NCBI GenBank assembly: GCA_002441095.1 | Contig: DJVG01000038.1 | Location: 5,222 to 69,221 of the forward strand | From: Elusimicrobia bacterium UBA6262 | GTDB lineage: Bacteria > CAYTYR01 > UBA6262 | Direction of reading: 5' to 3' | Length of the DNA: 64,000 bases | Part shown: positions 1-64,000 of the stretch, in pieces | Numbering within the stretch: position 1 is the stretch's first letter | Layout: every line of letters begins with the position of its first letter | Position numbers and translations under genes: made by a program | Notes under the pieces: model-generated | Told to the model about the DNA's origin: nothing | The model's input: only the letters and a program-made list of their open reading frames with translations | Databases searched by the model: none

Positions 1-2
1 TC

Positions 3-284
3 CAGGAATTCTGGAAAATCACTTTCCCATTATTATTACCTATTATTACCAGCGTGTCCATTCTGACTATATTGGGCGCCATGCAGCAATTTGACTTGAT
101 CTATGTCATGACTGGCGGCGGCCCGGCCGGGGCCACCGAGGTGCCGGTGAACCAGATGTACATGCAGGCTTTCCAGAACGGCATGTGGGGCTATGCAACG
201 ACCTTAGGAGTATTACTGGGAGTTATATTGTTCATTATTTCCTTGCTGCAGCTGCAGATAAAAAAGTGGCTGGTAGACTGGTAG
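3..284 (+). CDS. Carbohydrate ABC transporter permease (MalF/UgpA-type), C-terminal part; 5' truncated by window edge
   Basis: Frame is open from base 3 (QEFWKITFPLLLPII...). The motif FDLIYVMTGGGPAGATEV...MY..AF...G.A is typical of CUT1 permease C-termini. Confidence 0.9.
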   Translation, partial: QEFWKITFPLLLPIITSVSILTILGAMQQFDLIYVMTGGGPAGATEVPVNQMYMQAFQNGMWGYATTLGVLLGVILFIISLLQLQIKKWLVDW

Positions 285-331
285 TATTAAGTACAATTTT
301 AAATTTCAAATTCCAAATGACAAATTAAAGT

Positions 332-1483
332 GTGAGCAACCTATCCATGAAAAAAAGTACGGGTAAGTTCAAAAAAATATTTTCTAATGTGGTATTCCAG
401 CTGATCCTGCTGGTTTGCGCGTCCTGGGTGATCTTCCCGGTCTTATGGGGTGTTTCCACTTCCTTGCGCACTTTTGAGGGGATTTACCAGATCAGCGACC
501 AGGTTGATGCGCAGGATACAACCACCGGTCCCACAGCGCCGGCAAGCACTATCACCAAGATCACCGGTCATCTTAAATCCACTGGACGGCTTATCCGCAG
601 CCTGGTCCCGCCAGCGCCGATCCAATGGGGAAATTACAAAGAGGCCTGGAAACAAGGCAATTTCAATAAATACTTCCTGAATAGTTTCTTTTATATGGTC
701 ACGGTAGTTTTCTTTATGCTGCTTTTTTCGTCTATGGCTGCCTATGCCTTTGCCCGGCTGCGCTTTCCCGGCAAAGAGTTTATTTTCTATTTATTTTTAG
801 CCAGCCTGGTCATGCCCTTGCCGACGATCTTTATTACGGTGTATCTCTTACTGCAAAATTTCCCGATCTATTTATTTGTGGTCCTGATCATTATCGCTTC
901 CCTGCTGATCGTGACGGCTGGCTCTTTCCGCCGGGTAATGTTCCTGGTATTAGGAGTGCTTTTAGCGGCTGGAGCAGCTTATGCTTTTGTAGCTTCCAGG
1001 AATCAAGCAGAGCCCGGGAAAATAGTGGACTTGATCCTGACCAATATTAATTTGCTGGATACCCGCACCGGCTATATTTTGCCGCAGATCGCCAGCGGCC
1101 TGCCCTATACCATCTTCCTGATGCGTTCTTTCTTCGAAGCCATTCCTGTGGACCTGGAAGACGCTGCCCGTATTGATGGTTGCAGCCGGGTAGGGATATA
1201 TTTCCGCATTATCTTGCCGCTTTCCCGGCCGATCCTGGCAGTCACTGGTATTTTCGGGGCTTTAAGCGTCTGGAAGGAATTTCTTTTTGCCGTCGTGGTT
1301 TTTTCTGATAATGCCAAGATGCCGATCCAGGCTGGTTTGCTGGCTTTCCAGGGTACATACAAGACCCAGTGGAATTACTTGATGGCTGGGGTCATAATCA
1401 CCGTGATCCCGGTGATCATTGTCTATTTAATGATGCAGAAACACATTATTTCGGGATTGACCGCCGGAGCGGTGAAAGGCTAA
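332..1483 (+). CDS. Carbohydrate ABC transporter permease (MalG/UgpE-type) with insertions
   Basis: EAA loop (IPVDLEDAARIDGCSR), SMAAYAFARLRFPGK and C-terminal QKHIISGLTAGAVKG. At 383 aa it is longer than a typical MalG-type permease. Confidence 0.92.
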   Translation: MSNLSMKKSTGKFKKIFSNVVFQLILLVCASWVIFPVLWGVSTSLRTFEGIYQISDQVDAQDTTTGPTAPASTITKITGHLKSTGRLIRSLVPPAPIQWGNYKEAWKQGNFNKYFLNSFFYMVTVVFFMLLFSSMAAYAFARLRFPGKEFIFYLFLASLVMPLPTIFITVYLLLQNFPIYLFVVLIIIASLLIVTAGSFRRVMFLVLGVLLAAGAAYAFVASRNQAEPGKIVDLILTNINLLDTRTGYILPQIASGLPYTIFLMRSFFEAIPVDLEDAARIDGCSRVGIYFRIILPLSRPILAVTGIFGALSVWKEFLFAVVVFSDNAKMPIQAGLLAFQGTYKTQWNYLMAGVIITVIPVIIVYLMMQKHIISGLTAGAVKG

Positions 1484-1485
1484 AA

Positions 1486-1542
1486 TACCGACGGCAGTTG
1501 GCCGTCCGCTCCGATGGACATCGGAGCTCGCGGTTGGCGGTA
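1486..1542. repeat. Twin-hairpin (REP-like) palindrome after the ABC permease
   Basis: gacggc/gccgtc (1490-1506) and gctccgat/atcggagc (1508-1527), closed by taccg/cggta. Confidence 0.6.
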
Positions 1543-1629
1543 AAAGCAAAAAGATGTTGCAAGATCAAAAACTTGTGCTATATGTTAGATAGAGCCACAC
1601 AATTAAATAAAAAGTCACGGAAAGGATAG

Positions 1630-1660
1630 CTCAAGGAGCATCGTTTCCTTGAGTATTTTT
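1630..1660 (+). terminator. Rho-independent terminator
   Basis: Perfect 8-bp stem ctcaagga/tccttgag followed by tattttt. Confidence 0.7.
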
Positions 1661-1675
1661 GTCGACAAAATATTG

Positions 1676-1704
1676 TTTACTTAATTCATAATAACTGCTA
1701 TAAT
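1676..1704 (+). promoter_or_regulatory. Sigma70-type promoter for the PorV-like/glycosidase operon
   Basis: TTTACT-N17-TATAAT with extended -10 TG, 32 nt upstream of the GTG start at 1737. Confidence 0.65.
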
Positions 1705-1736
1705 TATTAAGTTAATATCTCTGTCTGGGAGATACG

Positions 1737-2879
1737 GTGAAGACCTCCAAGTTTTACCTTATTCTGCTGCTATCTGTAGTTTGCCTGCTGCCGTCTAATC
1801 TTGCCTACGCCGCCGGCGAACCAGCGGCATTCCTGCGTAATGGTGCCGGGGCCAGGGCCTTGGGTATGGGCGGAGCTTATACCGCACTGGCTGATGATGC
1901 CAGTTCAGTGTATTGGAATCCGGCGAAATTAGCCTGGCAGGAAAAACTAGAATTAACCGCTATGTATGCCAATATGGGCCTGGATTCCATGTATGATTAC
2001 GCCGGCCTGGTACTTCCGCTATCTTTCGCTTCCTTCGGATTCGGCTACCTGCAGCAAGCAACCAATAAAATCGAAACTACCGATACTGTCGGCCAAGTGA
2101 CCGGCGAGGTCAAAGCTGCCAATACTGCCTTGTTTGCCGGGTATGGACAGACCCTTGGCGATTTTTTTTCCCTCGGCTTCAGCGCTAAACTGATCAATCA
2201 GAAATTAGCTGCGTATACCGCCAAAGCTTTCGGTTTTGACTTAGGACTGCTTTGGCACACTGATCTGGTCCGGTTTGGCCTAAATTTACAAAACTTGAAC
2301 AGTCCCAAGCTAAAAGGAAATTCTTACTGGGACTCTTCCCGGCAAATAAGCGAAACTATTCCCTTGACGGTCAGGACCGGATTGGTCCTGCATACCAAGC
2401 ACCTGGCCAGGATTGGCGCCGCGAAAAAAGTCCGGGAAAAGGCTAAAGCCGGCAAAACCGCGCGACAAATGGAACAAGCCACCGGAATTAGCGCGATAGA
2501 AGGATTTGACCTGAGCCAGGGTTGGATACCTACGCCGCCGCCGAACCAGCAGGAGATAGCTACCGGCTCTGCCGGTGACCAGGAAAAAGCTGCTGCTTTT
2601 TCTATCCCCATAGAAGTGAACTGGGCGCTGGATGTGGGATATACGCCGGACAGTAACCAGAATCTGGAAATAGCACCGGGTGTTGAATGCTGGCTCAACA
2701 GGCAGTATGCAGTCAGGGCAGGCTGGAACCTGAATGACCTGTCTAATGCCCATAGTTTTTATCATAACCTGAGTTTGGGTGCATCCGTCCTGTGGCGCTT
2801 TATTGAATTTGATTATGCTTACATTCTCCATGAGGACCTGCAAAATACGCACCGTATTTCAACAAGCTTTATTTTCTGA
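1737..2879 (+). CDS. PorV/PorQ-family (UPF0164-like) outer-membrane beta-barrel protein
   Basis: Signal peptide; GAGARALGMGGAYTALADDASSVYWNPAKL signature; alternating beta-strands; terminal HRISTSFIF beta-signal. Confidence 0.85.
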   Translation: MKTSKFYLILLLSVVCLLPSNLAYAAGEPAAFLRNGAGARALGMGGAYTALADDASSVYWNPAKLAWQEKLELTAMYANMGLDSMYDYAGLVLPLSFASFGFGYLQQATNKIETTDTVGQVTGEVKAANTALFAGYGQTLGDFFSLGFSAKLINQKLAAYTAKAFGFDLGLLWHTDLVRFGLNLQNLNSPKLKGNSYWDSSRQISETIPLTVRTGLVLHTKHLARIGAAKKVREKAKAGKTARQMEQATGISAIEGFDLSQGWIPTPPPNQQEIATGSAGDQEKAAAFSIPIEVNWALDVGYTPDSNQNLEIAPGVECWLNRQYAVRAGWNLNDLSNAHSFYHNLSLGASVLWRFIEFDYAYILHEDLQNTHRISTSFIF

Positions 2880-2942
2880 TAAAACTGTGATTACACAGAT
2901 TTTAAAAGATGATTACACCGATTAAAAACAGGGAGATTTTGA

Positions 2943-4388
2943 TTGAAGAAACACATTCGACGGATATTACTTTTAGCATTTAGCATTCAGCTTTTAGCAG
3001 CTGTTGTTTTTGCGGCCAATGTCAAAATTGTTGGCCGGCAGATGTTTGTCGATGGGAAGCCGTTCACGGTTAAAGGGGTTAATTACGGTTATACGCCGGT
3101 TGGTTCAGGATATGCTACCTATGACTGGTCAATTCACCCTGAATTCTATAAAGCTGATTTTGCGTTGATCCGGGCGATGGGCGCCAATACCCTGCGCTTA
3201 CACAATTTACCTACCGATGATAAAATGCTGGATGCAGCCTATGAATATGGTTTATATGTGATCATTACGATACCAGTCAGCTGGGTTGATAATCTGGCCA
3301 GCACCGCCGGCCGGGATACAGTGCTGGCTGATGTCACTACGTATGTCACCAGGTGGAAAGACCATCCGGCGATATTGATGTGGTGTATAGGAAACGAGAT
3401 AAATTACTGGAACATCGTAGACAGGCATGCTACCCCTAGATATTCTGATTGGTACAGTCTATTGAATGAGTGCGCCCGTACCGCGCATGAGATCGAAGGA
3501 GCGCATTATCATCCGGTAACCACCGCCGAATCCGAGATCGCTAATCTCGGTACGGCGAGTAACGGTTCAGATGATGCTTCTATGCCTGATCTCGACCTGT
3601 GGGCAGTGCAGGTATATCGGGGGAATACACCTGGTTTTGCCACCATGTTCACTGATTGCCAAGCCAAGAGTGCGAAACCTTTTGTGATTACTGAATTTGG
3701 CTGCGACGCGTATAATACTCGTACCCAGAAGGAGGATCAAACAGCCCAGGCTGATTGCATCCAGGGTATGCTGGATACTTTGCACCTGAACTTATCTGCT
3801 GATAGCCCGGACCGGGCTTTTGTCGGCGGTTGTTTATTCCAGTGGGCTGATGACTGGTCCAAAAACCAGTGGGGTGCGGCAAACAGTACCCATGATACCA
3901 GTGCTACCTGGAATAGCCCGAATTATTATGATTTTGAAGATACAGATACTAATAATATGAATGAGGAATGGTGGGGCTTGTGCGCCATCAGTCCCGGAAC
4001 TGATACCAAAACTCTGCGCCCGGCCTATTACAGGGTGCAGGATAAATGGGCGCCAAACAGCCAGGGCACTGCCGCCAGCAGCAATGTTTTTGCGTCTGAT
4101 ATTACCAACTATCCTAATCCGTTCAATCCTGATAGCGGCACTACCACGATCGCTTTTACCGTAGCGCCGGGAACAGCGGTCAAAGTCAAGATCTACGATA
4201 TAGCCGGCCGGCTGGTCAAAGTGCTGAAAGAAGAAACCATTGAGACCTATGCCCAATACCAGGTAGTCTGGGACGGCAAGGATGATGCCAATACGGCGGT
4301 AGCAAATGGTGTTTATATTTGTTTTGTTGAGGCTAACGGGACCCAGGGTACGGAAGTGAAATACCGCAAGATCCTGGCCTTGAAATAG
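2943..4388 (+). CDS. Secreted clan GH-A (GH2-like TIM barrel) glycoside hydrolase with C-terminal FlgD-Ig/T9SS-type domain
   Basis: Signal peptide; VDGKPFTVKGVNY; acid/base WCIGNEIN; nucleophile PFVITEFG; NMNEEWWG; C-terminal NYPNPFNP...IYDIAGRLV...WDGKD...GVY. Confidence 0.85.
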   Translation: MKKHIRRILLLAFSIQLLAAVVFAANVKIVGRQMFVDGKPFTVKGVNYGYTPVGSGYATYDWSIHPEFYKADFALIRAMGANTLRLHNLPTDDKMLDAAYEYGLYVIITIPVSWVDNLASTAGRDTVLADVTTYVTRWKDHPAILMWCIGNEINYWNIVDRHATPRYSDWYSLLNECARTAHEIEGAHYHPVTTAESEIANLGTASNGSDDASMPDLDLWAVQVYRGNTPGFATMFTDCQAKSAKPFVITEFGCDAYNTRTQKEDQTAQADCIQGMLDTLHLNLSADSPDRAFVGGCLFQWADDWSKNQWGAANSTHDTSATWNSPNYYDFEDTDTNNMNEEWWGLCAISPGTDTKTLRPAYYRVQDKWAPNSQGTAASSNVFASDITNYPNPFNPDSGTTTIAFTVAPGTAVKVKIYDIAGRLVKVLKEETIETYAQYQVVWDGKDDANTAVANGVYICFVEANGTQGTEVKYRKILALK

Positions 4389-4508
4389 AGCTTGCGGGAG
4401 AGCTGTATTTAAGTTATATTTATAGTATAGGGACTATACTTGATTACACAGATTAAAAGCAAATAGGTTCAACCTGCTATATTTGGTCAATTAATGTTCG
4501 GAGGGTGC

Positions 4509-7265
4509 ATGCGTTTTAGCAAGATCATTTTTATGCTTATAATTTTTTTAACGCTGGCGGTTAGCTCAACTCGGGCGGCCGAGCAGCAAAAAGTAAAAAG
4601 CCTGCGCATTGACGGGAATTTGACTTTTGACCTCTTGGCGCATAAACTTCAACCAGGGTGGAGCATCTATTCCAGTAACCTGGCGAAACTCTATACCCAT
4701 GACCTTATTTCCACTGATAAGTGGCATTATGTCGGCGGGCAGACGCTGAATGTGGACTTTTCCTACCGGCCCAGCAAGAACTGGACCATGATGCTGGGCA
4801 TTCTGGCTATCGGCAGCTATGCTGACCGTTTTTATATCCCTATTAATGATGAGCATCGTCTGAAATATAACAACCAGAAGATCAAATGGACCAGAGGAGA
4901 AGTCGCATATAAAGGTGACCGTTTCCAGGCGTCGCTTAACGGCGGGCTGGGCCACTACCATTGGGAAAATGAAGGCGATATGTTCCAGCTCTATCCGGAA
5001 CAATTTGATGTTTATAATTACCGCCGGATCAGCGGCCGGCAAACGCCGCGCGGCCTGGACCTCAAATATGCCGGGGATTTTGGCAAGCTGGAATTAGTGC
5101 ATGGCGCGGAGCTGGTCTGGGGCGACCATACTTCCACATATGGCAAATATAACTGGCGCTGGGGCTATTTCAATAATGCTTTTATTTTCAAAAATGCGCG
5201 TATTTCCTGGGGTGAAAAACCCAAAGAACATTTAAATGCTTACGAACTAACCAGTAAAATTGATATGATCGAATCGGTACCCATTGACTTGGGGATGCTG
5301 TATCAGCCATTCCGCCTGGGCCGGGAATTTCTCTATGTCGAAGAAACAGGCTCCAATAATTCATATACTATCCCCGACAGCACGGCGACCATCAATACCG
5401 GTTCACGGCTGATTAAGTCCGGGACTACCAGTACCAGTGATGCGATCGGCTATAAAACCAAAGTTGGGTTCAGGTTCATTCCAGGGATTGAAGAAGTAAG
5501 CGTTGGTTATGCTCATCTGGGCGCGAGCGCCGGTAATAAGCAAGAATATTCAGGCGGGCTGAAGAAAGAAATTAATGCTTTTACTAACCTGGACTTTACC
5601 GGTATTTACCAAAAACCGATTTACGGCCCTTTACCGTATCTATTCGAAGGAGCGGCAACTGATCCCGGAGCCGGGGTGCTCAGGCCGCGGGCCAGGAATG
5701 ATGCTTTCTGGGTGACTATGGAGAACCGGCAGGCGCATATCTATAAATTAACCCTGAACTTTGACCCTACGCCCAGCAGTTGGTTATACCTGTGGCAGCC
5801 GAATATACTCGAAGAATGGAATATGAATCCCAAGGAAGATGCCACTATCGCCCTGGCTTTCCAGTACCAGGCACGCAAATATCCGACCACGACTGACCGT
5901 TGGTACTACCGGACCCGGGATGATGATATCCTCTGGGAAGGCGAATCAGACCCGACCAAAGAATTCTGGGACTATCGTCCCTGGGGTAAATGGCCTACTG
6001 GCTGGCTGCACAGCTTTAATACTATGATCAGGCTGATACCGGCACCTACCTACAAATACTGGATTAACCTGAAATGGGGACAGGATGTAGCGACCGGGGC
6101 TCTGGCTTATACTCATGATACTGATGAAAATAAGCCCATCACTAATTATTTCCTGGGCACTGTCTGGCTGGATAAGAAACCTTACAAAGCCAGCGCCACC
6201 ATCGGCCGGGATGTCTGGGGCTGGGAAGAGTGGCACCAGCGGTTCGGCGGGACCAATGACCGGTTATATAAGTTTTCTCTCAGCCGGACCTGGGAAAGCG
6301 CGCCTTTTGAATCTACTGACTCTACCTTGGGCGTTGAATATGTCGGGATCCGGGAGAAAGATAACCAATATGTTTATCCCGAGCTGGGCTCCTTTAATGA
6401 ATGGCGGCTTTTCTTTAACCTGCATTTTGGTTCCCTGATGGTCTTCCACAAGGAGGAAGAAAAACCAGTGGTGGTAGAAGAAGGACCAAGCCGGCCTACT
6501 GTCAGCTTGACCGTTATGACGCCGGTATTTACTCCCGGCACGGGTGATAATCCTGAAGCTGTTTTTGCGCTGGCGGCCGCGGATAATAAAGGCCTTAAAT
6601 CCTGGGAGATCAGTATCCTGGATATAAATGACAATCTAATGCAGACTTTATCCGGCAAAGGCCAGCCGCCGCTGGAAAAAGAATGGGATGGCACTGACTT
6701 GGCCAGCAAAGAGACTGCTCCTGAGGGAGATTATAAAGTCATTTTCAAAGTTATAAACATGTCTAACAAATCAGCTAAGACTGATCCGCAGGTAGTGACC
6801 TTGCAAATACCGCAGATCGATATAGCCAAGGAAGTCCTGGCCGAAGCCCCGGTTGAGCTCAGGGAAGAAGAAAGAGGATTGGTGATGAATATCACTTCAG
6901 CCGTATTGTTTGACTTTGATAAATCCAAGCTGAAAGCAGAAGCGCTGCAATTACTGCCTGATGTAGTCAAACTGCTGGCTATGTATCCAAATAATAGAGT
7001 TCTGGTCGAAGGCTACACTGATTCAGTCGGATCCGAAGAATATAACCAGAAATTATCAACCCGCCGGGCGACTAGCGTCTATAACTATTTTATAGAACAG
7101 GGAATTGAGCAGGAACGGCTGGAAAAGAAGGGGTATGGCGAAACAAAACCAGTCGCCTCCAACCGCACTAATGCCGGCCGGACCCTTAACCGCAGGGTAC
7201 AGATCATCCTGCTGAAGGAACCGGAAGAGGAAACAATAGGAAAACCGATGGTGGACCCAGAATGA
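4509..7265 (+). CDS. Large outer-membrane protein: N-terminal putative beta-barrel, FlgD-like Ig domain and C-terminal OmpA peptidoglycan-binding domain
   Basis: ATG 4509 follows the RBS ggaggg; signal peptide; about 620 aa aromatic-rich strand region ending WRLFFNLHFG; then EWDGTD...EGDYKV Ig module; OmpA motifs VLFDFDKSKL, EGYTDSVGSEEYNQKLSTRRA, GYGETKPVASN, NRRVQI. Confidence 0.8.
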   Translation: MRFSKIIFMLIIFLTLAVSSTRAAEQQKVKSLRIDGNLTFDLLAHKLQPGWSIYSSNLAKLYTHDLISTDKWHYVGGQTLNVDFSYRPSKNWTMMLGILAIGSYADRFYIPINDEHRLKYNNQKIKWTRGEVAYKGDRFQASLNGGLGHYHWENEGDMFQLYPEQFDVYNYRRISGRQTPRGLDLKYAGDFGKLELVHGAELVWGDHTSTYGKYNWRWGYFNNAFIFKNARISWGEKPKEHLNAYELTSKIDMIESVPIDLGMLYQPFRLGREFLYVEETGSNNSYTIPDSTATINTGSRLIKSGTTSTSDAIGYKTKVGFRFIPGIEEVSVGYAHLGASAGNKQEYSGGLKKEINAFTNLDFTGIYQKPIYGPLPYLFEGAATDPGAGVLRPRARNDAFWVTMENRQAHIYKLTLNFDPTPSSWLYLWQPNILEEWNMNPKEDATIALAFQYQARKYPTTTDRWYYRTRDDDILWEGESDPTKEFWDYRPWGKWPTGWLHSFNTMIRLIPAPTYKYWINLKWGQDVATGALAYTHDTDENKPITNYFLGTVWLDKKPYKASATIGRDVWGWEEWHQRFGGTNDRLYKFSLSRTWESAPFESTDSTLGVEYVGIREKDNQYVYPELGSFNEWRLFFNLHFGSLMVFHKEEEKPVVVEEGPSRPTVSLTVMTPVFTPGTGDNPEAVFALAAADNKGLKSWEISILDINDNLMQTLSGKGQPPLEKEWDGTDLASKETAPEGDYKVIFKVINMSNKSAKTDPQVVTLQIPQIDIAKEVLAEAPVELREEERGLVMNITSAVLFDFDKSKLKAEALQLLPDVVKLLAMYPNNRVLVEGYTDSVGSEEYNQKLSTRRATSVYNYFIEQGIEQERLEKKGYGETKPVASNRTNAGRTLNRRVQIILLKEPEEETIGKPMVDPE

Positions 7266-7966
7266 AAAAAATAACCTCAGTGAAAATTATAATGATGATC
7301 TTGATGGGAATGTTTCTGGTGTCCTGTGAGAAAAATCCCATCACCCGCTTAACTGATCCGTTTGAGGAGGGAGCGCTGAATACCTGGAGCGGCGTCTTTA
7401 AAATTTATGACGATGACTTGATCACTGGCGGCAATGTGGCTTTTATCCCTTCAGACCTGTCTCCGCCGGATAATAATATGACCCTTGATTTCCTGCATAC
7501 GAGTAATAATCCTCCGGAAGGAAAAAAATGCCTGCGCTTTTCCTGGAATGGCCAGGACCAGGATTGGAACGGCAAGAATGAACATGACTGGGCCGGTATG
7601 AGCCTGATCGTGGCTACTCACTGGTCGCTCTATGATGCGACTCCGAGCAAAGACTTATCTGCCGGCGGCTATACCAAGATCACGTTTAAAGCTACCGCTA
7701 TCATTGATAGTAATACCTATGTGAAATTTGAAGGGCCGATCTCCACGACTACTGCTGCGCCGGCCAGGGGCGGCACCAGGTACCTGCGTTTGAATAGCAC
7801 TGAACTGGGTGATTGGCAATCCTACACTATTAATCTTAGTAACGCTGATTTCAAGTCAGTAAAAGATTATTTTAAAATCGTGATCGAGTATCCTGCCGGG
7901 ATCGGTACTACTTCATACGGTAACGGGGGTATCGTGCTGGTTGATGATATCAGGTATGAACGATAA
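7262..7966 (+). CDS. Lipoprotein with CBM-like beta-sandwich domain
   Basis: Lipobox LVS-C; motifs EGKKCLRFSW, DWAGMS, WQSYTINL and terminal VDDIRYE shared with the downstream paralogues. Confidence 0.7.
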   Translation: MKKITSVKIIMMILMGMFLVSCEKNPITRLTDPFEEGALNTWSGVFKIYDDDLITGGNVAFIPSDLSPPDNNMTLDFLHTSNNPPEGKKCLRFSWNGQDQDWNGKNEHDWAGMSLIVATHWSLYDATPSKDLSAGGYTKITFKATAIIDSNTYVKFEGPISTTTAAPARGGTRYLRLNSTELGDWQSYTINLSNADFKSVKDYFKIVIEYPAGIGTTSYGNGGIVLVDDIRYER

Positions 7967-8012
7967 GGGAACAGAAACGCTTGAAAAATTGTCTAAATAG
8001 TAGGAGGGAAAT

Positions 8013-8651
8013 ATGTTCAGCTGCAAGCAGGTATTAAGGATCTTGGTATTAGCTCTGGCCGGAATAATGTTCATGTCCATATCTGCGGTTTCAGCGCGGG
8101 AAGCGGCCACTAATTTTAATTCTCGTACGCCAGGAAATGCGGCCCTGCGGTCGTTGATGCTGCCTGGCTGGGGGCAGTTCTTTAATGAACAGCCAACCAA
8201 GGGTTTTATTTTTGCCGGAGCGGAAATAGTAGCTATTGGGGCTGCTGTCATGATGAATTCCAGCGCTAATAGTGTCTATAGTGATTATGAAACGCAAAGA
8301 ACCCAAACCCTATATAATAGCTATTCCAGTAAAGTTGATACAGCTAATATGTTTGTCTATGCTGCCGCAGCTATTTGGGTCGGCAATGTAATTGATGCCT
8401 ATTTTTCGGCTGATAGCGGGACCAGTACAAAGAGTAAAAAAAGCAGCACCATCAAGAAAAGCACCAAAAAGAAGAAGGTAGTAGAAGAAGAACCGGAAGA
8501 AGAGTATGAGGAAGAAATAGAAGAGGAAGAACCTGCTGAAGAGGAAGAAGAGTATGAAGAAGAAGATGAGTCGAAATTACCGGAAAGAGGCTTTTACCTG
8601 CAAGCTAAAGGATTACACCAGTTAGGAATAGCATACCGCTTTACTTTCTAA
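8013..8651 (+). CDS. DUF5683-like exported/membrane protein with Lys-rich then Glu-rich tract
   Basis: Signal peptide; ALRSLMLPGWGQFFN motif; hydrophobic helices; EEEPEEEYEEEIEEEE tract; ends LGIAYRFTF. Confidence 0.6.
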   Translation: MFSCKQVLRILVLALAGIMFMSISAVSAREAATNFNSRTPGNAALRSLMLPGWGQFFNEQPTKGFIFAGAEIVAIGAAVMMNSSANSVYSDYETQRTQTLYNSYSSKVDTANMFVYAAAAIWVGNVIDAYFSADSGTSTKSKKSSTIKKSTKKKKVVEEEPEEEYEEEIEEEEPAEEEEEYEEEDESKLPERGFYLQAKGLHQLGIAYRFTF

Positions 8652-8679
8652 CTAACCATATATCAAAGGGGCAGGGATA

Positions 8680-9288
8680 ATGTTCAAGAAAAGCTTATCA
8701 ATACTTGCATTGATCGGGATGAGTATAGGGATATGTATGGTAGTTGCGGCGGCAGCTGCCAGCGGCACTTTTAAGATGTTTCCTGTCTATACTGATGCTA
8801 AATCAGCTGATAATCATTATATCCCCAGCGGCTGGATGGGTGATTATGGTGATCTTAAAGTAAAGGATATGTATGCTGAAAATCCGCACAGCGGGGCTAC
8901 CTGCCTCCAGTGGAAATATAATGCCAAAGGAGCGCAAAATGCCGGCTGGGCCGGGGTATATTGGCAGAATCCGGCGAATAACTGGGGCAGTAAAAAAGGC
9001 GGCTATGAATTAACCGGCGCAAAAAAATTGATATTCTGGGCGCGGGGAGAAAAAGGTGGTGAGATAATTGCTGAAGTAGGGGTTGGCGGCATTACCGGGA
9101 AATATGCCGACACTGACAAGGTAAGTGAGGGTCCAATTAAGCTTTCTAAAGAGTGGAAAAAATATGAGATCAATGTAAGCGAGGCTGACCTGACGTATAT
9201 CAGCGGCGGTTTTTTCTGGGTGGCTAAGGGCGAAGATATGCCTGAGGGCGGCATGACCTTTTATCTTGATGATATCAGGTTTGAGTAA
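8680..9288 (+). CDS. Secreted stand-alone CBM-like protein, paralogue 1
   Basis: Signal peptide; PSGWMGDYGD...WAGVYWQNPANNWG...FWARGEKG...YLDDIRFE. Confidence 0.75.
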   Translation: MFKKSLSILALIGMSIGICMVVAAAAASGTFKMFPVYTDAKSADNHYIPSGWMGDYGDLKVKDMYAENPHSGATCLQWKYNAKGAQNAGWAGVYWQNPANNWGSKKGGYELTGAKKLIFWARGEKGGEIIAEVGVGGITGKYADTDKVSEGPIKLSKEWKKYEINVSEADLTYISGGFFWVAKGEDMPEGGMTFYLDDIRFE

Positions 9289-9318
9289 AAACTTAAGGAA
9301 GAGGGGGGGAAGCAAAAC

Positions 9319-10002
9319 ATGAGAAAAGTAATTCTCATCAGTATTTCAGTGTTAGCAGTGATGGCAGCCAGTTTTTCGGCGATCACTGTGTTTTCGCAAG
9401 GCAAGATTTTCAATGTGCAGGTACCGGTTATTAATGCTGCGCCTATTGGAAAATCCATCAATCCTGATGGGGGGAAGACCGGATTCAAGTCATTCCCTAT
9501 TTACACGGACAAGAATTCCCCGGATAACCATTATGCGCCAAGCGGCTGGATGGGTGATTACGGGGATATGCGCCTGACTGACCGGTGGAGCCAGAATCCG
9601 CACAGCGGCACAACCTGTATCCAATGGAAGTATGTGCCGAGAGGCAGCCAGGGAGCTAACTGGGCCGGGTGTTTCTGGCAGAATCCCGCGAATAACTGGG
9701 GTTCAAAAAAGGGCGGCTATAACCTGACCGGAGCCAAGAAGCTGGTATTCTGGGCCCGCGGCGAAAAAGGCGCGGAAAGACTGGCTGAAGTGGGAGTCGG
9801 CGGCATCGACGGGGAATACTCTGACAGCGACAAGATCAGCATCGGTCCTATTGACCTGACTAAGGAATGGAAAAAGTTCGAGATCGACCTGACCGGAGCG
9901 GATATGAGCTACATTAGCGGCGGTTTTTTCTGGGCAGCCAGCGGTGACGATGTCCCTGAAGAAGGGGTCACGTTCTATCTGGATGATATCAGGTTTGAGT
10001 AA
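9319..10002 (+). CDS. Secreted stand-alone CBM-like protein, paralogue 2
   Basis: Same domain; about 70% identical to paralogue 1 over about 170 aa without gaps (manual count). Confidence 0.75.
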   Translation: MRKVILISISVLAVMAASFSAITVFSQGKIFNVQVPVINAAPIGKSINPDGGKTGFKSFPIYTDKNSPDNHYAPSGWMGDYGDMRLTDRWSQNPHSGTTCIQWKYVPRGSQGANWAGCFWQNPANNWGSKKGGYNLTGAKKLVFWARGEKGAERLAEVGVGGIDGEYSDSDKISIGPIDLTKEWKKFEIDLTGADMSYISGGFFWAASGDDVPEEGVTFYLDDIRFE

Positions 10003-10034
10003 GTCATATTTATAGATATGGAGGTGTATAAGCA

Positions 10035-10805
10035 ATGAAACTGCGTAAAATAATGATCTGTTTAATGGTCCTGCTGATGGGCGTAGTCATCTTGTCCACA
10101 GCCTCAATTGTGATCGGGGCAGTAATCGAGGATGAGGATGCGGCACCGGTAAAAAAGGCAGCGAAAACTAAAGTAACCCAAAAGAAAGCAGCTGTTGAAG
10201 CAGCTGTTGAGCCGGAGATAGAAGCAGAGGCGGCGAGTGAAAGCCCGTCTGCTCCTGGAGAGAAACCTTCCCGTACGAAGAAAGTCACTGCCTATCCTTT
10301 CTATGTTTACGAGAATGGGGCATCCAAACTCAATCACTTCTATCCGAGCGGCTGGATGGGTGATTACGGTGACTTGAGAGTGAATGTGAAAGAAATGGTC
10401 AATCCGCATTCAGCGCCAAGCTGCGTGAAGATCTCTTATACTGCTAAGGGTAAGAACGGCGCAGGCTGGGCTGGCATCTATTGGCAGCAGCCGGCTAATA
10501 ACTGGGGTACAGCTAATGCCGGGTATAATATTACTGGCGCCAAAAAGCTGACCTTCTGGGCGCGCGGCGCCAAAGGCAATGAAGTGATCAATGAGTTCAA
10601 AGTCGGCGGTATCCAGGGCGAATACGCGGATACAGATGTAGCAGGTATCGGCCCGGTGAAACTGACCACTGCCTGGAAAAAGTATGAGATCGACCTGGCT
10701 GGCAAGGACCTCAGCCGCATAGCCGGTGGTTTCTGCTGGGCAACTTCAGCTGACGAAAATCCAGACGGTTTTGAAATTTTCCTGGATGATATCATGTTTG
10801 AGTAA
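10035..10805 (+). CDS. Secreted CBM-like protein with Ala/Glu/Lys linker, paralogue 3
   Basis: Signal peptide, GAVIEDED then low-complexity linker, same domain ending LDDIMFE. Confidence 0.75.
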   Translation: MKLRKIMICLMVLLMGVVILSTASIVIGAVIEDEDAAPVKKAAKTKVTQKKAAVEAAVEPEIEAEAASESPSAPGEKPSRTKKVTAYPFYVYENGASKLNHFYPSGWMGDYGDLRVNVKEMVNPHSAPSCVKISYTAKGKNGAGWAGIYWQQPANNWGTANAGYNITGAKKLTFWARGAKGNEVINEFKVGGIQGEYADTDVAGIGPVKLTTAWKKYEIDLAGKDLSRIAGGFCWATSADENPDGFEIFLDDIMFE

Positions 10806-10861
10806 TGATGACAGAAACCGAAATCTGGAATTTGGCATTTGAAATTTGAAATTGCTTTTTA

Positions 10862-10994
10862 TTACGGGTTTCCCTCTGCTTCTCGAAGGAATGGTAAAAA
10901 TAAGCCGACAATGGTGATTGTTCTATAGTAGATATAGCAACATCCTGTTTTGAGGCAAATATTATGCCGTTCTTCAGAGCAGAGGGACCTGTAA
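10862..10994. ncRNA. Predicted 133-nt rod-like structured element (candidate ncRNA or MITE)
   Basis: Nested complementary arms: 10862-10880 with 10978-10994, 10885-10896 with 10965-10975, 10899-10906 with 10954-10963, and terminal hairpin 10916-10944. Confidence 0.4.
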
Positions 10995-11005
10995 GAACTG
11001 GTTCG

Positions 11006-11053
11006 TAGTTTCAGCCAGAGGCTGATCCGCCTTTGGCGGAGATAGTTGATAGT
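11006..11053. repeat. 48-bp REP-like twin hairpin, copy 1
   Basis: tagtttcagccagaggctgatccgcctttggcggagat(a/t)gttgatagt; second copy at 48187-48234 with 1 mismatch. Confidence 0.85.
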
Positions 11054-11076
11054 AAAAGCAAAAAAATGAGGTACTT

Positions 11077-11841
11077 GTGAAAAAGTACTGTGTGTTCATA
11101 CTTATAGGAATACTCTGCTTTGGCAGCTCAGGTTTGACTGGGGCGGTGATCGAGGAAGATGAAACGCTATTGCCGGAGCTGTCTGATATTATTGAAGACC
11201 AGGATCCTGAAGAAGCGGAAATAAAGGTAAAACCAAAAGCAAAAAGAAAACCAAAAGCAAAATTGAAAGAAGAAGCAGCAGCAGTAGCAGAAACAGAGGT
11301 AGGGAGCAAACCTGAAGCCCCGGTATTTAAGGGGTTTTTAGTATATGAAGACAAGACCACCGGCGGCAATCATTATGCCCCCAGCGGCTGGATGGGCGAT
11401 TATACTGACCTGAAATTGGATTATGGCTATAAGAAGAAACCGCATCAAGGATTAACCTGCATCAGGATAGAATATAATGTCAGGGAATCACAGCGGGCCG
11501 GCTGGGCCGGAATGTTCTGGCAAAATCCCTCAGGCAACTGGGGTGAAAAAAAAGGCGGCTATAATTTGACCGGCGCGGCCAAGCTCACTTTTTGGGCGCG
11601 CGGCGAAAAAGGTAATGAAAAGATCAAAAAGTTCAAGGTAGGCGGTATCAGCGGGACATATCCGGATTCCTGTTCCGTGGATTTTGGACCGGTAGTATTA
11701 GGAAAAAAATGGCGTAAGTACACTATTAACTTGAAAAATAGGGACCTGTCATATATAAACGGCGGTTTTTGCTGGGTAGCTGTCGCTGGCGACAATCCGT
11801 CTGGGATCGTGTTCTACCTGGATGATATTAAATACGAATAA
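11077..11841 (+). CDS. Secreted CBM-like protein with charged linker, paralogue 4
   Basis: GTG start after gagg; signal peptide, GAVIEEDE, Lys/Glu linker, same domain ending LDDIKYE. Confidence 0.75.
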   Translation: MKKYCVFILIGILCFGSSGLTGAVIEEDETLLPELSDIIEDQDPEEAEIKVKPKAKRKPKAKLKEEAAAVAETEVGSKPEAPVFKGFLVYEDKTTGGNHYAPSGWMGDYTDLKLDYGYKKKPHQGLTCIRIEYNVRESQRAGWAGMFWQNPSGNWGEKKGGYNLTGAAKLTFWARGEKGNEKIKKFKVGGISGTYPDSCSVDFGPVVLGKKWRKYTINLKNRDLSYINGGFCWVAVAGDNPSGIVFYLDDIKYE

Positions 11842-11878
11842 GATACGCACAATCATTAATTTTGTAAGGGAGGGAACA

Positions 11879-13177
11879 ATGAAAGTATCCAGAAAAGCCG
11901 CAGTGTTCATGCTCCTGATCGTCTCTCTATCTTCACTCTTTTTTGCCTGCAGTAAAAAAAGCAAGCTGGACCCGCTGCCATCCGGCCCGGCCATTACCAA
12001 TGTGGACAGTATCCCCAGCTCTACCAGCGCTACGATCACCTGGACCACTGACGTGTCAGCCACTTCTAAGGTATATTATGGCACCACCAACAGTTTTGGC
12101 AGTTCCACCACTGAAACTGCCAGTACCACTAAGAACCATTCTGTCAATATTACCGGCTTGGCTGTTAATACTGACTATTATTATTATGTTGCCAGTAAGG
12201 ATGCTGCCAACAATACTTCCACGGCCGGGGAAGATGGCAGTTATATATTTACGACCACAGCGGCTGGCCCGGTAATTTCCGCGGTCACGGATAGCGCCAG
12301 CAGTACCAGCGCCACTATTACCTGGACCACTGACGTGGCAGCAACGACCCAGGTTTTTTATGGTACCACCACCGGGTTTGGCAGCCAGACCACGGAAATT
12401 GATACAGGTACCAATATGAAAACCTCTCACTCAGTGACCTTGACTAGCTTGAGTACCGGCACTAAATACTATTATTATGTGCGCAGCAGGAATGCTGCCG
12501 GCAATGCCACTACTTTAGGGGATGACGGCACCTTGGATTTCACCACTACCAGTACTACTCCTACGGCAGATATGTATCTCATGATCGATGATATCCAGCT
12601 GACCGGGACCACGGGGACTACATTTGATATTTATACTGATGATTTTGGTGCTGTTTTCACCGGAGGCACAAATAATTTAGCTTATATGGGCTCAGCCGCA
12701 GACGGCAGTGCGCCGAATATCAGCGGTGATTCTGAAGCTACCTATACCGGGGATAAACATGCTGGTACAGCTTGTTGGCGTATTCCCATGACCGTCGGGA
12801 CATCCTTAAGTTGGGATGGGATATATGTCTTAGCCACCGGCCTATGGAGAAACCAAATTCCCTCTGACCCCGGGGCTGACCTGTCTGGTCCTACCGGCAC
12901 GGTAACGCTGAGCTGCTATGCCAAAGTTTCCGGCATTACCCAAACCAAGCTTAAGATAGGCATCGGGGACGACAGCGCCTGGACTGATCCTCTAAATATT
13001 GAAAGTTTCGGGACAGTTGGCAACAAGGCTTCATGTAAGAAAGCCAGCGCTATAGGTACTACTATTAGTAATACAACCTGGACCAAGATATCTGTTACTG
13101 TGGGGACAGATCCCGACCTGACAAACATTAATGGCGTATTCTTCTGGTCCATGTCCATGGCTGATGTTACTCCATAA
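11879..13177 (+). CDS. Lipoprotein with two Fn3/purple-acid-phosphatase-N-like repeats and a divergent CBM-like domain
   Basis: ATG 11879 after agggaggg; lipobox FFA-C; two repeats SATITWTTDV.AT..V.YGTT..FG...H.V.(I/L)T.L...T.YYYYV.S.(D/N)AA.N; Thr-rich linkers. Confidence 0.75.
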   Translation: MKVSRKAAVFMLLIVSLSSLFFACSKKSKLDPLPSGPAITNVDSIPSSTSATITWTTDVSATSKVYYGTTNSFGSSTTETASTTKNHSVNITGLAVNTDYYYYVASKDAANNTSTAGEDGSYIFTTTAAGPVISAVTDSASSTSATITWTTDVAATTQVFYGTTTGFGSQTTEIDTGTNMKTSHSVTLTSLSTGTKYYYYVRSRNAAGNATTLGDDGTLDFTTTSTTPTADMYLMIDDIQLTGTTGTTFDIYTDDFGAVFTGGTNNLAYMGSAADGSAPNISGDSEATYTGDKHAGTACWRIPMTVGTSLSWDGIYVLATGLWRNQIPSDPGADLSGPTGTVTLSCYAKVSGITQTKLKIGIGDDSAWTDPLNIESFGTVGNKASCKKASAIGTTISNTTWTKISVTVGTDPDLTNINGVFFWSMSMADVTP

Positions 13178-16100
13178 GAGCAAATACTTAATTGTTCTTT
13201 TTTGCTGTCTAGGCATAACCAGGACAGCCTGGCCGGCAACGGTGGCTATCGGGAAGGGCAGCTATACTACAACGCTGCCCTCTTCTGTACCCAGCAGCAA
13301 ACGCCCGCCGACAGCGCAATATGTCACCAGTAATATTACCGGGCCTGTACCTACAACCAAATGGTATTCATCATTGATCAGTTCTGCGTATTCTTCCTGC
13401 CATTTTGCGTATCCTTTAGCTATGAATGTCACTAATGCGGCAACGTACACTGGCTTGGAGTTTGGCCTGCCGGTCGTGACTGCCCAGGCTGATGGCGTGG
13501 TCGCTCTGCTGGAACAGGACCTGGAAATACGCGGCAATATTGGCGGGCGTTACCTGAAAGCAGACAATGTTAAAGTGGACAGTTACAGTGACTGGACAGT
13601 GTCGCCGTTCTGGCAGGATAACACCAGTACAGAGTATTTCCAGGCCACATATGGCCGCGGCTTACTGTTTATTTACTTAAATTATTCGGCTAACTGTGAT
13701 CCCAGGATCCTGGCAGGAGCTGATTTTGAGCAGGTTTTTGATGAGAATGGTACTGTTGCCGCCGGCACTATCAGCACTGACCATATTGGTGTTAAATATA
13801 AGAATGTATATTACGGCTTGTTTGCGCCGACCGGGTCTACCTTTACTATTACCAATAACCAGGTCAGCGTCGCCCTGCCGGCGGGTTCGAGATATTTTTC
13901 CGTTGGGTTAATGACTAAAAGTGCTGACCTGTCCTACTTTTACCAGCATGCATATGCTTTTGTGACTGATACCCAGGTGTCCTGGGCCTATAATGAAACT
14001 ACCAACGATATAGCCACTACTTTTTCTTTGACTACAGAGTCTAAACAAGGTAATCAGGATACGGCTTTAATTGCCTTGTTGCCGCACCAGTATAAAAATT
14101 CCAGCGAACCGGTTTCCAGCGTCTATACCTACACTACCCTGCTGGGTAAAATGAAATTGCTGGAAGCTAGTACTTTTACGGTGACTAATAAATTTTATGG
14201 TGTTTTGCCTTATTTGCCGGATAAGGGTAGTTATGACAAAACGCACCTGGCAGACTTGTTAGCCAGGGATAAAGATTCCTCGCTGTCCAAGACCGATACT
14301 TATTTTAACGGTAAACAGGTAGCGAAGATAGCTAATTTGATCCCCATCGCTGACCAACTGCAGGATACGGCGACCAGGGACTACCTGGTCAGCCGCCTGA
14401 AGACTGTCCTGGTCAACTGGCTGACCTATTCCTCAGGTGAAACGAACAGGTTTTTCTATTATGATAATATCTGGGGCGGCCTGATCGGTTACGGTGCGGA
14501 ATTTTACGGCTATAATTATACCGACCATCATTTTCATTACGGGTACCTGGTTTATGCTGCGGCTTTATTAAGCCTGTATGACCGCTCTTTCAAAGATGAT
14601 TACGGCCCGATGATAGAATATCTGGTCCGGGATTATGCCAGCTCGAACAGGGATGACACCATGTTCCCGTTCTTGCGTCATTTTGACCCTTACCTGGGAC
14701 ATTCGTATTGTGACGGGTTAGCGCAGTCTGATTATGGCAATAACCAGGAATCTTCATCCGAGGCCATGAATGCCTGGGCCGGCATGATCCTGTGGGGCAT
14801 GGTCACCAATAATGATACTATCCGGGATGCCGGTATTTACGGGTATACCACAGAATACAGCGGTGTTCATGATTATTATTTTGATGTAGATAATGATATC
14901 TTTCCGGCAGAATATGCGCACCGGATCACCGGCATACTGTTTGACGGCAAAATCGAATACACGACCTGGTGGACCGGCGCTGATGAGGCTATCTATGGCA
15001 TCCAGATGATACCCAGTACTGCTTCTATGCTCTACCTGGGATATTATCCGGATTACTGTGAAGACAGCTACGACGCTTTTTTTGCGGACAACGGCGGTTA
15101 TGAGAATTATGATTATTGGTATAATATCCTCTGGCAATTCCAGTGTTTTTATGATCCTGATTTAGCCATCAGCAAGTATAATGAGAATGTTAAGATAGAC
15201 ACTGATGGGGACAGCTTCACTTTTCTCTATCACTGGATCCATAATTTTTTAGAGTTAGGGCAGGTGGATATCAGGGTGCATGCAAATACGCCCTATTATG
15301 CCGTATTTAATAAAGCCGGGACCAGGACTTACCTGGCTTATAATGCCGAAACCGTTATCAAACAAGTTTCTTTCTATGGCCCTGGATATTTGGGCAGTAT
15401 TTATGTAAAACCTGGCAGGATGGCTGCTGCCACGGCTTTTGCCTGCGAGGTGACTGCTGTTACTCCCAGTTCAGCAGCTAATTCAGGCCCAAGCGCTATC
15501 ACCATAGAAGGCGCTGGTTTTCAAAGAGGATTACAGGTTTTCCTGGTCCGGTCAGGGCAGGATGATGTTGCCGCACTCGCGGTAAACTATGTCAGCGCTA
15601 ACAAGATCGCAGCCGAATTTGATTTAACCGGTTTAGCGCCCGGAGATTGGGCTTTGGTGGTAATTAATCCGGGAGGGGATATAGACACGGCCAAGAATAT
15701 GTCGTTTAGTATCACTGGCTATACCCCTACAGTCAGGATGGTTTCACCAAGCCAGGCCAGTAACAAGAACCAGGTCAGGGTCCAGGTTACTGGAACAAAT
15801 TTCTACAACGGGGGTCAAATAAAACTGAGTAGGACCGGCGAGACAGATATTGTGGCTACTGAAAATACCCGCAGTTCAATGACGCAAATTTCCGGTTTGC
15901 TGGATATCCGGAATAAAAAACCGGGCCGGTGGGATGTGGTAGTCACTAACACTGATGATAAGACCGGGACCTATGCCAGCGGCTTTGAAATAACCCAGAG
16001 TGACGCTGTCTATGTTTATCCCAATCCGTGTAAGCTGGCCCAGAACAAAATAGTATATTTTGCCAATATGTCCCACCAGGCGGCAGTAAGTATTTATGAC

Positions 16101-16262
16101 TTAAATGGGGAGCTGGTTTTTTCAGCCAATAATATTTTGGCCAATCCTTACGCCTGGAACCTGAAAAATAATTCAGGGCGGGGGATAGCCAGCGGGATTT
16201 ATATGTATGTGATCCAGGAAGGCGAGACCATAAAAAGAGGCAAGATAGCGTTCATTAAATAA
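13164..16262 (+). CDS. GH81 endo-beta-1,3-glucanase with two IPT/TIG-like Ig domains and C-terminal T9SS/FlgD-type domain
   Basis: GH81 signatures PTTKWYSS, YTDHHFHYGY and NNQESSSEAMNAW. Signal-like N-terminus from ATG 13164. C-terminal VYPNPC...SIYDLNGELV...GIASGIYMY...KIAFIK. Confidence 0.9.
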   Translation: MLLHKSKYLIVLFCCLGITRTAWPATVAIGKGSYTTTLPSSVPSSKRPPTAQYVTSNITGPVPTTKWYSSLISSAYSSCHFAYPLAMNVTNAATYTGLEFGLPVVTAQADGVVALLEQDLEIRGNIGGRYLKADNVKVDSYSDWTVSPFWQDNTSTEYFQATYGRGLLFIYLNYSANCDPRILAGADFEQVFDENGTVAAGTISTDHIGVKYKNVYYGLFAPTGSTFTITNNQVSVALPAGSRYFSVGLMTKSADLSYFYQHAYAFVTDTQVSWAYNETTNDIATTFSLTTESKQGNQDTALIALLPHQYKNSSEPVSSVYTYTTLLGKMKLLEASTFTVTNKFYGVLPYLPDKGSYDKTHLADLLARDKDSSLSKTDTYFNGKQVAKIANLIPIADQLQDTATRDYLVSRLKTVLVNWLTYSSGETNRFFYYDNIWGGLIGYGAEFYGYNYTDHHFHYGYLVYAAALLSLYDRSFKDDYGPMIEYLVRDYASSNRDDTMFPFLRHFDPYLGHSYCDGLAQSDYGNNQESSSEAMNAWAGMILWGMVTNNDTIRDAGIYGYTTEYSGVHDYYFDVDNDIFPAEYAHRITGILFDGKIEYTTWWTGADEAIYGIQMIPSTASMLYLGYYPDYCEDSYDAFFADNGGYENYDYWYNILWQFQCFYDPDLAISKYNENVKIDTDGDSFTFLYHWIHNFLELGQVDIRVHANTPYYAVFNKAGTRTYLAYNAETVIKQVSFYGPGYLGSIYVKPGRMAAATAFACEVTAVTPSSAANSGPSAITIEGAGFQRGLQVFLVRSGQDDVAALAVNYVSANKIAAEFDLTGLAPGDWALVVINPGGDIDTAKNMSFSITGYTPTVRMVSPSQASNKNQVRVQVTGTNFYNGGQIKLSRTGETDIVATENTRSSMTQISGLLDIRNKKPGRWDVVVTNTDDKTGTYASGFEITQSDAVYVYPNPCKLAQNKIVYFANMSHQAAVSIYDLNGELVFSANNILANPYAWNLKNNSGRGIASGIYMYVIQEGETIKRGKIAFIK

Positions 16263-16285
16263 TACCTAAAAAAGAGGGGGATGCA

Positions 16286-17503
16286 TTGAAGAGAGTACCT
16301 GGATTATTGTTTTTGTTGCTGGCCAGTTTATCCCTGGCGGCGGGACTGAATGCCCGGGAACCGCGGGTAAGTATCACCCAGAAAAAAACCGGAGAATATC
16401 AATTACTGGTGGAAGGCAAACCATTTATTGTGCAGGGGGTATGCTATAGCCCTATACCGATCGGGAAGAATTATGAGCATAATTTCTGGGGCGATCCAAG
16501 TAAGCCCTGGATCAATGTGGATGGCCCCATGATGAAGGACCTGGGAGTCAATACGATACGGATATACCAGGAAGGGGAAAGCCCGGCGGAAACCAGGCAG
16601 CTCATCCGGGACCTGTATGAGGAATTCCAGGTACGCACCATTATGACCCATTATCTCGGGTTTTGGTCCTATCCCTCGGCTAACTATGGTGACGAAGATT
16701 TTCAAAAAAGGACGATCAAAGATGTGGAAAGAATGGTTAAAGAGTATAAGGATGAACCGGGAGTCCTGATGTGGTGCCTGGGCAATGAAAATAACTTCTC
16801 TTTCGGGCCGCAAAAAGTAAATCCCTGGACGACTAAAGCGATAGAAGCCTTAGATGATCCTTACAAGAAAAGAATGGCCAAAGCAAAAATATATTACCAG
16901 TTCATTGAAAAAGTAGCTAAAGCCGTTAAGAAGATCGATCCGGACCATCCCATCATGATGGGTAATGGCGATCTGGCTGATGTAGAGATCGCGAAACGCT
17001 ATTGCCCCAATGTTGACGTGCTGGGAGCGACTGTATACCGCGGCAAGTCGTTTGGGAACCTGTTTAAGGAAGTGGAGATCAAATGGGGCAAACCGATAAT
17101 TTTCAGCGAATTTGGCTGTGATTCTTTTGACGCTTTCAAGCAGAAAGAAGACCAGGAAACGCAAGCAGCCTTTATCAGTAACCAATGGACAGAGATCGAA
17201 AAAAATTTACCCGGCAATCCAGCGGGTGTGGGCAACTGCCTGGGTGGCTGTGTGTTTGAGTGGAATGATGAATGGTGGAAAGCAGCTGAAGCAGACTCAT
17301 CCAGCTGGGCAGTCCATGACACTAGCGGGCAATGGTGCCACGGAGCTTACTATTATGATATTAAAGCTCCGGAAGGCATGAATATGAACGAAGAGTGGTG
17401 GGGTATAGTTTCCCTGGACCCGGAACTGGATGAAATGGGCAATAATAAGCGTATACCCAAGAAAGCGTATTATATGTTGCAGGAACTGTGGCTGCAGGAA
17501 TAA
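16286..17503 (+). CDS. Secreted clan GH-A (GH2-like TIM barrel) glycoside hydrolase
   Basis: Signal peptide; VEGKPFIVQGVCY; WCLGNENN; PIIFSEFG; MNEEWWG; no CTD. Confidence 0.85.
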   Translation: MKRVPGLLFLLLASLSLAAGLNAREPRVSITQKKTGEYQLLVEGKPFIVQGVCYSPIPIGKNYEHNFWGDPSKPWINVDGPMMKDLGVNTIRIYQEGESPAETRQLIRDLYEEFQVRTIMTHYLGFWSYPSANYGDEDFQKRTIKDVERMVKEYKDEPGVLMWCLGNENNFSFGPQKVNPWTTKAIEALDDPYKKRMAKAKIYYQFIEKVAKAVKKIDPDHPIMMGNGDLADVEIAKRYCPNVDVLGATVYRGKSFGNLFKEVEIKWGKPIIFSEFGCDSFDAFKQKEDQETQAAFISNQWTEIEKNLPGNPAGVGNCLGGCVFEWNDEWWKAAEADSSSWAVHDTSGQWCHGAYYYDIKAPEGMNMNEEWWGIVSLDPELDEMGNNKRIPKKAYYMLQELWLQE

Positions 17504-17543
17504 AAATCAGGGAACTGATAACCTAACAAAGGAGTGAATAAAA

Positions 17544-19484
17544 ATGAAAAAAAGAGTTATGCTGTTACTGCTCCTGGCTGCGATCCTGCTGAGTGCGGCA
17601 GCGGTTTGGGCGCAGGAATCTGCCGGCAGTATTAAGAAACTGAAAGTTGTGCCATCCTGGGAAACACTGGGTAAAGTTTATTTGATGTGGGAGCAAATTG
17701 AAGATACTTTCTATTATAAAGTCTATCGTGACGGGAAAGTTATCGGACGGGCGCGCGACCCTTTTTATGTAGATCAAAAGGCGGCAGCTGGTGCGAAAGC
17801 AGTCTATAAAGTGGTGGCGACTAAGGGCGGCAAGGACGGGGCGTCCAGCGCCGAAATACCGGTAAAACTGCCTGAGACAATTGACTTGCCGCGGGAAAAA
17901 ATAGAATTTCGCGGCGATGATATTTATGTGAACGGGGAAAAATATATAGTGTGCGGTATCGGGTATGCTCCCTACCGTCCGCATACCTCTCCGAACAAAC
18001 CTTATCCCCGCGATTATGAGATCATTGAAAAAGATTTCCAATTAATGAAGAAGATCGGTTTTAATACGATCCGCAACTGGTCAGGCCGGGACCTGGATGA
18101 GTATATGATGGAACTGGCACATAAGTATGGGCTCCTGATCATCCAGGGCATGAGTATCTGGGTGCCGCCCATGGCAGATTTTTCAGATAAGAGTTTCTGG
18201 GATAATTCCATGACTACGGTAGAAGATGAAATGAAGATAAACCGTGAGCATGGGAATATCATCGGGTATCTGCTGATGAATGAGCCGCCTCCGGGCAAGA
18301 TCGCCCAGGCCAGTTTAGCCAAGACCAATGAGTTTTATGACCTGATTACCGCTAAGATCAAGGAGTTGCAGCCGGGAGCCTATGTATCTTTAGCTAATTG
18401 GCCCCGTGCTGATATGTTAAGTACTAAAAATTGGGATTTTATTTGTATCAACCATTATGGCTATGATAAATCCCATGTCGTCAATATGGGTTATCGCGGG
18501 TATCTTGGCTGGATGGAAAGAATATTAGCTAAAGATAAACCGCTGATCGGTACCGAGTATGGCTACAGCATGTCCAAGCGCGGCGAAGGAAAATTCGGGT
18601 ATGGCGGCAATACTGAAGAGGAACAGGCCATCGGCATTGTTAATGATACCTACGCCATGATCGCGGAAAAAGGTAACGGCGCCTGCATTTTCTCCTGGAT
18701 CGATGAGTGGTGGAAAAATAATGAAGGGGAAGGCGATGAAGACCGGCATGAAGAAACTGAGCCAGAAGAATGGTTTGGTATAGTAGCCATGCCGGATGAT
18801 AAGAACCTGGCTGGAGTACCGCGCCAGGCCGCCGTTGCCATGGAAAAATTCTATGAAGCCCTGATCATCTCTCCCCGCGATGCTAATAAGGTCCAGGGTA
18901 CAATCCCAGTGGAAGTCTATACCAAAACCTCACTTTTTCCTAACCTGGCCAAAGTCGAATATTCAATTGATGGCAGTAACTGGGTAGAATTATCCAATAC
19001 CGCTAATTGGTGGCGGGCGGAAATGGATACGACATCCTTAAATGACGGTAAATATGATCTGAAGGTCCGCTATACCACTAAAGCCGGCAAAGAAACTGTG
19101 GCCAGCCAGCCATTGGCCTTATATGTAGTAAACAATGAAAAGATCAGCCAGCAGGAACTGGTGATCAGTACTGATAAGGCAGTCTATAAAAATGGCGATA
19201 CCGTGATCCTGACTATAAAATACAGTGAAAACAGCAAGCCTGCTGTTAACAAAGCGGTATCTTATGCGGTAACCCAAATTGGCACCATCACTGCTTCTTG
19301 CCGTAATCTGGCTGGAGCAGAGCTGCTTACTAATAATCAAGGGATAGTTAAGGCTTCTTATGTAGTGAAAGATGAAGACCGGCCGCATTTCCTGACTATC
19401 TCCGCAGCTGTCCCCAGTGAGCAAGTAGTTGGACAAAAATTTGCCACCAGAATAGTCGTGGAAGTGAACCAGGTCCAGAAATAA
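17544..19484 (+). CDS. Secreted clan GH-A glycoside hydrolase with N-terminal Fn3-like and C-terminal Ig-like domains
   Basis: Signal peptide; YKVYRDG Fn3 motif; YLLMNEPP; PLIGTEYG; EEWFGIV; DTTSLNDGKYDLKV Ig-like module. Confidence 0.8.
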   Translation: MKKRVMLLLLLAAILLSAAAVWAQESAGSIKKLKVVPSWETLGKVYLMWEQIEDTFYYKVYRDGKVIGRARDPFYVDQKAAAGAKAVYKVVATKGGKDGASSAEIPVKLPETIDLPREKIEFRGDDIYVNGEKYIVCGIGYAPYRPHTSPNKPYPRDYEIIEKDFQLMKKIGFNTIRNWSGRDLDEYMMELAHKYGLLIIQGMSIWVPPMADFSDKSFWDNSMTTVEDEMKINREHGNIIGYLLMNEPPPGKIAQASLAKTNEFYDLITAKIKELQPGAYVSLANWPRADMLSTKNWDFICINHYGYDKSHVVNMGYRGYLGWMERILAKDKPLIGTEYGYSMSKRGEGKFGYGGNTEEEQAIGIVNDTYAMIAEKGNGACIFSWIDEWWKNNEGEGDEDRHEETEPEEWFGIVAMPDDKNLAGVPRQAAVAMEKFYEALIISPRDANKVQGTIPVEVYTKTSLFPNLAKVEYSIDGSNWVELSNTANWWRAEMDTTSLNDGKYDLKVRYTTKAGKETVASQPLALYVVNNEKISQQELVISTDKAVYKNGDTVILTIKYSENSKPAVNKAVSYAVTQIGTITASCRNLAGAELLTNNQGIVKASYVVKDEDRPHFLTISAAVPSEQVVGQKFATRIVVEVNQVQK

Positions 19485-19592
19485 ATGACCAATCTCAAAT
19501 GACAAATGAATCACCAATGACTAATGACAAATTAGAATTGGGATTTGGCATTTTGAGATTCATTTGGATTTTGTAATTAGGATTTTGGATTT
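19484..19592. repeat. Degenerate micro-repeat palindrome (CAAAT/ATTTG family)
   Basis: Left arm (c)aatgac/caaat units, right arm atttg/attttg units; related tract at 49143-49246. Confidence 0.75.
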
Positions 19593-19609
19593 ATTTTTAT
19601 AGAAATCGC

Positions 19610-19638
19610 TTGACTAAATAGCGAATGTCTGCTATTAT
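19610..19638 (+). promoter_or_regulatory. Sigma70-type promoter of the cold-shock gene
   Basis: TTGACT-N17-TATTAT with extended -10 TG. Confidence 0.65.
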
Positions 19639-19713
19639 TAGCGTTGAAGGATGTAAAACCATTTTGTGGGAGTAGCGCCTTCAGAATGTAGAAAGAAGGA
19701 GGAACGGCTGTTG

Positions 19714-19914
19714 ATGAAAGGAAAAGTTAAATGGTTCAATGACGCCAAAGGTTACGGCTTCATTGAAAAAGAAGACGGCAGTGGTGATGTATTTGTACAT
19801 TACTCTGCGATCAACGGCGAAGGATTCAAGAGCTTAGCCGAAGGGCAAGCAGTTGAGTTCGACGTTGAAGATGGCGCTAAAGGCCCACAGGCCAAAAATG
19901 TAGTTAAAATATAA
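19714..19914 (+). CDS. cspA: Cold-shock protein (66 aa)
   Basis: [17 protein letters not shown]...DVFVHYSAI...[15 protein letters not shown]; RBS aggagg upstream. Confidence 0.97.
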
Positions 19915-19949
19915 TAATCCTTAACCGGATTTGATTTTTTAACGAAATC

Positions 19950-19985
19950 CCTGCCCCGATTATGTCGGGGCAGGTCTTTTTTATT
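19950..19985 (+). terminator. Rho-independent terminator after cspA
   Basis: 10-bp stem cctgccccga/tcggggcagg followed by tcttttttattt. Confidence 0.85.
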
Positions 19986-20056
19986 TAGGTTGCTTTTTAA
20001 CAAAAACGTGCTATTATAACATATATACCCAATAAACAACGCAGACAGGTGAGGAC

Positions 20057-21646
20057 ATGAATAGTAAATTCGCAAAGACTGCGTTTTTTCTTCTTTTAAT
20101 GTTGCTGGGACTTTCAGCAGCAGCTTTAACAGAAGATTTAAACGTACAATGGATCAAGGAATTTGGCAGCAGCGGATTAGACAATCTGCAGGGTATCGCC
20201 TGCGATCCTTCAGGTAATGTTTGTATTACCGGTTTTACGGAAGCTGCTTTAAGCGGCAACAGTCACAGCGGTGGGACAGATATGTTTGTGGCCAAGTATG
20301 ATGCTGCAGGCCGGGAATTATGGACCAGGCAGCTTGGTACGGTGGAATCTGACCAGGGAGCGGCGCTGGCTTGTGATGGAGTAGGCAATATTTACGTCAC
20401 TGGGCATACATCTGGCAGTTTCGAAGGGAAAACCAATGCCGGCGGGGCTGATATATTCCTGATCAAGCTCGAACCATCAGGTAAAATATTATGGATCAAA
20501 CAATTCGGTACTTCAGAATCAGAGTATGGATTAAGCGTAGCTGCCGACTATGACGGCAATGTGTATGTGGTCGGGGATACCTATGGTAAGTTGACCGGTA
20601 CCCGTAATTACGGGGAAGCGGATGTTTTCATCATGAAGTTTGATCCCTCCGGCGACCGGTTGTGGGGAGCCCAGTTCGGTACTGCTTCTGCGGAACATAC
20701 TAAGATGGTGGCCATTGATATTTCCGGCAATATATATGTCACCGGTGATACCAGCGGCAGCCTCGAGCCAAAGGTTGCTTTTGGCGGTTACGATATTTTC
20801 CTGGCCAAATATAATCCCTATGGGGACCAGCTTTGGCTCAAACAGATAGGCACAGCAGGTAACGATTTTAGCGGCGGCGTGGCTGGAGATAACGCCGGGA
20901 ATATATACATATCAGGAGAAACCAAGAGCCAGGTCAAGGGAAAGGCTAATAAAGGCTTAGGGTATATTTCCCTGGACAAGTTTGATGCGCAAGGTAAAAT
21001 AATTTGGCACCGGCAATTAGGTACGCGGGCGTCAGATTCCAGCCTGGGACTGGCCATAGATGGTACCGGGGCGATCTGCATCGCCGGGGATACTACAGAT
21101 AATTTAGGCCAAAACAAAAATAGCGGCCTGGCTGATGTTTTCCTGGTGAAGTATTATGCGTGCGGCAATAAGCCCTGGATCATCGGGTTGGGCACAGATA
21201 AAAATGAATTTTGCACCGGAATTGCCTCAGATAAAGCCGGCAATGTATATGTGGCCGGATACACAGACGGTACTTTCGCCGGTAATAAAAATGCCGGCTA
21301 TACAGATATGTTTATTATTTCTTTTAAGATCAATGGTTTGGTCCTGTGTGAAAAGGATGGGATTACGATATTGGGCGGGGCCAAAGGTTTTCTTGAACCG
21401 GCAAAAGAAGAAAAACTATACATTATGATGTTTCCCGATAAAGACGGGCAAGTAACCATGGAAATCCGTTCGCTGACCGGACAGCTGTCCTGGAAAAATG
21501 TAATAATAGCCAAAGAAAAAGTCCAAGAGATGGTCAGCTGGGACGGACGGGACCAGGATAGGAAAATAGTCCCGCCCGGGATGTACCAATTGCAGATAAA
21601 AGGCCCTGGTATTGATGTCCAGGAAAAAATTGCGGTAGTGCAGTAA
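20057..21646 (+). CDS. Secreted SBBP-repeat beta-propeller protein with C-terminal FlgD-Ig-like domain
   Basis: Signal peptide; about 7 repeats of the pattern D..GN(I/V)Y(V/I).G.T...D.F..K.D..G...W.KQ.GT; C-terminal WDGRDQD...PPGMY. Confidence 0.85.
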   Translation: MNSKFAKTAFFLLLMLLGLSAAALTEDLNVQWIKEFGSSGLDNLQGIACDPSGNVCITGFTEAALSGNSHSGGTDMFVAKYDAAGRELWTRQLGTVESDQGAALACDGVGNIYVTGHTSGSFEGKTNAGGADIFLIKLEPSGKILWIKQFGTSESEYGLSVAADYDGNVYVVGDTYGKLTGTRNYGEADVFIMKFDPSGDRLWGAQFGTASAEHTKMVAIDISGNIYVTGDTSGSLEPKVAFGGYDIFLAKYNPYGDQLWLKQIGTAGNDFSGGVAGDNAGNIYISGETKSQVKGKANKGLGYISLDKFDAQGKIIWHRQLGTRASDSSLGLAIDGTGAICIAGDTTDNLGQNKNSGLADVFLVKYYACGNKPWIIGLGTDKNEFCTGIASDKAGNVYVAGYTDGTFAGNKNAGYTDMFIISFKINGLVLCEKDGITILGGAKGFLEPAKEEKLYIMMFPDKDGQVTMEIRSLTGQLSWKNVIIAKEKVQEMVSWDGRDQDRKIVPPGMYQLQIKGPGIDVQEKIAVVQ

Positions 21647-21654
21647 TAAAGATA

Positions 21655-21820
21655 GGTTACCAGGTGATCAGGGAACCAGGAAATGGATATCAGGATAGCA
21701 GAATATCAGGAAGTTCCTGATAACCTGATTTCCCGATACTCTGACTTCCTGATACCCTGATACCCTGATAATCTGATAACCACCTCCTGATGTCCTGATT
21801 ACCTGATTACCTGATATCCT
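21655..21820. repeat. Degenerate micro-repeat palindrome (ATCAGG/CCTGAT family), copy 1
   Basis: Multiple atcagg/ccagg units, apex caggaagttcctg, then multiple cctgat units. Confidence 0.85.
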
Positions 21821-21878
21821 TTTTACATCTTTATATCCTGAATAACAATCGCCCTGTTGGAAAACACCCTGACAGGGT

Positions 21879-21907
21879 TTGCTTTTTAGGCTGAACTATG
21901 ATATACT
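21879..21907 (+). promoter_or_regulatory. Sigma70-type promoter upstream of secA
   Basis: TTGCTT-N17-TATACT with extended -10 TG. Confidence 0.6.
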
Positions 21908-21963
21908 ATTAAAATCAATTCTAAATTACAAATTACAAATGACAAATAAGAGAGGATTAACCT

Positions 21964-24720
21964 GTGTTAGGTTGGATTTTACAAAAATTTATTGGCACGA
22001 AAAATGAGCGTGACCTGAAGAAAATGCTGCCGCTCGTGGAGCAGATCAATAGCTATGAACCAAAAATGGCGGCGGCGAGTGATGCTGACCTGCGTGCCAA
22101 GCTGGACGAATTCCGCCAGCGCCATAATGACGGCGAAACCCTGGATGAGCTCCTGCCGGAGGCTTTTGCCGTGGTTCGGGAAGCAGGCAAAAGAACTTTG
22201 CAGATGCGCCATTTTGATGTCCAGCTGATGGGTGGTATTGTCCTGCACCAGGGCAAAATCGCGGAGATGAGGACTGGCGAAGGCAAAACCCTGGTCGCGA
22301 CCCTGCCGGTTTACCTCAACAGCATTACCGGCAAAGGGGTGCATCTGGTCACAGTCAATGATTACCTGGCTAAGCGGGATAGTGAATGGATGACTCCGAT
22401 CTATAAATTCCTGGGGTTAACCGTAGGTGTGGTCCAGCACGATCTGGACAATCCGGCGCGGCAAGCGGCGTACCGTTGTGATATCACCTATGTCACTAAT
22501 AATGAAATAGGCTTCGATTACCTGCGGGATAACATGGCTATTTCCAAAGAAGAGTGTGTCCTGCGTGAGTTGAATTTTGCCGTAGTAGATGAAGTGGACA
22601 GCATCCTGGTGGATGAGGCGCGCACGCCGCTCATCATTTCCGGGCCAGCGGAAGAGTCCACTGAGAAATATTATGTGATTAACCGCATTATCCCTCATTT
22701 AAAACGGCGCTGGGTTACGGAAAAAGAGGAAATAGAGGCCAAGTATAAAGAGATCAATTTGCAGAAAGGTTATGATGCCATAGTTGATGAAAAAAACAGC
22801 CTTTGGACGCTGACCGAAGAAGGAGTGGCTAAATGCGAGCATTTATTGGGCATTCCTAATATTTATGAAGATATGCAAAGTGAATGGGTGCATCATATCC
22901 TGCAAGCCGGCCGGGCCCATGACTTGTTCAAGAAAGACGTTGATTATGTGGTGAAGGACGGGGAAGTTATCATCGTGGATGAATTTACCGGGCGGTTGAT
23001 GCCGGGACGGCGCTGGAGCGAGGGCCTGCATCAGGCCGTAGAAGCCAAGGAAAATGTGCGCATTGCCGAAGAGAACCAGACCTTGGCTACCATTACGTTC
23101 CAGAATTTCTTTAAATTGTATAACAAGCTTTCCGGCATGACCGGCACTGCTGCTACTGAGCGGGAAGAGTTTTTCCATATTTATAAACTGGATGTCATGG
23201 AAGTACCGACTAACCAGAAAATGATCCGCCTGGACCATGCTGATGTGATCTATAAAACGGAAAAGGATAAATATAATGCCATTGTCAATGACATAACGGA
23301 ATGTAACAAAAAAGGGCAGCCGGTACTGGTCGGTACCCGTTCCATCGAGAAAAGCGAAAAAATAAGCGCTATGCTGCGCCGGCAGGGACTCCAGCATAAC
23401 CTGCTGAATGCCAAGTATCATGAGCAGGAAGCCTTTATTATTGCCCAGGCCGGACGCAAAGGCGGAGTGACTATTGCCACCAATATGGCGGGACGTGGAA
23501 CGGATATTATCCTGGGTGGAAATCCGGCGTATATAGCTAAAGAGAAAATGAAAACCTGGGGCATGGACCCAGACCTGATCGCTTTGGCCAGCGAATATAC
23601 GCCAACGACTGATCCGGCTGTATTATCAGCCCGGAGCCAGTATCGCAAACTGGTGGAAGAGATAAAAAGGGAAACAGATTTAGAACATGAAGCAGTGGTT
23701 GACGCCGGCGGACTGTATGTGCTGGGCACAGAGAGGCATGAATCCCGGCGCATTGATAACCAGCTGCGCGGCCGCAGCGGCCGGCAAGGTGACCCTGGCT
23801 CCAGCCGTTTCTACTTGTCATTGGAAGATGAACTGATGAGGCTTTTTGGTTCAGACCGCATCAGTTTCGTGATGGATAAGCTCGGCATGCAGGAAGGCGA
23901 AGATATCCAGCATCCGCTCATTTCCCGGGCCATTGAATCAGCCCAGCGCAAAGTGGAAGCCATGAACTTTGATATCCGCAAGCAACTGCTGGATTATGAT
24001 AACATCATGAATAAACAGCGGGAAGTGATCTATGACCAGCGGCAAATGGTCCTGGCCGGGGAAGATTTAAAAGAGCATGTGCTGGAAATGGTCAATGAAG
24101 TCGTGGCAGAAAAAACCGGCTTGTACTGTCCTGAAGGCATCTATCCGGAAAAATGGGAGATCAGTGCTTTTTCGTCCTGGTTCAAACAAAGCTATGGCCT
24201 GGAATTGAAGCTGGCCCAGGAAGAACTACTGCGGTTAAACCATGCGGCGTTCCAGGATATGGCCCTGGAAACAATAAAAAAAGCTTATGACGACAAAGAG
24301 GCTTCTGTCAGCACTGAAATGATGCGTTTCCTGGAAAGGCGGGTTGTCCTGCAGGTCGTGGATAATTGCTGGAAAGAACACTTATATGACATTGACCAGT
24401 TACGCAAAGGGATTGGTTTGCGGGCCTATGGCCAGAAAGATCCATTGGTAGAATACCAGCATGAAGCTTTCCGGCTGTTTAGTAATATGATCATGAGAAT
24501 AAAGGAAGAGGTGGGTGGCTATCTTTTCAAGGTTAAAATGGTAGCGCAACCGCCAGAGCGGCCGAGGCCTAGGCCGGTTGAAGGGCAGCCTAGTCCTAAA
24601 CAAGCGGTTATTTCTGCGGTAAAACCACAACCGAAAATACTGGACAAAATCGGGCGTAATGACCCCTGCCCGTGCGGCAGCGGCAAAAAATATAAGAAGT
24701 GTTGTGGCGCTAACGATTAG
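21964..24720 (+). CDS. secA: Preprotein translocase ATPase SecA
   Basis: [51 protein letters not shown]-terminal [19 protein letters not shown]. Confidence 0.99.
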
Positions 24721-24731
24721 AGGATAAATAG

Positions 24732-26270
24732 ATGATCAGATTATTGACTAGAAACAGTATCATGACCTTAAGTTCAGCGCTCTTGCTGGTATTGATCTTC
24801 CCGAAATATGATTTATCATATCTGGCTTGGATCTGCCTGATACCGCTATTGATCAGCATAGAGGGTGAAAATTTCGGCCGCTCTTTCCTGAATGGCCTGA
24901 TTGTTGGTTTTATTTTTTATGCCGCTACGCTCTACTGGCTGGTCGGCACTTTGCATATCTACGGTAATTTTTCCTGGCTGATGAGCATTGCTATTGGCGC
25001 GCTTCTGATGCTGTACCTGGCTTTGTTTATGGCGCTGTTCTGCGGTATCACCAGTTTTTTTAGCCGTTATTTTTATTCCTTCAATATTTTCTTTATCGCC
25101 TCACTCTGGGTAAGTTTGGAGTACCTGCGGACCTACTTGTTTACCGGGTTCCCCTGGAACCTGCTGGGTTATAGCCAATGGAATAACCTGCTGGTAGCCC
25201 AGGTTGCAGCTGTGACCGGAGTATACGGGGTATCTTTTTTAGTAGTACTGGTCAATGTCCTGGCCGCTAAAATGATCAGTTATAGTTTAGAATTGAACCA
25301 CCGTAAACAGAGCTTCAGGAGCCTGGAAATATTTGTCCTGGTACTGGCCCTGGCTTTTGGGTATGGTTTCATTGTTTTAAACCGTCAGCAAGGGCCGGTC
25401 AAACAGAAATTGATCAAGACGGCAGTCATCCAGCCGAATGTACCGCCGGATATGAAATGGAATCCGCAAGAAAAACGCAATATCATGGGGCAATATGTTT
25501 CCTATGTGGACCGTTTAAAAAATAATAATCTTGAAGTCATTGTTTTTCCTGAAACTGCGGTCCCGGGATTGTTGAAATACGACCGGTTTTTATTGGAGAA
25601 AACAGCAGAAATGGCCGGTAGCAGCAAAGCCTATTTACTGATCGGGTCGATTGATGTGGTGCAGCCGGGGGAAGAGCGGGCTTATACCTCATGTTTTCTG
25701 GTAACCCCGGATGGCCAAATCGCCGGGCAATATAATAAGAACCACCTGGTGCCTTTTGGAGAATTCGTGCCTTTCCGGAAGTATTTGGAAAAGATCTTCC
25801 CGGTCCTGAAAGAAATGGGGGATTTTGTCCCGGGGAATAGCCTGGAACTAATGAAAACGCCGCATGGCCATTATGGCGTAAATATCTGCTATGAAGATAT
25901 TTTCCCGGACCTGGTGCGGCGCCTGGCCAAGAACGGCGCGGAAGTTATCGTCAATATTACCATTGACTCCTGGTACCTTAATACGGCAGCTCCTTACCAG
26001 CATTTTTATATGAATGTCTTCCGGGCGATCGAAAATAGAAGATGGGTCATCAGAAGCGCCAGCACCGGGATCTCCGGATACATCGATCCTTATGGTAATA
26101 TTATCAGCCAGACCAGTCTGTTCGTGCCGGAAATCAGTATTTTCTCAGTCTCGCCGGAGAATAAAATAACCTTGTACACCAAGTACGGGGATGTCTTTGC
26201 TAAGATATGCGTAGTAATAGTCATCCTGGGTTTTGCCAGCGGCCTGATCAGGAGGAAAGCGGTTGCCTAA
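24732..26270 (+). CDS. lnt: Apolipoprotein N-acyltransferase
   Basis: Multi-TM N-terminus, TGFPWNLLGYSQ, FPETA, YNKNHLVPFGEFVP, ICYEDIFP, RAIENRR. Confidence 0.97.
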   Translation: MIRLLTRNSIMTLSSALLLVLIFPKYDLSYLAWICLIPLLISIEGENFGRSFLNGLIVGFIFYAATLYWLVGTLHIYGNFSWLMSIAIGALLMLYLALFMALFCGITSFFSRYFYSFNIFFIASLWVSLEYLRTYLFTGFPWNLLGYSQWNNLLVAQVAAVTGVYGVSFLVVLVNVLAAKMISYSLELNHRKQSFRSLEIFVLVLALAFGYGFIVLNRQQGPVKQKLIKTAVIQPNVPPDMKWNPQEKRNIMGQYVSYVDRLKNNNLEVIVFPETAVPGLLKYDRFLLEKTAEMAGSSKAYLLIGSIDVVQPGEERAYTSCFLVTPDGQIAGQYNKNHLVPFGEFVPFRKYLEKIFPVLKEMGDFVPGNSLELMKTPHGHYGVNICYEDIFPDLVRRLAKNGAEVIVNITIDSWYLNTAAPYQHFYMNVFRAIENRRWVIRSASTGISGYIDPYGNIISQTSLFVPEISIFSVSPENKITLYTKYGDVFAKICVVIVILGFASGLIRRKAVA

Positions 26271-27373
26271 TAATCAAACCAATGAGATCCTGCATAAAGT
26301 TAAAACCGATCTGGAAAAGTTCCGGGGGTTTCTTTGAGCTAGAGCTGAAACAGCAGGAAATTGCGGTTATTGAAGGCAAAGCCGGGGCTTCTGGTTTCTG
26401 GGATAACCAGCAGGAAGCCCAGAAACAGATGCAGCGCTTAAATAGTCTTAAAGAAGATGTAATGCTTTTCCAGCAGTTGGAAAAGGAGTTCCAGGAAACC
26501 CAGGGATTGCTGGAGATGGCGGCGCAGGAAAATGATGAACCCCTGCAGCAAGAACTGGTACCAGCTCTGGACAAACTGCAGAAAAAACTGGATCTTTTTA
26601 TTTTCCGGGCTAAATTGAGCGGGCCATGTGACCGCAATAATGCTATCGTGACCCTGCATGCCGGAGCCGGTGGTACTGAATCATGTGACTGGGTAGAAAT
26701 GCTGCTGCGGATGTACAGCCGCTGGGCCGAGAGTAAAGGGTTTGCCGCGGAGATCACGGATATATTGGCCGGGGAAGAAGCAGGCATAAAAAGCGTCACT
26801 TTTATCATTACCGGCCCTTATGGCTACGGCTATTTGAAATCAGAAACAGGGGTGCACCGGCTGGTACGGATCAGCCCATTCGATGCTAATAAGCGCCGGC
26901 ATACTACCTTTGCCTCATGTGATGTGATCCCGGAAATATCAGATGAGATAAGTATTGATATCAAGGAAAGCGATCTGCGCATAGATACATACCGGTCAGG
27001 CGGCCATGGCGGGCAGCATGTGAATAAGACCGAGTCAGCCATCCGGATCACGCATCTCCCTACGAATACTGTAGTGCAAAGCCAGAAAGAACGTTCCCAG
27101 ATCAAGAACCGGGCGACGGCGATGAAGCTACTGCGCGCCAGACTCTTTGAATTGGAGCAGGATAAACGCCGGAAACAGGCAGAAAAACACTATGATGACA
27201 AGGGCGCTATTGCCTGGGGCAGCCAGATCAGGTCATATGTTTTTTGCCCCTATACCCTGGTCAAAGATCACCGCACCGGAGCGGAGATCGGCAATGTGCA
27301 AGCAGTGATGGATGGGGAAATAGACCCGTTCATAGAGGCGTTTCTTGATAAAAATGTAGCAATTGGCAAATAA
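26263..27373 (+). CDS. prfB: Peptide chain release factor 2 with programmed +1 frameshift (about 369 aa)
   Basis: RBS aggagg plus TTG 26263; 24 codons ending CTT-TGA (26332-26337) preceded by internal SD ggggg; +1 frame carries SPF and GGQ motifs. Confidence 0.97.
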
Positions 27374-27376
27374 AGA

Positions 27377-27490
27377 GTATCAGGTAATCAGGAGACCAGG
27401 AAGTGGACATCAGGACATCAGGATAGCAGGAAGTTCCTGATCCCCTGGTAACCTGATCACCACCACCTGATACCCTGATATACTGATAGC
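27377..27490. repeat. Degenerate micro-repeat palindrome (ATCAGG/CCTGAT family), copy 2
   Basis: atcaggatagcaggaagttcctgat core with flanking atcagg and cctgat units. Confidence 0.85.
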
Positions 27491-27500
27491 CTAATTAAAG

Positions 27501-27528
27501 GGAACTTTTCAGATCCGAATGTGTCTCA
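27501..27528 (+). promoter_or_regulatory. Putative ECF-sigma (sigmaE/AlgU-type) autoregulatory promoter
   Basis: (G)GAACTT-N16-TCTCA directly upstream of the ECF sigma RBS. Confidence 0.6.
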
Positions 27529-27542
27529 ATAAGGGGAGAGAT

Positions 27543-28121
27543 TTGGTAGATCTAGACGATATCCAATTAGTCGAACGGACCCAGCGGGGCGACCAGCAAG
27601 CTTTTTCCCAGTTGTTTGCCAAGTACCAAAAAAAGGTCTTTAACCTGTGTTTCCGTTTTGTGGATGACTACGAAGAAGCCAAAGATCTCACCCAGGAGAC
27701 ATTTGTGCGGGTCTATAACGGTATTAAAAAGTTTCGGCGTGAGGCCAGCTTTTCCACCTGGCTTTATTGCATTGCCAGTAATACCTGCAAAAACAAACTG
27801 CGCCACTGGAAAACACAGCCTAATCTTATGTCCCTGGATGAAACCTTTGAAACTGAAGATGACGAGATGACCAGGCAGGTCGAAGATAAAAGCGATCTAT
27901 CCCCGCTGGTTAAGGCAGAAACTAAGGAGGTCCAGGAGCAGGTACAAACAGCGATCAAATCCTTGAGCGTTGAACACCGGGAGGTGATCATTTTGCGGGA
28001 TATACAGGGCTGCTCGTATGAAGAAATTGCCGCCGCCCTGGGTTGTAACCTGGGAACAGTGAAGAGCCGCCTTTCTCGCGCCCGGCTGGAATTAAAAGAC
28101 AGGCTTAAAGGTAGTATTTAG
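27543..28121 (+). CDS. ECF RNA polymerase sigma factor (RpoE/SigW-like)
   Basis: DLTQETFVRVY, FSTWLYCIASN, LRDIQGCSYEEIAAALGCNLGTVKSRLSRAR. TTG 27543 follows RBS aggggag (ORF track starts at ATG 27519). Confidence 0.95.
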   Translation: MVDLDDIQLVERTQRGDQQAFSQLFAKYQKKVFNLCFRFVDDYEEAKDLTQETFVRVYNGIKKFRREASFSTWLYCIASNTCKNKLRHWKTQPNLMSLDETFETEDDEMTRQVEDKSDLSPLVKAETKEVQEQVQTAIKSLSVEHREVIILRDIQGCSYEEIAAALGCNLGTVKSRLSRARLELKDRLKGSI

Positions 28122-28193
28122 TAATCATAATTGTTAAGCTCCCGCCTAAAATATTGGCGGGTCCGCCTCGGGCGGAAAAGGAAGTGATGTAAA

Positions 28194-29306
28194 ATGAGTA
28201 CAAAAAAACATATCAGGGAACTTTTATCGGTCTACCTTGACCAGATGTGTTCCGACGAGGAGAAAAAGATCGTCGAAACTCACCTGGCCGAGTGCGCCGA
28301 ATGCCGCCAGGAGCTGGCAGACCTGCGGAAAACTATTACGCTGGTTGCCGGTTTAAAAGAAATAAATCCTCCGGCAAACCTGTGGGCAGGCATAGAACAA
28401 AGAATCCAGAAAAAATCATTCTGGGAAATATTCGATTGGCGGCCAGTCCCGGTGGCTGTAGCTACAGTTGCTATTTTCCTGATGGCCGTAGCTATTAACA
28501 AGTATACCGTCAAGGTCGCGGAGCAGGAAAAAACCGGATTGAGGAATGATATAACTGCCGGCTCCAGCGTGCCGCTAACGTCACCGCTCTTAACACCAAA
28601 ACTTGATCAAAGACTGGAAGAAATGCCGCCGCCAGCTAAAGCCAAAGTCGTACTTGCGCCAGAAGCTGACTTTATGCGCCATAATGAACAAGTGATGGAA
28701 GAGAAGATTGAATATGTCACGACCAGTGTGCCACAATACGCAACTGGTAGAACGGCAATTTCCAGCGTACCATTAACGGCTTCGTTCATGGGACCAACGC
28801 TGTTCCAGAATCTGGCCAAGAAAATTGGTGCCGCTAAAGACCTAGCCAGCCCGGCGCCAGCCGCCGATGCTCTTCGCAGCGACGAGGCAATGACCATGGA
28901 AGACGATGGCTCTGTCTATGTCAACGCGCCGCAGCAGATAGCTTCATTAACGGCAATTTCCCGTTCAAAAGGACAGTTAATGGATACCGATACGAGTATC
29001 ACGCCTTCTTATGAAATAGTAATGGAAGTAGAAGATATGGAACGTACCATGCAGCGTTTACAGGCGGTAGCGGAAAATTACCAGGCCAGGCAGATAGACC
29101 GGTCTATAGATAACCAGGAATTATCCTATCGTGTGCACCAACAGGAATTCCCGAAGTTTATCAGCGAAGTGAACAAGCTGGGACGAGATCCCCGGCGCAA
29201 GGATGCTTCCATAGGCATGCAGGAAACAATAGCCGCCAATCGTTTTGGTACTTGTCCTTCAAGTGAGCCCCAACTTATCCGTATTAAATTAAATCCCAGC
29301 AAATGA
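28194..29306 (+). CDS. Zinc-finger (ZAS) transmembrane anti-sigma factor
   Basis: LLSVYLD...HLAECAEC (HxxxCxxC), one TM helix, extracytoplasmic C-terminal part; directly follows the ECF sigma. Confidence 0.9.
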   Translation: MSTKKHIRELLSVYLDQMCSDEEKKIVETHLAECAECRQELADLRKTITLVAGLKEINPPANLWAGIEQRIQKKSFWEIFDWRPVPVAVATVAIFLMAVAINKYTVKVAEQEKTGLRNDITAGSSVPLTSPLLTPKLDQRLEEMPPPAKAKVVLAPEADFMRHNEQVMEEKIEYVTTSVPQYATGRTAISSVPLTASFMGPTLFQNLAKKIGAAKDLASPAPAADALRSDEAMTMEDDGSVYVNAPQQIASLTAISRSKGQLMDTDTSITPSYEIVMEVEDMERTMQRLQAVAENYQARQIDRSIDNQELSYRVHQQEFPKFISEVNKLGRDPRRKDASIGMQETIAANRFGTCPSSEPQLIRIKLNPSK

Positions 29307-29310
29307 GCAG

Positions 29311-29422
29311 TATATCAGACGATCAGGATATCAGAAAGGGGATACCAGGACATCAGGAAAGCAGGTTTTAATCTGATGCCCTGATTCCCTGTTAACCACA
29401 ACCTGCTACTCTGATAATCTGA
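29311..29422. repeat. Degenerate micro-repeat palindrome (ATCAGG/CCTGAT family), copy 3
   Basis: atcag(g) units then (c)ctgat units; core atcaggaaagcagg. Confidence 0.8.
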
Positions 29423-29437
29423 GCTCCTTAATTACCC

Positions 29438-29467
29438 TTGACATTCGTCGAGTATATACACTATAAT
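29438..29467 (+). promoter_or_regulatory. Sigma70-type promoter upstream of lysS
   Basis: TTGACA-N18-TATAAT. Confidence 0.7.
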
Positions 29468-29516
29468 ACTATAATTATATAATTCACTTTTAGACCAACT
29501 GAAAGATGAGGAAATT

Positions 29517-30995
29517 GTGGAAGAATTAAATGACCAGTATATACAGCGCCGGAAAAAACTCGACGATCTGAAAGCCCAGAATGTGGATCCGTATCCTAAT
29601 AAATTTGTGTCCACATTCAGCAGTGCCAGGATCAGGCAGCAGTTCGGCCATTTGCAACAAGAGGCTGAAGATCCGACGGTGGTAGTGCTGGCTGGCCGCA
29701 TTATGACGATGCGGCTCATGGGTAAGGCTTGCTTTGCCAACCTGAAAGATGCGTCTGGCCGGATCCAGATCTATGTCCGCAAGGATAAAATTGGAGACAC
29801 GGAGTACGCTCTTTTTAAGACCTTGGATATGGGCGATATCATTGGGGTGGAGGGCAGTGTGTTCTGCACCCGGACCGGGGAACTGACCATTATGGTGCAG
29901 AAATTTACCCTGCTGGCCAAAGCCCTGCGCCCGCTGCCGGAAAAATGGCACGGGTTGAAAGATATAGAGACGCGCTATCGCCAGCGCTATGTAGATTTGA
30001 TCGCTAATGACGAAGTGGCAGATATTTTCCGCGTTCGTTCCAACACGATCAAGACCATGCGCAGGATGCTGGATGACAAAGGTTTCCTGGAAGTGGAGAC
30101 GCCGATGATGCAACCTTTGGCCGGCGGGGCGGCAGCCAAACCTTTTATCACCCATCATAATGCCCTGGATATAGACCTGTACCTGCGGATCGCCCCGGAA
30201 CTTTACCTGAAACGCCTGATCGTCGGTGGTTTGGAACGGGTTTATGAAATTAACCGGAGCTTCCGTAATGAAGGTATTTCTACGCGGCATAATCCCGAGT
30301 TTACGATGATCGAATTATACCAGGCGTACGCTGATTACAACCAGGTCATGGACCTGTGCCGTGAATTGATCACGGCAGTGGTAAAAGAATGTACGGGTAA
30401 ACTGGAACTGGAATATCAGGGGAATACCATTGTTTTTGCCGGCGACTGGAAAAGAATGACCTTGCTGGAAGCAGTCAAGGAATATGCCGGAGCTGATTTT
30501 ATTACGCCTAAAACCCTGGCCGAAACCAGAAAAATTGCCCAGGATTTGAATGTGCCGTTCACTGAACAGGATACGCCATATAGGATCATCAATACCATTT
30601 TTGAGGAATGTGTGGAGAAGAAACTGGTCCAGCCGACTTTTATTTGCGATTATCCAACGGAATTATCACCACTGGCCAAAAATGCCAGGGGTAATCCTGA
30701 TATTGTCGAGCGTTTTGAACTATTTATCGGGTCTCAGGAACTGGCGAATGCTTATTCTGAGCTCAATGATCCGCTGGAACAGAGAAAACGGATGGAACAG
30801 CAGCTCAAACAGCGGGAGCGCGGCGATGAAGAAGCCCAGATGCTGGACGAGGATTACCTGCGCGCCCTGGAACACGGCATGCCTCCCTGCGGCGGATTGG
30901 GTATCGGGATCGACCGGTTGGTCATGGTGATCACCAATTCTGCCTCTATTCGTGACGTGATCCTGTTTCCGCAGATGAGGCCCGAAAATGTTTGA
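29517..30995 (+). CDS. lysS: Lysyl-tRNA synthetase (class II)
   Basis: [54 protein letters not shown]. Confidence 0.99.
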
Positions 30996-32235
30996 ACTGG
31001 GCGTAGCCTGGCGCTACCTGAAATTCAGGAAGGAACAAATATTCTTATCGCTCATCGGGATCATTTCTATTGCCGGCGTAGCTGTTGGCGTCATGGCTTT
31101 GATCATTACGCTTTCCGTGATGAACGGTTTTCAAAACGACTTGCGCAGTAAGATATTAGGGGTGAATGCGCATATTGTCGTGACCTCCCAGACCGGCCGG
31201 GGTATTGAGAATTATAATAAATTGATGCAAAAGATCGAAGAGAATAAGCATGTATTGGGGACCAGCCCTTTTGTGTATGCCCAGGCTATCCTTAAGACCT
31301 CGGACGGAGCGACCGGGGTAGTAGTCAAGGGAGTACAGCCTTCAAAATTATTAACCGTGACCAATCTTTCTGCTTATATGAAAGCAGGCACTTTGGATAA
31401 ATTGGTACCGGCGAAGCCAGTCAATAAGAGCAAAACCGTTCCTGTGGAAGGCATTATCCTGGGCACAGAGCTGGCCCAGAATTTGCGGGTAGTCCTGAAC
31501 GATGAACTGATGTTGGTCTCTTCACAGGGTATAACCTCAGCTCTCGGGGTGGTGCCGCTCATCAGAAAATATAAAGTAGTAGGGATCTTTGATTCCGGAA
31601 TGTATGAATATGACGCTAACCTGGCTTTTATTCCCCTGGAGAGTGCCCAGAATATTTTCAACGCTAAGAACAAGGTAACCGGGATAGAAGTAAAAACCGC
31701 TGACTTTTTTTCCGCCGACCAGGTGGTCAAAGAACTGCAGGAAAGTATCGGCTACCCGTATTGGGTGCGGGGTTGGATGGCGGTGAACCGTAATCTTTTT
31801 TCCGCGCTGAAACTGGAAAAGATAGCCATGTTTGTCATTTTAACCTTGATCGTCCTGGTGGCTTGCTTTAATATTGTCGGGACATTGATGATGATCACGA
31901 TCCAGAAAACCCGCTGTATCGGGATAATGCGGGCGTTGGGCGCGACCCGTGCCGCCATTATGAAGATATTCATAGGGGAAGGATTGATCATTGGTTTTTT
32001 CGGTTTAGTGCTGGGTATGGCCGGCGGCTGGCTCGGCTGTGTGCTGCTGGATAAATATAAATTTATTAAATTGCCCGGCGATATTTATTACCTGGACCAT
32101 TTGCCGGTGAAAATGCAATTAGGGGATTTTAGCGTCATTGCCATTGCGGCCTTAGTGATCAGCTTTCTGGCTACTATTTATCCGTCTTACAAAGCATCCC
32201 GTTTAAATCCGGTTGAAGCGATTAGATATGAATGA
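30988..32235 (+). CDS. lolE: Lipoprotein-releasing ABC transporter permease (LolC/LolE family)
   Basis: [57 protein letters not shown]. Confidence 0.93.
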
Positions 32236-32977
32236 ACAACTTAGTTTTGATGATATAGGACAGGTTTCAGGCCTTAACCAACCAGTGGAAAAACTGGTGC
32301 CAATTATTGCCGCCAGGAACCTGACTAAGAATTATTATACCAGCAACCAGGAATTGAAAGTTTTAAAAGGGATAGACCTGGAGCTTAAAGCCGGCGAATT
32401 TGTGGCGATCATCGGCCCCAGCGGCGCCGGGAAAAGCACCTTATTGCACATCCTGGGTATTTTGGACCAGCCTACTGACGGTGATTTGCTGTTTGACGGC
32501 GTAAATACTAAAGACCTCGGTGACCGGGAAACAGCTAACCTGCGGAATGAAAAAGTAGGTTTTATTTTCCAATTCTATCATCTTTTGCCTGAATTCACGG
32601 TATTGGAAAACGTCTTAATGCCCCGCTTTATCAGCCAGGGTAAAATGCAGGTTCCGGAAGCGGATCGTATTCGGGCCGCAGAAATGCTCGGCAAGGTTGG
32701 CCTGGGGGAAAGATTGGGGCATTGGCCTAACCAGCTTTCCGGCGGAGAACAACAGCGGGTAGCTATTACCCGGGCCTTGTTTAACGATCCAGGGGTGATA
32801 CTGGCTGATGAACCGACCGGCAACCTGGATTATAAAAATAGTTTAGAAATAATTAGTATTTTGCATAAGATCAATAAAGTTGAAGGCAAAACCCTGGTAC
32901 TGGTCACGCATGATGAGGAATATGCCAGGAAAGCCGACCGGATAATAAAACTGAAAGACGGCAGGATAGTTCAATAA
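32228..32977 (+). CDS. lolD: Lipoprotein-releasing ABC transporter ATP-binding protein
   Basis: [28 protein letters not shown]; overlaps the lolE stop. Confidence 0.93.
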
Positions 32978-32982
32978 AAGCA

Positions 32983-33081
32983 GTGTTGAGTTGAAAGTGT
33001 TAAGTGTTAAGTTTAGGTAAAAAGCATTTTATAATAAAATCTGTACCTTAACTTAAAACTTTCAACTTAAAACTTAAAACT
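32983..33081. repeat. Degenerate micro-repeat palindrome (GTTAAG/CTTAAAAC family)
   Basis: gttgag/gttaag units followed by cttaac/cttaaaac units. Confidence 0.7.
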
Positions 33082-33107
33082 AATAGTAATGAAATTGGAG
33101 GAGAAAC

Positions 33108-33983
33108 ATGGGTTTGAAGATTTATTTAGATGGTAAAATGGTGGAAAAAGAAAATGCTAAGATCAGTGTGTTTGACCACGGGGTGTTATACGGCGACGGG
33201 GTTTTTGAAGGTATCCGTGCTTATAACGGCCGGGTTTTCCGCCTCCGGGAACATTTGCTGCGGCTTTATAATTCCGCCAAAGCGATAAATCTGGATTGCC
33301 GTATTTCCATTGACCACATGGAAGATATAGTGCTCAAGACCCTGCGGGCTAATAAGCTGAAAGATGCCTATATCCGCCTGGTGGTGACCCGCGGGATCGG
33401 GGACCTGGGGTTAGATCCGCGTAAATGTCCCAAGCCGACTATTTTCTGCATTACGGATAAGATAAATCTTTATCCCGCAGAATATTATAAAGAAGGTTTG
33501 ACCATTGTGACTGCTTCGACCCGGAAAAATATTCCTGAATCAGTGAGCCCGCGGATCAAGTCGCTCAATTATTTGAACAGTATCCTGGCCAAGATAGAAG
33601 CAGCCTTGCAAAATACGCCGGAAGCTATTATGCTGACTAAAGACGGCTATGTGGCTGAATGTACCGGCGATAATATCTTTATTCTTAAGGATAATGTGCT
33701 GAAAACTCCGCCGTCTTACCTGGGGGCGCTGGAAGGCGTTACCCGGGAGGTGGTGATGGAGCTGGCGGCCAAGAACAGGATCGCCTGCCGGGAAGAAGTT
33801 TTTACCCGCTATGACCTGTTCACGGCAGACGAATGTTTCCTGACCGGTACTGCGGCTGAAGTGGTACCAGTAGCCAGGATCGACGGCCGGCCGATCGGTA
33901 GTGGTAAGCCCGGCAAAATAACCTCTAAGTTGATCAAGGAATTTAAAGCCCTTACCTTAACTGAAGGAGTGGAAATATATTAA
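33108..33983 (+). CDS. ilvE: Branched-chain amino acid aminotransferase
   Basis: DHGVLYGDGVFEGIRAY, KSLNYL, ECTGDNIF, LEGVTR, FLTGTAAEV. Confidence 0.97.
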   Translation: MGLKIYLDGKMVEKENAKISVFDHGVLYGDGVFEGIRAYNGRVFRLREHLLRLYNSAKAINLDCRISIDHMEDIVLKTLRANKLKDAYIRLVVTRGIGDLGLDPRKCPKPTIFCITDKINLYPAEYYKEGLTIVTASTRKNIPESVSPRIKSLNYLNSILAKIEAALQNTPEAIMLTKDGYVAECTGDNIFILKDNVLKTPPSYLGALEGVTREVVMELAAKNRIACREEVFTRYDLFTADECFLTGTAAEVVPVARIDGRPIGSGKPGKITSKLIKEFKALTLTEGVEIY

Positions 33984-34031
33984 TTTGAGATTTGAGATCT
34001 GAAATTTGAGATCAGGTACCCGGAGGTATTA

Positions 34032-36506
34032 ATGTTTAATCGCTTTACGGAAAGAGCACAGCGCGCCATACAATTAGCCCAAGAAGAAGTGAAGCGCCTG
34101 AATCACGATTATCTAGGCACTGAACATTTACTGCTTGGCCTCATTGACTTGAATGAGGGTGTCGCTTCATTGGTCCTGGCTAACCTGGACCTGGACTTGA
34201 GTAAAATTCGTAAAGAGGTAGAGAAAATTGTCGGCGCCGGTGATACGATCATGTTGCTCGGGGAAGTCCCTTTCACTCCGCGGGCTAAAAAAGTTCTCCA
34301 ATTAGCTGTGGAAGAGTCACAGACGATGGGACATTCCCGGATCGGGACTGAACATATATTGCTGGGATTATTGCGTGAAGGAGAAGGTATTGCGGCTAAG
34401 GTCCTGGCATCCCTGGGCATCCAGCTTGACCGGGTGCGGGAAGAAATCATTAACATTCTGAGCGACCTGGAAGCGCAGCAGGCCAACGTAGAAAATGAGG
34501 AAATTCCGCAGCCGGCCAAGGCGAGAAATAAATCCACGACTCCAACTCTCGATCAGTATTGCCGTGACTTGACAGTCATGGCTACTGAAGGGAAACTGGA
34601 CCCGGTGATCGGCCGCCGCGGCGAAATCGAGCGGGTCATTCAAATACTAGCCCGCCGGACTAAGAACAATCCCGCCTTGATCGGTGAGCCGGGCGTAGGG
34701 AAAACCGCTATCGTGGAAGGTTTGGCCGAACAGATCATCAATAATAATGTGCCGGAAGCGCTGTTGAATAAACGGGTATTGACCCTGGACCTGGCTGGTA
34801 TGCTGGCGGGGACCAAATACCGCGGCGAATTTGAGCAACGGCTGAAAACCATCATGGAAGAAATACGCCGGGCGAAGAATTCCATTATCCTGTTTATCGA
34901 TGAATTACACACCGTGGTCGGCGCCGGCGCGGCAGAAGGGGCTATTGATGCCTCCAATATTTTGAAACCAGCGCTCTCCCGCGGCGAATTGCAGTGCGTT
35001 GGCGCTACTACCTTTGATGAATACCGTAAGTATATTGAGCATGATGCTGCGCTGGAACGCCGTTTCCAGCCGATCGTCGTAGAACCGCCCAGCGTGGAAG
35101 ATACTAAAGAGATATTAAAAGGGTTGCGTGAACGATATGAGACGCATCATCATGTTAAAATCTCCGACGAAGCTATAGACGCTGCTGCGGAAATGTCTGA
35201 TCGTTATATTCCAGACCGGTTCCAGCCGGATAAAGCTATTGACTTAATGGATGAGGCTGCTTCCCGGGTAAGGCTGCAGGCTACCATGCTGCCGCCGGAC
35301 ATGAGATCGACTGAAGAGCAGATCGAACAGCTGGATAAGGAAAAGAAAGACGCTACAAATGCGCAGGATTTTGAAACTGCGGCTAAACTGCGCGACCGGG
35401 AGAAAGAACTAAAGACCAAACTGGATAAAACCAAAAAAGACTGGTCCCAAAAACGGAGTAAAAAGGACGCCGTGGTAGGGGAACAGGATATCGCTTATAT
35501 CGTTTCCAAGATGACCAATATCCCGGTCATGAAGATCACGGAAAAAGAACAATCCAAGCTCGTGCATATGGAACAGGACCTCCAGCAAAGAGTGATCGGC
35601 CAGGATGAAGCGCTGAAGGTCATAGCCCAGGCTGTGCGCCGTTCACGGACAGGATTAAAAGATCCGCGGCGGCCGATCGGTTCCTTTATTTTCCTGGGAC
35701 CTACCGGCGTAGGCAAGACAGAACTGGCCAGGGCTCTGGCAGAATTCCTATTTGGCAACGAGGAGTCGGTGATTAGGGTGGATATGAGCGAATTCATGGA
35801 AAAATTTGCTGTTTCCCGGCTGATCGGAGCACCTCCGGGTTATGTGGGGTATGAAGAAGGCGGACAGCTGACTGAACAAGTCAGGCGCCGGCCTTATTCA
35901 GTGGTTCTGCTGGATGAAATAGAAAAAGCCCATCCGGATGTATTTAATATTTTACTGCAGGTATTGGATGAGGGCAAACTGACTGATAATCTCGGTCATA
36001 GTGTGAATTTCAAGAACACGGTAATAATTATGACCTCTAATCTGGGCGCCAGGTTGATCGAAAAGGGCAAGGCTATGGGCTTTACCGGCGAAGAGGACGG
36101 GGAAACATCATATCAGGGCATGAGAGACACGGTACTGGAAGAAGTAAAGAAAGCCTTTAATCCTGAATTCGTGAACCGGATCGACGAGGTGATCGTTTTT
36201 AAAACCTTAAAGCGCGAAGAGATGCATAAGATCGTAGAGCTCATGCTGAACAAGGTAGTGGAGCGTATGCATGAGCAGAATATAGAGCTGAAAATTGAAG
36301 CCGCAGTTAAGGAGTTCCTGGTGGAAAAAGGATTTGACCCAAAATCCGGCGCCCGGCCTTTGCGGCGGTCGATCCAGAAATACCTCGAAGATCCCCTCGC
36401 CGAGGAGCTTCTTTCCAGGACCATTGATTCTACCAAGCCGATCCTGGTAACAGTGGCGGCAGGGAAAATAAACTTTAAACAGCTTGCCAATATCGCCACT
36501 TCTTAG
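34032..36506 (+). CDS. clpC: ATP-dependent Clp protease ATP-binding subunit ClpC
   Basis: Double Clp-N repeats, GEPGVGKT, short UVR coiled coil, [15 protein letters not shown]. Confidence 0.97.
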
Positions 36507-36545
36507 GAATATCTGCTTTTCAAGTGCACTACTTGAAGGAAGATC

Positions 36546-39500
36546 ATGACTAAATCTAAAAAAATTACTGTGGCCATAACAGTAAGTATCCTTTTATTGT
36601 TAGGCTTTATTTTTTTTCAGCTGGTGCTCACCGACTTGGTCAGTGAGCGCTTTAAAGAGCCATTAAGCAGAAAGCTGGGCCAGTGGGTCAATAAAGATGT
36701 ATTGATCGGGCAACTAAAGACCAATATTTTCAATTCTTTAACGATTAATGGATTGACTATCTACCAACCAGGAAACCGGGAAGAAGGACCCATCCTGGAA
36801 GTCAGGGAAATTGCTATCCGGTACAATATCTGGCGTTTGCTGAAAACCAGGGATTTTAGCCGGAGTATTATGGAGATAGTCTTGTTTGATCCTACTGTGC
36901 ATCTCCGCTACCGGCAAGGGCAATGGAATCTTAACGAGCTAATGGCTAAAAACCTAAGTCCAGGCCGTCAGCTTCCATACTCTTTAAATATCAATAACGG
37001 ACGAATCAGCTTTCATAACGAACCCGGGAGCCTTGACCAAGTCTCCGTGAACAAGATATATGGTACGGTTAAACCAAAAACCAAAACGCAAATTTCTTTC
37101 CGTTTCAAGGCTATTACTTCCTTAAGTCAAAATGACCGTTTAAATATTGCCGGAACGTATGCTATCCCGCAAGCTGTTGTTGAGGCTGAAATAAGCGGCA
37201 AAAAAATATCACTCCAGAAAATACCCCAGGTTTTCCCGTCCCTTCAGTTGTCCACAGCCCAAGGCGAAATGTCTATCAAAATGTCTTTGCATTATGACAC
37301 TCTGAGCCAGGATGGATTCTCCTGCCAGGGGACAGCGACTCTCCAAGAAGCGGAATTTAAGCTGGTTCGGGTGCCGGATCCGGTACGGGATTTGTCTTGC
37401 ACCTTAGAGTTTGACGAAAAAAATATTAATGTCCGTAAATCTTTTTTTGCCTTAGCCAATTCTTCATATCTGGTGTCTGGTTCTATCTCTGATTTCCTGC
37501 GTCAGCCGGTTGCGGACTTAAAACTGAAAGCGGCAGCTTTTGACTTGTCCGACCTGTCCCGTATTTTTTCCAGTCAGGATTTACATACCTTGAATTTAGC
37601 CGGCAAGGGGCGGCTTACCCTGGCCATAACCGGCCCGCTGCCTGGCATAAAAATCATTTCTGACCTGGCCATGACCAAAGGGCACCTGCAGGGATCACCC
37701 TTGAAGGATCTTAAATTCCAGGCGGTATGGCAGCATAACCTGCTTACCATCAACACCTGCCAGGCTCGCTTGGCTGGCGGTGACCTGGCTGTCTCGGCTA
37801 AAATAAAATTGGGAACAGATCTGCCCTTAGAAATATATGAATTGAATGCCAGCGGGCTGCACCTTAACCTGGAGCAGTTATTCAAGAATAACTTCTCAGG
37901 CAGTATGGATACCTATATAACCGTAAAAGGGATCTGGCCGGAAGTGGACGCCCAGGGGCGGATCATGGTCAAAAAATTCAGCTTTGCTGGCTATGACCTG
38001 GGCCCTGGCGATGCTTCATTCCAATACCGGCAGCATAATCTGTCATTTTCCGGACTAAGATTGAATACCAAAGATACCATCCGCGGACTCGTAAGATTTA
38101 AAGAAAAACTGGTGCAGATCGATAATTTGGGCATTGCTTTTGCCAATGGCGGAAATTTAGGGGTGCAGGGAGAGATCCAAACCAGTAAAGGCCAGCCAAT
38201 ACTGCTGAACCTCACCGGCAAGAATATGCCGGTTGAGGAACTATCCTCCTTATTAGGTTTGTCTAATCTGCATGGGACAGTTAACAGCCATGGTAAAATA
38301 CATGGGACATTAACTGCGCCAGCAGCCCAACTGACAATTTCCGGTAGTGAATTATTAGCTGGTGCGCATAAAATAGTACTGGCCGGAAATTGCCTGATTA
38401 CCAGGGAAAAACTGGAATTCCCTGAATTAAAAATAAATCATGATTCTAAGATAAAGGGTACGATCACTTTTAAACCAAAACCGCTGGTAGACCTGAATTT
38501 TCAGCCAGTTAACCTGGAGCTTGGTATTTTGCTGTCTGTCGTAGGTTTTGATAGCGGCGGAGAACTGAACGGTTTGAGTACCGGCTACCTGAATTTAAAC
38601 GGAGTGCCGGGTGCTTTGGAGGCGCGGGGAAATTTTAAGATCGAAGCATTGCAGTTGTGGAACTTGGTCCTGGGGACAGCCCAGTCCACTGTAGTTTTCA
38701 GCCAGAAAAAAATATTCCAGGGAACTATCAGCACATTGGCCAAAAACGGAACTTTGCAAGGTTCCTGGTGGGTAGACTTGCAAAAAGATAAAGAAAATAA
38801 GGCTGAGGTGATTTTTGATTTTGACCGGTTTCAAAGTATTTTCCCGGGGACTTCTTATGAAACTCCGCAGCTGGACGGCCGGATCAAATATGCCGGCTGG
38901 TTGAAATATAATGGCCAAACAGCTTTCAGCGGCAAATTATCCAGCGAGTCTTTAACCATCAATAAACAGCCGCAGGAAATAACCGGACAGATCAGCAGCC
39001 AGAAAAAACAAATAATACTAAAAGCCCAAATGGGCAAAGCCTATATTCTGGAAACCACGGTGCTGTTACAAGACCAACCAAGGATCAAAGGATCACTGCA
39101 CATAGGCCTGGATAATATTGCCCAGGCTAATACTATGTGGCAAGTCAAGGGGTTGGAGAAAATGACCGGCCCGCTGCGCATAGAGGCTGATATAACCGGA
39201 ACTTTAAATGATCCGGTAATAAAAGGCAGCCTGGCCGGAGGACGCGGCATTTGGCGGGGGGTGTCCTATGATCAGATCACTGGCTTATGGCGCTGCCAGG
39301 CCAGCATACTCCATGTCACTAATCTGGAATTCAAGAAAGGGCCGGAAGAATACCTGGCTGCCGGTAAAATACCCTTTAATGCAGAGAGTCCCTGGTGGTT
39401 TAATATACAGGTAAACCAGGCTGATTTTGCGAACCTGGTCCAATTAGTTACGGATCCTGGGGAGACCAAAGGTCAGGTCCAGGCAGAAGTAAAAATAACC

Positions 39501-41654
39501 GGTAATCGCCAAAATCCGCTGGTCAGCGGCACTATCCTGGTTCATGATTTTAGTTATGCCGGCCTGGCTCCCAGTGAAATCAGCTGCGAGTTCAAAATAA
39601 AAAATCGTATTATTACTTTTGATACATTGCGGGCGGAAACTAAGGAAGGCAAGCTTTATCTGGAAAAAGGCAGTACTGTAACCTTACAGGAACAAGAGGA
39701 CATAGCTTTTAATTGCCAACTTGGCTTACGTAATATTAAACTCAATCAGGTGGTGTTTTTTGGTGACTTAGCCATCAGCGGCAAGAAAGAAAATTGTTCT
39801 ATACTGGTCAAGAATCTGTGGGTTAATCAGCATCAATATAGCGGGGAAAAGATAGCCCTGAATTGGCAAGATGAGAAAATTGAATTTTTGCCGTCAGCGA
39901 ATAAAGAAAAATTGATCACAGGCACTATCTTCAGGCCGGCCAAGCAAGAATATGTGTTTGATAATATAGCCCTGTACACCAAAGGCCAGGCCGTAGTGAA
40001 TGCCAGCGGCAAGATAAAATATCCGCACCAGGTCAGCCTGGCCATTAGCACCCAGAACCAGGGGGTGATGGCCGGTACGGTTGCTGAGTTATTGGACTTG
40101 AAAATCCCGGTCACCGGCAGAGCTTTGTTTAACCTGGAGATACAAGGCCGCTGGACTAATCCGGAAATCGATTGCTCTTTCCAGTGCTATGAGGGCAAGA
40201 TCAGCGGGCTTGATTACAATAGTTTTAAGGGAGAGTTCGTGGTCAAGGATGGTCTCTTGACCCTGGCCGGCACGGAATTGCGCGGCAACAAAAGATACAA
40301 GGTGCAAGCTAAGGGCACTATACCGTTAAAGGAGCAGGGCGACTACAACCTCAAGATCAGCTTACCAGATAGTTCCTGCGAATTACTTGGCTTCTGGCCG
40401 GAATATATTAAAAAGGCTAGAGGGCCTTTAGCTGCAGAAGTGACTGTCACCGGGAAAAAAAGCAATCCTGTGTTTAACGGCATATGCTCTATCGATGGCG
40501 GGGAACTTTATCCGGCCAGGATAGTCAAAAAGATAACCGCAGCACAGGTAAGATTGCGGATCATTGACAATAAGATCAATATTGGCAGTTGTTCGGCTGC
40601 CATTGGGGACGCTACTTTGGCAGTGGCTGGTTATGTGGATTTAGGGATTTCCGCTCCGGGAGATTTTGACTTGACCATAAATGCCGGCGGCAAACGCGGC
40701 ATGCAAGTAGCTATCCCGGGTTTTATTGAAAGGGGAGAAATAAAAGGCGAGATGCATGCTTTTGGACAGTTTAAAGATTACCAGCTGGCCGGAAACATAA
40801 CTTTGGCCAATACCCATTTGACCTATCCGCCAAAAAAATCAGCGGCTGGTTTATCCTCTGCTGATTGGCTGGATTATGCGCATTGGAACCTGACCATCAC
40901 CGGGGGTGAAAATACCTGGTATGAAAATGAGTTAGTAGAAGTAAATGTTCAGGGCCACCTGGTTTTTACGGGACCGTCTGACCTCCTGAATATTTCTGGA
41001 CGGGTGGAAGCGGTGCGCGGCACTTTACAGTACCTGGGCAATGATTTCAGGATCAGGGAAGCTGCCCTTGATTTTTACAATAACACCGCTTATGTGGCTG
41101 GTACTGCTGAAGCCCAGGTAGCCCAGGATATGGTTATTTTTACGGTTAATAAGAATAAATTAGACGATGTTCGTCCCCGTTTCACCAGCCGCAACGACCC
41201 GCAGATGAGTGAACAAAAGGTGATCAGTATGCTCGTGTATGGGCCTGAGATTAACGAGCTGTCTGGCGAAGAACAGAGTAAGGTGCTCTTAAAAGAAATG
41301 CTCAAATTAGTGGATACAACCCTGAATACCAGGGTCATAAAGCCGGTGGTTAAAAACCTGGGCCTGGACCGGGTGATCGATGTGGTGCGCATCCGCACCG
41401 AAGTAACTCAGCATTCTGCAGAGAGCACGACTGGCCCGGCTTGGAAAGGGTCCAGCGTCAGTATCGGAAAATACCTGGGTTCTCGCGTTTTTCTTGGCTA
41501 TAATACGATCCTGGAAGAAGAACTTAATTCTAACAAGCTGGCTTTAAAGCACCAGGTAGAACTGGATTATCACCTGAAAGGGAGTAAATACTTAAAAATG
41601 AGGATTGATGAGAAAGAAAGATTCATGGGTATAGAAAATCAAATTAAATTCTGA
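36546..41654 (+). CDS. Large AsmA-like / TamB-family (DUF490) envelope protein, 1702 aa
   Basis: N-terminal TM anchor, long beta-taco-like repeats, C-terminal SIGKYLGSRVFLGY...QVELDYHL TamB-like end; immediately upstream of bamA. Confidence 0.8.
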   Translation: MTKSKKITVAITVSILLLLGFIFFQLVLTDLVSERFKEPLSRKLGQWVNKDVLIGQLKTNIFNSLTINGLTIYQPGNREEGPILEVREIAIRYNIWRLLKTRDFSRSIMEIVLFDPTVHLRYRQGQWNLNELMAKNLSPGRQLPYSLNINNGRISFHNEPGSLDQVSVNKIYGTVKPKTKTQISFRFKAITSLSQNDRLNIAGTYAIPQAVVEAEISGKKISLQKIPQVFPSLQLSTAQGEMSIKMSLHYDTLSQDGFSCQGTATLQEAEFKLVRVPDPVRDLSCTLEFDEKNINVRKSFFALANSSYLVSGSISDFLRQPVADLKLKAAAFDLSDLSRIFSSQDLHTLNLAGKGRLTLAITGPLPGIKIISDLAMTKGHLQGSPLKDLKFQAVWQHNLLTINTCQARLAGGDLAVSAKIKLGTDLPLEIYELNASGLHLNLEQLFKNNFSGSMDTYITVKGIWPEVDAQGRIMVKKFSFAGYDLGPGDASFQYRQHNLSFSGLRLNTKDTIRGLVRFKEKLVQIDNLGIAFANGGNLGVQGEIQTSKGQPILLNLTGKNMPVEELSSLLGLSNLHGTVNSHGKIHGTLTAPAAQLTISGSELLAGAHKIVLAGNCLITREKLEFPELKINHDSKIKGTITFKPKPLVDLNFQPVNLELGILLSVVGFDSGGELNGLSTGYLNLNGVPGALEARGNFKIEALQLWNLVLGTAQSTVVFSQKKIFQGTISTLAKNGTLQGSWWVDLQKDKENKAEVIFDFDRFQSIFPGTSYETPQLDGRIKYAGWLKYNGQTAFSGKLSSESLTINKQPQEITGQISSQKKQIILKAQMGKAYILETTVLLQDQPRIKGSLHIGLDNIAQANTMWQVKGLEKMTGPLRIEADITGTLNDPVIKGSLAGGRGIWRGVSYDQITGLWRCQASILHVTNLEFKKGPEEYLAAGKIPFNAESPWWFNIQVNQADFANLVQLVTDPGETKGQVQAEVKITGNRQNPLVSGTILVHDFSYAGLAPSEISCEFKIKNRIITFDTLRAETKEGKLYLEKGSTVTLQEQEDIAFNCQLGLRNIKLNQVVFFGDLAISGKKENCSILVKNLWVNQHQYSGEKIALNWQDEKIEFLPSANKEKLITGTIFRPAKQEYVFDNIALYTKGQAVVNASGKIKYPHQVSLAISTQNQGVMAGTVAELLDLKIPVTGRALFNLEIQGRWTNPEIDCSFQCYEGKISGLDYNSFKGEFVVKDGLLTLAGTELRGNKRYKVQAKGTIPLKEQGDYNLKISLPDSSCELLGFWPEYIKKARGPLAAEVTVTGKKSNPVFNGICSIDGGELYPARIVKKITAAQVRLRIIDNKINIGSCSAAIGDATLAVAGYVDLGISAPGDFDLTINAGGKRGMQVAIPGFIERGEIKGEMHAFGQFKDYQLAGNITLANTHLTYPPKKSAAGLSSADWLDYAHWNLTITGGENTWYENELVEVNVQGHLVFTGPSDLLNISGRVEAVRGTLQYLGNDFRIREAALDFYNNTAYVAGTAEAQVAQDMVIFTVNKNKLDDVRPRFTSRNDPQMSEQKVISMLVYGPEINELSGEEQSKVLLKEMLKLVDTTLNTRVIKPVVKNLGLDRVIDVVRIRTEVTQHSAESTTGPAWKGSSVSIGKYLGSRVFLGYNTILEEELNSNKLALKHQVELDYHLKGSKYLKMRIDEKERFMGIENQIKF

Positions 41655-41716
41655 TAAATAACTTGGAAAAACAGCTATTTTATGATAAAATAAAAAAATA
41701 CGCAAAGGGGGATTAA

Positions 41717-44152
41717 TTGAAGAATAGATTGCATCAAAGGATGGCTCGAGGGATCATAATTTTATGTTTATTAACAGGTGTTGGATATGTTCCAGCCCAG
41801 GCGGCTGAACTGCCTGCTGTTAAGATGGCAGAAGATGGGGTTGCTCCGGCCCTGAGCGGCGCGGCAACTACTGCTTTTGGCAGCAACACTGAATCACCAG
41901 AGGGTAAAAAGATAATAGAAGTATTGATCAGCGGCTTGAAAAATGTACCTATGAAAAAAGTCTGGGATGTGACTAAAACCCGTAAAGGCCAGACCTATAA
42001 GCAGGAAAATGTGGATAACGATTTACGGAGCATGTTTGATTTGAACTTTTTCTCTTCCATTAATGTAGAGGCTGTTGATAAAGCAGGAGGCCTCCAGGTA
42101 GTTTTTATTGTCGTGGAAAAAAGTATTATAAAACAGATAGATTTTAAAGGCAACAAGGCTTTTAAAGCATCAGCCCTGAAGGATGAAGTCACTTTGAAAG
42201 AAAAAGAAGCGGTTGATGAAGGCAAAATGGAAGAATCGAAACACAAGATAGTTACCAAATATAAGGACAAAGGTTATGCGGAAGTTAAAGTAGAAACCTT
42301 TACCTCAGACTTGGGTGAGGGTACACAAACCTTGACTTTTTTCATCACCGAAGGAAATAAAATAAAAATACAGCAGGTGCCCGTGATCGGCAATCAATTC
42401 CTGACGGTTAAGAAAATCCAAAGAATAACAAAAATAAGGCCGGGTAAAATTTATAAAGAGGAAACACTGAATAAAGGGATAGAAGACCTGGGAAAGTACT
42501 ACCGGAAAAAGGGTTTTTATAATTTTAAGATGGATGAGCCCCAGATAGCTTATAATGAAGATCATTCGCAGATGACGGTTACCATTACCGTAAGCGAAGG
42601 ATTGCGTTACCGGATCGGCAAGATTACCTTTAGCGGGAATACGGTGCTGGCAGAAAAGGATTTCCGGAAGGACTTAACAGTTAAAGAGACCAGGTTATTC
42701 AACCAGGATAATTTTGACCAGGCCACAGCTAATATCCAGGCTATGTATGCGGATAAAGGTTATGTTTTTGCCCGGATAAATCCAAAAGTGACGACTCATG
42801 ATGATGCCCTGGCTATGGATATTGAATATCAGATCGCGGAAGGGCCGATGGCTTATGTCGGGCAGGTGGAGATCGCGGGTAATGAGATCACGAAGGATTA
42901 TGTGATTCAGCGGGAAATCTTGTTAACCCAGGGTGCTCCACTGAGCATGAACAGGGTGCGCCGCAGCCAGGAACGGTTGTATAATCTGGGTTTCTTCGAA
43001 GATGTTGGCTTGGACACTAAGCCAAACCAGGAAAAACCGGAGGAACAGCTGGATTTGATCTTTAATGTCAAAGAAAAATCACAGGTTAATGTGCTCAGTT
43101 TAGGATTGGGATATAGCACGGTGGATAAGGTAGTAGGCAATATGCAGGTGCAGATCAATAACCTCCTGGGCCGCGGCCAGCGGGTCAATGTGACGTATGA
43201 GATCGGTTCACTGCGGCAAAGTTATGAAGTCAGTTTTTTTGAACCGTGGTTCCTCCGTTCTTTTTATTCGTTCGGAGCCAATGTCTTTGATACCCGCCGG
43301 GAAAAGAACTATTATTGGACCCAGACTGTCGATGACCTGGGCCAGGCTATACCAGCAGACCAGCAGCCAAAGAAAATTGATTATTATGCCGAAACCAGGT
43401 CTGGCGGTGGTATCAGTTTTGGCCGCCGGTTCGGAGAAATATATAATATTTCCACAGGATATTCTTATGAAGGCATATCTATAAATAATCTGACTGAGCG
43501 GGGCAAGCTCAGCGATACCATGAGGGCAGAAGTTGACCGCGGTACCGTGGAAACCAGCATGGTTTCTTTGGGCTTATCCAGGGATACCAGGGATAATGTT
43601 TTCGATACGACCACCGGTTCTAGGCATCTCCTGAAGTACAGCGTGGCTGGTGGTTTATTGGCAGGAGACAACGATTTCCAAAAACTTACCCTGGAAACAG
43701 CCTGGTTTTTCCCCAGTTTCTGGAAATTTGTCTGGGGCGTGCGCGGGATGTTCGGGGTGGTTAATAGATACAGTGACAGTGTTACTGTGCCGCTCTATGA
43801 ACGGTTCTACCTGGGTGGTGCGGAAACGGTGCGGGGCTATGAATACTCGGGCGAAATCGGGGAGATTGGCGGCGGCAAGTTTGTCACTCTCCTGAACCTG
43901 GAATATAGTTTCCCCATTTTCAGGGAAAAAAGACAGACCATCCTCCGGGGCGCATTTTTCTATGATGCCGGTAATACCTGGAGTACAACCAAGCTGGGAC
44001 ATTATGATTACGCCTTAAAGCAAGGGGTTGGATTTAGCTTACGTTTTACCTTACCTATGTTCCCGATCAGGTTTGACTGGGGCTACGGCCTGAATCATCG
44101 CGAAGGCGAACCGAAGTCACAATTTTATTTCAGCATCGGACCAGTATTCTAA
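41717..44152 (+). CDS. bamA: Outer-membrane protein assembly factor BamA
   Basis: POTRA repeats, LYNLGFFEDV, NLLGRGQ, FYLGGAETVRGY, terminal FYFSIGPVF. Confidence 0.96.
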   Translation: MKNRLHQRMARGIIILCLLTGVGYVPAQAAELPAVKMAEDGVAPALSGAATTAFGSNTESPEGKKIIEVLISGLKNVPMKKVWDVTKTRKGQTYKQENVDNDLRSMFDLNFFSSINVEAVDKAGGLQVVFIVVEKSIIKQIDFKGNKAFKASALKDEVTLKEKEAVDEGKMEESKHKIVTKYKDKGYAEVKVETFTSDLGEGTQTLTFFITEGNKIKIQQVPVIGNQFLTVKKIQRITKIRPGKIYKEETLNKGIEDLGKYYRKKGFYNFKMDEPQIAYNEDHSQMTVTITVSEGLRYRIGKITFSGNTVLAEKDFRKDLTVKETRLFNQDNFDQATANIQAMYADKGYVFARINPKVTTHDDALAMDIEYQIAEGPMAYVGQVEIAGNEITKDYVIQREILLTQGAPLSMNRVRRSQERLYNLGFFEDVGLDTKPNQEKPEEQLDLIFNVKEKSQVNVLSLGLGYSTVDKVVGNMQVQINNLLGRGQRVNVTYEIGSLRQSYEVSFFEPWFLRSFYSFGANVFDTRREKNYYWTQTVDDLGQAIPADQQPKKIDYYAETRSGGGISFGRRFGEIYNISTGYSYEGISINNLTERGKLSDTMRAEVDRGTVETSMVSLGLSRDTRDNVFDTTTGSRHLLKYSVAGGLLAGDNDFQKLTLETAWFFPSFWKFVWGVRGMFGVVNRYSDSVTVPLYERFYLGGAETVRGYEYSGEIGEIGGGKFVTLLNLEYSFPIFREKRQTILRGAFFYDAGNTWSTTKLGHYDYALKQGVGFSLRFTLPMFPIRFDWGYGLNHREGEPKSQFYFSIGPVF

Positions 44153-44159
44153 AAATAAA

Positions 44160-44240
44160 AGTTACGAGTTGGCGTGTTGCGAGTTACGAGTTAAGGCAGA
44201 TATAGATCTTCAAAACTCGCAACCTGGAACTCGCAACTGT
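44160..44240. repeat. Degenerate micro-repeat palindrome (GAGTT/AACTC family)
   Basis: gttacgagtt/gttgcgagtt units then aactcgcaac units; half copy at 53207-53239. Confidence 0.75.
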
Positions 44241-44259
44241 ATTAAAGAGGAGGAAACTG

Positions 44260-44877
44260 ATGAAAAGACTCATTGCGGTAATCATGACCGGAGCAATATT
44301 AACTACCGCGGGATTAGTCCTGGCGGCGGGATTAAAGATCGGGTATGTTAATATTGCCTCTATTTTTGATAAGTATTCAGGGACCGCGAATGCAAAATTG
44401 GTCTTGGAAAAAGAGATTAAGGCAAAGCAGGATACGATACAGCAAATGAGTGATGACGTTAAAAATCTGCGGGAAAGCCTGGATCTGTCAGCCAGCACGC
44501 TCTCACTGGAAGATAAGAGGATTAGAGCCCAGGAAATAGACCGCAAGGGACTGGAATTACAGAAATTTACGGAAGAATCGGAGAATGAACTCTCCAGGAA
44601 AGAAGCTAATTATACCCAGGATATCCTGGCTAGGATACATGCCGCAGTGCAAAAAGTGGGAAAAGAAAAAGGATTTTCACTGGTCCTTGATAAAAGCAGC
44701 GTAATTTTTGGTATAGATTCCTGGGATATTACTGAAAATGTCCTGAAAACTATAGAGGGGGGCGTTGTCCCCCTGAGCAGTTCTACTACCGGCTATTTGC
44801 CTGTTCCTGATCAAGAGCCGTTGCCGTCTAAGCGAGAAGATAATTCGCCATATCGTTTAAATATTAAAGAGGATTAA
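44260..44877 (+). CDS. skp: OmpH/Skp periplasmic chaperone
   Basis: Signal peptide, KIGYVNI, coiled coils, DITENVL; located between bamA and lpxD. Confidence 0.9.
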   Translation: MKRLIAVIMTGAILTTAGLVLAAGLKIGYVNIASIFDKYSGTANAKLVLEKEIKAKQDTIQQMSDDVKNLRESLDLSASTLSLEDKRIRAQEIDRKGLELQKFTEESENELSRKEANYTQDILARIHAAVQKVGKEKGFSLVLDKSSVIFGIDSWDITENVLKTIEGGVVPLSSSTTGYLPVPDQEPLPSKREDNSPYRLNIKED

Positions 44878-44906
44878 TAAAGAGATTTAGGAGACAGGAT
44901 ACTATT

Positions 44907-45953
44907 ATGGAAAAAACACTGGCTGAGTTAGCTGCCCTGGTCGGCGGCAAGATATTGGGAGATCCGGAATTATTGATCAGAGGTGTGGCCGGCATCAAGG
45001 AAGCGAAAAAGGATGAAATTACTTTTTTGTCTAATCCCCGCTACAGCAAGGAATTGGCGCAGACTGAGGCTGGGGCCATCATTGTTTCTCCAGAAGCGCC
45101 AGTACCTGGCCTGGCAGCCATTATCTGTGATAATCCCTATCTGGCTTTTGCCAGGATATTAGGAATTTTCTATCCCGCCGAAACAGTGATCCCGGCAGGA
45201 ATTCATGCTTCAGCGGTGATTAGCCCGCAAGCAAAATTAGGCGCTAATATAGCCATCGGCCCATTTGTGGTAGTAGAGGAAGGCGCAATTATTGGCGATG
45301 AAACTGTTATTTACCCGGGAACCTATATTGGCAAAAGTTCAAAAATCGGTAACGCTTGCCTGTTCTATGCCAATATTTCCATCAGGGAAAAAGTGAGCAT
45401 CGGTAATCAGGTAATTATCCATTCCGGGGCAGTCATAGGCAGTGATGGCTTTGGTTTTGTCCCCAGTAACGGGGAAAATGTAAAAATACCACAAGTCGGT
45501 ACGGTAATAGTAGAAGACAATGTCGAAATCGGTGCGCATGTTTGTATCGCCCGGGGCACTCTCGGGAATACCGTGATCGGCGCCGGGACGAAAATTGATA
45601 ATTTAGTGCAAATTGCCCATAATGTGAAGATCGGCCGTAATTGTATTATTGTGGCCCAGGCCGGTATTTCCGGCAGTACTACGGTAGAAGATAATGTGAC
45701 CATTGCCGGGCAGGCTGGCATCGTCGGTCATATTACTATTGGCAAAGGCAGCATTGTGGCGGCCCAGGCGGGAGTGACCAAAGATGTCCTGCCTAAGGAA
45801 ATAGTGAGCGGATATCCGGCCCAGCCGCACCAATTAGCTAAAAGGATCAATGCCGAAATGAATAGACTGCCGCAATTGAACCAAAAGGTGAGAGAATTGG
45901 AAAAAAGGATCGCCGAACTCGAAAAAAATAATAAACCAGCGACTGGTGACTAG
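44907..45953 (+). CDS. lpxD: UDP-3-O-acyl-glucosamine N-acyltransferase
   Basis: Hexapeptide repeats, IGSDGFGF, KIDNLVQIAHNV. Confidence 0.97.
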   Translation: MEKTLAELAALVGGKILGDPELLIRGVAGIKEAKKDEITFLSNPRYSKELAQTEAGAIIVSPEAPVPGLAAIICDNPYLAFARILGIFYPAETVIPAGIHASAVISPQAKLGANIAIGPFVVVEEGAIIGDETVIYPGTYIGKSSKIGNACLFYANISIREKVSIGNQVIIHSGAVIGSDGFGFVPSNGENVKIPQVGTVIVEDNVEIGAHVCIARGTLGNTVIGAGTKIDNLVQIAHNVKIGRNCIIVAQAGISGSTTVEDNVTIAGQAGIVGHITIGKGSIVAAQAGVTKDVLPKEIVSGYPAQPHQLAKRINAEMNRLPQLNQKVRELEKRIAELEKNNKPATGD

Positions 45954-45981
45954 CGACCAGCGACTGTATTTTGGAGGCCTA

Positions 45982-47319
45982 ATGGAAAAACAAAAAACCC
46001 TTAAAGAACCGGTTTCATTTTCAGGCATAGGGTTGCATACCGGAAGCACTACGACTATTACTTTCAAACCGGCTCCGGTCAATACCGGCATTAAATTTAT
46101 TCGTGTTGACCAGCCTAATTCCGGCGAGATCGCTGCTGATATCAAAAACCTGATCGATGTTAAGCGAGGGACAAATATCGGTTTAGGCAACGTGAAAGTA
46201 CATACTGTGGAGCATATTCTATCTGCACTTTCCGGCCTGGGTATTGATAATATTTACATCGAAATTAATGCTAATGAACCACCAGTGGGGGATGGCAGCG
46301 CCTTGCCTTTTATCCAGACTTTGCAGAAAACCAGTATGGTAGAACAGGATGCTCCCCGTAAGTATTATGAACTGAAAGAACCGGTATATTATGTACATGA
46401 GGATACCAGCATTATTGCCCTGCCGGCCGCTGATTTTAAAGTGAGCCTGACTATGGTTTACAATCATCCGTTGGTAAAATCCCAGCATGCCAGCTTCACT
46501 GTTACTCCGGAAACTTTTATTAAGGAATTGGCCCCGGCCAGGACATTTTGTTTTGATTTTGAAATAGAAACCTTGAAAAAACAGGGCTTAGCCAAGGGCG
46601 GTAACCTGACCAACGCGGTAGTGATCGGGGAGAAAGACATCCATAATGAACTGCGTTTTCCGGATGAATTTGTCAGGCATAAGATCCTGGACTTGATCGG
46701 TGATTTTTACCTGCTCGGCCAACCCCTGAAAGCGCATATCATTGCGGTTAAATGCGGGCATCCATCAAATGTGGCTTTTGTGCAAAAGCTGAGGGAATTG
46801 AAAGCAAAAGAAGCCTCGCCAACACTAAAAGAACCCAAGGGTGCGGCCCAAAAGAATGACCGGTACGCTGATTTGGATCTGGATAAGCCGTTAATGGATA
46901 TTAATGAAGTGCAGAAAGTATTGCCCCACCGGCCGCCCTTCCTGCTGGTGGACAAAATACTGAAGATCGAAGAAGATAAAAAAGCTATCGGTTTAAAAAA
47001 TGTCACTATTAACGAGGATTTTTTCCGGGGCCATTTCCCCGGACATCCCGTCATGCCGGGTGTATTACTGATTGAGTCTATGGCCCAGGTAGCCGGCGTA
47101 TTATTGCTAAAGAAAAGTGAAAATGCCGGCAAACTGGCTTATTTTATGACCATCGATAAAGTGAAATTCCGCCAGACTGTTGTGCCGGGAGATACCATCT
47201 TCTTTGAAGCGGAATTGTTAAAAGTAAAAAGTAAGACCGGTATAGTCAGCGGAAAAGCTTATATTAACAGTAAATTAGTAGCTGAAGCAGAGTTTATGTT
47301 CACCCTGGTAGACAGATAG
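45982..47319 (+). CDS. lpxC: Bifunctional LpxC-FabZ
   Basis: GIGLHTG, TVEHILSAL, RHKILDLIGD (LpxC), then LPHRPPFLLVD, FFRGHFPGHPVMPGVL (FabZ); ATG after ggagg. Confidence 0.97.
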   Translation: MEKQKTLKEPVSFSGIGLHTGSTTTITFKPAPVNTGIKFIRVDQPNSGEIAADIKNLIDVKRGTNIGLGNVKVHTVEHILSALSGLGIDNIYIEINANEPPVGDGSALPFIQTLQKTSMVEQDAPRKYYELKEPVYYVHEDTSIIALPAADFKVSLTMVYNHPLVKSQHASFTVTPETFIKELAPARTFCFDFEIETLKKQGLAKGGNLTNAVVIGEKDIHNELRFPDEFVRHKILDLIGDFYLLGQPLKAHIIAVKCGHPSNVAFVQKLRELKAKEASPTLKEPKGAAQKNDRYADLDLDKPLMDINEVQKVLPHRPPFLLVDKILKIEEDKKAIGLKNVTINEDFFRGHFPGHPVMPGVLLIESMAQVAGVLLLKKSENAGKLAYFMTIDKVKFRQTVVPGDTIFFEAELLKVKSKTGIVSGKAYINSKLVAEAEFMFTLVDR

Positions 47320-47338
47320 AGTGCACGAATAAAGGCCT

Positions 47339-47374
47339 AATGCCTGCCTGCCGGTAGGCAGGATAGCTAATATC
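47339..47374. repeat. 36-bp REP-like palindrome, copy 1
   Basis: aatgcctgcctgccggtaggcaggatagctaatatc; identical copy at 50206-50241. Confidence 0.85.
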
Positions 47375-47400
47375 ATAATTAGTGTTTCCCGGAGGAAAAG

Positions 47401-48174
47401 ATGAAGGTTCATAAGACAGCGCTGGTACATCCTGATGCCATTATTGGCGAAAACGTGGAAGTAGGGCCTTTCGCGATCATTGGCAAAGATGTGAAGATCG
47501 GCAAGAACACGAAAATTGAAGCCAATGCCGTGATCGATGGCGACACAGAAATTGGCGAAGATTGCCATATTTTTACCGGAGCAGCTATCGGCACACCGCC
47601 GCAGGACCTGAAATACCGGGGTGAAAGAACGAAGGTAATTATCGGGAATCGTAATGTGATCCGCGAGTATGTGACCATCAACCGCGGGACTGTGGCAGTA
47701 GGCGAGACTAAGATCGGCGATAATAACCTGTTCATGGCTTATGCCCATGTTGCTCATGATTGTGTGATCGGCAACTATGTGGTACTGGCTAACAATGCAA
47801 CCCTGGCCGGCCATGTCGTGATAGAGGACCGGGCAGTTATCGGCGGCATGACGCCAATTCACCAGTTCTGCCGGATCGGCACTTTTGCTATCCTGGGCGG
47901 CGGTTCACGGACGAATAAAGATATACCTCCATATTGCAAAGCTGCCGGCAGCCCGATCAGAATGTATGGACTGAATACTATTGCCCTGGAAAGAAATAAT
48001 TTTTCACAGGATGTGCGCAACCAGCTGAAAAAAGCGTATAAGATCTTTTTCCGTTCCAAAATGAATACTACTCAAGCCTTAGCCCAGCTGAAAAAGGAAA
48101 CTAACTGGTGTGATGAAGTAAAATATTTTATCCAGTTTATTGCCGAGTCTGAAAGAGGAATCACGAAAGAATAA
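47401..48174 (+). CDS. lpxA: Acyl-ACP--UDP-N-acetylglucosamine O-acyltransferase
   Basis: PQDLKY, IREYVTINRGT, AHVAHDC, HQFCRIG. Confidence 0.97.
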   Translation: MKVHKTALVHPDAIIGENVEVGPFAIIGKDVKIGKNTKIEANAVIDGDTEIGEDCHIFTGAAIGTPPQDLKYRGERTKVIIGNRNVIREYVTINRGTVAVGETKIGDNNLFMAYAHVAHDCVIGNYVVLANNATLAGHVVIEDRAVIGGMTPIHQFCRIGTFAILGGGSRTNKDIPPYCKAAGSPIRMYGLNTIALERNNFSQDVRNQLKKAYKIFFRSKMNTTQALAQLKKETNWCDEVKYFIQFIAESERGITKE

Positions 48175-48179
48175 TTAAA

Positions 48180-48305
48180 CAGTTGATAGTTTCAGCCAGA
48201 GGCTGATCCGCCTTTGGCGGAGATTGTTGATAGTTCATTGAAAAAGCTTTTTCTATCAACTACGACCCGCCAAAGTTCGTTGGCGGGGGACTATCAACTA
48301 TGAAC
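48180..48305. repeat. GTTGATAG/CTATCAAC micro-repeat palindrome containing copy 2 of the 48-bp twin hairpin (48187-48234) and a cccgcca/tggcggg hairpin
   Basis: Direct inspection; the 48-bp segment matches 11006-11053. Confidence 0.8.
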
Positions 48306-48330
48306 TAAATCAAGTTAGGTTGGCTAAATT

Positions 48331-49203
48331 ATGCCGGAAGAAAAAAAGATTGGACTCATAGCCGGTAACGGTGACTATCCGCTGCATTTTGCCAAAGCAG
48401 CCAAGGCCCAGGGTAAAACGATCATTACTGTTGCCTTAGAAGGTGAAACCGATCCTGAGCTGAAAACGCTGGTGGACAGCTTCACCTGGGTGGGCCTGGG
48501 GCAATTGAATAAATTGATCGATATTTTCAAAAAAGAGAAAATCACCCGGGTCGTAATGGCCGGGCAAGTGAAACATTTCCGTCTTTTTGACCTGTTAAGA
48601 CTTGATCTCAGGGCTGCCGCGCTGCTGAAACGGCTGCCGAACAAAAAAGCAGATACGATCCTGGGCGGGGTAGCCGCAGAACTGGACAAAGAAGGCATTG
48701 CCTTGGTTGATTCCAGGATATTTTTAGAGAAATTCATCCCGCCGGCCGGGGTCTTGACCAAGGGCAGGCCAAGTAAGGAACAAGAAAAGGATATCGAATT
48801 TGGCCTGAAGATCGCCAAGGGCATTGCTGCCCTGGATGTCGGCCAGACAATTGTAGTTAAGGACCGGGCGGTCCTGGCAGTGGAAGCGATGGAAGGCACG
48901 GACCAGACGATCTTGCGCGGCGGTAAGATCGGTAAGGGCGAGGTAGTGGTAGTGAAAGTATCCAAGCCCAACCAGGATTTCCGTTTTGATGTGCCGATCA
49001 TTGGTGAAAACACAATTGCCGTCTTGCACGAAGCCGGGGCCGGGGTTTTGGCTTTTTGCGCCGGGGAAACACTGGTACTCAATATAGAACGGGTTATCGA
49101 ATTAGCAAACGAATATAAAATCTGTTTAGTAGCTATAAAGAGAATTACCAATGACCAAAATCCAATGACAAATCAAATCCCAATTTCTAATTCAAATTGG
49201 TAA
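48331..49203 (+). CDS. lpxI: UDP-2,3-diacylglucosamine pyrophosphatase LpxI
   Basis: IGLIAGNGDYP, LDVGQTIVV, AVEAMEGTD, KPNQDFRFDVPIIG; follows lpxA. Confidence 0.92.
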   Translation: MPEEKKIGLIAGNGDYPLHFAKAAKAQGKTIITVALEGETDPELKTLVDSFTWVGLGQLNKLIDIFKKEKITRVVMAGQVKHFRLFDLLRLDLRAAALLKRLPNKKADTILGGVAAELDKEGIALVDSRIFLEKFIPPAGVLTKGRPSKEQEKDIEFGLKIAKGIAALDVGQTIVVKDRAVLAVEAMEGTDQTILRGGKIGKGEVVVVKVSKPNQDFRFDVPIIGENTIAVLHEAGAGVLAFCAGETLVLNIERVIELANEYKICLVAIKRITNDQNPMTNQIPISNSNW

Positions 49204-49246
49204 TTGGTAATTTATTTGTCATTGGCAATTGGTAATTTTGATTTGG
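49143..49246. repeat. Degenerate micro-repeat palindrome (CAAAT/ATTTG family) overlapping the lpxI 3' end
   Basis: ccaatgac/caaat units then aattggt/atttg units. Confidence 0.75.
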
Positions 49247-49260
49247 ACAGGGGTTTCATA

Positions 49261-50199
49261 ATGTCTTCGCTTAAGATGGGGGTTATAGGAATAGGACACC
49301 TTGGGGTGCATCATGCCAGGATCGTCAGCAGCTTACCTGAAGTTGAGCTTATCGGGATCTGTGATATCAATGCATCCCAGGCCAGAAGGATCGCCAGCCA
49401 ATATAAGACTGCGGCGTATACTGACTACCGGCAGCTCCTGACCAAGGTTGATGCGGTGAGTATTGCCGTTCCCACCCCGTTGCATTACCAGATCGCTAAA
49501 GATTTTATCAATGCCCAGGTGCACTGTTTGATCGAAAAACCGATCACGCCGAACCTGGCTGAGGCCGAAGAATTGCTGGCCCTGGTAAAACAGAAAAATT
49601 TGATCCTCCAGGTTGGGCATATTGAACGATTTAATCCTGCCGTTCTCGAAGCGCAAAAATATATCAATGAGCCAAAATTCATTGAAGTCAATCGCTTAGG
49701 GCCGTATGACCCGCGCGTGGCTCATATCAGCGTCGTCCTTGACCTGATGATCCATGATATCGACATTGTGCTGTACCTGGTACAAGACCGGATACTGTCC
49801 ATAGATGCAGTCGGGGCCAAAGTGCTGAGCCATTTTGAAGATATCGCTAATGCCAGGATCCGCTTTGCCAATGGTTGCGTAGCCAATATTTCCGCCAGCC
49901 GGGTATCCTTAAAGAAATTCCGCAAGATCCGTATTTTCCAAAAAGATTCGTACCTTTCCCTTGATTATGCCAAGCCTGGCTTAAAATTATACCAGAAAAA
50001 AAAGGAAGATGTCACCAGCCTGAAAGATATAAGAGTCGTTTATCCACGGTTGGTCAAGCTAGAGCCTTTGGCTGAAGAATTGAAACATTTTGTCAATTGT
50101 GTCCGGGAAGGCAGGAACCCCCAGGTAACCGGTGAACATGGGCGGGATGCCCTGGAAATAGCCCTGGAAATCATGAGGAAAATAAAGAGCAGCGAATAA
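49261..50199 (+). CDS. Gfo/Idh/MocA oxidoreductase, probable GnnA-like UDP-GlcNAc 3-dehydrogenase
   Basis: GVIGIGHLG, LIEKPI, VGHIERFNPA, DLMIHDID; located between lpxI and lpxB. Confidence 0.75.
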   Translation: MSSLKMGVIGIGHLGVHHARIVSSLPEVELIGICDINASQARRIASQYKTAAYTDYRQLLTKVDAVSIAVPTPLHYQIAKDFINAQVHCLIEKPITPNLAEAEELLALVKQKNLILQVGHIERFNPAVLEAQKYINEPKFIEVNRLGPYDPRVAHISVVLDLMIHDIDIVLYLVQDRILSIDAVGAKVLSHFEDIANARIRFANGCVANISASRVSLKKFRKIRIFQKDSYLSLDYAKPGLKLYQKKKEDVTSLKDIRVVYPRLVKLEPLAEELKHFVNCVREGRNPQVTGEHGRDALEIALEIMRKIKSSE

Positions 50200-50205
50200 A
50201 AGCCG

Positions 50206-50241
50206 AATGCCTGCCTGCCGGTAGGCAGGATAGCTAATATC
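50206..50241. repeat. 36-bp REP-like palindrome, copy 2
   Basis: Identical to 47339-47374. Confidence 0.85.
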
Positions 50242-50297
50242 GCTAATAAGAGCATTCGTGGCATTCGCTGTCATTCGAGTCATTCGCAGGAGTTTTC

Positions 50298-51425
50298 GTG
50301 AAAAAGATTTTCATCGTGGCTGGTGAAGCCAGCGGAGATATCCATGGCGCAAACCTGGTAAAAGAGTTAAGAAAATTGCAGCCGGATGCTACTATTGTCG
50401 GATTTGGCGGACAGAGAATGCAAGCCGCCGGGATGAAGCTGCTCTATAACCTGGCTGACCATGCAGTTATTGGTTTTTTTGAGGTCATTAAAAATCTGGT
50501 TTTGATCAAACGGTTATTGAAAACCACAGGCCGATATCTACGCGAAGAAAAACCGGACATTGTCATACTGATAGATTATCCTGGTTTTAATTTTAAGGTC
50601 GGGAAACTGGCGCATTCGTTACATATCCCCGTAGTATATTACATTGCGCCGCAAATCTGGGCCTGGTGGCCGGGGCGGATCAAAGAGATCAAGGAATTTG
50701 CCAGTAAAGTACTGGTGGTCTTTCCCTTTGAAGAAGAAATCTATGCGCAGGCCGGTATTCCGGTCAAATGGGTAGGTCATCCGCTGCTGGAACATATTCC
50801 CGCAGAAACAAAAATCGATATTTACGAGAAATATCAGCTGGATCGGAAGAAGAAACTGATCGGGCTATTACCAGGCAGCCGGCGCCAGGAAATAGAACAT
50901 TTACTTCCCGTAATGTTAGCTGCTGCCGGCAAAGTGCTGGCCACCCAACCTGATATTGAATTGGTTTTATTGCGTTCCTCGTCTATAGACCGGACCTGGC
51001 TGGAAAATATTATTCAATCTTCACGCTTGGCGGTTAAAGTTATAGATGATGATACTTACCAGGTCCGGCGGCAGCTGGCGTTAGCCTATGTTGCCAGCGG
51101 GACAGCAACACTGGAAATGGCCTATTTGGGTATTCCTATGCTGATCATGTATAAGGTGAATGCCTTAAGCTATCAAATGGCCAAGCGCCTGGTAAAGATA
51201 CCATATATCGGTTTGGCTAATATTGTCAGCGGCCAAAAAGTAGTGCCAGAATTTGTCCAGGATGCGGTAGAACCTTCAGGCATTGCAGCGCAGACTGAAA
51301 AATATTTACATAATCCTGCTGAGCTGAAAGCGATCAAGGATACATTGTTGCAGATCAAGGATAAACTGGGGGCCCCCGGCGCCTCGTTACGGGCGGCGCA
51401 GGAAATAGTAGTCATCCTAGACTAG
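50298..51425 (+). CDS. lpxB: Lipid-A-disaccharide synthase
   Basis: AGEASGD, IDYPGFN, PQIWAW, LLPGSR, ASGTATLE. Confidence 0.97.
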   Translation: MKKIFIVAGEASGDIHGANLVKELRKLQPDATIVGFGGQRMQAAGMKLLYNLADHAVIGFFEVIKNLVLIKRLLKTTGRYLREEKPDIVILIDYPGFNFKVGKLAHSLHIPVVYYIAPQIWAWWPGRIKEIKEFASKVLVVFPFEEEIYAQAGIPVKWVGHPLLEHIPAETKIDIYEKYQLDRKKKLIGLLPGSRRQEIEHLLPVMLAAAGKVLATQPDIELVLLRSSSIDRTWLENIIQSSRLAVKVIDDDTYQVRRQLALAYVASGTATLEMAYLGIPMLIMYKVNALSYQMAKRLVKIPYIGLANIVSGQKVVPEFVQDAVEPSGIAAQTEKYLHNPAELKAIKDTLLQIKDKLGAPGASLRAAQEIVVILD

Positions 51426-51475
51426 ACTTCAGGATGTCTTGATTACACAGATTAAACAAAGAAGAGAAAAACACT

Positions 51476-53203
51476 ATGGATAATAAAGCTATTTTTAAGA
51501 AATTATGGCTGTATGTCAAACCTTACTATAGCCGCCTGCTTTGGGCTGTAGCCTGCATGATCGGTGTGGCCTTATTTACTACTGCTTCGATGTGGATCCT
51601 GAAATATGTGATTGACCGCATTTTTATTGAAAAAAACACCCAGATGCTTTTATGGATCTCCCTGAGTTTGCCGTTGATCTTCCTGTTGAAGGGGATTTGT
51701 TCTTACGGACAAGGCTATCTCATGTCTTATATCGGGCAAAAAATTGTCATGGATCTGCGTAATGATCTGTTTGAGCATTACCAAAAGCTTTCCCTGGATT
51801 ATTTTGAGAATAAAAGGACCGGCTCTATTATTTCCCGGATCACTAATGATGTCGGTATTATTCAGAATGCAGTGTCCAGCGGCTTGGTCAGTATAATCAA
51901 GGATGGTTTAACTATTATCGGCCTGATTACCTTAATGTTTTATTTGCATTGGCGTTTTGCCACCTATACCCTGGTTTTTAGCCCTTTTCTGATCTATGTA
52001 TTAGCGATCTTCGGCAAGAAGTTACGGCATGTCTCCACTGAATCCCAGCAGAAAACCGCAGATATATACTCTATCCTCATTGAGACGATTTCCGGCATCA
52101 AGATCGTCAAGGCTTTTTGCGCGCAAGACCGGGAAATCGAGCGGTTCACCAGGGAGAATCGCAATTTCTTTAACATTACCATGCGGTCCATGCGGGTGAT
52201 CGCCCTGTCGCCGCCGCTGATGGAGTTTATCGGAGTACTGGGGTCAACGATCTTTGTCTGGTATGGCGGGATGGAAGTGATCCGCGGTTATTGGACAGCC
52301 GGAGCATTTTTCTCTTTTGTGGGAGCCGCCCTGTCAACCTATACCCCGATCAAGAGCTTTTCCAATAGTAATGCCGTATTGCAGCAGACCATTGCTGCCA
52401 GCGAGCGTATTTTTAAAGTCCTGGAAACTGAACCGACCGTGATGGAAGCGCCGGACGCGGTTCCCCTGCCGTTACTGCAGAGAGATATCGTGTTTGAAAA
52501 AATCGGTTTTGCCTATGACGCTGAGCAAGTATTGAACGATATCGACTTAAAAGTAAAAACCGGGGAAATTATTGCTATTGTAGGACCCAGTGGCAGCGGT
52601 AAGACGACCCTGGTCAATTTGTTGCCCCGTTTCTATGATCCGACGGCAGGACAGATCAAAATGGATGGCCATGATTTAAAAGGAGTGATCTTAGCTTCCT
52701 TGAGAAACCAGATCGGTATTGTTACCCAGGAAACCATTCTTTTTAGCGATACGGTCAGGAATAATATTTCTTACGGGAGTCCGCAAGCCAGTGAAAAGGA
52801 AATAATAAAAGCGGCTAAAGCTGCTAACGCGCATACTTTTATCGTGGCCATGGAGCAAGGATATGAAACAATGATCCGGGACCGGGGCATCAACTTAAGC
52901 GGCGGAGAGCGCCAGCGCCTGGCCATGGCCCGGGCGATATTAAAGGACCCCCGTATCCTGGTCCTTGATGAAGCCACCAGCGCCCTGGATAGCGAGAGCG
53001 AGCAGATCGTGCAGGAGGCCCTGGATCAATTAATGATGAAGCGTACCACCTTCATTATTGCTCATCGGCTTTCTACCGTCAGAAAAGCGGATAAGATAGT
53101 TATACTGGAAAAGGGCAGGATAGTGGATATCGGAAAGCACCAGGAACTGCTTGACCGCTGCAGTTTATATAAAAAACTGTATGAGATACAGTTTAGAGCT
53201 TAA
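51476..53203 (+). CDS. msbA: Lipid A flippase ABC transporter (MsbA-like)
   Basis: TM domain plus GPSGSGKT, LSGGERQR, DEATSALD; located in the lipid A cluster. Confidence 0.88.
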   Translation: MDNKAIFKKLWLYVKPYYSRLLWAVACMIGVALFTTASMWILKYVIDRIFIEKNTQMLLWISLSLPLIFLLKGICSYGQGYLMSYIGQKIVMDLRNDLFEHYQKLSLDYFENKRTGSIISRITNDVGIIQNAVSSGLVSIIKDGLTIIGLITLMFYLHWRFATYTLVFSPFLIYVLAIFGKKLRHVSTESQQKTADIYSILIETISGIKIVKAFCAQDREIERFTRENRNFFNITMRSMRVIALSPPLMEFIGVLGSTIFVWYGGMEVIRGYWTAGAFFSFVGAALSTYTPIKSFSNSNAVLQQTIAASERIFKVLETEPTVMEAPDAVPLPLLQRDIVFEKIGFAYDAEQVLNDIDLKVKTGEIIAIVGPSGSGKTTLVNLLPRFYDPTAGQIKMDGHDLKGVILASLRNQIGIVTQETILFSDTVRNNISYGSPQASEKEIIKAAKAANAHTFIVAMEQGYETMIRDRGINLSGGERQRLAMARAILKDPRILVLDEATSALDSESEQIVQEALDQLMMKRTTFIIAHRLSTVRKADKIVILEKGRIVDIGKHQELLDRCSLYKKLYEIQFRA

Positions 53204-53249
53204 AAAAGTTGCGAGTTCTGAGTTGCGGGTTTCGAGTTAGGAGCTATTT

Positions 53250-53879
53250 TTGATCAATAAGCTTATTGCTTTTATCGGGTATATAGCTATTTGGTTTATT
53301 GGCCTTACCAGCCATATTACTGTGATCAATAATGGGATTATTGAAAATTTAAAGAAAGAAGGCAGGAATTATATCTATGCTTTCTGGCACGGCCGGCAGT
53401 TATTCCTCGTTTATTCCCACCGTTTCCGAAAAATTAATATTCTGATCAGCCAGAGCCGGGATGGCCAGCTGATCACCGATATTACCAGGTTATTCGGTTT
53501 TAAGGCGGTCCGTGGTTCAACTACCCGCGGCGGTATGCGCGCCTTGGTCTCCTTGGTCCAGGCCGCGGCAGCCGGCGATATCCTGGCTTTTACTCCTGAT
53601 GGGCCTAAAGGACCTTACCGGGAGATCCAACCCGGCGTTTTATATATTGCCCAGAAAACAGGCTTGCCGATCGTGCCGCTGACTTTCAGTGCCCGCAGGA
53701 AAATCGTACTGCATAGTAATTGGGATAAATTTGTCATACCGTATCCATTTAATTCTATCATTGTGGCTAATGGTACCCCGATATATATTCAAAAGACAGA
53801 CGATCTGGAAGTGAAGAAAAAAGAACTACAGCAAGCGATGAACCTGCTGACCGATAAAACTGATAAACTGGTAGAGTAG
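53250..53879 (+). CDS. DUF374 lysophospholipid acyltransferase family protein (LpxJ-like)
   Basis: FWHGRQ, ISQSRDG, RGSTTRGG, TPDGPKGP, WDKFVIPYPF. Confidence 0.85.
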   Translation: MINKLIAFIGYIAIWFIGLTSHITVINNGIIENLKKEGRNYIYAFWHGRQLFLVYSHRFRKINILISQSRDGQLITDITRLFGFKAVRGSTTRGGMRALVSLVQAAAAGDILAFTPDGPKGPYREIQPGVLYIAQKTGLPIVPLTFSARRKIVLHSNWDKFVIPYPFNSIIVANGTPIYIQKTDDLEVKKKELQQAMNLLTDKTDKLVE

Positions 53880-53899
53880 TACTGCGCTAAGGAGCAAAC

Positions 53900-55165
53900 T
53901 TGATGTGGTTATATAATCTCATTCTTATCATGGTGTTGCTTCTGTCTGCTCCTTATTGGTTAGTAAAGCTGCTATTTTCCCGCGTCTGGCGGGTTGGTTT
54001 TAAACAACGGTTAGGATTCGGGTGCCCAGTGCTGCAGCAGCCGGTAATTTTGCTGCATGCCGCCAGTGTCGGAGAAATCAGGATCGCTGAAATCCTGATC
54101 AAAGAGCTAAAGCAGCGGGCTGATCCCCGGCCGATAGTGGTTTCAGTTCTTACTCCCACTGGTTTCACACAGGCTCAAACGCGCCTGAATGGCTTGGCTG
54201 AGGTTGTTTTTGCTCCCTTAGACCTGCCTTTTATCGTTGGACGATTTATGAAGAAGATCAACCCGGTTTTACTGGGAGTCATAGAAACAGAATTATGGCC
54301 TAATCTTATTGTTACTGCCAAAAACAAAGGCGTGAAAATAATCCTGCTGAACGGACGGTTGTCGGACCGGAGTTATCCCACCTATCAAAAAATTAAAATA
54401 TTATTTAGAAAAATAATACGCTATTTTGATTACGCCTGTGTGCAAACGGAAGAGGATAAAAAAAGATTTATGGCTTTGGGATTGCCGCCGGAACGGCTGG
54501 CTGTTACTTCGTCAGTTAAATATGATTTTGAGATCAAGCTGGATGTCCCTGCCGCCAGTATCCGCCAGAGATATTCATTCGCACCGGATGACTTGATCTG
54601 GGTGGCCGGCAGTACCCGCAACGGGGAAGAGGCAGTGCTTATTAAAGCCTGGCTGGATATACGGGGAAAAGTGCCAAACTTAAAATTAGTGCTGGCGCCC
54701 AGGCATCTGAAACGAATTAATGAGATCAAAAAACTGCTCAGTAATAAAGCCATATCATTTGCGTTAAGTTCACAGGGGCATACAGGTACACCGCCTTTTG
54801 ACTGTTTATTGATCGATACTATGGGAGAACTCTTGCCAGCCTACAGCCTAGCGGATGTCGTTTTTATCGGTGGCAGCCTGGCTCAGTACGGCGGCCAGAA
54901 TATATTGGAACCGGCAGCCCTGGCCAAGCCAGTGGTCTGCGGCCAGGATATGCGCAATTTTAAGGAAATAACAAGCTATCTATTAGCCCAAAAAGCGATT
55001 ATCCAGGTACACACCCTGGCCGAGTTAGTGGAAAATATTGTATTCCTATTGACTCATAAAGAAGCCGCCCGGCAAATGGGAATTAAAGCCCGGGAAAGCT
55101 TGATTGCCAAAAAAGGGGCAGCAGATAAAAATGTTGAGGCCATGGAAAGACTGTTAGCGGAGTAA
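53900..55165 (+). CDS. waaA: Kdo transferase
   Basis: LHAASVGE, APLDL, ETELWPN, NGRLS, AGST, APRH, GGQNILEPA. Confidence 0.96.
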   Translation: MMWLYNLILIMVLLLSAPYWLVKLLFSRVWRVGFKQRLGFGCPVLQQPVILLHAASVGEIRIAEILIKELKQRADPRPIVVSVLTPTGFTQAQTRLNGLAEVVFAPLDLPFIVGRFMKKINPVLLGVIETELWPNLIVTAKNKGVKIILLNGRLSDRSYPTYQKIKILFRKIIRYFDYACVQTEEDKKRFMALGLPPERLAVTSSVKYDFEIKLDVPAASIRQRYSFAPDDLIWVAGSTRNGEEAVLIKAWLDIRGKVPNLKLVLAPRHLKRINEIKKLLSNKAISFALSSQGHTGTPPFDCLLIDTMGELLPAYSLADVVFIGGSLAQYGGQNILEPAALAKPVVCGQDMRNFKEITSYLLAQKAIIQVHTLAELVENIVFLLTHKEAARQMGIKARESLIAKKGAADKNVEAMERLLAE

Positions 55166-55229
55166 AGGCACAAGAAAGAAAAATAGTTTTGCTTTTAACT
55201 TTGTGCTTATCTTGAGGGGAGTTGACCGA

Positions 55230-56273
55230 GTGGCGGATATTAGTGAATACAAAAACATCCTGGTAATTCGCCTTAGCTCGCTGGGGGATGTGGTCCTGAC
55301 TACGCCGGTATTTGCTAATTTGCGCCAGGCCCTGCCTGAAACTAAGTTATCCGTTCTTACGAAAAGCCAGTATAAGGATATTTTTTTAAATAATCCGAAC
55401 ATTAATGAGATCTTAACGCTGGATAAACAGGAACCCCTGGCCAGCCTGATAAACCGGGTACGTAAAAATAAATATGACTTGATCATTGACCTGCATAATA
55501 ATTTACGCAGCCATATCGTGGGTTTTGCTTCCGGCGCAAAAGTTATCCGTTACAATAAGCAATCAATAAACCGCTATGCTTTACTGCACTTTAGGCAAAG
55601 TAATCCGGCTTTGCGGAAAAGCGTAATTCAGCGCTACTTGGACACTCTGGATTTTTTGGGTTCACGGCTAGGGCGTCTTGATACTAAAATCTATCTAACA
55701 GAAAAAGAAACCAGGCAAGCCCAGGCTTTTCTGGAACAGTGTGGCTGCGGCACGGGAGATTTGATCATTGGCTTGAATCCAGGCGCGAAATGGGAAACTA
55801 AAAAATGGCCGTTGCCGAACTGGCTGGAATTTATTAAATTATGCCAGGGCCAGAAAATAAAACTGCTGTTGTTCGGCGATTCCAGTGACCAGAGGTTCAT
55901 CAGCGCCCTGTTAAAAGAAGCGGGAGAAGTAAGAGATACTGTAATAAATATGGCCGGTAAAACTGACCTGCGGCAGTTAAGCGCGCTGATCAAGCAATGC
56001 CGGGTATTGGTCACAGGCGATTCCGGAGCATTGCATATCGCGCAGGCGCTGGCTGTCCCGGTCTTAGTGCTGCTTGGCCCAACAGTACCGGAATTCGGTT
56101 TTATAAGTGCCCGGAGAAACGATATAGTATTATTTAAAGAATTACCCTGCCGGCCGTGCAGCCTGCATGGGACCAATGACTGTAAAAGAGGTGACCGGTT
56201 GTGCTTGGCCGGCCTATCAGCCAAGGAAGTATTTGGCTCTTTGCAGGAGCAGTTAAAGACAGATGGCAGTTAG
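55230..56273 (+). CDS. GT9 family (heptosyltransferase-like) glycosyltransferase
   Basis: IRLSSLGDVVL, NPGAKWETKKWP, TGDSGALHIA, CRPCS; GTG 55230 preferred (ORF track 55203). Confidence 0.9.
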   Translation: MADISEYKNILVIRLSSLGDVVLTTPVFANLRQALPETKLSVLTKSQYKDIFLNNPNINEILTLDKQEPLASLINRVRKNKYDLIIDLHNNLRSHIVGFASGAKVIRYNKQSINRYALLHFRQSNPALRKSVIQRYLDTLDFLGSRLGRLDTKIYLTEKETRQAQAFLEQCGCGTGDLIIGLNPGAKWETKKWPLPNWLEFIKLCQGQKIKLLLFGDSSDQRFISALLKEAGEVRDTVINMAGKTDLRQLSALIKQCRVLVTGDSGALHIAQALAVPVLVLLGPTVPEFGFISARRNDIVLFKELPCRPCSLHGTNDCKRGDRLCLAGLSAKEVFGSLQEQLKTDGS

Positions 56274-56311
56274 CAGATGGCTGGCGGCAGAAAAAGAATA
56301 AGGTGCAATTA

Positions 56312-57349
56312 ATGGAAAAATTAAAAAGAATATTAATAATTCAGACGGCGTTTTTGGGAGATGTCGTCTTAACTATCCCGTTGATCATGGCGGCAAAAAA
56401 AGCTTTTCCGGATGCTTATCTTGGCGTCATGGTTATTCCTGCGGTGAGGGAAATACTGGCGAATAATCCGGATATAGACGAGATTATCGTGTATGACAAA
56501 AAGGGCAAAGATAGGTCCTGGATGGCTTTCCGGGACTTAGTGGTAAAGATAAAAGCACATCATTTTAATGTGGCCATACTGCCGCATCGTTCGCTAAAAA
56601 GTGCTTTGCTGTGTTTCCTGGCCCGGATCCCCAGAAGGATCGGATTTGTTGTTGCTGCCGGGAGCTTTCTGTATACTGATAAAGTACCTTATAAGCAAAG
56701 TCCTAAGATCCATGAGATCGACCGCAATCTTGACCTGCTCAAACCTTTGGGCGTGAAAGACAGAAAGTCAAACATTTCCCTGGACCCTGGGAAAGAGGCG
56801 ATTAATCATGTTTTGGAACTTTGCAATGAATATGAGATCAAACCAGCGGACCTGGTGATCGGCATAAACCCCGGCAGTGTTTGGCCGACTAAACGTTATG
56901 CGACGGAAAATTTTGCGGCCTTAGCTGACCGGCTAAGCCAGGAGCTTAAGGCGACGATCATTATTATTGGCAGTCCGGCTGATGTCCAAGTGGCTGATAA
57001 AATGGTCCGGCAAATGCGTGAAACAGCTATCAATCTGGCTGGTCGGACAACTCTCCTGCAAATGGTCGCCTTGATGAAGCGGCTAAACCTACTGGTCACT
57101 AATGATTCAGGTGCTATGCATGTAGCGGTAGCCATGGGCGTGCCGGTCGTGGCAATTTTTGGCGCGACTACGCAGTCCCTGGGTTTTTACCCGTACAGCA
57201 CCAAAGATATTGTAGTAGAAAAAGATTTGCCTTGCCGGCCATGCGGGAAGCACGGGGGCAGGCGTTGCCCGAAGAAGAATTTTGCCTGCATGAGATTGAT
57301 CACAGTATCAGATGTTTTTGAGGCGGTGAAAAGACGGCTGGAAGAATAG
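56312..57349 (+). CDS. waaF: Lipopolysaccharide heptosyltransferase II-like (GT9)
   Basis: IQTAFLGDVVL, NPGSVWPTKRY, TNDSGAMHVA, CRPCG; ATG 56312. Confidence 0.85.
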   Translation: MEKLKRILIIQTAFLGDVVLTIPLIMAAKKAFPDAYLGVMVIPAVREILANNPDIDEIIVYDKKGKDRSWMAFRDLVVKIKAHHFNVAILPHRSLKSALLCFLARIPRRIGFVVAAGSFLYTDKVPYKQSPKIHEIDRNLDLLKPLGVKDRKSNISLDPGKEAINHVLELCNEYEIKPADLVIGINPGSVWPTKRYATENFAALADRLSQELKATIIIIGSPADVQVADKMVRQMRETAINLAGRTTLLQMVALMKRLNLLVTNDSGAMHVAVAMGVPVVAIFGATTQSLGFYPYSTKDIVVEKDLPCRPCGKHGGRRCPKKNFACMRLITVSDVFEAVKRRLEE

Positions 57350-57361
57350 GCTCTTAAAAAG

Positions 57362-57436
57362 GGTATCAGGTAATCAGGGTAACAGGATTAGGATATCAGG
57401 AAATCAGGATAGCAGGTTCCTGATAATCTGATAACC
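57362..57436. repeat. Degenerate micro-repeat palindrome (ATCAGG/CCTGAT family), copy 4
   Basis: atcaggatagcaggttcctgataatctgat core. Confidence 0.8.
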
Positions 57437-57472
57437 GTAACTAAAAATCTGTGTAATCGAAAAGGAACTTAA

Positions 57473-58567
57473 ATGAACATACTGCAGTTGATCGATGAAC
57501 CCTGGGATAGCGGTATTACCAGTTATGCCTTGACCGTGTCGAAAGCGCTGACCGACCGCGGGCATAAGGTGATCGTCGGCGGCTGGCCGAATAAGCCGCC
57601 CATTCAACAGGCTAAAAAAATGGACCTGCCGGTTCTGCCGGTCAATTTCACCGATGTGAATGTTTTTAACCTGAAATCAGCTATGACCAGGGAAAAAATA
57701 GAATTAGTTAACGCGCATGGCGGCCAAAGCCATTTTTGGGCCTATTTTTCCCTGCGTACGACATTCAGCCATATTCCGATCGTGCGTACGCGCGGCGATA
57801 TCCGTAATCCATCTGCTAATACCGCCAGCAAGCATTTATATGAAAAAAGCAACCTGGTGATCTGCGCGGCAGATTTTATCCGTAATGCCTGCGTGAAAAG
57901 CCTGGGCCTGCCGGAGGAAAAATTTGTCACTATCTACCAGGGTCTTGATACAGCGTTGTTCAAGCCGCAATATGCGGATGAGGGCGTGAAAAAAGAGTTA
58001 AAAATTGAACCTGGCACGGCGGTCATCGGGATAGTCGGGCGCTTGGATCCGGTCAAAGGGCACAGTACGTTTGTGCAGGCGGCTAAAATGGTCAAGGATA
58101 TTTATCCCAAAGTCAGGTTCCTGATCGTTGGCAAAGAAGAAAATGTCAAATGGAAAAGACTGTCTGAGACGGTATATAGCCTTGGGTTACAAGATGAAAT
58201 GTCTTATCTGGGGCGCACTGAAGATGTGGTCAGGTTCATGAATACCTGTGATATCGGAGTCGTAGCTTCCGTAGGCAGCGAAGCTATTTCCCGGGCAGTG
58301 ATGGAATGGATGGCTTGCGGTAAACCGTTGGTAGCCACTAAAGTCGGGTGTATTCCGGAAATCATTCAGGATATGGAGAATGGCTACCTGGTAGATCCTG
58401 GTGACCAGGAAGCTATGGCGCAAAGGATTTATGACCTCCTGATTGACCAAAACATGGGCCGGCGCATGGGTGACAAAGCGCAACGGCATATAAAAGAGAA
58501 ATACAGCCTGAAACAATTTGCCATTAATACCGAGAACGCTTATCATAAAGTTTTGGCTATAAAGTAG
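57473..58567 (+). CDS. GT4 family glycosyltransferase (LPS core)
   Basis: VGRLDPVKGH, EAISRAVMEWMACGKPLVATKVG. Confidence 0.9.
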   Translation: MNILQLIDEPWDSGITSYALTVSKALTDRGHKVIVGGWPNKPPIQQAKKMDLPVLPVNFTDVNVFNLKSAMTREKIELVNAHGGQSHFWAYFSLRTTFSHIPIVRTRGDIRNPSANTASKHLYEKSNLVICAADFIRNACVKSLGLPEEKFVTIYQGLDTALFKPQYADEGVKKELKIEPGTAVIGIVGRLDPVKGHSTFVQAAKMVKDIYPKVRFLIVGKEENVKWKRLSETVYSLGLQDEMSYLGRTEDVVRFMNTCDIGVVASVGSEAISRAVMEWMACGKPLVATKVGCIPEIIQDMENGYLVDPGDQEAMAQRIYDLLIDQNMGRRMGDKAQRHIKEKYSLKQFAINTENAYHKVLAIK

Positions 58568-58735
58568 AGAGCAGTAAAAGCGAGGAACAGTAGGTACGAG
58601 AGGCAGTTGCCAGTCAGTACTAAAAGCAGTTGTCAGTAAATACGAAATACAGTTGCCAGTGCACCAGTTAACTGCTTTTCGTTCTTACTGGTAACTGCTT
58701 TTCATTTTGACTGCTGTTCGCTCTTACTGGCTACT
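58568..58735. repeat. Degenerate micro-repeat palindrome (CAGT/ACTG family)
   Basis: cagttgccagt units, apex cagttaactg, then actggt/actgc units. Confidence 0.75.
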
Positions 58736-58755
58736 CCGAAAAGGGGTTTTTTTTA

Positions 58756-58784
58756 TTGCAAATAAACAATAATAAAGCTATAAT
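58756..58784 (+). promoter_or_regulatory. Sigma70-type promoter of the primase-like gene
   Basis: TTGCAA-N17-TATAAT, 37 nt upstream of ATG 58822. Confidence 0.7.
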
Positions 58785-58821
58785 AACTTAACTAAAAGCA
58801 GAGGAGTTTCAGGACTAAAAA

Positions 58822-60210
58822 ATGCCAGACAAAGAGTTTTACCGTAACGCCAACGTACGTAAACGGATAGCCGAATATTGCGGAGGTGAAGCTCATGACC
58901 CCGACGGCTTTTCCGCCCAGTATCTGGTAGGATACGGGACGGCGCTGCAGGAAGAGGATATCCATGCGCGCAACTTTATTTCCACTTCCAAGGATAAGTT
59001 TGACTGGATCCTGGAAAAAGGATTGGATATCTTCCGTTCGGTAAGCGACATGAACTATACGGTAGGCGTCCTGGATATTGAATATTTTAATATGGATTTT
59101 CCCGGCAAAGTGTATTTACAGCCGGAAGAAGTTTTCACCAAGATGGAAGTGGTGTATAAAGCTATCCTGAAAGTCTTCCAGCGGTTGGATATTTATCCTC
59201 TTGTCATTATGACCGGCCAGGGATATCATTTTGCCTTTCAGGTAAAAAGAGATTCTAAAGCCAATAAGACTTTGGAAAAAATAGGCAAATTAAGCGATAA
59301 TCTGGCCTCAACCCGTGACTTGTCCATGGCCAACCTGGAAGCTTTGCGTTTTAACCTGGCGCATGACGGCATGGGCCGTATTTTAGAATATATTTCGCAT
59401 TTAGTGATCAAGGAAGTGCGGCTGCATACAAAAATACCGGTGGTTTGTACGGATACAGCCGTAGGCAAAGGCGGGGAAGGTCGTGAAGCGATCAATCTCG
59501 ACTTGTCCATGTATGGCGATCCGATGAATATCCGCGATGTGCGCTGTGCTTTTAGCCTTTACCAGAAGCATAAAGTCCAGCAGCAAAAATATACCAAGTT
59601 AGTGGCTGAATCAACGCCGATACAGATCACTTTGCCCAGGATCGACCTGAGCTTGAAAGATTTGCTGGAATTGCGTCAGGATTTTAATAAATCTGCTATC
59701 TATGCCGCGCAGGTAGAGACCACTATACCGGATGTGACCCAGAAGTTAAACAAGCTGATCAATAGTTACAAGCATTCCCAGCTGTATAAGTTTCACCGGT
59801 ATTATGACCGGGAATATTCGCATCCACCGGAAGAATGGTCGCGCAGTTATGATTATTTTAATATTGATATCCTGCCGGTTTGCGCGGCGCACGCTTTGCG
59901 CTATCCGAATAATAATTTATTGAAACCAACCAATATCCAGCTGATCGTCCGTGTCTTGACTAAAATGAACTGGCATCCCAAACATATCGCCGGCCTGATC
60001 CGCTCAAAATATGAACGGGATTTCCGCTGGGGTAATTTCTGGTCTAAATATGATGCTTGTACCCGGGCGCAGTTTTATGTGCGCCTGTTTGCCGGATTGG
60101 TCGCTGACCGTCTTGATGATGAACAGGATCTTAATTGTATCTCTCACCAGGAAAAGGGCTATTGTGTCAAACCCTGGTGTGGTTTTAATGTATCCAACTA
60201 CAAAATATAA
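58822..60210 (+). CDS. Hypothetical protein with archaeo-eukaryotic primase (PriS-like) motifs and a 4-Cys PriL-CTD-like domain
   Basis: VLDIE (D85/E87), MTGQGYHF (H136), LDLSMYGD..IRDVRCAFSLYQK (D227), and LPVC354...C439-x8-C448-x4-C453. Confidence 0.6.
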   Translation: MPDKEFYRNANVRKRIAEYCGGEAHDPDGFSAQYLVGYGTALQEEDIHARNFISTSKDKFDWILEKGLDIFRSVSDMNYTVGVLDIEYFNMDFPGKVYLQPEEVFTKMEVVYKAILKVFQRLDIYPLVIMTGQGYHFAFQVKRDSKANKTLEKIGKLSDNLASTRDLSMANLEALRFNLAHDGMGRILEYISHLVIKEVRLHTKIPVVCTDTAVGKGGEGREAINLDLSMYGDPMNIRDVRCAFSLYQKHKVQQQKYTKLVAESTPIQITLPRIDLSLKDLLELRQDFNKSAIYAAQVETTIPDVTQKLNKLINSYKHSQLYKFHRYYDREYSHPPEEWSRSYDYFNIDILPVCAAHALRYPNNNLLKPTNIQLIVRVLTKMNWHPKHIAGLIRSKYERDFRWGNFWSKYDACTRAQFYVRLFAGLVADRLDDEQDLNCISHQEKGYCVKPWCGFNVSNYKI

Positions 60211-60344
60211 GGCGCTATAAAGTTGCAGAAGATATGCTTCGAAGTACAGCAAGCTGTAAAGGTGTAAAGTAAGAGAAACCCAAACTCATTGTCTTTTTTA
60301 CTTTACAGCTGTACAGCTCTACAGCTGTATTTGAGGGGGTTAAA

Positions 60345-61262
60345 TTGCAGTTAGGTCTTTCCACGGGATTTTTTCATGACCATGATGTAATTCCGTATTT
60401 GCCAGTGATCAAGGATGCGGGCTTTGAAGTGATCGAGATTTGCCTGGATACCATTGAATGGGGCACACCCAGCCCTATTGCTGTCAATAATACGAATTTT
60501 CTTTTAAAAGAAGGATTGGAGATCTGGCAGCAAAAGATCCATTCTTATAACCTGCGCAATAAACTGAAAGAGTTTGGTATTTTTGTGCATTCCCTGCATT
60601 TGCCGGTCTGGCCGGGGATGGATATTTCCAGCCTGGATGAAAGGACGCGGGTGCATGCGGTCTGGGAATACAAAAAAGGGATTGATGTCCTGAATTATTT
60701 ATCCGGTGAGATCGCTATTGTCCATCCCAGCATGCAGGCTTTTGACCTGAATAACCAGGATGAAAAGTACCGCCGGTTGAACAAATGCAAGGAAAGCCTG
60801 TTCGAATTAATTAATTATTGCAAAACCAAACATGTCCGGCTGGCCGTGGAAAACCTGCTGCCGCATTTGCTGGGCGGCCAGGCTCATGACTTGAACCAGA
60901 TCATCGATGATCTCTATACGGAAAACCTGGGCATTTGTTTTGATACCTCACACGCGAATCTGACGCAGGATCCGCTGGGGATGTTAAAAAGCTTTAATAA
61001 GAAAGTCATCAGCCTGCATTTATCTGACAATCACGGGCAATTTGATGATCACCTGCCGCCAGGTGATGGCCGGGTACCTTGGGCCGGCATCATGACCGGA
61101 TTAAAGGAGATTGGTTACCGGGATATTTTTATGCTGGAAGTATTTACGGATAAGCATCCGGGAGAGGTCGGGCAGGTCCTGTCTGACCTTCATACCCAGG
61201 CCACCCAGGTTTTGGAATGCGGCGCCAATAACGGCATCGAAAATATTGTCTACCGCTTATAG
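60345..61262 (+). CDS. Metal-dependent TIM-barrel protein (AP endonuclease 2 / sugar phosphate isomerase-epimerase family)
   Basis: SLHLP, IVHP, AVENL, CFDTSHA, LHLSD, DDHLPPGDG, MLEV. Confidence 0.85.
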   Translation: MQLGLSTGFFHDHDVIPYLPVIKDAGFEVIEICLDTIEWGTPSPIAVNNTNFLLKEGLEIWQQKIHSYNLRNKLKEFGIFVHSLHLPVWPGMDISSLDERTRVHAVWEYKKGIDVLNYLSGEIAIVHPSMQAFDLNNQDEKYRRLNKCKESLFELINYCKTKHVRLAVENLLPHLLGGQAHDLNQIIDDLYTENLGICFDTSHANLTQDPLGMLKSFNKKVISLHLSDNHGQFDDHLPPGDGRVPWAGIMTGLKEIGYRDIFMLEVFTDKHPGEVGQVLSDLHTQATQVLECGANNGIENIVYRL

Positions 61263-61264
61263 AA

Positions 61265-61397
61265 ACAATTTCTAAATGCTAATATCTAAATCCTAAATAA
61301 GCACTAATTACCAAAATTTAAATAGTAAGATGTTTAGAACATTAGAATTTAGAGTTTTGAAATTGTTTAGAGTTTAGAATTTAGTGCTTAGAATTTA
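61265..61397. repeat. Degenerate micro-repeat palindrome (CTAAAT/TTTAG family)
   Basis: tctaaat/cctaaat units then tttaga/ttagaat units. Confidence 0.75.
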
Positions 61398-61410
61398 TCT
61401 TGAGGGTTTT

Positions 61411-62676
61411 ATGAAGTATAATAGGGTCAGGGGCACCAAAGATATCTGTCCGCCGGAGAGCGAGCTCTGGCAGTACCTGGAAAAAACTGCATTCGAGTTA
61501 CTGCAAGACTATGGTTTCAGTGAAATACGCACGCCTGTTTTTGAAGAATCAGGTTTGTTTAACCGCAGTATCGGGGAAGATACTGATATTGTTGAAAAAG
61601 AAATGTACACTTTTACTGATAAAAAAGGCCGCAGCCTGACATTGCGCCCGGAGGGTACCGCCGGGGTGGTCAGGGCGGCGATAGAAAATAATCTCCTGGC
61701 CCAAGGTAATCTCACTAAGCTATATTACCTGGGGCCGATGTTCCGCTATGAGCGGCCGCAGGCCGGGAGGTACCGACAATTTTACCAGATCGGGGCTGAA
61801 AGTATCGGCTCCAGCAGCTACTGGCGGGATGTAGAAATAATTTTATGGTGCGTGGAGTTTTTCTCGCGTATCGGCCTGTCTGGCCTTAAGGTTTATATCA
61901 ACAGCGTAGGCTGTCCCGAATGCCGTCCGGCATACCGGGAAATCCTGCAAAAATTCCTGCAGGAAAATTCCACCCAGTTATGTGCCGATTGCCAGCGGCG
62001 GATGGTGCGGAATCCCTTGCGGGTGCTGGATTGCAAGGTGGAAACCTGCCGCCAGGTAGTCAACCGGATGCCGGCCATACAGAATCACCTGTGCCAATCC
62101 TGCCGGGATAATTTCCAGGATATCCAGCAGGCTTTGCAACAGGAAAATATTTCCTTTACCGTTGATAAATTTCTCGTCCGGGGACTTGATTATTACACCC
62201 AGGCGGTGTTTGAAATAAAATCAGAGAACCTGGGAGCCCAGGACGCAGTGGCCGCAGGCGGCCGCTATGATAAGCTGGTCAAAGAACTGGGTGGCCCGGA
62301 TCTGCCGGCTGTGGGCTTTGCTCTCGGTATAGAGAGAGTAATAGAAGTGCTCAAAAAACAAAGAACCGGCACTCTGATGGAAACATGGGTGGATATTTAT
62401 TTTGCCCTGCTGGGGAAACAAGCCCAACAGGAAGCTTTTAATATTATTCGCGACCTGCGGCAGGGCGGACTGAAGGTGGAAGCCGGCCTGGAAGATAAAA
62501 GCCTGAAGAGCCAAATGCGCCAGGCAGATCAGGATAAAGCCAAGCTTACCGTCATTATCGGCGAAGAAGAAATAATGAAAGGTATTGCCTTGGTCCGGGA
62601 TATGCAGACCAAAGAACAGAAAGAAATAAAGTTGAATGACCTCTCCTGTTATCTAAAAGAACTTAAAATAAAATAA
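61411..62676 (+). CDS. hisS: Histidyl-tRNA synthetase
   Basis: VRGTKD, LRPEGTAG, FRYERPQAGRYRQFYQIG, LVRGLDYY, GGRYD. Confidence 0.99.
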   Translation: MKYNRVRGTKDICPPESELWQYLEKTAFELLQDYGFSEIRTPVFEESGLFNRSIGEDTDIVEKEMYTFTDKKGRSLTLRPEGTAGVVRAAIENNLLAQGNLTKLYYLGPMFRYERPQAGRYRQFYQIGAESIGSSSYWRDVEIILWCVEFFSRIGLSGLKVYINSVGCPECRPAYREILQKFLQENSTQLCADCQRRMVRNPLRVLDCKVETCRQVVNRMPAIQNHLCQSCRDNFQDIQQALQQENISFTVDKFLVRGLDYYTQAVFEIKSENLGAQDAVAAGGRYDKLVKELGGPDLPAVGFALGIERVIEVLKKQRTGTLMETWVDIYFALLGKQAQQEAFNIIRDLRQGGLKVEAGLEDKSLKSQMRQADQDKAKLTVIIGEEEIMKGIALVRDMQTKEQKEIKLNDLSCYLKELKIK

Positions 62677-62756
62677 GAAAATATCAATATTTGTCTGTAA
62701 TCTGTGTAATCATCTTTTAAAATCTGTGTAATCGTATTTGAGAAGGGATAAAATCA

Positions 62757-64000
62757 GTGAAAAGAACGCATACCTGTGGGGTTTTAAAGAAAAATGACGC
62801 TGGCCTGGCCGTGACCCTGGTCGGCTGGGTCCATAGCCGCCGTGATCATGGCGGATTGATCTTTATTGATGTGCGTGACCGCGCCGGCATAACCCAGGTG
62901 GTTTTTAATCCCCAGGGAGCAGGAGCAGACTTATTCAAGGAAGCGGAGAAACTACGCAGTGAATTTGTGGTGACCGTGACTGGCCAGGTAACACTGCGTC
63001 CGGCGGGTACAGAAAATCCCAAGTTGCCTACCGGTGAAATAGAAGTATCAGCCGCCCAACTCGAAGTTTTAAATCCCAGTAAAACCCTGCCTTTTGAAGT
63101 TGCTGAGGAAACTGAAGTGAATGAAGAGACCCGTCTCAAATACCGTTATCTTGACCTGCGCCGGCCCAGAATGAAAAACAACCTGATCTTCCGCTATAAA
63201 ACTGTAAAAGTGATACGGGATTACCTGGATAACCAGGGTTTTGTTGAAGTAGAGACTCCGATCCTGACTAAATCAACTCCGGAAGGCGCACGGGATTACC
63301 TGGTGCCGTCACGGGTTCATCCGCAAATGTTCTTTGCCCTGCCTCAGTCACCGCAATTATTCAAACAAATGCTGATGGTGGCCGGGATGGAAAAATACTT
63401 CCAGATCGCCAAGTGCTTCCGGGATGAAGACCTGCGCGCTGACCGCCAGCCGGAGCATACCCAAATTGATATGGAAATGTCTTTTGTCACCCAGGAAGAT
63501 ATTTTTGCCCATGTGGAAGGATTGATGTCCACAGTATTCCAGAAAATGATGAGCGTAGAGTTGAAAACTCCTTTTCCGCGCCTGACCTATGCTGAGGCAA
63601 AAAGCAGATACGGCAGTGATAAGCCAGACCTGCGGTTTGGCTTGGAGATCAGGGATATTACTGATATAGTGAAGGATACTGAATTTAAGGTGTTTGCCGA
63701 AGTAGCAAAAAATAAGGGTGTGATCCGGGCGATCTGCGCTCCCGGTATTGCCGGCTATTCCCGAAAAGAAATAGAGGACCTGACCAAACTGGCTAATGAA
63801 TTCGGCGCCAAGGGCCTGGCCTGGTTTAAGATCACGGCGCAGGGGATGGATTCTCCAATCGCTAAATTCTTCAAGCCGGAAGTACTAGCCAAATTGAAAG
63901 AAACCATGCAAGCCAAAGAAAATGACATGATTTTGATTGTAGCTGATATACCCAAGATCGTGATCGAGAGCCTGGGCCGGCTGCGTTTGCACCTGGGAGA
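62757..64000 (+). CDS. aspS: Aspartyl-tRNA synthetase, 3' truncated by window edge
   Basis: GTG 62757: MKRTHTCG...GWVHSRRDHGGLIFID, TPEGARDYLVPSR, LPQSPQLFKQ, CFRDEDLRADRQPE. Confidence 0.97.
   Translation, partial: MKRTHTCGVLKKNDAGLAVTLVGWVHSRRDHGGLIFIDVRDRAGITQVVFNPQGAGADLFKEAEKLRSEFVVTVTGQVTLRPAGTENPKLPTGEIEVSAAQLEVLNPSKTLPFEVAEETEVNEETRLKYRYLDLRRPRMKNNLIFRYKTVKVIRDYLDNQGFVEVETPILTKSTPEGARDYLVPSRVHPQMFFALPQSPQLFKQMLMVAGMEKYFQIAKCFRDEDLRADRQPEHTQIDMEMSFVTQEDIFAHVEGLMSTVFQKMMSVELKTPFPRLTYAEAKSRYGSDKPDLRFGLEIRDITDIVKDTEFKVFAEVAKNKGVIRAICAPGIAGYSRKEIEDLTKLANEFGAKGLAWFKITAQGMDSPIAKFFKPEVLAKLKETMQAKENDMILIVADIPKIVIESLGRLRLHLG

Follow-up and report, generated by a model that had tools for sequence, protein, structure and literature searches.

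The window, a stretch of 64,000 nucleotides, comes from a lineage annotated as Elusimicrobiota. It contains a cluster of genes on the plus strand around an open reading frame at 4509-7265, the target gene, which encodes a large outer-membrane barrel protein. The features of the cluster are as follows.

332-1483, plus strand: ABC sugar-type permease (Pfam BPD_transp_1)
1737-2879, plus strand: PorV/PorQ-family barrel of the 14-strand type, heading the cluster (NCBIfam NF033709, 153 bits, cut-off 90)
2943-4388, plus strand: partner glycoside hydrolase, a clan GH-A TIM barrel nearest to GH158 and GH2, with a C-terminal Ig-like domain (Pfam Glyco_hydro_2_C and FlgD_ig; PDB; BLASTP)
4509-4580, plus strand: Sec signal peptide of the target, MRFSKIIFMLIIFLTLAVSSTRA/AE (translation; AF2 helix at residues 2-18, then a stretch of low confidence)
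4593-6443, plus strand: outer-membrane beta-barrel domain of the target, amino acids 29-645, 27-28 strands (AF2, Foldseek, coevolution and homology to fused proteins)
6501-6794, plus strand: Ig-like domain of the target, FlgD_ig-type
6876-7223, plus strand: OmpA-like peptidoglycan-binding domain of the target (Pfam, NCBIfam)
7262-7966, plus strand: lipoprotein with lipobox LVSC, a divergent member of a CBM-fold family (translation; hhalign)
8013-8651, plus strand: DUF5683 membrane protein, a conserved downstream neighbour (Pfam DUF5683; also in related loci L001, L004, L006 and L087)
8680-11841, plus strand: four tandem paralogues with a CBM-fold domain of about 170 amino acids that carries no annotation (8680-9288, 9319-10002, 10035-10805 and 11077-11841)
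13131-16262, plus strand: GH81 protein with a T9SS-type C-terminal domain (Pfam Glyco_hydro81C, 207.9 bits; Por_Secre_tail and CHU_C)
16286-19484, plus strand: two further TIM-barrel genes of the GH2_C/GH158-like type (16286-17503 and 17544-19484; Pfam)

The target open reading frame runs from an ATG at 4509 to the stop codon at 7265, exactly as in the original prediction, and its product has 918 amino acids. The mechanical start of the frame is an in-frame ATG at 4494, but the ATG at 4509 is preferred because it better fits the homologues, which are 917-927 amino acids long. A GGAGGG sequence is found at 4500-4505, just upstream of the preferred start.

The product is an outer-membrane protein composed of a signal peptide, a beta-barrel of about 615 residues, an Ig-like domain and an OmpA-type peptidoglycan-binding domain. 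The OmpA domain, which had been recognised from the sequence, is matched by Pfam PF00691 with 83.7 bits (cut-off 27.2, amino acids 800-895), and residues 775-905 are matched by many NCBIfam OmpA/Pal/MotB models. The Asp and Arg residues of the TD...R motif in such domains make the contact with peptidoglycan, and the motif is present in the target (TDSVGSEEYNQKLSTRRA, amino acids 837-854). The domain is optional within the barrel family, as 10 of 33 members lack it. The proposed FlgD-like Ig domain is sub-threshold in the target itself (E=0.013) but found at E<0.01 in 15 of the 33 family members; situated between the barrel and the OmpA domain, it is presumably a periplasmic spacer.

The region of about 620 amino acids that had been read as beta-strands proved to be a membrane barrel. 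An AF2 model of residues 1-654 (pLDDT 84.8, pTM 0.80) has 27-28 long strands between residues 31 and 645, and the last strand is the beta-signal-like WRLFFNLHFG at 632-641. This and the other motifs quoted in the original prediction are all present in the target (GHYHWENEGDMFQLYPE at amino acids 148-164, YQKPIYGP at 367-374, FDPTPSSW at 418-425 and NEWR at 630-633). The strand count reads 27 or 28, and its parity is ambiguous. Mean-field DCA on 202 sequences aligned with MAFFT yields many pairings of adjacent strands independently (for example z=12.6, 8.3, 6.8 and 6.1) and pairs residues 359-369 with 409-418; pairing of the first strand with the last, which would close the barrel, gave no signal in these 202 sequences. 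Conservation is highest in the long loops (0.6-0.82, compared with 0.28-0.48 in the short turns), the conserved loops lying at amino acids 104-124, 146-180, 370-408, 419-446 and 459-496. Aromatic and acidic residues abound among the conserved positions of the barrel.

Foldseek matches of the barrel are limited to large outer-membrane barrels with TM 0.2-0.39 and include TonB-dependent transporters, SusC, ushers, MtrB, LptD and OccK. The similarity is generic among such barrels and points to no named family. The barrel belongs to a family with no counterpart in Pfam, NCBIfam or the PDB, where nothing matched this part of the protein (the PDB sequences by profile search), and full-text literature searches gave no description of either the barrel family or a fusion of a GH158 enzyme with such a barrel. 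The passage on a 'transporter-CAZyme fusion' in PMC6246565 concerns other proteins and not a barrel of the target type. The prediction that the protein has no plug or TonB-receptor domain agrees with Pfam searches, in which none of the 33 family members matches the Plug or TonB-receptor families.

A profile search with the barrel gave 229 relatives, many of them with about 1020-1130 amino acids and matching in their C-terminal half. These fused proteins, about 1000-1130 amino acids overall, carry Glyco_hydro_2_C at the N-terminus and the barrel in the C-terminal half, where the last barrel strand is also the C-terminal end of the protein. The two halves are separated by a linker of about 70 amino acids that from its sequence looks helix-rich. 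Comparison by hhalign of the target barrel with the C-terminal half of the fused family (alignment A4) gave a probability of 100% and E=1.3e-57 over 491 columns. Two checks had been set beforehand, structure prediction of the barrel and a separate BLAST of the two adjacent genes. The first gave a membrane barrel, and in the second both genes mapped to one protein, P0107: gene 2943-4388 to residues 75-431 in its N-terminal half (BLASTP E=1e-39, with NMNEEWWG included) and the target barrel to residues 502-1069 (E=2e-25).

Judged by these alignments, a widespread glucanase-barrel protein has a homologue of the target barrel as its C-terminal half and one of gene 2943-4388 as its N-terminal half. 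It follows from the two homologies that in this lineage, annotated as Elusimicrobiota, the fusion exists as a pair of adjacent genes, which is the hydrolase-barrel pair, fused elsewhere and split here, that had been proposed. The target polypeptide has no glucanase domain of its own; the glucanase is encoded 120 nt upstream, by gene 2943-4388. The halves are separate in Elusimicrobiota, where a GH2_C-like gene lies at most two genes upstream of the barrel in eight of nine loci, and the order from hydrolase to barrel is retained in this split lineage. The fused gene was found in at least 598 species-level genome loci from many phyla, with Gammaproteobacteria, Cloacimonadota, Myxococcota, Spirochaetota, Gemmatimonadota and Bacteroidota among the carriers, and with Corallococcus coralloides and a Myxococcus species as culturable examples. 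The original prediction had linked the fused proteins to Flavobacteria; fused homologues do exist, but they are not particularly flavobacterial, and Bacteroidota are few among the best 80 of the at least 598 loci. The split and the fused families have the same loop motifs in common, which together with the concentration of conservation in the loops argues that the barrel has a role beyond anchoring.

The partner hydrolase has the catalytic-type motifs GNE (amino acids 150-152) and TEFG (250-253), and the NMNEEWxG motif reported for it is present as NMNEEWWG at 338-345. The nearest solved relatives of the hydrolase half belong to GH158 (9oro, 2.8e-10; 6pal, 1.8e-9), and the window copy matches GH158 in the PDB with 1.2e-7 over amino acids 75-255, GH2 matches scoring similarly or better. 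Of the GH158 enzymes, BuGH158 (PDB 6PAL) is a specific endo-beta-1,3-glucanase composed of a TIM barrel and an Ig-like domain (PMC7157763). The likeness lies in the clan GH-A TIM barrel and the NE and TEFG-type motifs, and in the split form also in the C-terminal Ig-like domain, but the relation is distant, with E-values of about 1e-7 to 1e-10 and partial coverage. The C-terminal domain of the partner passes TIGR04183. The Ig domains of the partner and of the target were also compared as possible close paralogues, which they are not (BLASTP E=0.033).

Both the split and the fused forms are situated in loci for beta-1,3-glucan catabolism, in agreement with the predicted beta-glucan context. The window itself encodes a GH81 protein, and GH81 enzymes are endo-beta-1,3-glucanases. 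Among 80 fused loci, GH16 is present in 55, GH149 beta-1,3-oligosaccharide phosphorylase in 30, MFS_2 in 30, GH17-like genes in 29 and GH30 in 20. The Elusimicrobiota loci contain, besides the upstream GH2_C-like gene, ABC substrate-binding proteins and permeases, GH81 and GH161 phosphorylase, and a set of one substrate-binding protein and two permeases recurs upstream in the related loci L002, L003, L006 and L088. Gene 16286-17503 matches the hydrolase half of all 80 fused loci in tblastn. The three clusters that were annotated in full, i.e. the window, L017 from Cloacimonadales and L078 from Bacteroidota, contain no gene for a TonB-dependent transporter. In L078 a regulator and GH16 flank the fused gene together with a weakly SGBP-like gene, and no SusC/SusD-type gene was found among the open reading frames scanned.

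The lipoprotein gene 7262-7966 overlaps the stop of the barrel gene by 4 nt, and homologues are found downstream of the barrel in loci L001-L004 and L006. It belongs with the CBM-like family of the four tandem genes (hhalign probability 98.5%, E=2.7e-15). This family comprises at least 1917 clusters, all annotated as 'hypothetical', and is matched by no Pfam family. An AF2 model of the domain (pLDDT 91.9) has its best Foldseek matches in CBM30, 8, 29, 11, 22 and 4, and the genes accompany the barrel in Elusimicrobiota loci as well as in 19 of the 80 fused loci. The family is likely a new family of carbohydrate-binding modules. Two other genes were considered as parts of a conserved module and discarded: the PorV-family gene 1737-2879 gave no tblastn matches in related loci, and the Elusimicrobiota loci lack homologues of a helical lipoprotein that is encoded after the fused gene in other loci.

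On balance, the barrel probably provides a TonB-independent passage across the outer membrane for oligosaccharides of beta-1,3-glucan of the laminarin type. In the proposed mechanism, the CBM-fold proteins encoded directly downstream would capture glucan, which would be cut by GH81 and the GH158-like partner. The strongly conserved loops of the barrel, rich in aromatic and acidic residues, may line the passage, and the oligosaccharides would enter the cell via the ABC transporter. Glucanase and barrel would remain physically linked, in most phyla by covalent fusion and in Elusimicrobiota presumably by non-covalent contact, with the glucanase on either the outer or the periplasmic side of the membrane. 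The Ig and OmpA domains, a lineage-specific addition, would hold the barrel to the cell wall. The conserved loops could alternatively make a plug or a docking surface for the enzyme and not a slide for sugars. The related locus L001, where no glycoside hydrolase adjoins the barrel, also counts against the passage.

An unlikely, although not negligible, alternative is that the barrel mainly anchors the glucanase at the surface or translocates it there, like an autotransporter with its passenger or a T9SS type-B cargo bound to a PorP-like barrel, and that the sugars enter by another route. In the fusion the enzyme precedes the barrel, which is also the domain order of type Va autotransporters, with the linker set between them, and the 27-strand reading would put the N-terminus of the barrel outside. 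BuGH158 is also predicted to be anchored at the cell surface (PMC7157763). The split hydrolase passes TIGR04183 and is adjoined by a PorV-family gene, but no PorV-like gene is present in any of the related loci, and the Ig-like tail of the hydrolase may be merely the Ig domain typical of GH158; a similar Ig domain of FlgD_ig/CHU_C type lies between the target barrel and OmpA, where it is necessarily periplasmic. Furthermore, the barrel is much bigger than known anchor barrels, its loops show the strongest conservation from phylum to phylum, and the three loci examined encode no other outer-membrane importer by which the sugars could enter.

It is improbable that the target is a major OmpA-like tether or general porin specific to its lineage, with an incidental position in a glycan locus. 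In favour of this reading, the target has a C-terminal OmpA domain, and L001 has barrel and CBM-like genes with no adjacent glycoside hydrolase, type IV pilus genes preceding the barrel instead. On the other hand, the OmpA domain is missing from a part of the family and nothing follows the last barrel strand in the fused proteins, while the linkage to hydrolase and CBM-like genes holds across phyla. Least probable of all is a porin that, together with a periplasmic hydrolase, secretes a self-made beta-glucan as in PgaA/PgaB, BcsC/BcsZ and AlgE/AlgL: such a pairing is typical of synthase-dependent exopolysaccharide systems and a conventional even-stranded topology would put the fused hydrolase in the periplasm, but the neighbours are catabolic (GH16, GH17, GH30, GH81, GH149/GH161 phosphorylases, sugar importers and LacI- or HTCS-type regulators), no glycosyltransferase occurs in any Pfam-annotated neighbourhood and there is no TPR scaffold.

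The proposed oligosaccharide passage has parallels in several known systems. Like the SusC/SusD utilisome of Bacteroidota, one locus combines an outer-membrane barrel, glycan binders and an endo-glucanase for one polysaccharide. It differs from the utilisome in that the barrel family has no plug or TonB-dependent receptor domain, no SusD was found among the open reading frames scanned in L078, the barrel is unrelated by sequence and the enzyme is covalently fused to it in most phyla; structural matches to TonB-dependent transporters and SusC reach only TM 0.33-0.39. With the sugar porins (LamB maltoporin, ChiP chitoporin, OprB and CymA) it shares the proposed TonB-independent passage of oligosaccharides and the conserved aromatic and acidic residues. 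In contrast to these porins, it has about 27-28 strands and not 14-18, is linked to an enzyme and an OmpA domain, gives no Pfam or NCBIfam match to the LamB, OprB, OprD/ChiP and KdgM families, and resembles ChiP/OccK with TM of only 0.2-0.29 (query-normalised).

The order of an outer-membrane barrel followed by a C-terminal OmpA-like domain is that of OmpA and OprF, but the target barrel has about 615 residues and is not 8-stranded, an Ig domain is inserted and the OmpA domain is dispensable in the family; the 8-stranded N-terminal barrel of OmpA (Pfam OmpA_membrane) is not matched. Neither is Autotransporter, the 12-stranded barrel of type Va, which has far fewer strands than the 27-28 of the target, nor are PorV/PorQ and PorP/SprF, since the NF033709 match belongs to the separate gene 1737-2879. 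In PgaA/PgaB and BcsC/BcsZ an outer-membrane barrel works together with a glycoside hydrolase, both handling one polymer, but these are export systems with synthases and TPR scaffolds, whereas the context of the target is catabolic. According to the passage of PMC10800785 that cites Li et al. 2019, GluM is an outer-membrane beta-barrel beta-1,6-glucanase of Corallococcus. As described there, it is likewise a barrel-type outer-membrane protein with glucanase activity from Myxococcota, a phylum that also carries the fused gene. GluM is reportedly an Oar/TonB-receptor-like protein and is thus probably of another family than the target barrel.

A broader reading, which we put forward tentatively and hold to be less probable than the passage itself, is that the GH158-like/barrel module forms a third general route for polysaccharides across the outer membrane, besides the TonB-dependent SusCD-type transporters and the small specific porins. 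Such a route would be wide and TonB-independent, would link passage to cleavage by coupling the barrel to an endo-glucanase and would have its own new carbohydrate-binding family, with the fused form present in at least ten phyla. In a more exotic variant, the strand number of the barrel would be odd and the enzyme would come to lie on the outside.

Beta-1,3-glucans such as laminarin make up some of the largest flows of carbon in marine and soil habitats, and the transfer of their chains across the outer membrane is poorly understood in bacteria outside Bacteroidota. The barrel family is a concrete and testable candidate for this missing outer-membrane step. As the split, OmpA-tethered version shows, either half can function as a protein of its own, which should help in expression and reconstitution.

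The target gene (4509-7265, plus strand) encodes 918 amino acids when read from the ATG at 4509, which has GGAGGG upstream at 4500-4505, and this length agrees with the 917-927 amino acids of its homologues. The mechanical open reading frame is 4494-7265. The only part of the protein known to Pfam and NCBIfam is the C-terminal OmpA-like domain (amino acids 800-895, 83.7 bits), in which the peptidoglycan-contact motif TDSVGSEEYNQKLSTRRA is found at amino acids 837-854. The Ig-like domain gives a sub-threshold match to FlgD_ig (E=0.013), a family detected at E<0.01 in 15 of 33 members of the split family, where barrel and glycoside hydrolase are separate genes. No plug, TonB-dependent receptor or porin family matched any of these 33 members.

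A word-indexed protein search rendered 33 relatives, and those with names are MAG proteins of Elusimicrobia, Endomicrobiales or Endomicrobiia. Some consist of the barrel alone (about 617 amino acids) and some of barrel and Ig domain. The AlphaFold2 model of residues 1-654, built from the alignment of these relatives, has long strands in series from residue 31 to 645 (pLDDT 84.8, pTM 0.80). Foldseek comparison with the PDB gave hundreds of large outer-membrane barrels at TM 0.2-0.39 and 7-10% identity, including BtuB, Cir, PfeA, SusC, FimD/PapC, MtrB, LptD and OccK/ChiP, and the barrel profile had no match among PDB sequences. The strand series and the Foldseek matches bear out the outer-membrane barrel of the original prediction. 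Because the TM values are low and the profile search was empty, the modelled barrel is an outer-membrane barrel family without a solved or curated relative.

Mean-field DCA of 202 barrel sequences (Neff 162) recovered many neighbouring-strand pairings of the model, with Z up to 12.6 against non-adjacent pairs, and directly paired residues 359-369 with 409-418; it gave no signal for barrel closure. The DSSP string holds 27 strands if 51-56/59-64 is counted as a single bulged strand and 28 if the segment forms a tight hairpin that turns at N57, a position occupied by Gly in most homologues. An even count would place the N-terminus, and the enzyme where it is fused, in the periplasm, and an odd count would place them outside. 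An outside N-terminus would be without known precedent among bacterial barrels.

Conservation centres on one face of the barrel, in its long connections (0.6-0.82), while the short turns on the opposite face are variable (0.28-0.48). The long connections carry the motifs PINDEHRL, GHYHW..EGD.F.LYPE, QPFRL, AGNK, KP..GP.P, PR...DPFWV, FDPTP..W, YPTTTDR and WGPEEW. Every motif quoted in the original prediction was found in its place.

Searched exhaustively as a profile, an alignment of the barrel alone gave 229 relatives, many of them 1020-1130 amino acids long with the barrel match in the C-terminal half. Glyco_hydro_2_C was found in the N-terminal half of 8 of 9 long relatives scanned. Two of these clusters are named, one as a Spirochaetia 'hypothetical protein' and one as a Spirochaetota 'glycoside hydrolase family 2 TIM barrel-domain containing protein'. 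The upstream glycoside hydrolase (2943-4388) aligns with residues 75-431 of one such fused protein, P0107, at 27% identity (E=1e-39, NNMNEEWWG included), and the target barrel aligns with residues 502-1069 (E=2e-25). Profiles of the split and fused families match by hhalign with a probability of 100% (E=1.3e-57, 491 columns). These alignments show the target and its neighbour to be homologous to the halves of one widespread protein, as had been proposed for the pair. In P0107, glucanase and barrel are joined by residues 432-500, a linker of about 70 amino acids that is poorly conserved and, by eye, helix-rich. The split/fused profile alignment begins at residue 69 of the target, and the first strands of the target are without a clear fused counterpart.

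The fused gene was found in at least 598 loci when surveying one genome per species. Carriers include Gammaproteobacteria (Woeseiaceae, Thiothrix, Leucothrix), Cloacimonadota, Gemmatimonadota, Spirochaetota, Fibrobacterota, Latescibacterota, Ignavibacteriales, Krumholzibacteriota, a few Bacteroidota and Myxococcota, the last including complete genomes of Corallococcus and Myxococcus. The Flavobacterial GH2-TIM-barrel fusion of the original prediction was thus right in substance but too narrow in its taxonomy. Sec signal peptides are present on the fused proteins inspected, and the final residue is in most of them aromatic, often Phe, as expected when the last barrel strand forms the C-terminus. 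Because fused proteins stop at that strand, and OmpA is carried by 23 of the 33 split-family members and absent from 10, the Ig and OmpA domains are, judging from domain content, an addition inside the split lineage.

The nearest solved structures to the fused-family N-terminal domain are GH158 (9oro, 2.8e-10; 6pal, 1.8e-9); for the hydrolase in the window, GH2 catalytic domains and GH158 give similar scores. BuGH158, an endo-beta-1,3-glucanase of strict specificity, has a TIM barrel, a C-terminal Ig-like domain and the catalytic residues E137, within an NE motif, and E220 (PMC7157763). The window enzyme has GNE at amino acids 150-152, TEFG at 250-253 and an Ig-like domain at its C-terminus, so that it looks catalytically competent and shares the architecture of BuGH158.

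The gene block runs from a promoter-like site (1676-1704) to a strong terminator (19950-19974). It holds, in order, the PorV-family barrel, the hydrolase, the target, a lipoprotein whose gene overlaps the target stop codon, a DUF5683 protein, four paralogous small proteins, an fn3-rich protein, a GH81 with a T9SS-type tail and two further GH-A genes.

Features in and beside the gene block (strand where noted)
1737-2879, PorV/PorQ-family barrel (NCBIfam 153 bits)
2943-4388, plus strand, glycoside hydrolase
4509-7265, plus strand, target
7262-7966, lipoprotein directly downstream of the target, divergent member of the CBM-fold superfamily (hhalign 98.5%)
8013-8651, DUF5683 membrane protein whose long tail is acidic and of low complexity, also downstream of the barrel in split-family loci L001, L004, L006 and L087
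8680-9288, 9319-10002, 10035-10805 and 11077-11841, tandem CBM-fold paralogues with a common domain of about 170 amino acids
11822-13177, fn3/purple-acid-phosphatase-N-repeat lipoprotein-like protein, inside the cluster
20057-21646, SBBP beta-propeller repeat protein, directly past the cluster

Further downstream (21964-44152) are SecA, apolipoprotein N-acyltransferase (Lnt), a release factor, an ECF sigma factor, a Clp-type AAA ATPase, TamB and BamA. By gene content, these housekeeping genes of envelope and secretion confirm that the organism is diderm and has a BAM pathway.

The domain of about 170 amino acids has the motifs HYxPSGWMGDYGD, WQNPANNWG and FYLDDIRFE. It is without a Pfam family and occurs in at least 1917 clusters of the protein collection, all named 'hypothetical', with members from Omnitrophota, Eisenbacteria and Spirochaetes. 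The AlphaFold2 model (pLDDT 91.9) is grouped by Foldseek with the beta-jelly-roll CBM30, CBM8, CBM29, CBM11, CBM22 and CBM4. The modelling shows a CBM fold for these partner proteins, and the domain probably represents a new family of carbohydrate-binding modules. Copies adjoin the barrel in Elusimicrobiota loci and also in 19 of 80 fused loci.

A GH2_C-like gene lies directly upstream of the barrel in 7 of 9 split-family loci; in an eighth locus it lies two genes upstream, with GH81 in between. The remaining locus, L001, has none; there the barrel is preceded by type IV pilus genes (4549-9960: two T2SSE ATPases, T2SSF, pilin, prepilin peptidase). Genes for an ABC sugar-binding protein and permease recur in split-family loci. 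Among the best 80 of at least 598 fused-gene loci, the fused gene is accompanied by GH16 (55 loci), MFS_2 (30), GH149 beta-1,3-oligosaccharide phosphorylase (30), GH17-like (29) and GH30 (20).

Features in related loci
L087:2619-5870, L004:2968-6225 and L006:1413-4625 (split family), GH161 phosphorylase, E=1e-226 to solved GH161, no Pfam match
L078:15520-18987 (fused gene), GH149 beta-1,3-oligosaccharide phosphorylase, E=0 to 6HQ6, no Pfam match
L017:13030-13641 (fused gene) and equivalents in L007-L075, helix-rich lipoprotein of about 200 amino acids, directly 3' of the fused gene in at least 49 of 80 loci

Neither phosphorylase was found in the window. The helix-rich lipoprotein has no homologue in split-family loci and is probably an obligate partner of the fused glucanase-barrel. 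In L078 an HTCS-type regulator and GH16 flank the fused gene together with a weakly SGBP-like gene, and the ORFs scanned there include no SusC/SusD-type gene. The three fully annotated clusters (window, L017 of Cloacimonadales, L078 of Bacteroidota) contain no TonB-dependent transporter. These neighbourhoods show a setting of beta-1,3-glucan catabolism.

The barrel probably serves as an outer-membrane route that lets beta-1,3-glucan oligosaccharides through without TonB. Surface binders and endo-glucanases would feed the barrel, with the GH158-like enzyme remaining coupled to it; import of the oligosaccharides would then fall to an ABC or MFS transporter, and their processing to cytoplasmic phosphorylases.

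The main alternative is a display or secretion platform for the glucanase, consistent with the N-terminal enzyme and C-terminal barrel and, in the window, with the PorV neighbour and with two glycosidases whose C-terminal domains are of T9SS type (4095-4385, in the window enzyme, and within 13131-16262). However, conservation in related loci does not extend to the PorV-like gene, and the tail of the window enzyme may simply be the Ig domain that already belongs to the GH158 fold. Cross-phylum conservation of the barrel is concentrated in the loops, which argues for a role beyond anchoring. The PorV/PorQ barrel and T9SS-type tails occur here in a genome whose relatives carry Elusimicrobiota annotation; T9SS has been stated in one published paper to be unique to Bacteroidetes. 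An export porin is contradicted by the catabolic neighbourhoods, and a general envelope tether by the optional OmpA domain and the link to the glucanase that holds across phyla.

A literature search gave no description of the barrel family or of the glucanase-barrel fusion. Outer-membrane glycan-uptake apparatuses of known kind combine barrel, binders and glycosidase, as does the target locus. In the system proposed here, the barrel family, the covalent enzyme coupling, the apparent TonB independence and the split, OmpA-tethered form appear to be new.

Follow-up and report, generated by a model that had tools for sequence, protein, structure and literature searches.

Does the protein encoded by 11879-13177 (+) end in a naturally circularly permuted domain? 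This 432-amino-acid open reading frame, whose stop codon is at 13175-13177, lies in a stretch of 64,000 nucleotides that was analyzed as a whole (the window). Its translation contains, in order, a signal peptide, two Fn3-type domains, an S/T/P linker, and a CBM-like domain of about 200 amino acids, which we will call the permuted domain. The sequence-only reading of this locus had claimed that the last domain keeps the motif order of its paralogues, that it halts just past the GVFFW strand, and that a strand of the type that ends the other copies appears at its start instead. The translation bears out these claims: FDIYTD, HAGTAC, WDGIY, DLSG, WTKI, and DLTNINGVFFW occur in that sequence; the domain begins with ADMYLMIDDIQLTGTTGTTFDIYTDD and finishes with NGVFFWSMSMADVTP followed by the stop codon, and both BLASTP and HMM matches stop at the GVFFW strand; and MYLMIDDIQL (residues 232-241) is exactly at 12572-12601. 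That reading had also proposed that a natural circular permutation moved the last strand to the N terminus. We consider this very likely, as it is supported by the conservation of the arrangement, by alignment to a tandem profile, by the scores of the strand itself, and by the order of strands in AlphaFold2 (AF2) models.

The features of the protein and its relatives in the window are listed in the table. The signal peptide has an n-region and an h-region, and its putative lipid-modified residue, Cys24, follows the hydrophobic stretch as part of LFFAC. A cysteine behind the hydrophobic stretch is kept in all orthologues. The residues at -3 and -2 are both F, versus the canonical L-[AS]-[GA]-C, as judged from the translation. 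The two domains that follow are Fn3 members by Pfam: PF16656 matches in two stretches (63.8 bits; cutoff, 30), and PF00041 also matches (32.1 bits; cutoff, 25). The second of them closes with the strand DGTLDFTTT. Between the N-terminal strand of the permuted domain and its core is the connector TGTTGTT, which has the form EGTGGT in orthologues; the pattern [ET]GT.GT is present in 9 of the 10 permuted members that are described below. At the other end, the final Pro of the protein aligns with an NP that is conserved in the non-permuted domains, in the loop that leads into their last strand.

Features of the permuted protein and of related genes in the window
Positions	Strand	Feature	Evidence
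7262..7966	+	Paralogue in normal order, 234 aa, probable lipoprotein, end IVLVDDIRYER	HMM scan, NJ tree, strand comparison
8680..11841	+	Tandem run of four genes that encode secreted paralogues in normal order, each ending F/YLDDIxFE	HMM scan
8680-9288	+	Paralogue ending FYLDDIRFE	
9319-10002	+	Paralogue ending FYLDDIRFE	
10035-10805	+	Paralogue ending IFLDDIMFE	
11077-11841	+	Paralogue ending FYLDDIKYE	
11879..11950	+	Predicted signal peptide, lipobox-like end MKVSRKAAVFMLLIVSLSSLFFAC (Cys24)	Read from translation
11975..12550	+	Two Fn3-type domains (Pur_ac_phosph_N/fn3 type), residues ~33-126 and 127-224	Pfam
12566..12607	+	Putative relocated terminal strand ADMYLMIDDIQLTG, residues 230-243	DSSP strand in model, hhalign, column scores
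12608..12619	+	Gly/Thr-rich connector TTGT, within TGTTGTT	Non-strand model residues 26-29
12620..13156	+	CBM-like sandwich core, strands 1-10, TFDIY to GVFFWSMS	BLASTP, hhalign, alignment, AF2
13157..13177	+	C-terminal tail MADVTP and stop codon	Alignment
13164..16262	+	GH81 beta-1,3-glucanase; carries TIG domains and, at the C terminus, a T9SS sorting domain	PF17652 (3.3e-61), Por_Secre_tail

An HMM scan of all open reading frames in the window found six copies of the domain: five in the normal order and the permuted one. All five of the normal copies finish with a strand of the [FYV]L[DV]DI.[FY]E type. BLASTP aligned the permuted domain to the paralogue at 9319-10002 (26% identity, 36.6 bits); this alignment is collinear from FDIYTD to FFWS and then ends. 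The HMM for the non-permuted domain covers the permuted proteins only to profile position ~171-173 of 187.

The sequence-only reading had proposed a search for permuted homologues, and this turned up nine other proteins with both boundaries. Earlier word-indexed searches for homologues had found just one relative, or two when an alignment was the query; the permuted clade was revealed when 1.84 billion representatives were searched exhaustively with HMMER, the query being the two closest sequences. The 10 permuted members, including the window protein, come from independent assemblies, and all of them start with [YF]L.[ILF]DD[IV] and end 6-12 amino acids past the GVF.W strand. P0001, P0002, P0003, and the fragment P0005 have the same end point as the window protein; P0014 and three members from the genomes of three species (L007, L009, and L010) were added by further searches. 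Another, L002:5806-7212, is a divergent protein with three Fn3 domains, whose permuted domain starts with MVYLYFDDIEYSDG and ends with IGLFFFTINKP and a stop. In P0004 (1245 amino acids), the permuted domain is internal, with CARDB rather than Fn3 before it and further domains after it; the domains that follow contain no YLDDI-type strand.

The domain ends at a constant place, both in front of GH81 (in the window, L002, and L003) and in front of a GH72-like gene (in L001). Compared to the 84%-identical orthologue in L007, the permuted domain has a dN/dS ratio of 0.28, and the moved strand plus its hairpin has a ratio of 0.11: MYLMIDDIQLTGT shows two synonymous changes and no amino acid change. 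Scans with exact patterns gave only 2 loci in metagenomes and 4 in genomes; either the clade is rare or such scans are insensitive. The rearranged order is thus a heritable, conserved feature rather than an artefact of assembly or annotation.

Is the N-terminal strand the old C-terminal strand? We compared profiles with hhalign, using a non-permuted family profile built from 113 sequences (less than 80% identity) and a tandem profile in which the same alignment was concatenated to itself. Against the single non-permuted profile, the permuted profile scored 147.6-152.7, and only the core was aligned (query 28-201 to template 26-184; probability 99.6, E = 1.9e-23). Against the tandem profile, it scored 168.5-171.7 in a single collinear stretch. 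In the run that scored 171.7 (versus 152.7 for the single copy), query 2-187 aligned to template 188-373: the aligned stretch opens at the NP.G.TFYLDDI.YE columns in copy 1 and continues to the FFW strand of copy 2. When the 11 columns of the strand were put in shuffled order, the mean score was 153.4 (SD 3.4), and just 1 of 200 shuffles reached the observed score; that one had recreated IYLDD..YE by chance. At the level of sequence profiles, then, the permuted domain is in rotated order, with a collinear tandem alignment that beats the single copy.

These profile-profile tests replaced a narrow PSSM, made from the last strand of close paralogues, because the PSSM was too specific: the moved strand in the window scored weakly (-5.6), yet was the best 11-mer in its protein, while the moved strands of the orthologues scored 3.1-15.3 (the background maximum in 26,693 11-mers from the window was 3.3).

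The alternative that survives best is that the domain was truncated: its last strand was lost, and MYLMIDDIQL is an ordinary N-terminal element, similar to RLTDPFEEG, whose resemblance to a terminal strand is convergent. A first strand of the l.DdFE.g type is seen in many CBMs. Also, in a tree of the core, no non-permuted relative is nearer than the paralogue at 7262-7966, and MAFFT places its ITRLTDPFEE-GALNTWSG in the columns of the permuted N-terminal strand. However, when the columns of the N-terminal strand were scored against this N-terminal segment in the orthologues of 7262-7966, the score was just 6.0, and 101 of 1,000 shuffles reached it. The score rose to 22.5 with the C-terminal strand of these orthologues, and no shuffle out of 1,000 reached it; with the C-terminal strands of other non-permuted members, it was 13.6 (2 of 1,000 shuffles). 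Furthermore, one of the orthologues of 7262-7966 has KLQDPTPDG in place of this segment, and a regular strand is unlikely there because of its two prolines; other close non-permuted relatives (P0006, P0008, P0010, and P0012) do not have such an N-terminal element. Given the insignificant column score, we rejected an ordinary first strand like RLTDPFEEG as the main explanation, and we consider truncation to be improbable. The comparisons support the view that MYLMIDDIQL is homologous to the non-permuted C-terminal xFYLDDIxYE strand.

Structure models are consistent with a circular permutation. The AF2 model of the permuted domain (residues 219-432), from an alignment of 26 sequences of which only six cover the moved strand, has 11 strands (pLDDT 83, pTM 0.81). 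The moved strand is predicted as a single strand of 14 residues (E12-25 by DSSP) in a block with pLDDT of 92-97. It is followed by a 4-residue turn, the TFDIY strand (E30-34), and nine more strands, the last of which is GVFFWSMS (E201-208); then come a short 3-10 turn and the end of the chain. The model of a paralogue (9463-9999, from 68 sequences; pLDDT 94.8) also has 11 strands, and these run from FPIY to GGFFWAAS and then, after a 3-10 turn, to the last strand, VTFYLDDIRF. Thus, the two models have eleven strands in an identical cyclic order that is rotated by one, and in both the FFW strand is followed by a 3-10 turn. In jelly-roll CBMs, the first and last strands are adjacent. From this and from the predicted strand-turn-strand, we infer that the first and last strands were adjacent in the parent fold as well, and that the moved strand would fill the slot of the missing last strand in the sandwich.

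The predicted fold of the non-permuted paralogue is firmly of the beta-jelly-roll CBM type. Foldseek found 79 matches in PDB at E <= 1e-3, led by CBM30 (1wmx; E = 4.5e-7, TM 0.62) and then CBM8, CBM29, CBM11, CBM22, CBM4, and CBM16. The model of the permuted domain had no match in PDB at E <= 1e-3, and all of its matches had E > 0.01; the best sensible ones were to CBM22 (4xup_C; TMq 0.37, probability 0.89, E = 0.09) and to 1wky (TMq 0.40). Divergence, long loops, and a low-confidence insertion may be the cause. Because Foldseek gave no match within this threshold, the fold of the permuted domain is assigned by its homology to the paralogue.

As the models were read at the level of strand assignments, we also considered whether the strand belongs to the Fn3 and linker region, either by extending an edge of the second Fn3 domain or by being donated to another molecule in a strand-swapped oligomer. 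But the second Fn3 domain is whole as it stands, with DGTLDFTTT as its last strand; P0004 has the strand together with the CBM-like domain, behind CARDB; and the high pLDDT of the strand was obtained from a model of the domain without Fn3. We find this explanation very improbable. Finally, the overlap of the GH81 reading frame with the 3' end of the gene might hint at an assembly error or frameshift, or at a recent loss of the last strand via the GH81 start, with a chance match at the N terminus, but this has next to no chance of being correct, given the same start and end in ten independent sequences, a stop that is unchanged in L001, in which a gene other than GH81 follows, and a dN/dS ratio of 0.28. 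A last strand hidden downstream by a frameshift can be set aside: there is no YLDDI-like 11-mer after 13177 in any frame.

Is the family to which the permuted domain belongs already known? Neither Pfam nor NCBIfam had a match for the permuted domain or for the paralogues in the window. When 68 family members were compared to the Pfam CBM models, the only match was one to CBM_4_9 (E = 0.015). A distant homologue, P0075, has a precomputed match to PF03425 (CBM_11), and a sequence search of PDB gave a marginal match to CBM30 (E = 0.34) that spans the last strand of CBM30. (A match of the permuted profile to a minor capsid protein in that search, with E = 0.009, was spurious.) Judged by its sequence, the domain is outside the curated CBM families. 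The family of non-permuted proteins is a large one: there are 3,509 matches at E <= 1e-3, which are mainly labelled as Omnitrophica or Elusimicrobia. Tandem repeats of the domain are common: 64 of 141 retrieved family proteins have two domains in tandem, and some have three or four.

How did the permuted order arise? In a neighbor-joining tree of the shared core, from which the moved strand had been removed, nine permuted sequences form one clade (100 of 100 bootstraps). The divergent tenth sequence, L002:5806-7212, joins them in 46 of 100 bootstraps. The clade is nested among non-permuted members, and the nearest of these are 7262-7966, P0010, and P0006. In a permutation by duplication, an ancestor with two domains in tandem would lose strands 1-10 from its first copy and strand 11 from its second. 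The tandem repeats in the family, the Gly/Thr connector, and the end of the protein at the Pro that aligns with NP all fit a duplication that was followed by truncation at both ends. The permutation was thus probably derived from tandem repeats, as far as can be judged from the sequences. A direct intermediate, with Fn3 followed by tandem CBM-like domains, was not found among the retrieved homologues.

The genomic context suggests a role for the protein. The locus begins with a GH2_C/GH72-like hydrolase that carries a T9SS-type tail, a 920-amino-acid outer-membrane protein with an OmpA domain, and the 7262-type lipoprotein; these are followed by a DUF5683-like protein, the four secreted paralogues, and the Fn3-permuted protein; and then come GH81 and two more GH2_C/GH72-like genes. 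The probable start of the GH81 protein is MLLHKSKY..., and from there its gene shares 14 nucleotides with the end of the permuted gene. The GH81 neighbour is also present in L002 and L003, and the locus is kept in a MAG labelled as Elusimicrobia (L003/L008) and in others. From this context, the product of 11879-13177 is most likely a lipid-anchored, Fn3-stalked glycan-binding protein that serves in the breakdown of beta-1,3-glucan. The predicted lipid anchor and the two Fn3 spacers would hold the permuted module off the membrane, beside the secreted GH81 beta-1,3-glucanase.

What might the permutation do for such a protein? The closing strand xFYLDDIxYE would now come first, as MYLMIDDIQL; the Gly/Thr turn would join it to the former first strand, FDIYTD; and the chain would end in the loop that once led into the last strand. 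Should the first and last strands be neighbours that run antiparallel, then the tether point would shift to the other end of the last strand, at the opposite pole of the sandwich, and the module would be flipped on its stalk. The permutation could then be adaptive, rather than a neutral by-product, if it turned the glycan-binding face of the stalked module outward, but we regard this idea as doubtful. If it is true, then the permuted proteins would be a distinct class of surface receptor within an uncurated CBM30/11-like family of at least 3,500 proteins; and as the family holds single, tandem, and permuted forms together, it would be a natural system with every stage of permutation by duplication.

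The layout that we predict for this protein is shared with the SusE/F-like surface glycan-binding lipoproteins (SGBPs) of polysaccharide utilisation loci, which have a lipid anchor, Ig- or Fn3-like spacers, and a distal CBM-like module, and which are encoded near glycoside hydrolases. The similarity would be a functional analogy only. We did not see a SusC/SusD pair in the locus, and the neighbours are instead an OmpA-domain outer-membrane protein and T9SS-tailed hydrolases.

The fold and its rearrangement can be compared to several known systems. In structure, the paralogue model resembles CBM30 (1wmx and 2c24), CBM11 (6r3m and 1v0a), CBM29, CBM8, and CBM22, with E = 4.5e-7 to 1e-5 and TM of 0.55-0.63; however, the sequence identity of these CBMs with the window family is only 10-15%, and the permuted model reaches a TMq of at most 0.40. 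A literature search found no usable published description of the strand topology of CBM11. Permutations of jelly-roll folds are classical: concanavalin A is permuted relative to favin, by a post-translational process, and the GH16 lichenase of Fibrobacter succinogenes, which is an enzyme, is permuted relative to Bacillus lichenases. These have beta-sandwich folds in which adjacent termini tolerate relocated terminal strands, as would the domain in the window. In contrast, the probable permutation in the window is genetic and moves just one strand, and the module is non-catalytic.

There are also precedents among CBMs themselves. The title of Montanier et al. (2010), as cited in PMC4725902 and PMC6852018, describes a natural circular permutation between CBM families, CBM36 and CBM60. 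As far as these citations go, our case is similar in that a natural circular permutation links two groups of beta-sandwich carbohydrate-binding domains. It differs in that CBM36 and CBM60 are calcium-dependent and are established CAZy families with solved structures, whereas the domain in the window belongs to one uncurated family. Also unlike that pair, the permuted and normal forms here are side by side in one locus and are known from sequence and models alone. An engineered example is CP90, a circular permutant of the starch-binding RoCBM21, which folded and had altered affinity and selectivity (PMC3511584). CP90 is similar in that a permuted CBM can stay folded, but it is man-made, is from another fold family (CBM21), and was cut at another site (PMC3511584).

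Overall, we think it highly probable that the C-terminal domain (~200 amino acids) of 11879-13177 is a natural circular permutant of a CBM30/CBM11-like beta-jelly-roll. This case does not change the principle, as CBMs and other jelly-roll domains were already documented to undergo circular permutation; what is new is an instance in an uncurated family. One locus contains a permuted gene and five non-permuted paralogues, and tandem-repeat relatives, which are possible intermediates, are common in the family. This makes the locus convenient for studying both the origin of a permutation and its effect on how a stalked surface protein presents its ligand. It also draws attention to a large family with a CBM30/11-like fold and without a Pfam or NCBIfam model, which is linked to GH81 loci in poorly studied phyla.

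A contig with homologues, L002, encodes a second, divergent protein (see the table) in which a lipobox and three Fn3 domains are followed by a permuted domain that starts with MVYLYFDDIEYSDG and ends with IGLFFFTINKP*. The core of this domain looks nearer to non-permuted homologues, such as P0006 and P0010. Because the bootstrap for its joining the permuted clade is only 46%, the protein may be the product of an independent permutation event. Another permuted domain lies inside the multidomain protein P0004. This protein begins with a CBM-like domain of the ordinary kind, whose last residues are FRIDDVSL, and continues with CARDB, the permuted domain, Big_7, and a T9SS-type tail. Its gene probably sits in a mobile-element setting, to judge by its neighbors, among which are genes of integrase, resolvase, type I restriction-modification, and TrwB-like types.

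Within the window's own permuted domain, there is an insertion of roughly 10 to 15 residues (NIESFGTVGNKASCKK...), encoded at window 12992-13036 and falling near protein residues 372-386. It is present in the window protein and in its 84%-identical orthologue at L007, and the other permuted members lack it. The insertion coincides with the sole low-confidence stretch of the permuted-domain model (model residues 153-167, pLDDT < 50).

In the stretch 13131-13177, the downstream GH81 gene likely starts at the ATG at 13164 (MLLHKSKYLIVLFCC...), so that it shares 14 nt with the 3' end of the permuted gene; a comparable overlap, of 17 nt, is found at locus L003. These overlaps suggest that the permuted gene and GH81 are translationally coupled. 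Two other proteins of the locus are also kept elsewhere. The 923-aa protein, whose large N-terminal region has no family match, also comes first in the locus of both L003 and L005, and could be the outer-membrane component of the glucan system at the locus. The 212-aa protein, whose C-terminal half is very acidic and Glu-rich before a short hydrophobic end, is kept in syntenic loci, where its gene follows that of the 7262-type lipoprotein and precedes the paralogue array.

Additional proteins of the window and of related loci
Feature	Location	Length	Description
Second permuted protein	L002:5806-7212		Divergent; after the GH81 gene of that contig
212-aa protein	window 8013-8651	212 aa	Weak DUF5683 / LIC11435-family match
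923-aa protein	window 4494-7265	923 aa	OmpA peptidoglycan-binding domain at C-terminus
P0004	L006:10001-13738	1245 aa	Multidomain

The non-permuted family (window 7262-11841 and homologues P0016-P0135) comprises 3,509 proteins at E <= 1e-3, most of them labeled Omnitrophica, Elusimicrobia, or "bacterium," and tandem copies (2-4) are frequent. Neither Pfam nor NCBIfam has a model for this domain family. The AlphaFold2 model of a member matches CBM30/8/29/11 (E ~1e-6), and the family looks like an uncurated CBM-like one. Beside CBMs, the top Foldseek matches of the paralogue model (9463-9999) include FlaA1, the spirochaete flagellar filament sheath protein (9cyn; E 4e-6, TM 0.46-0.49).
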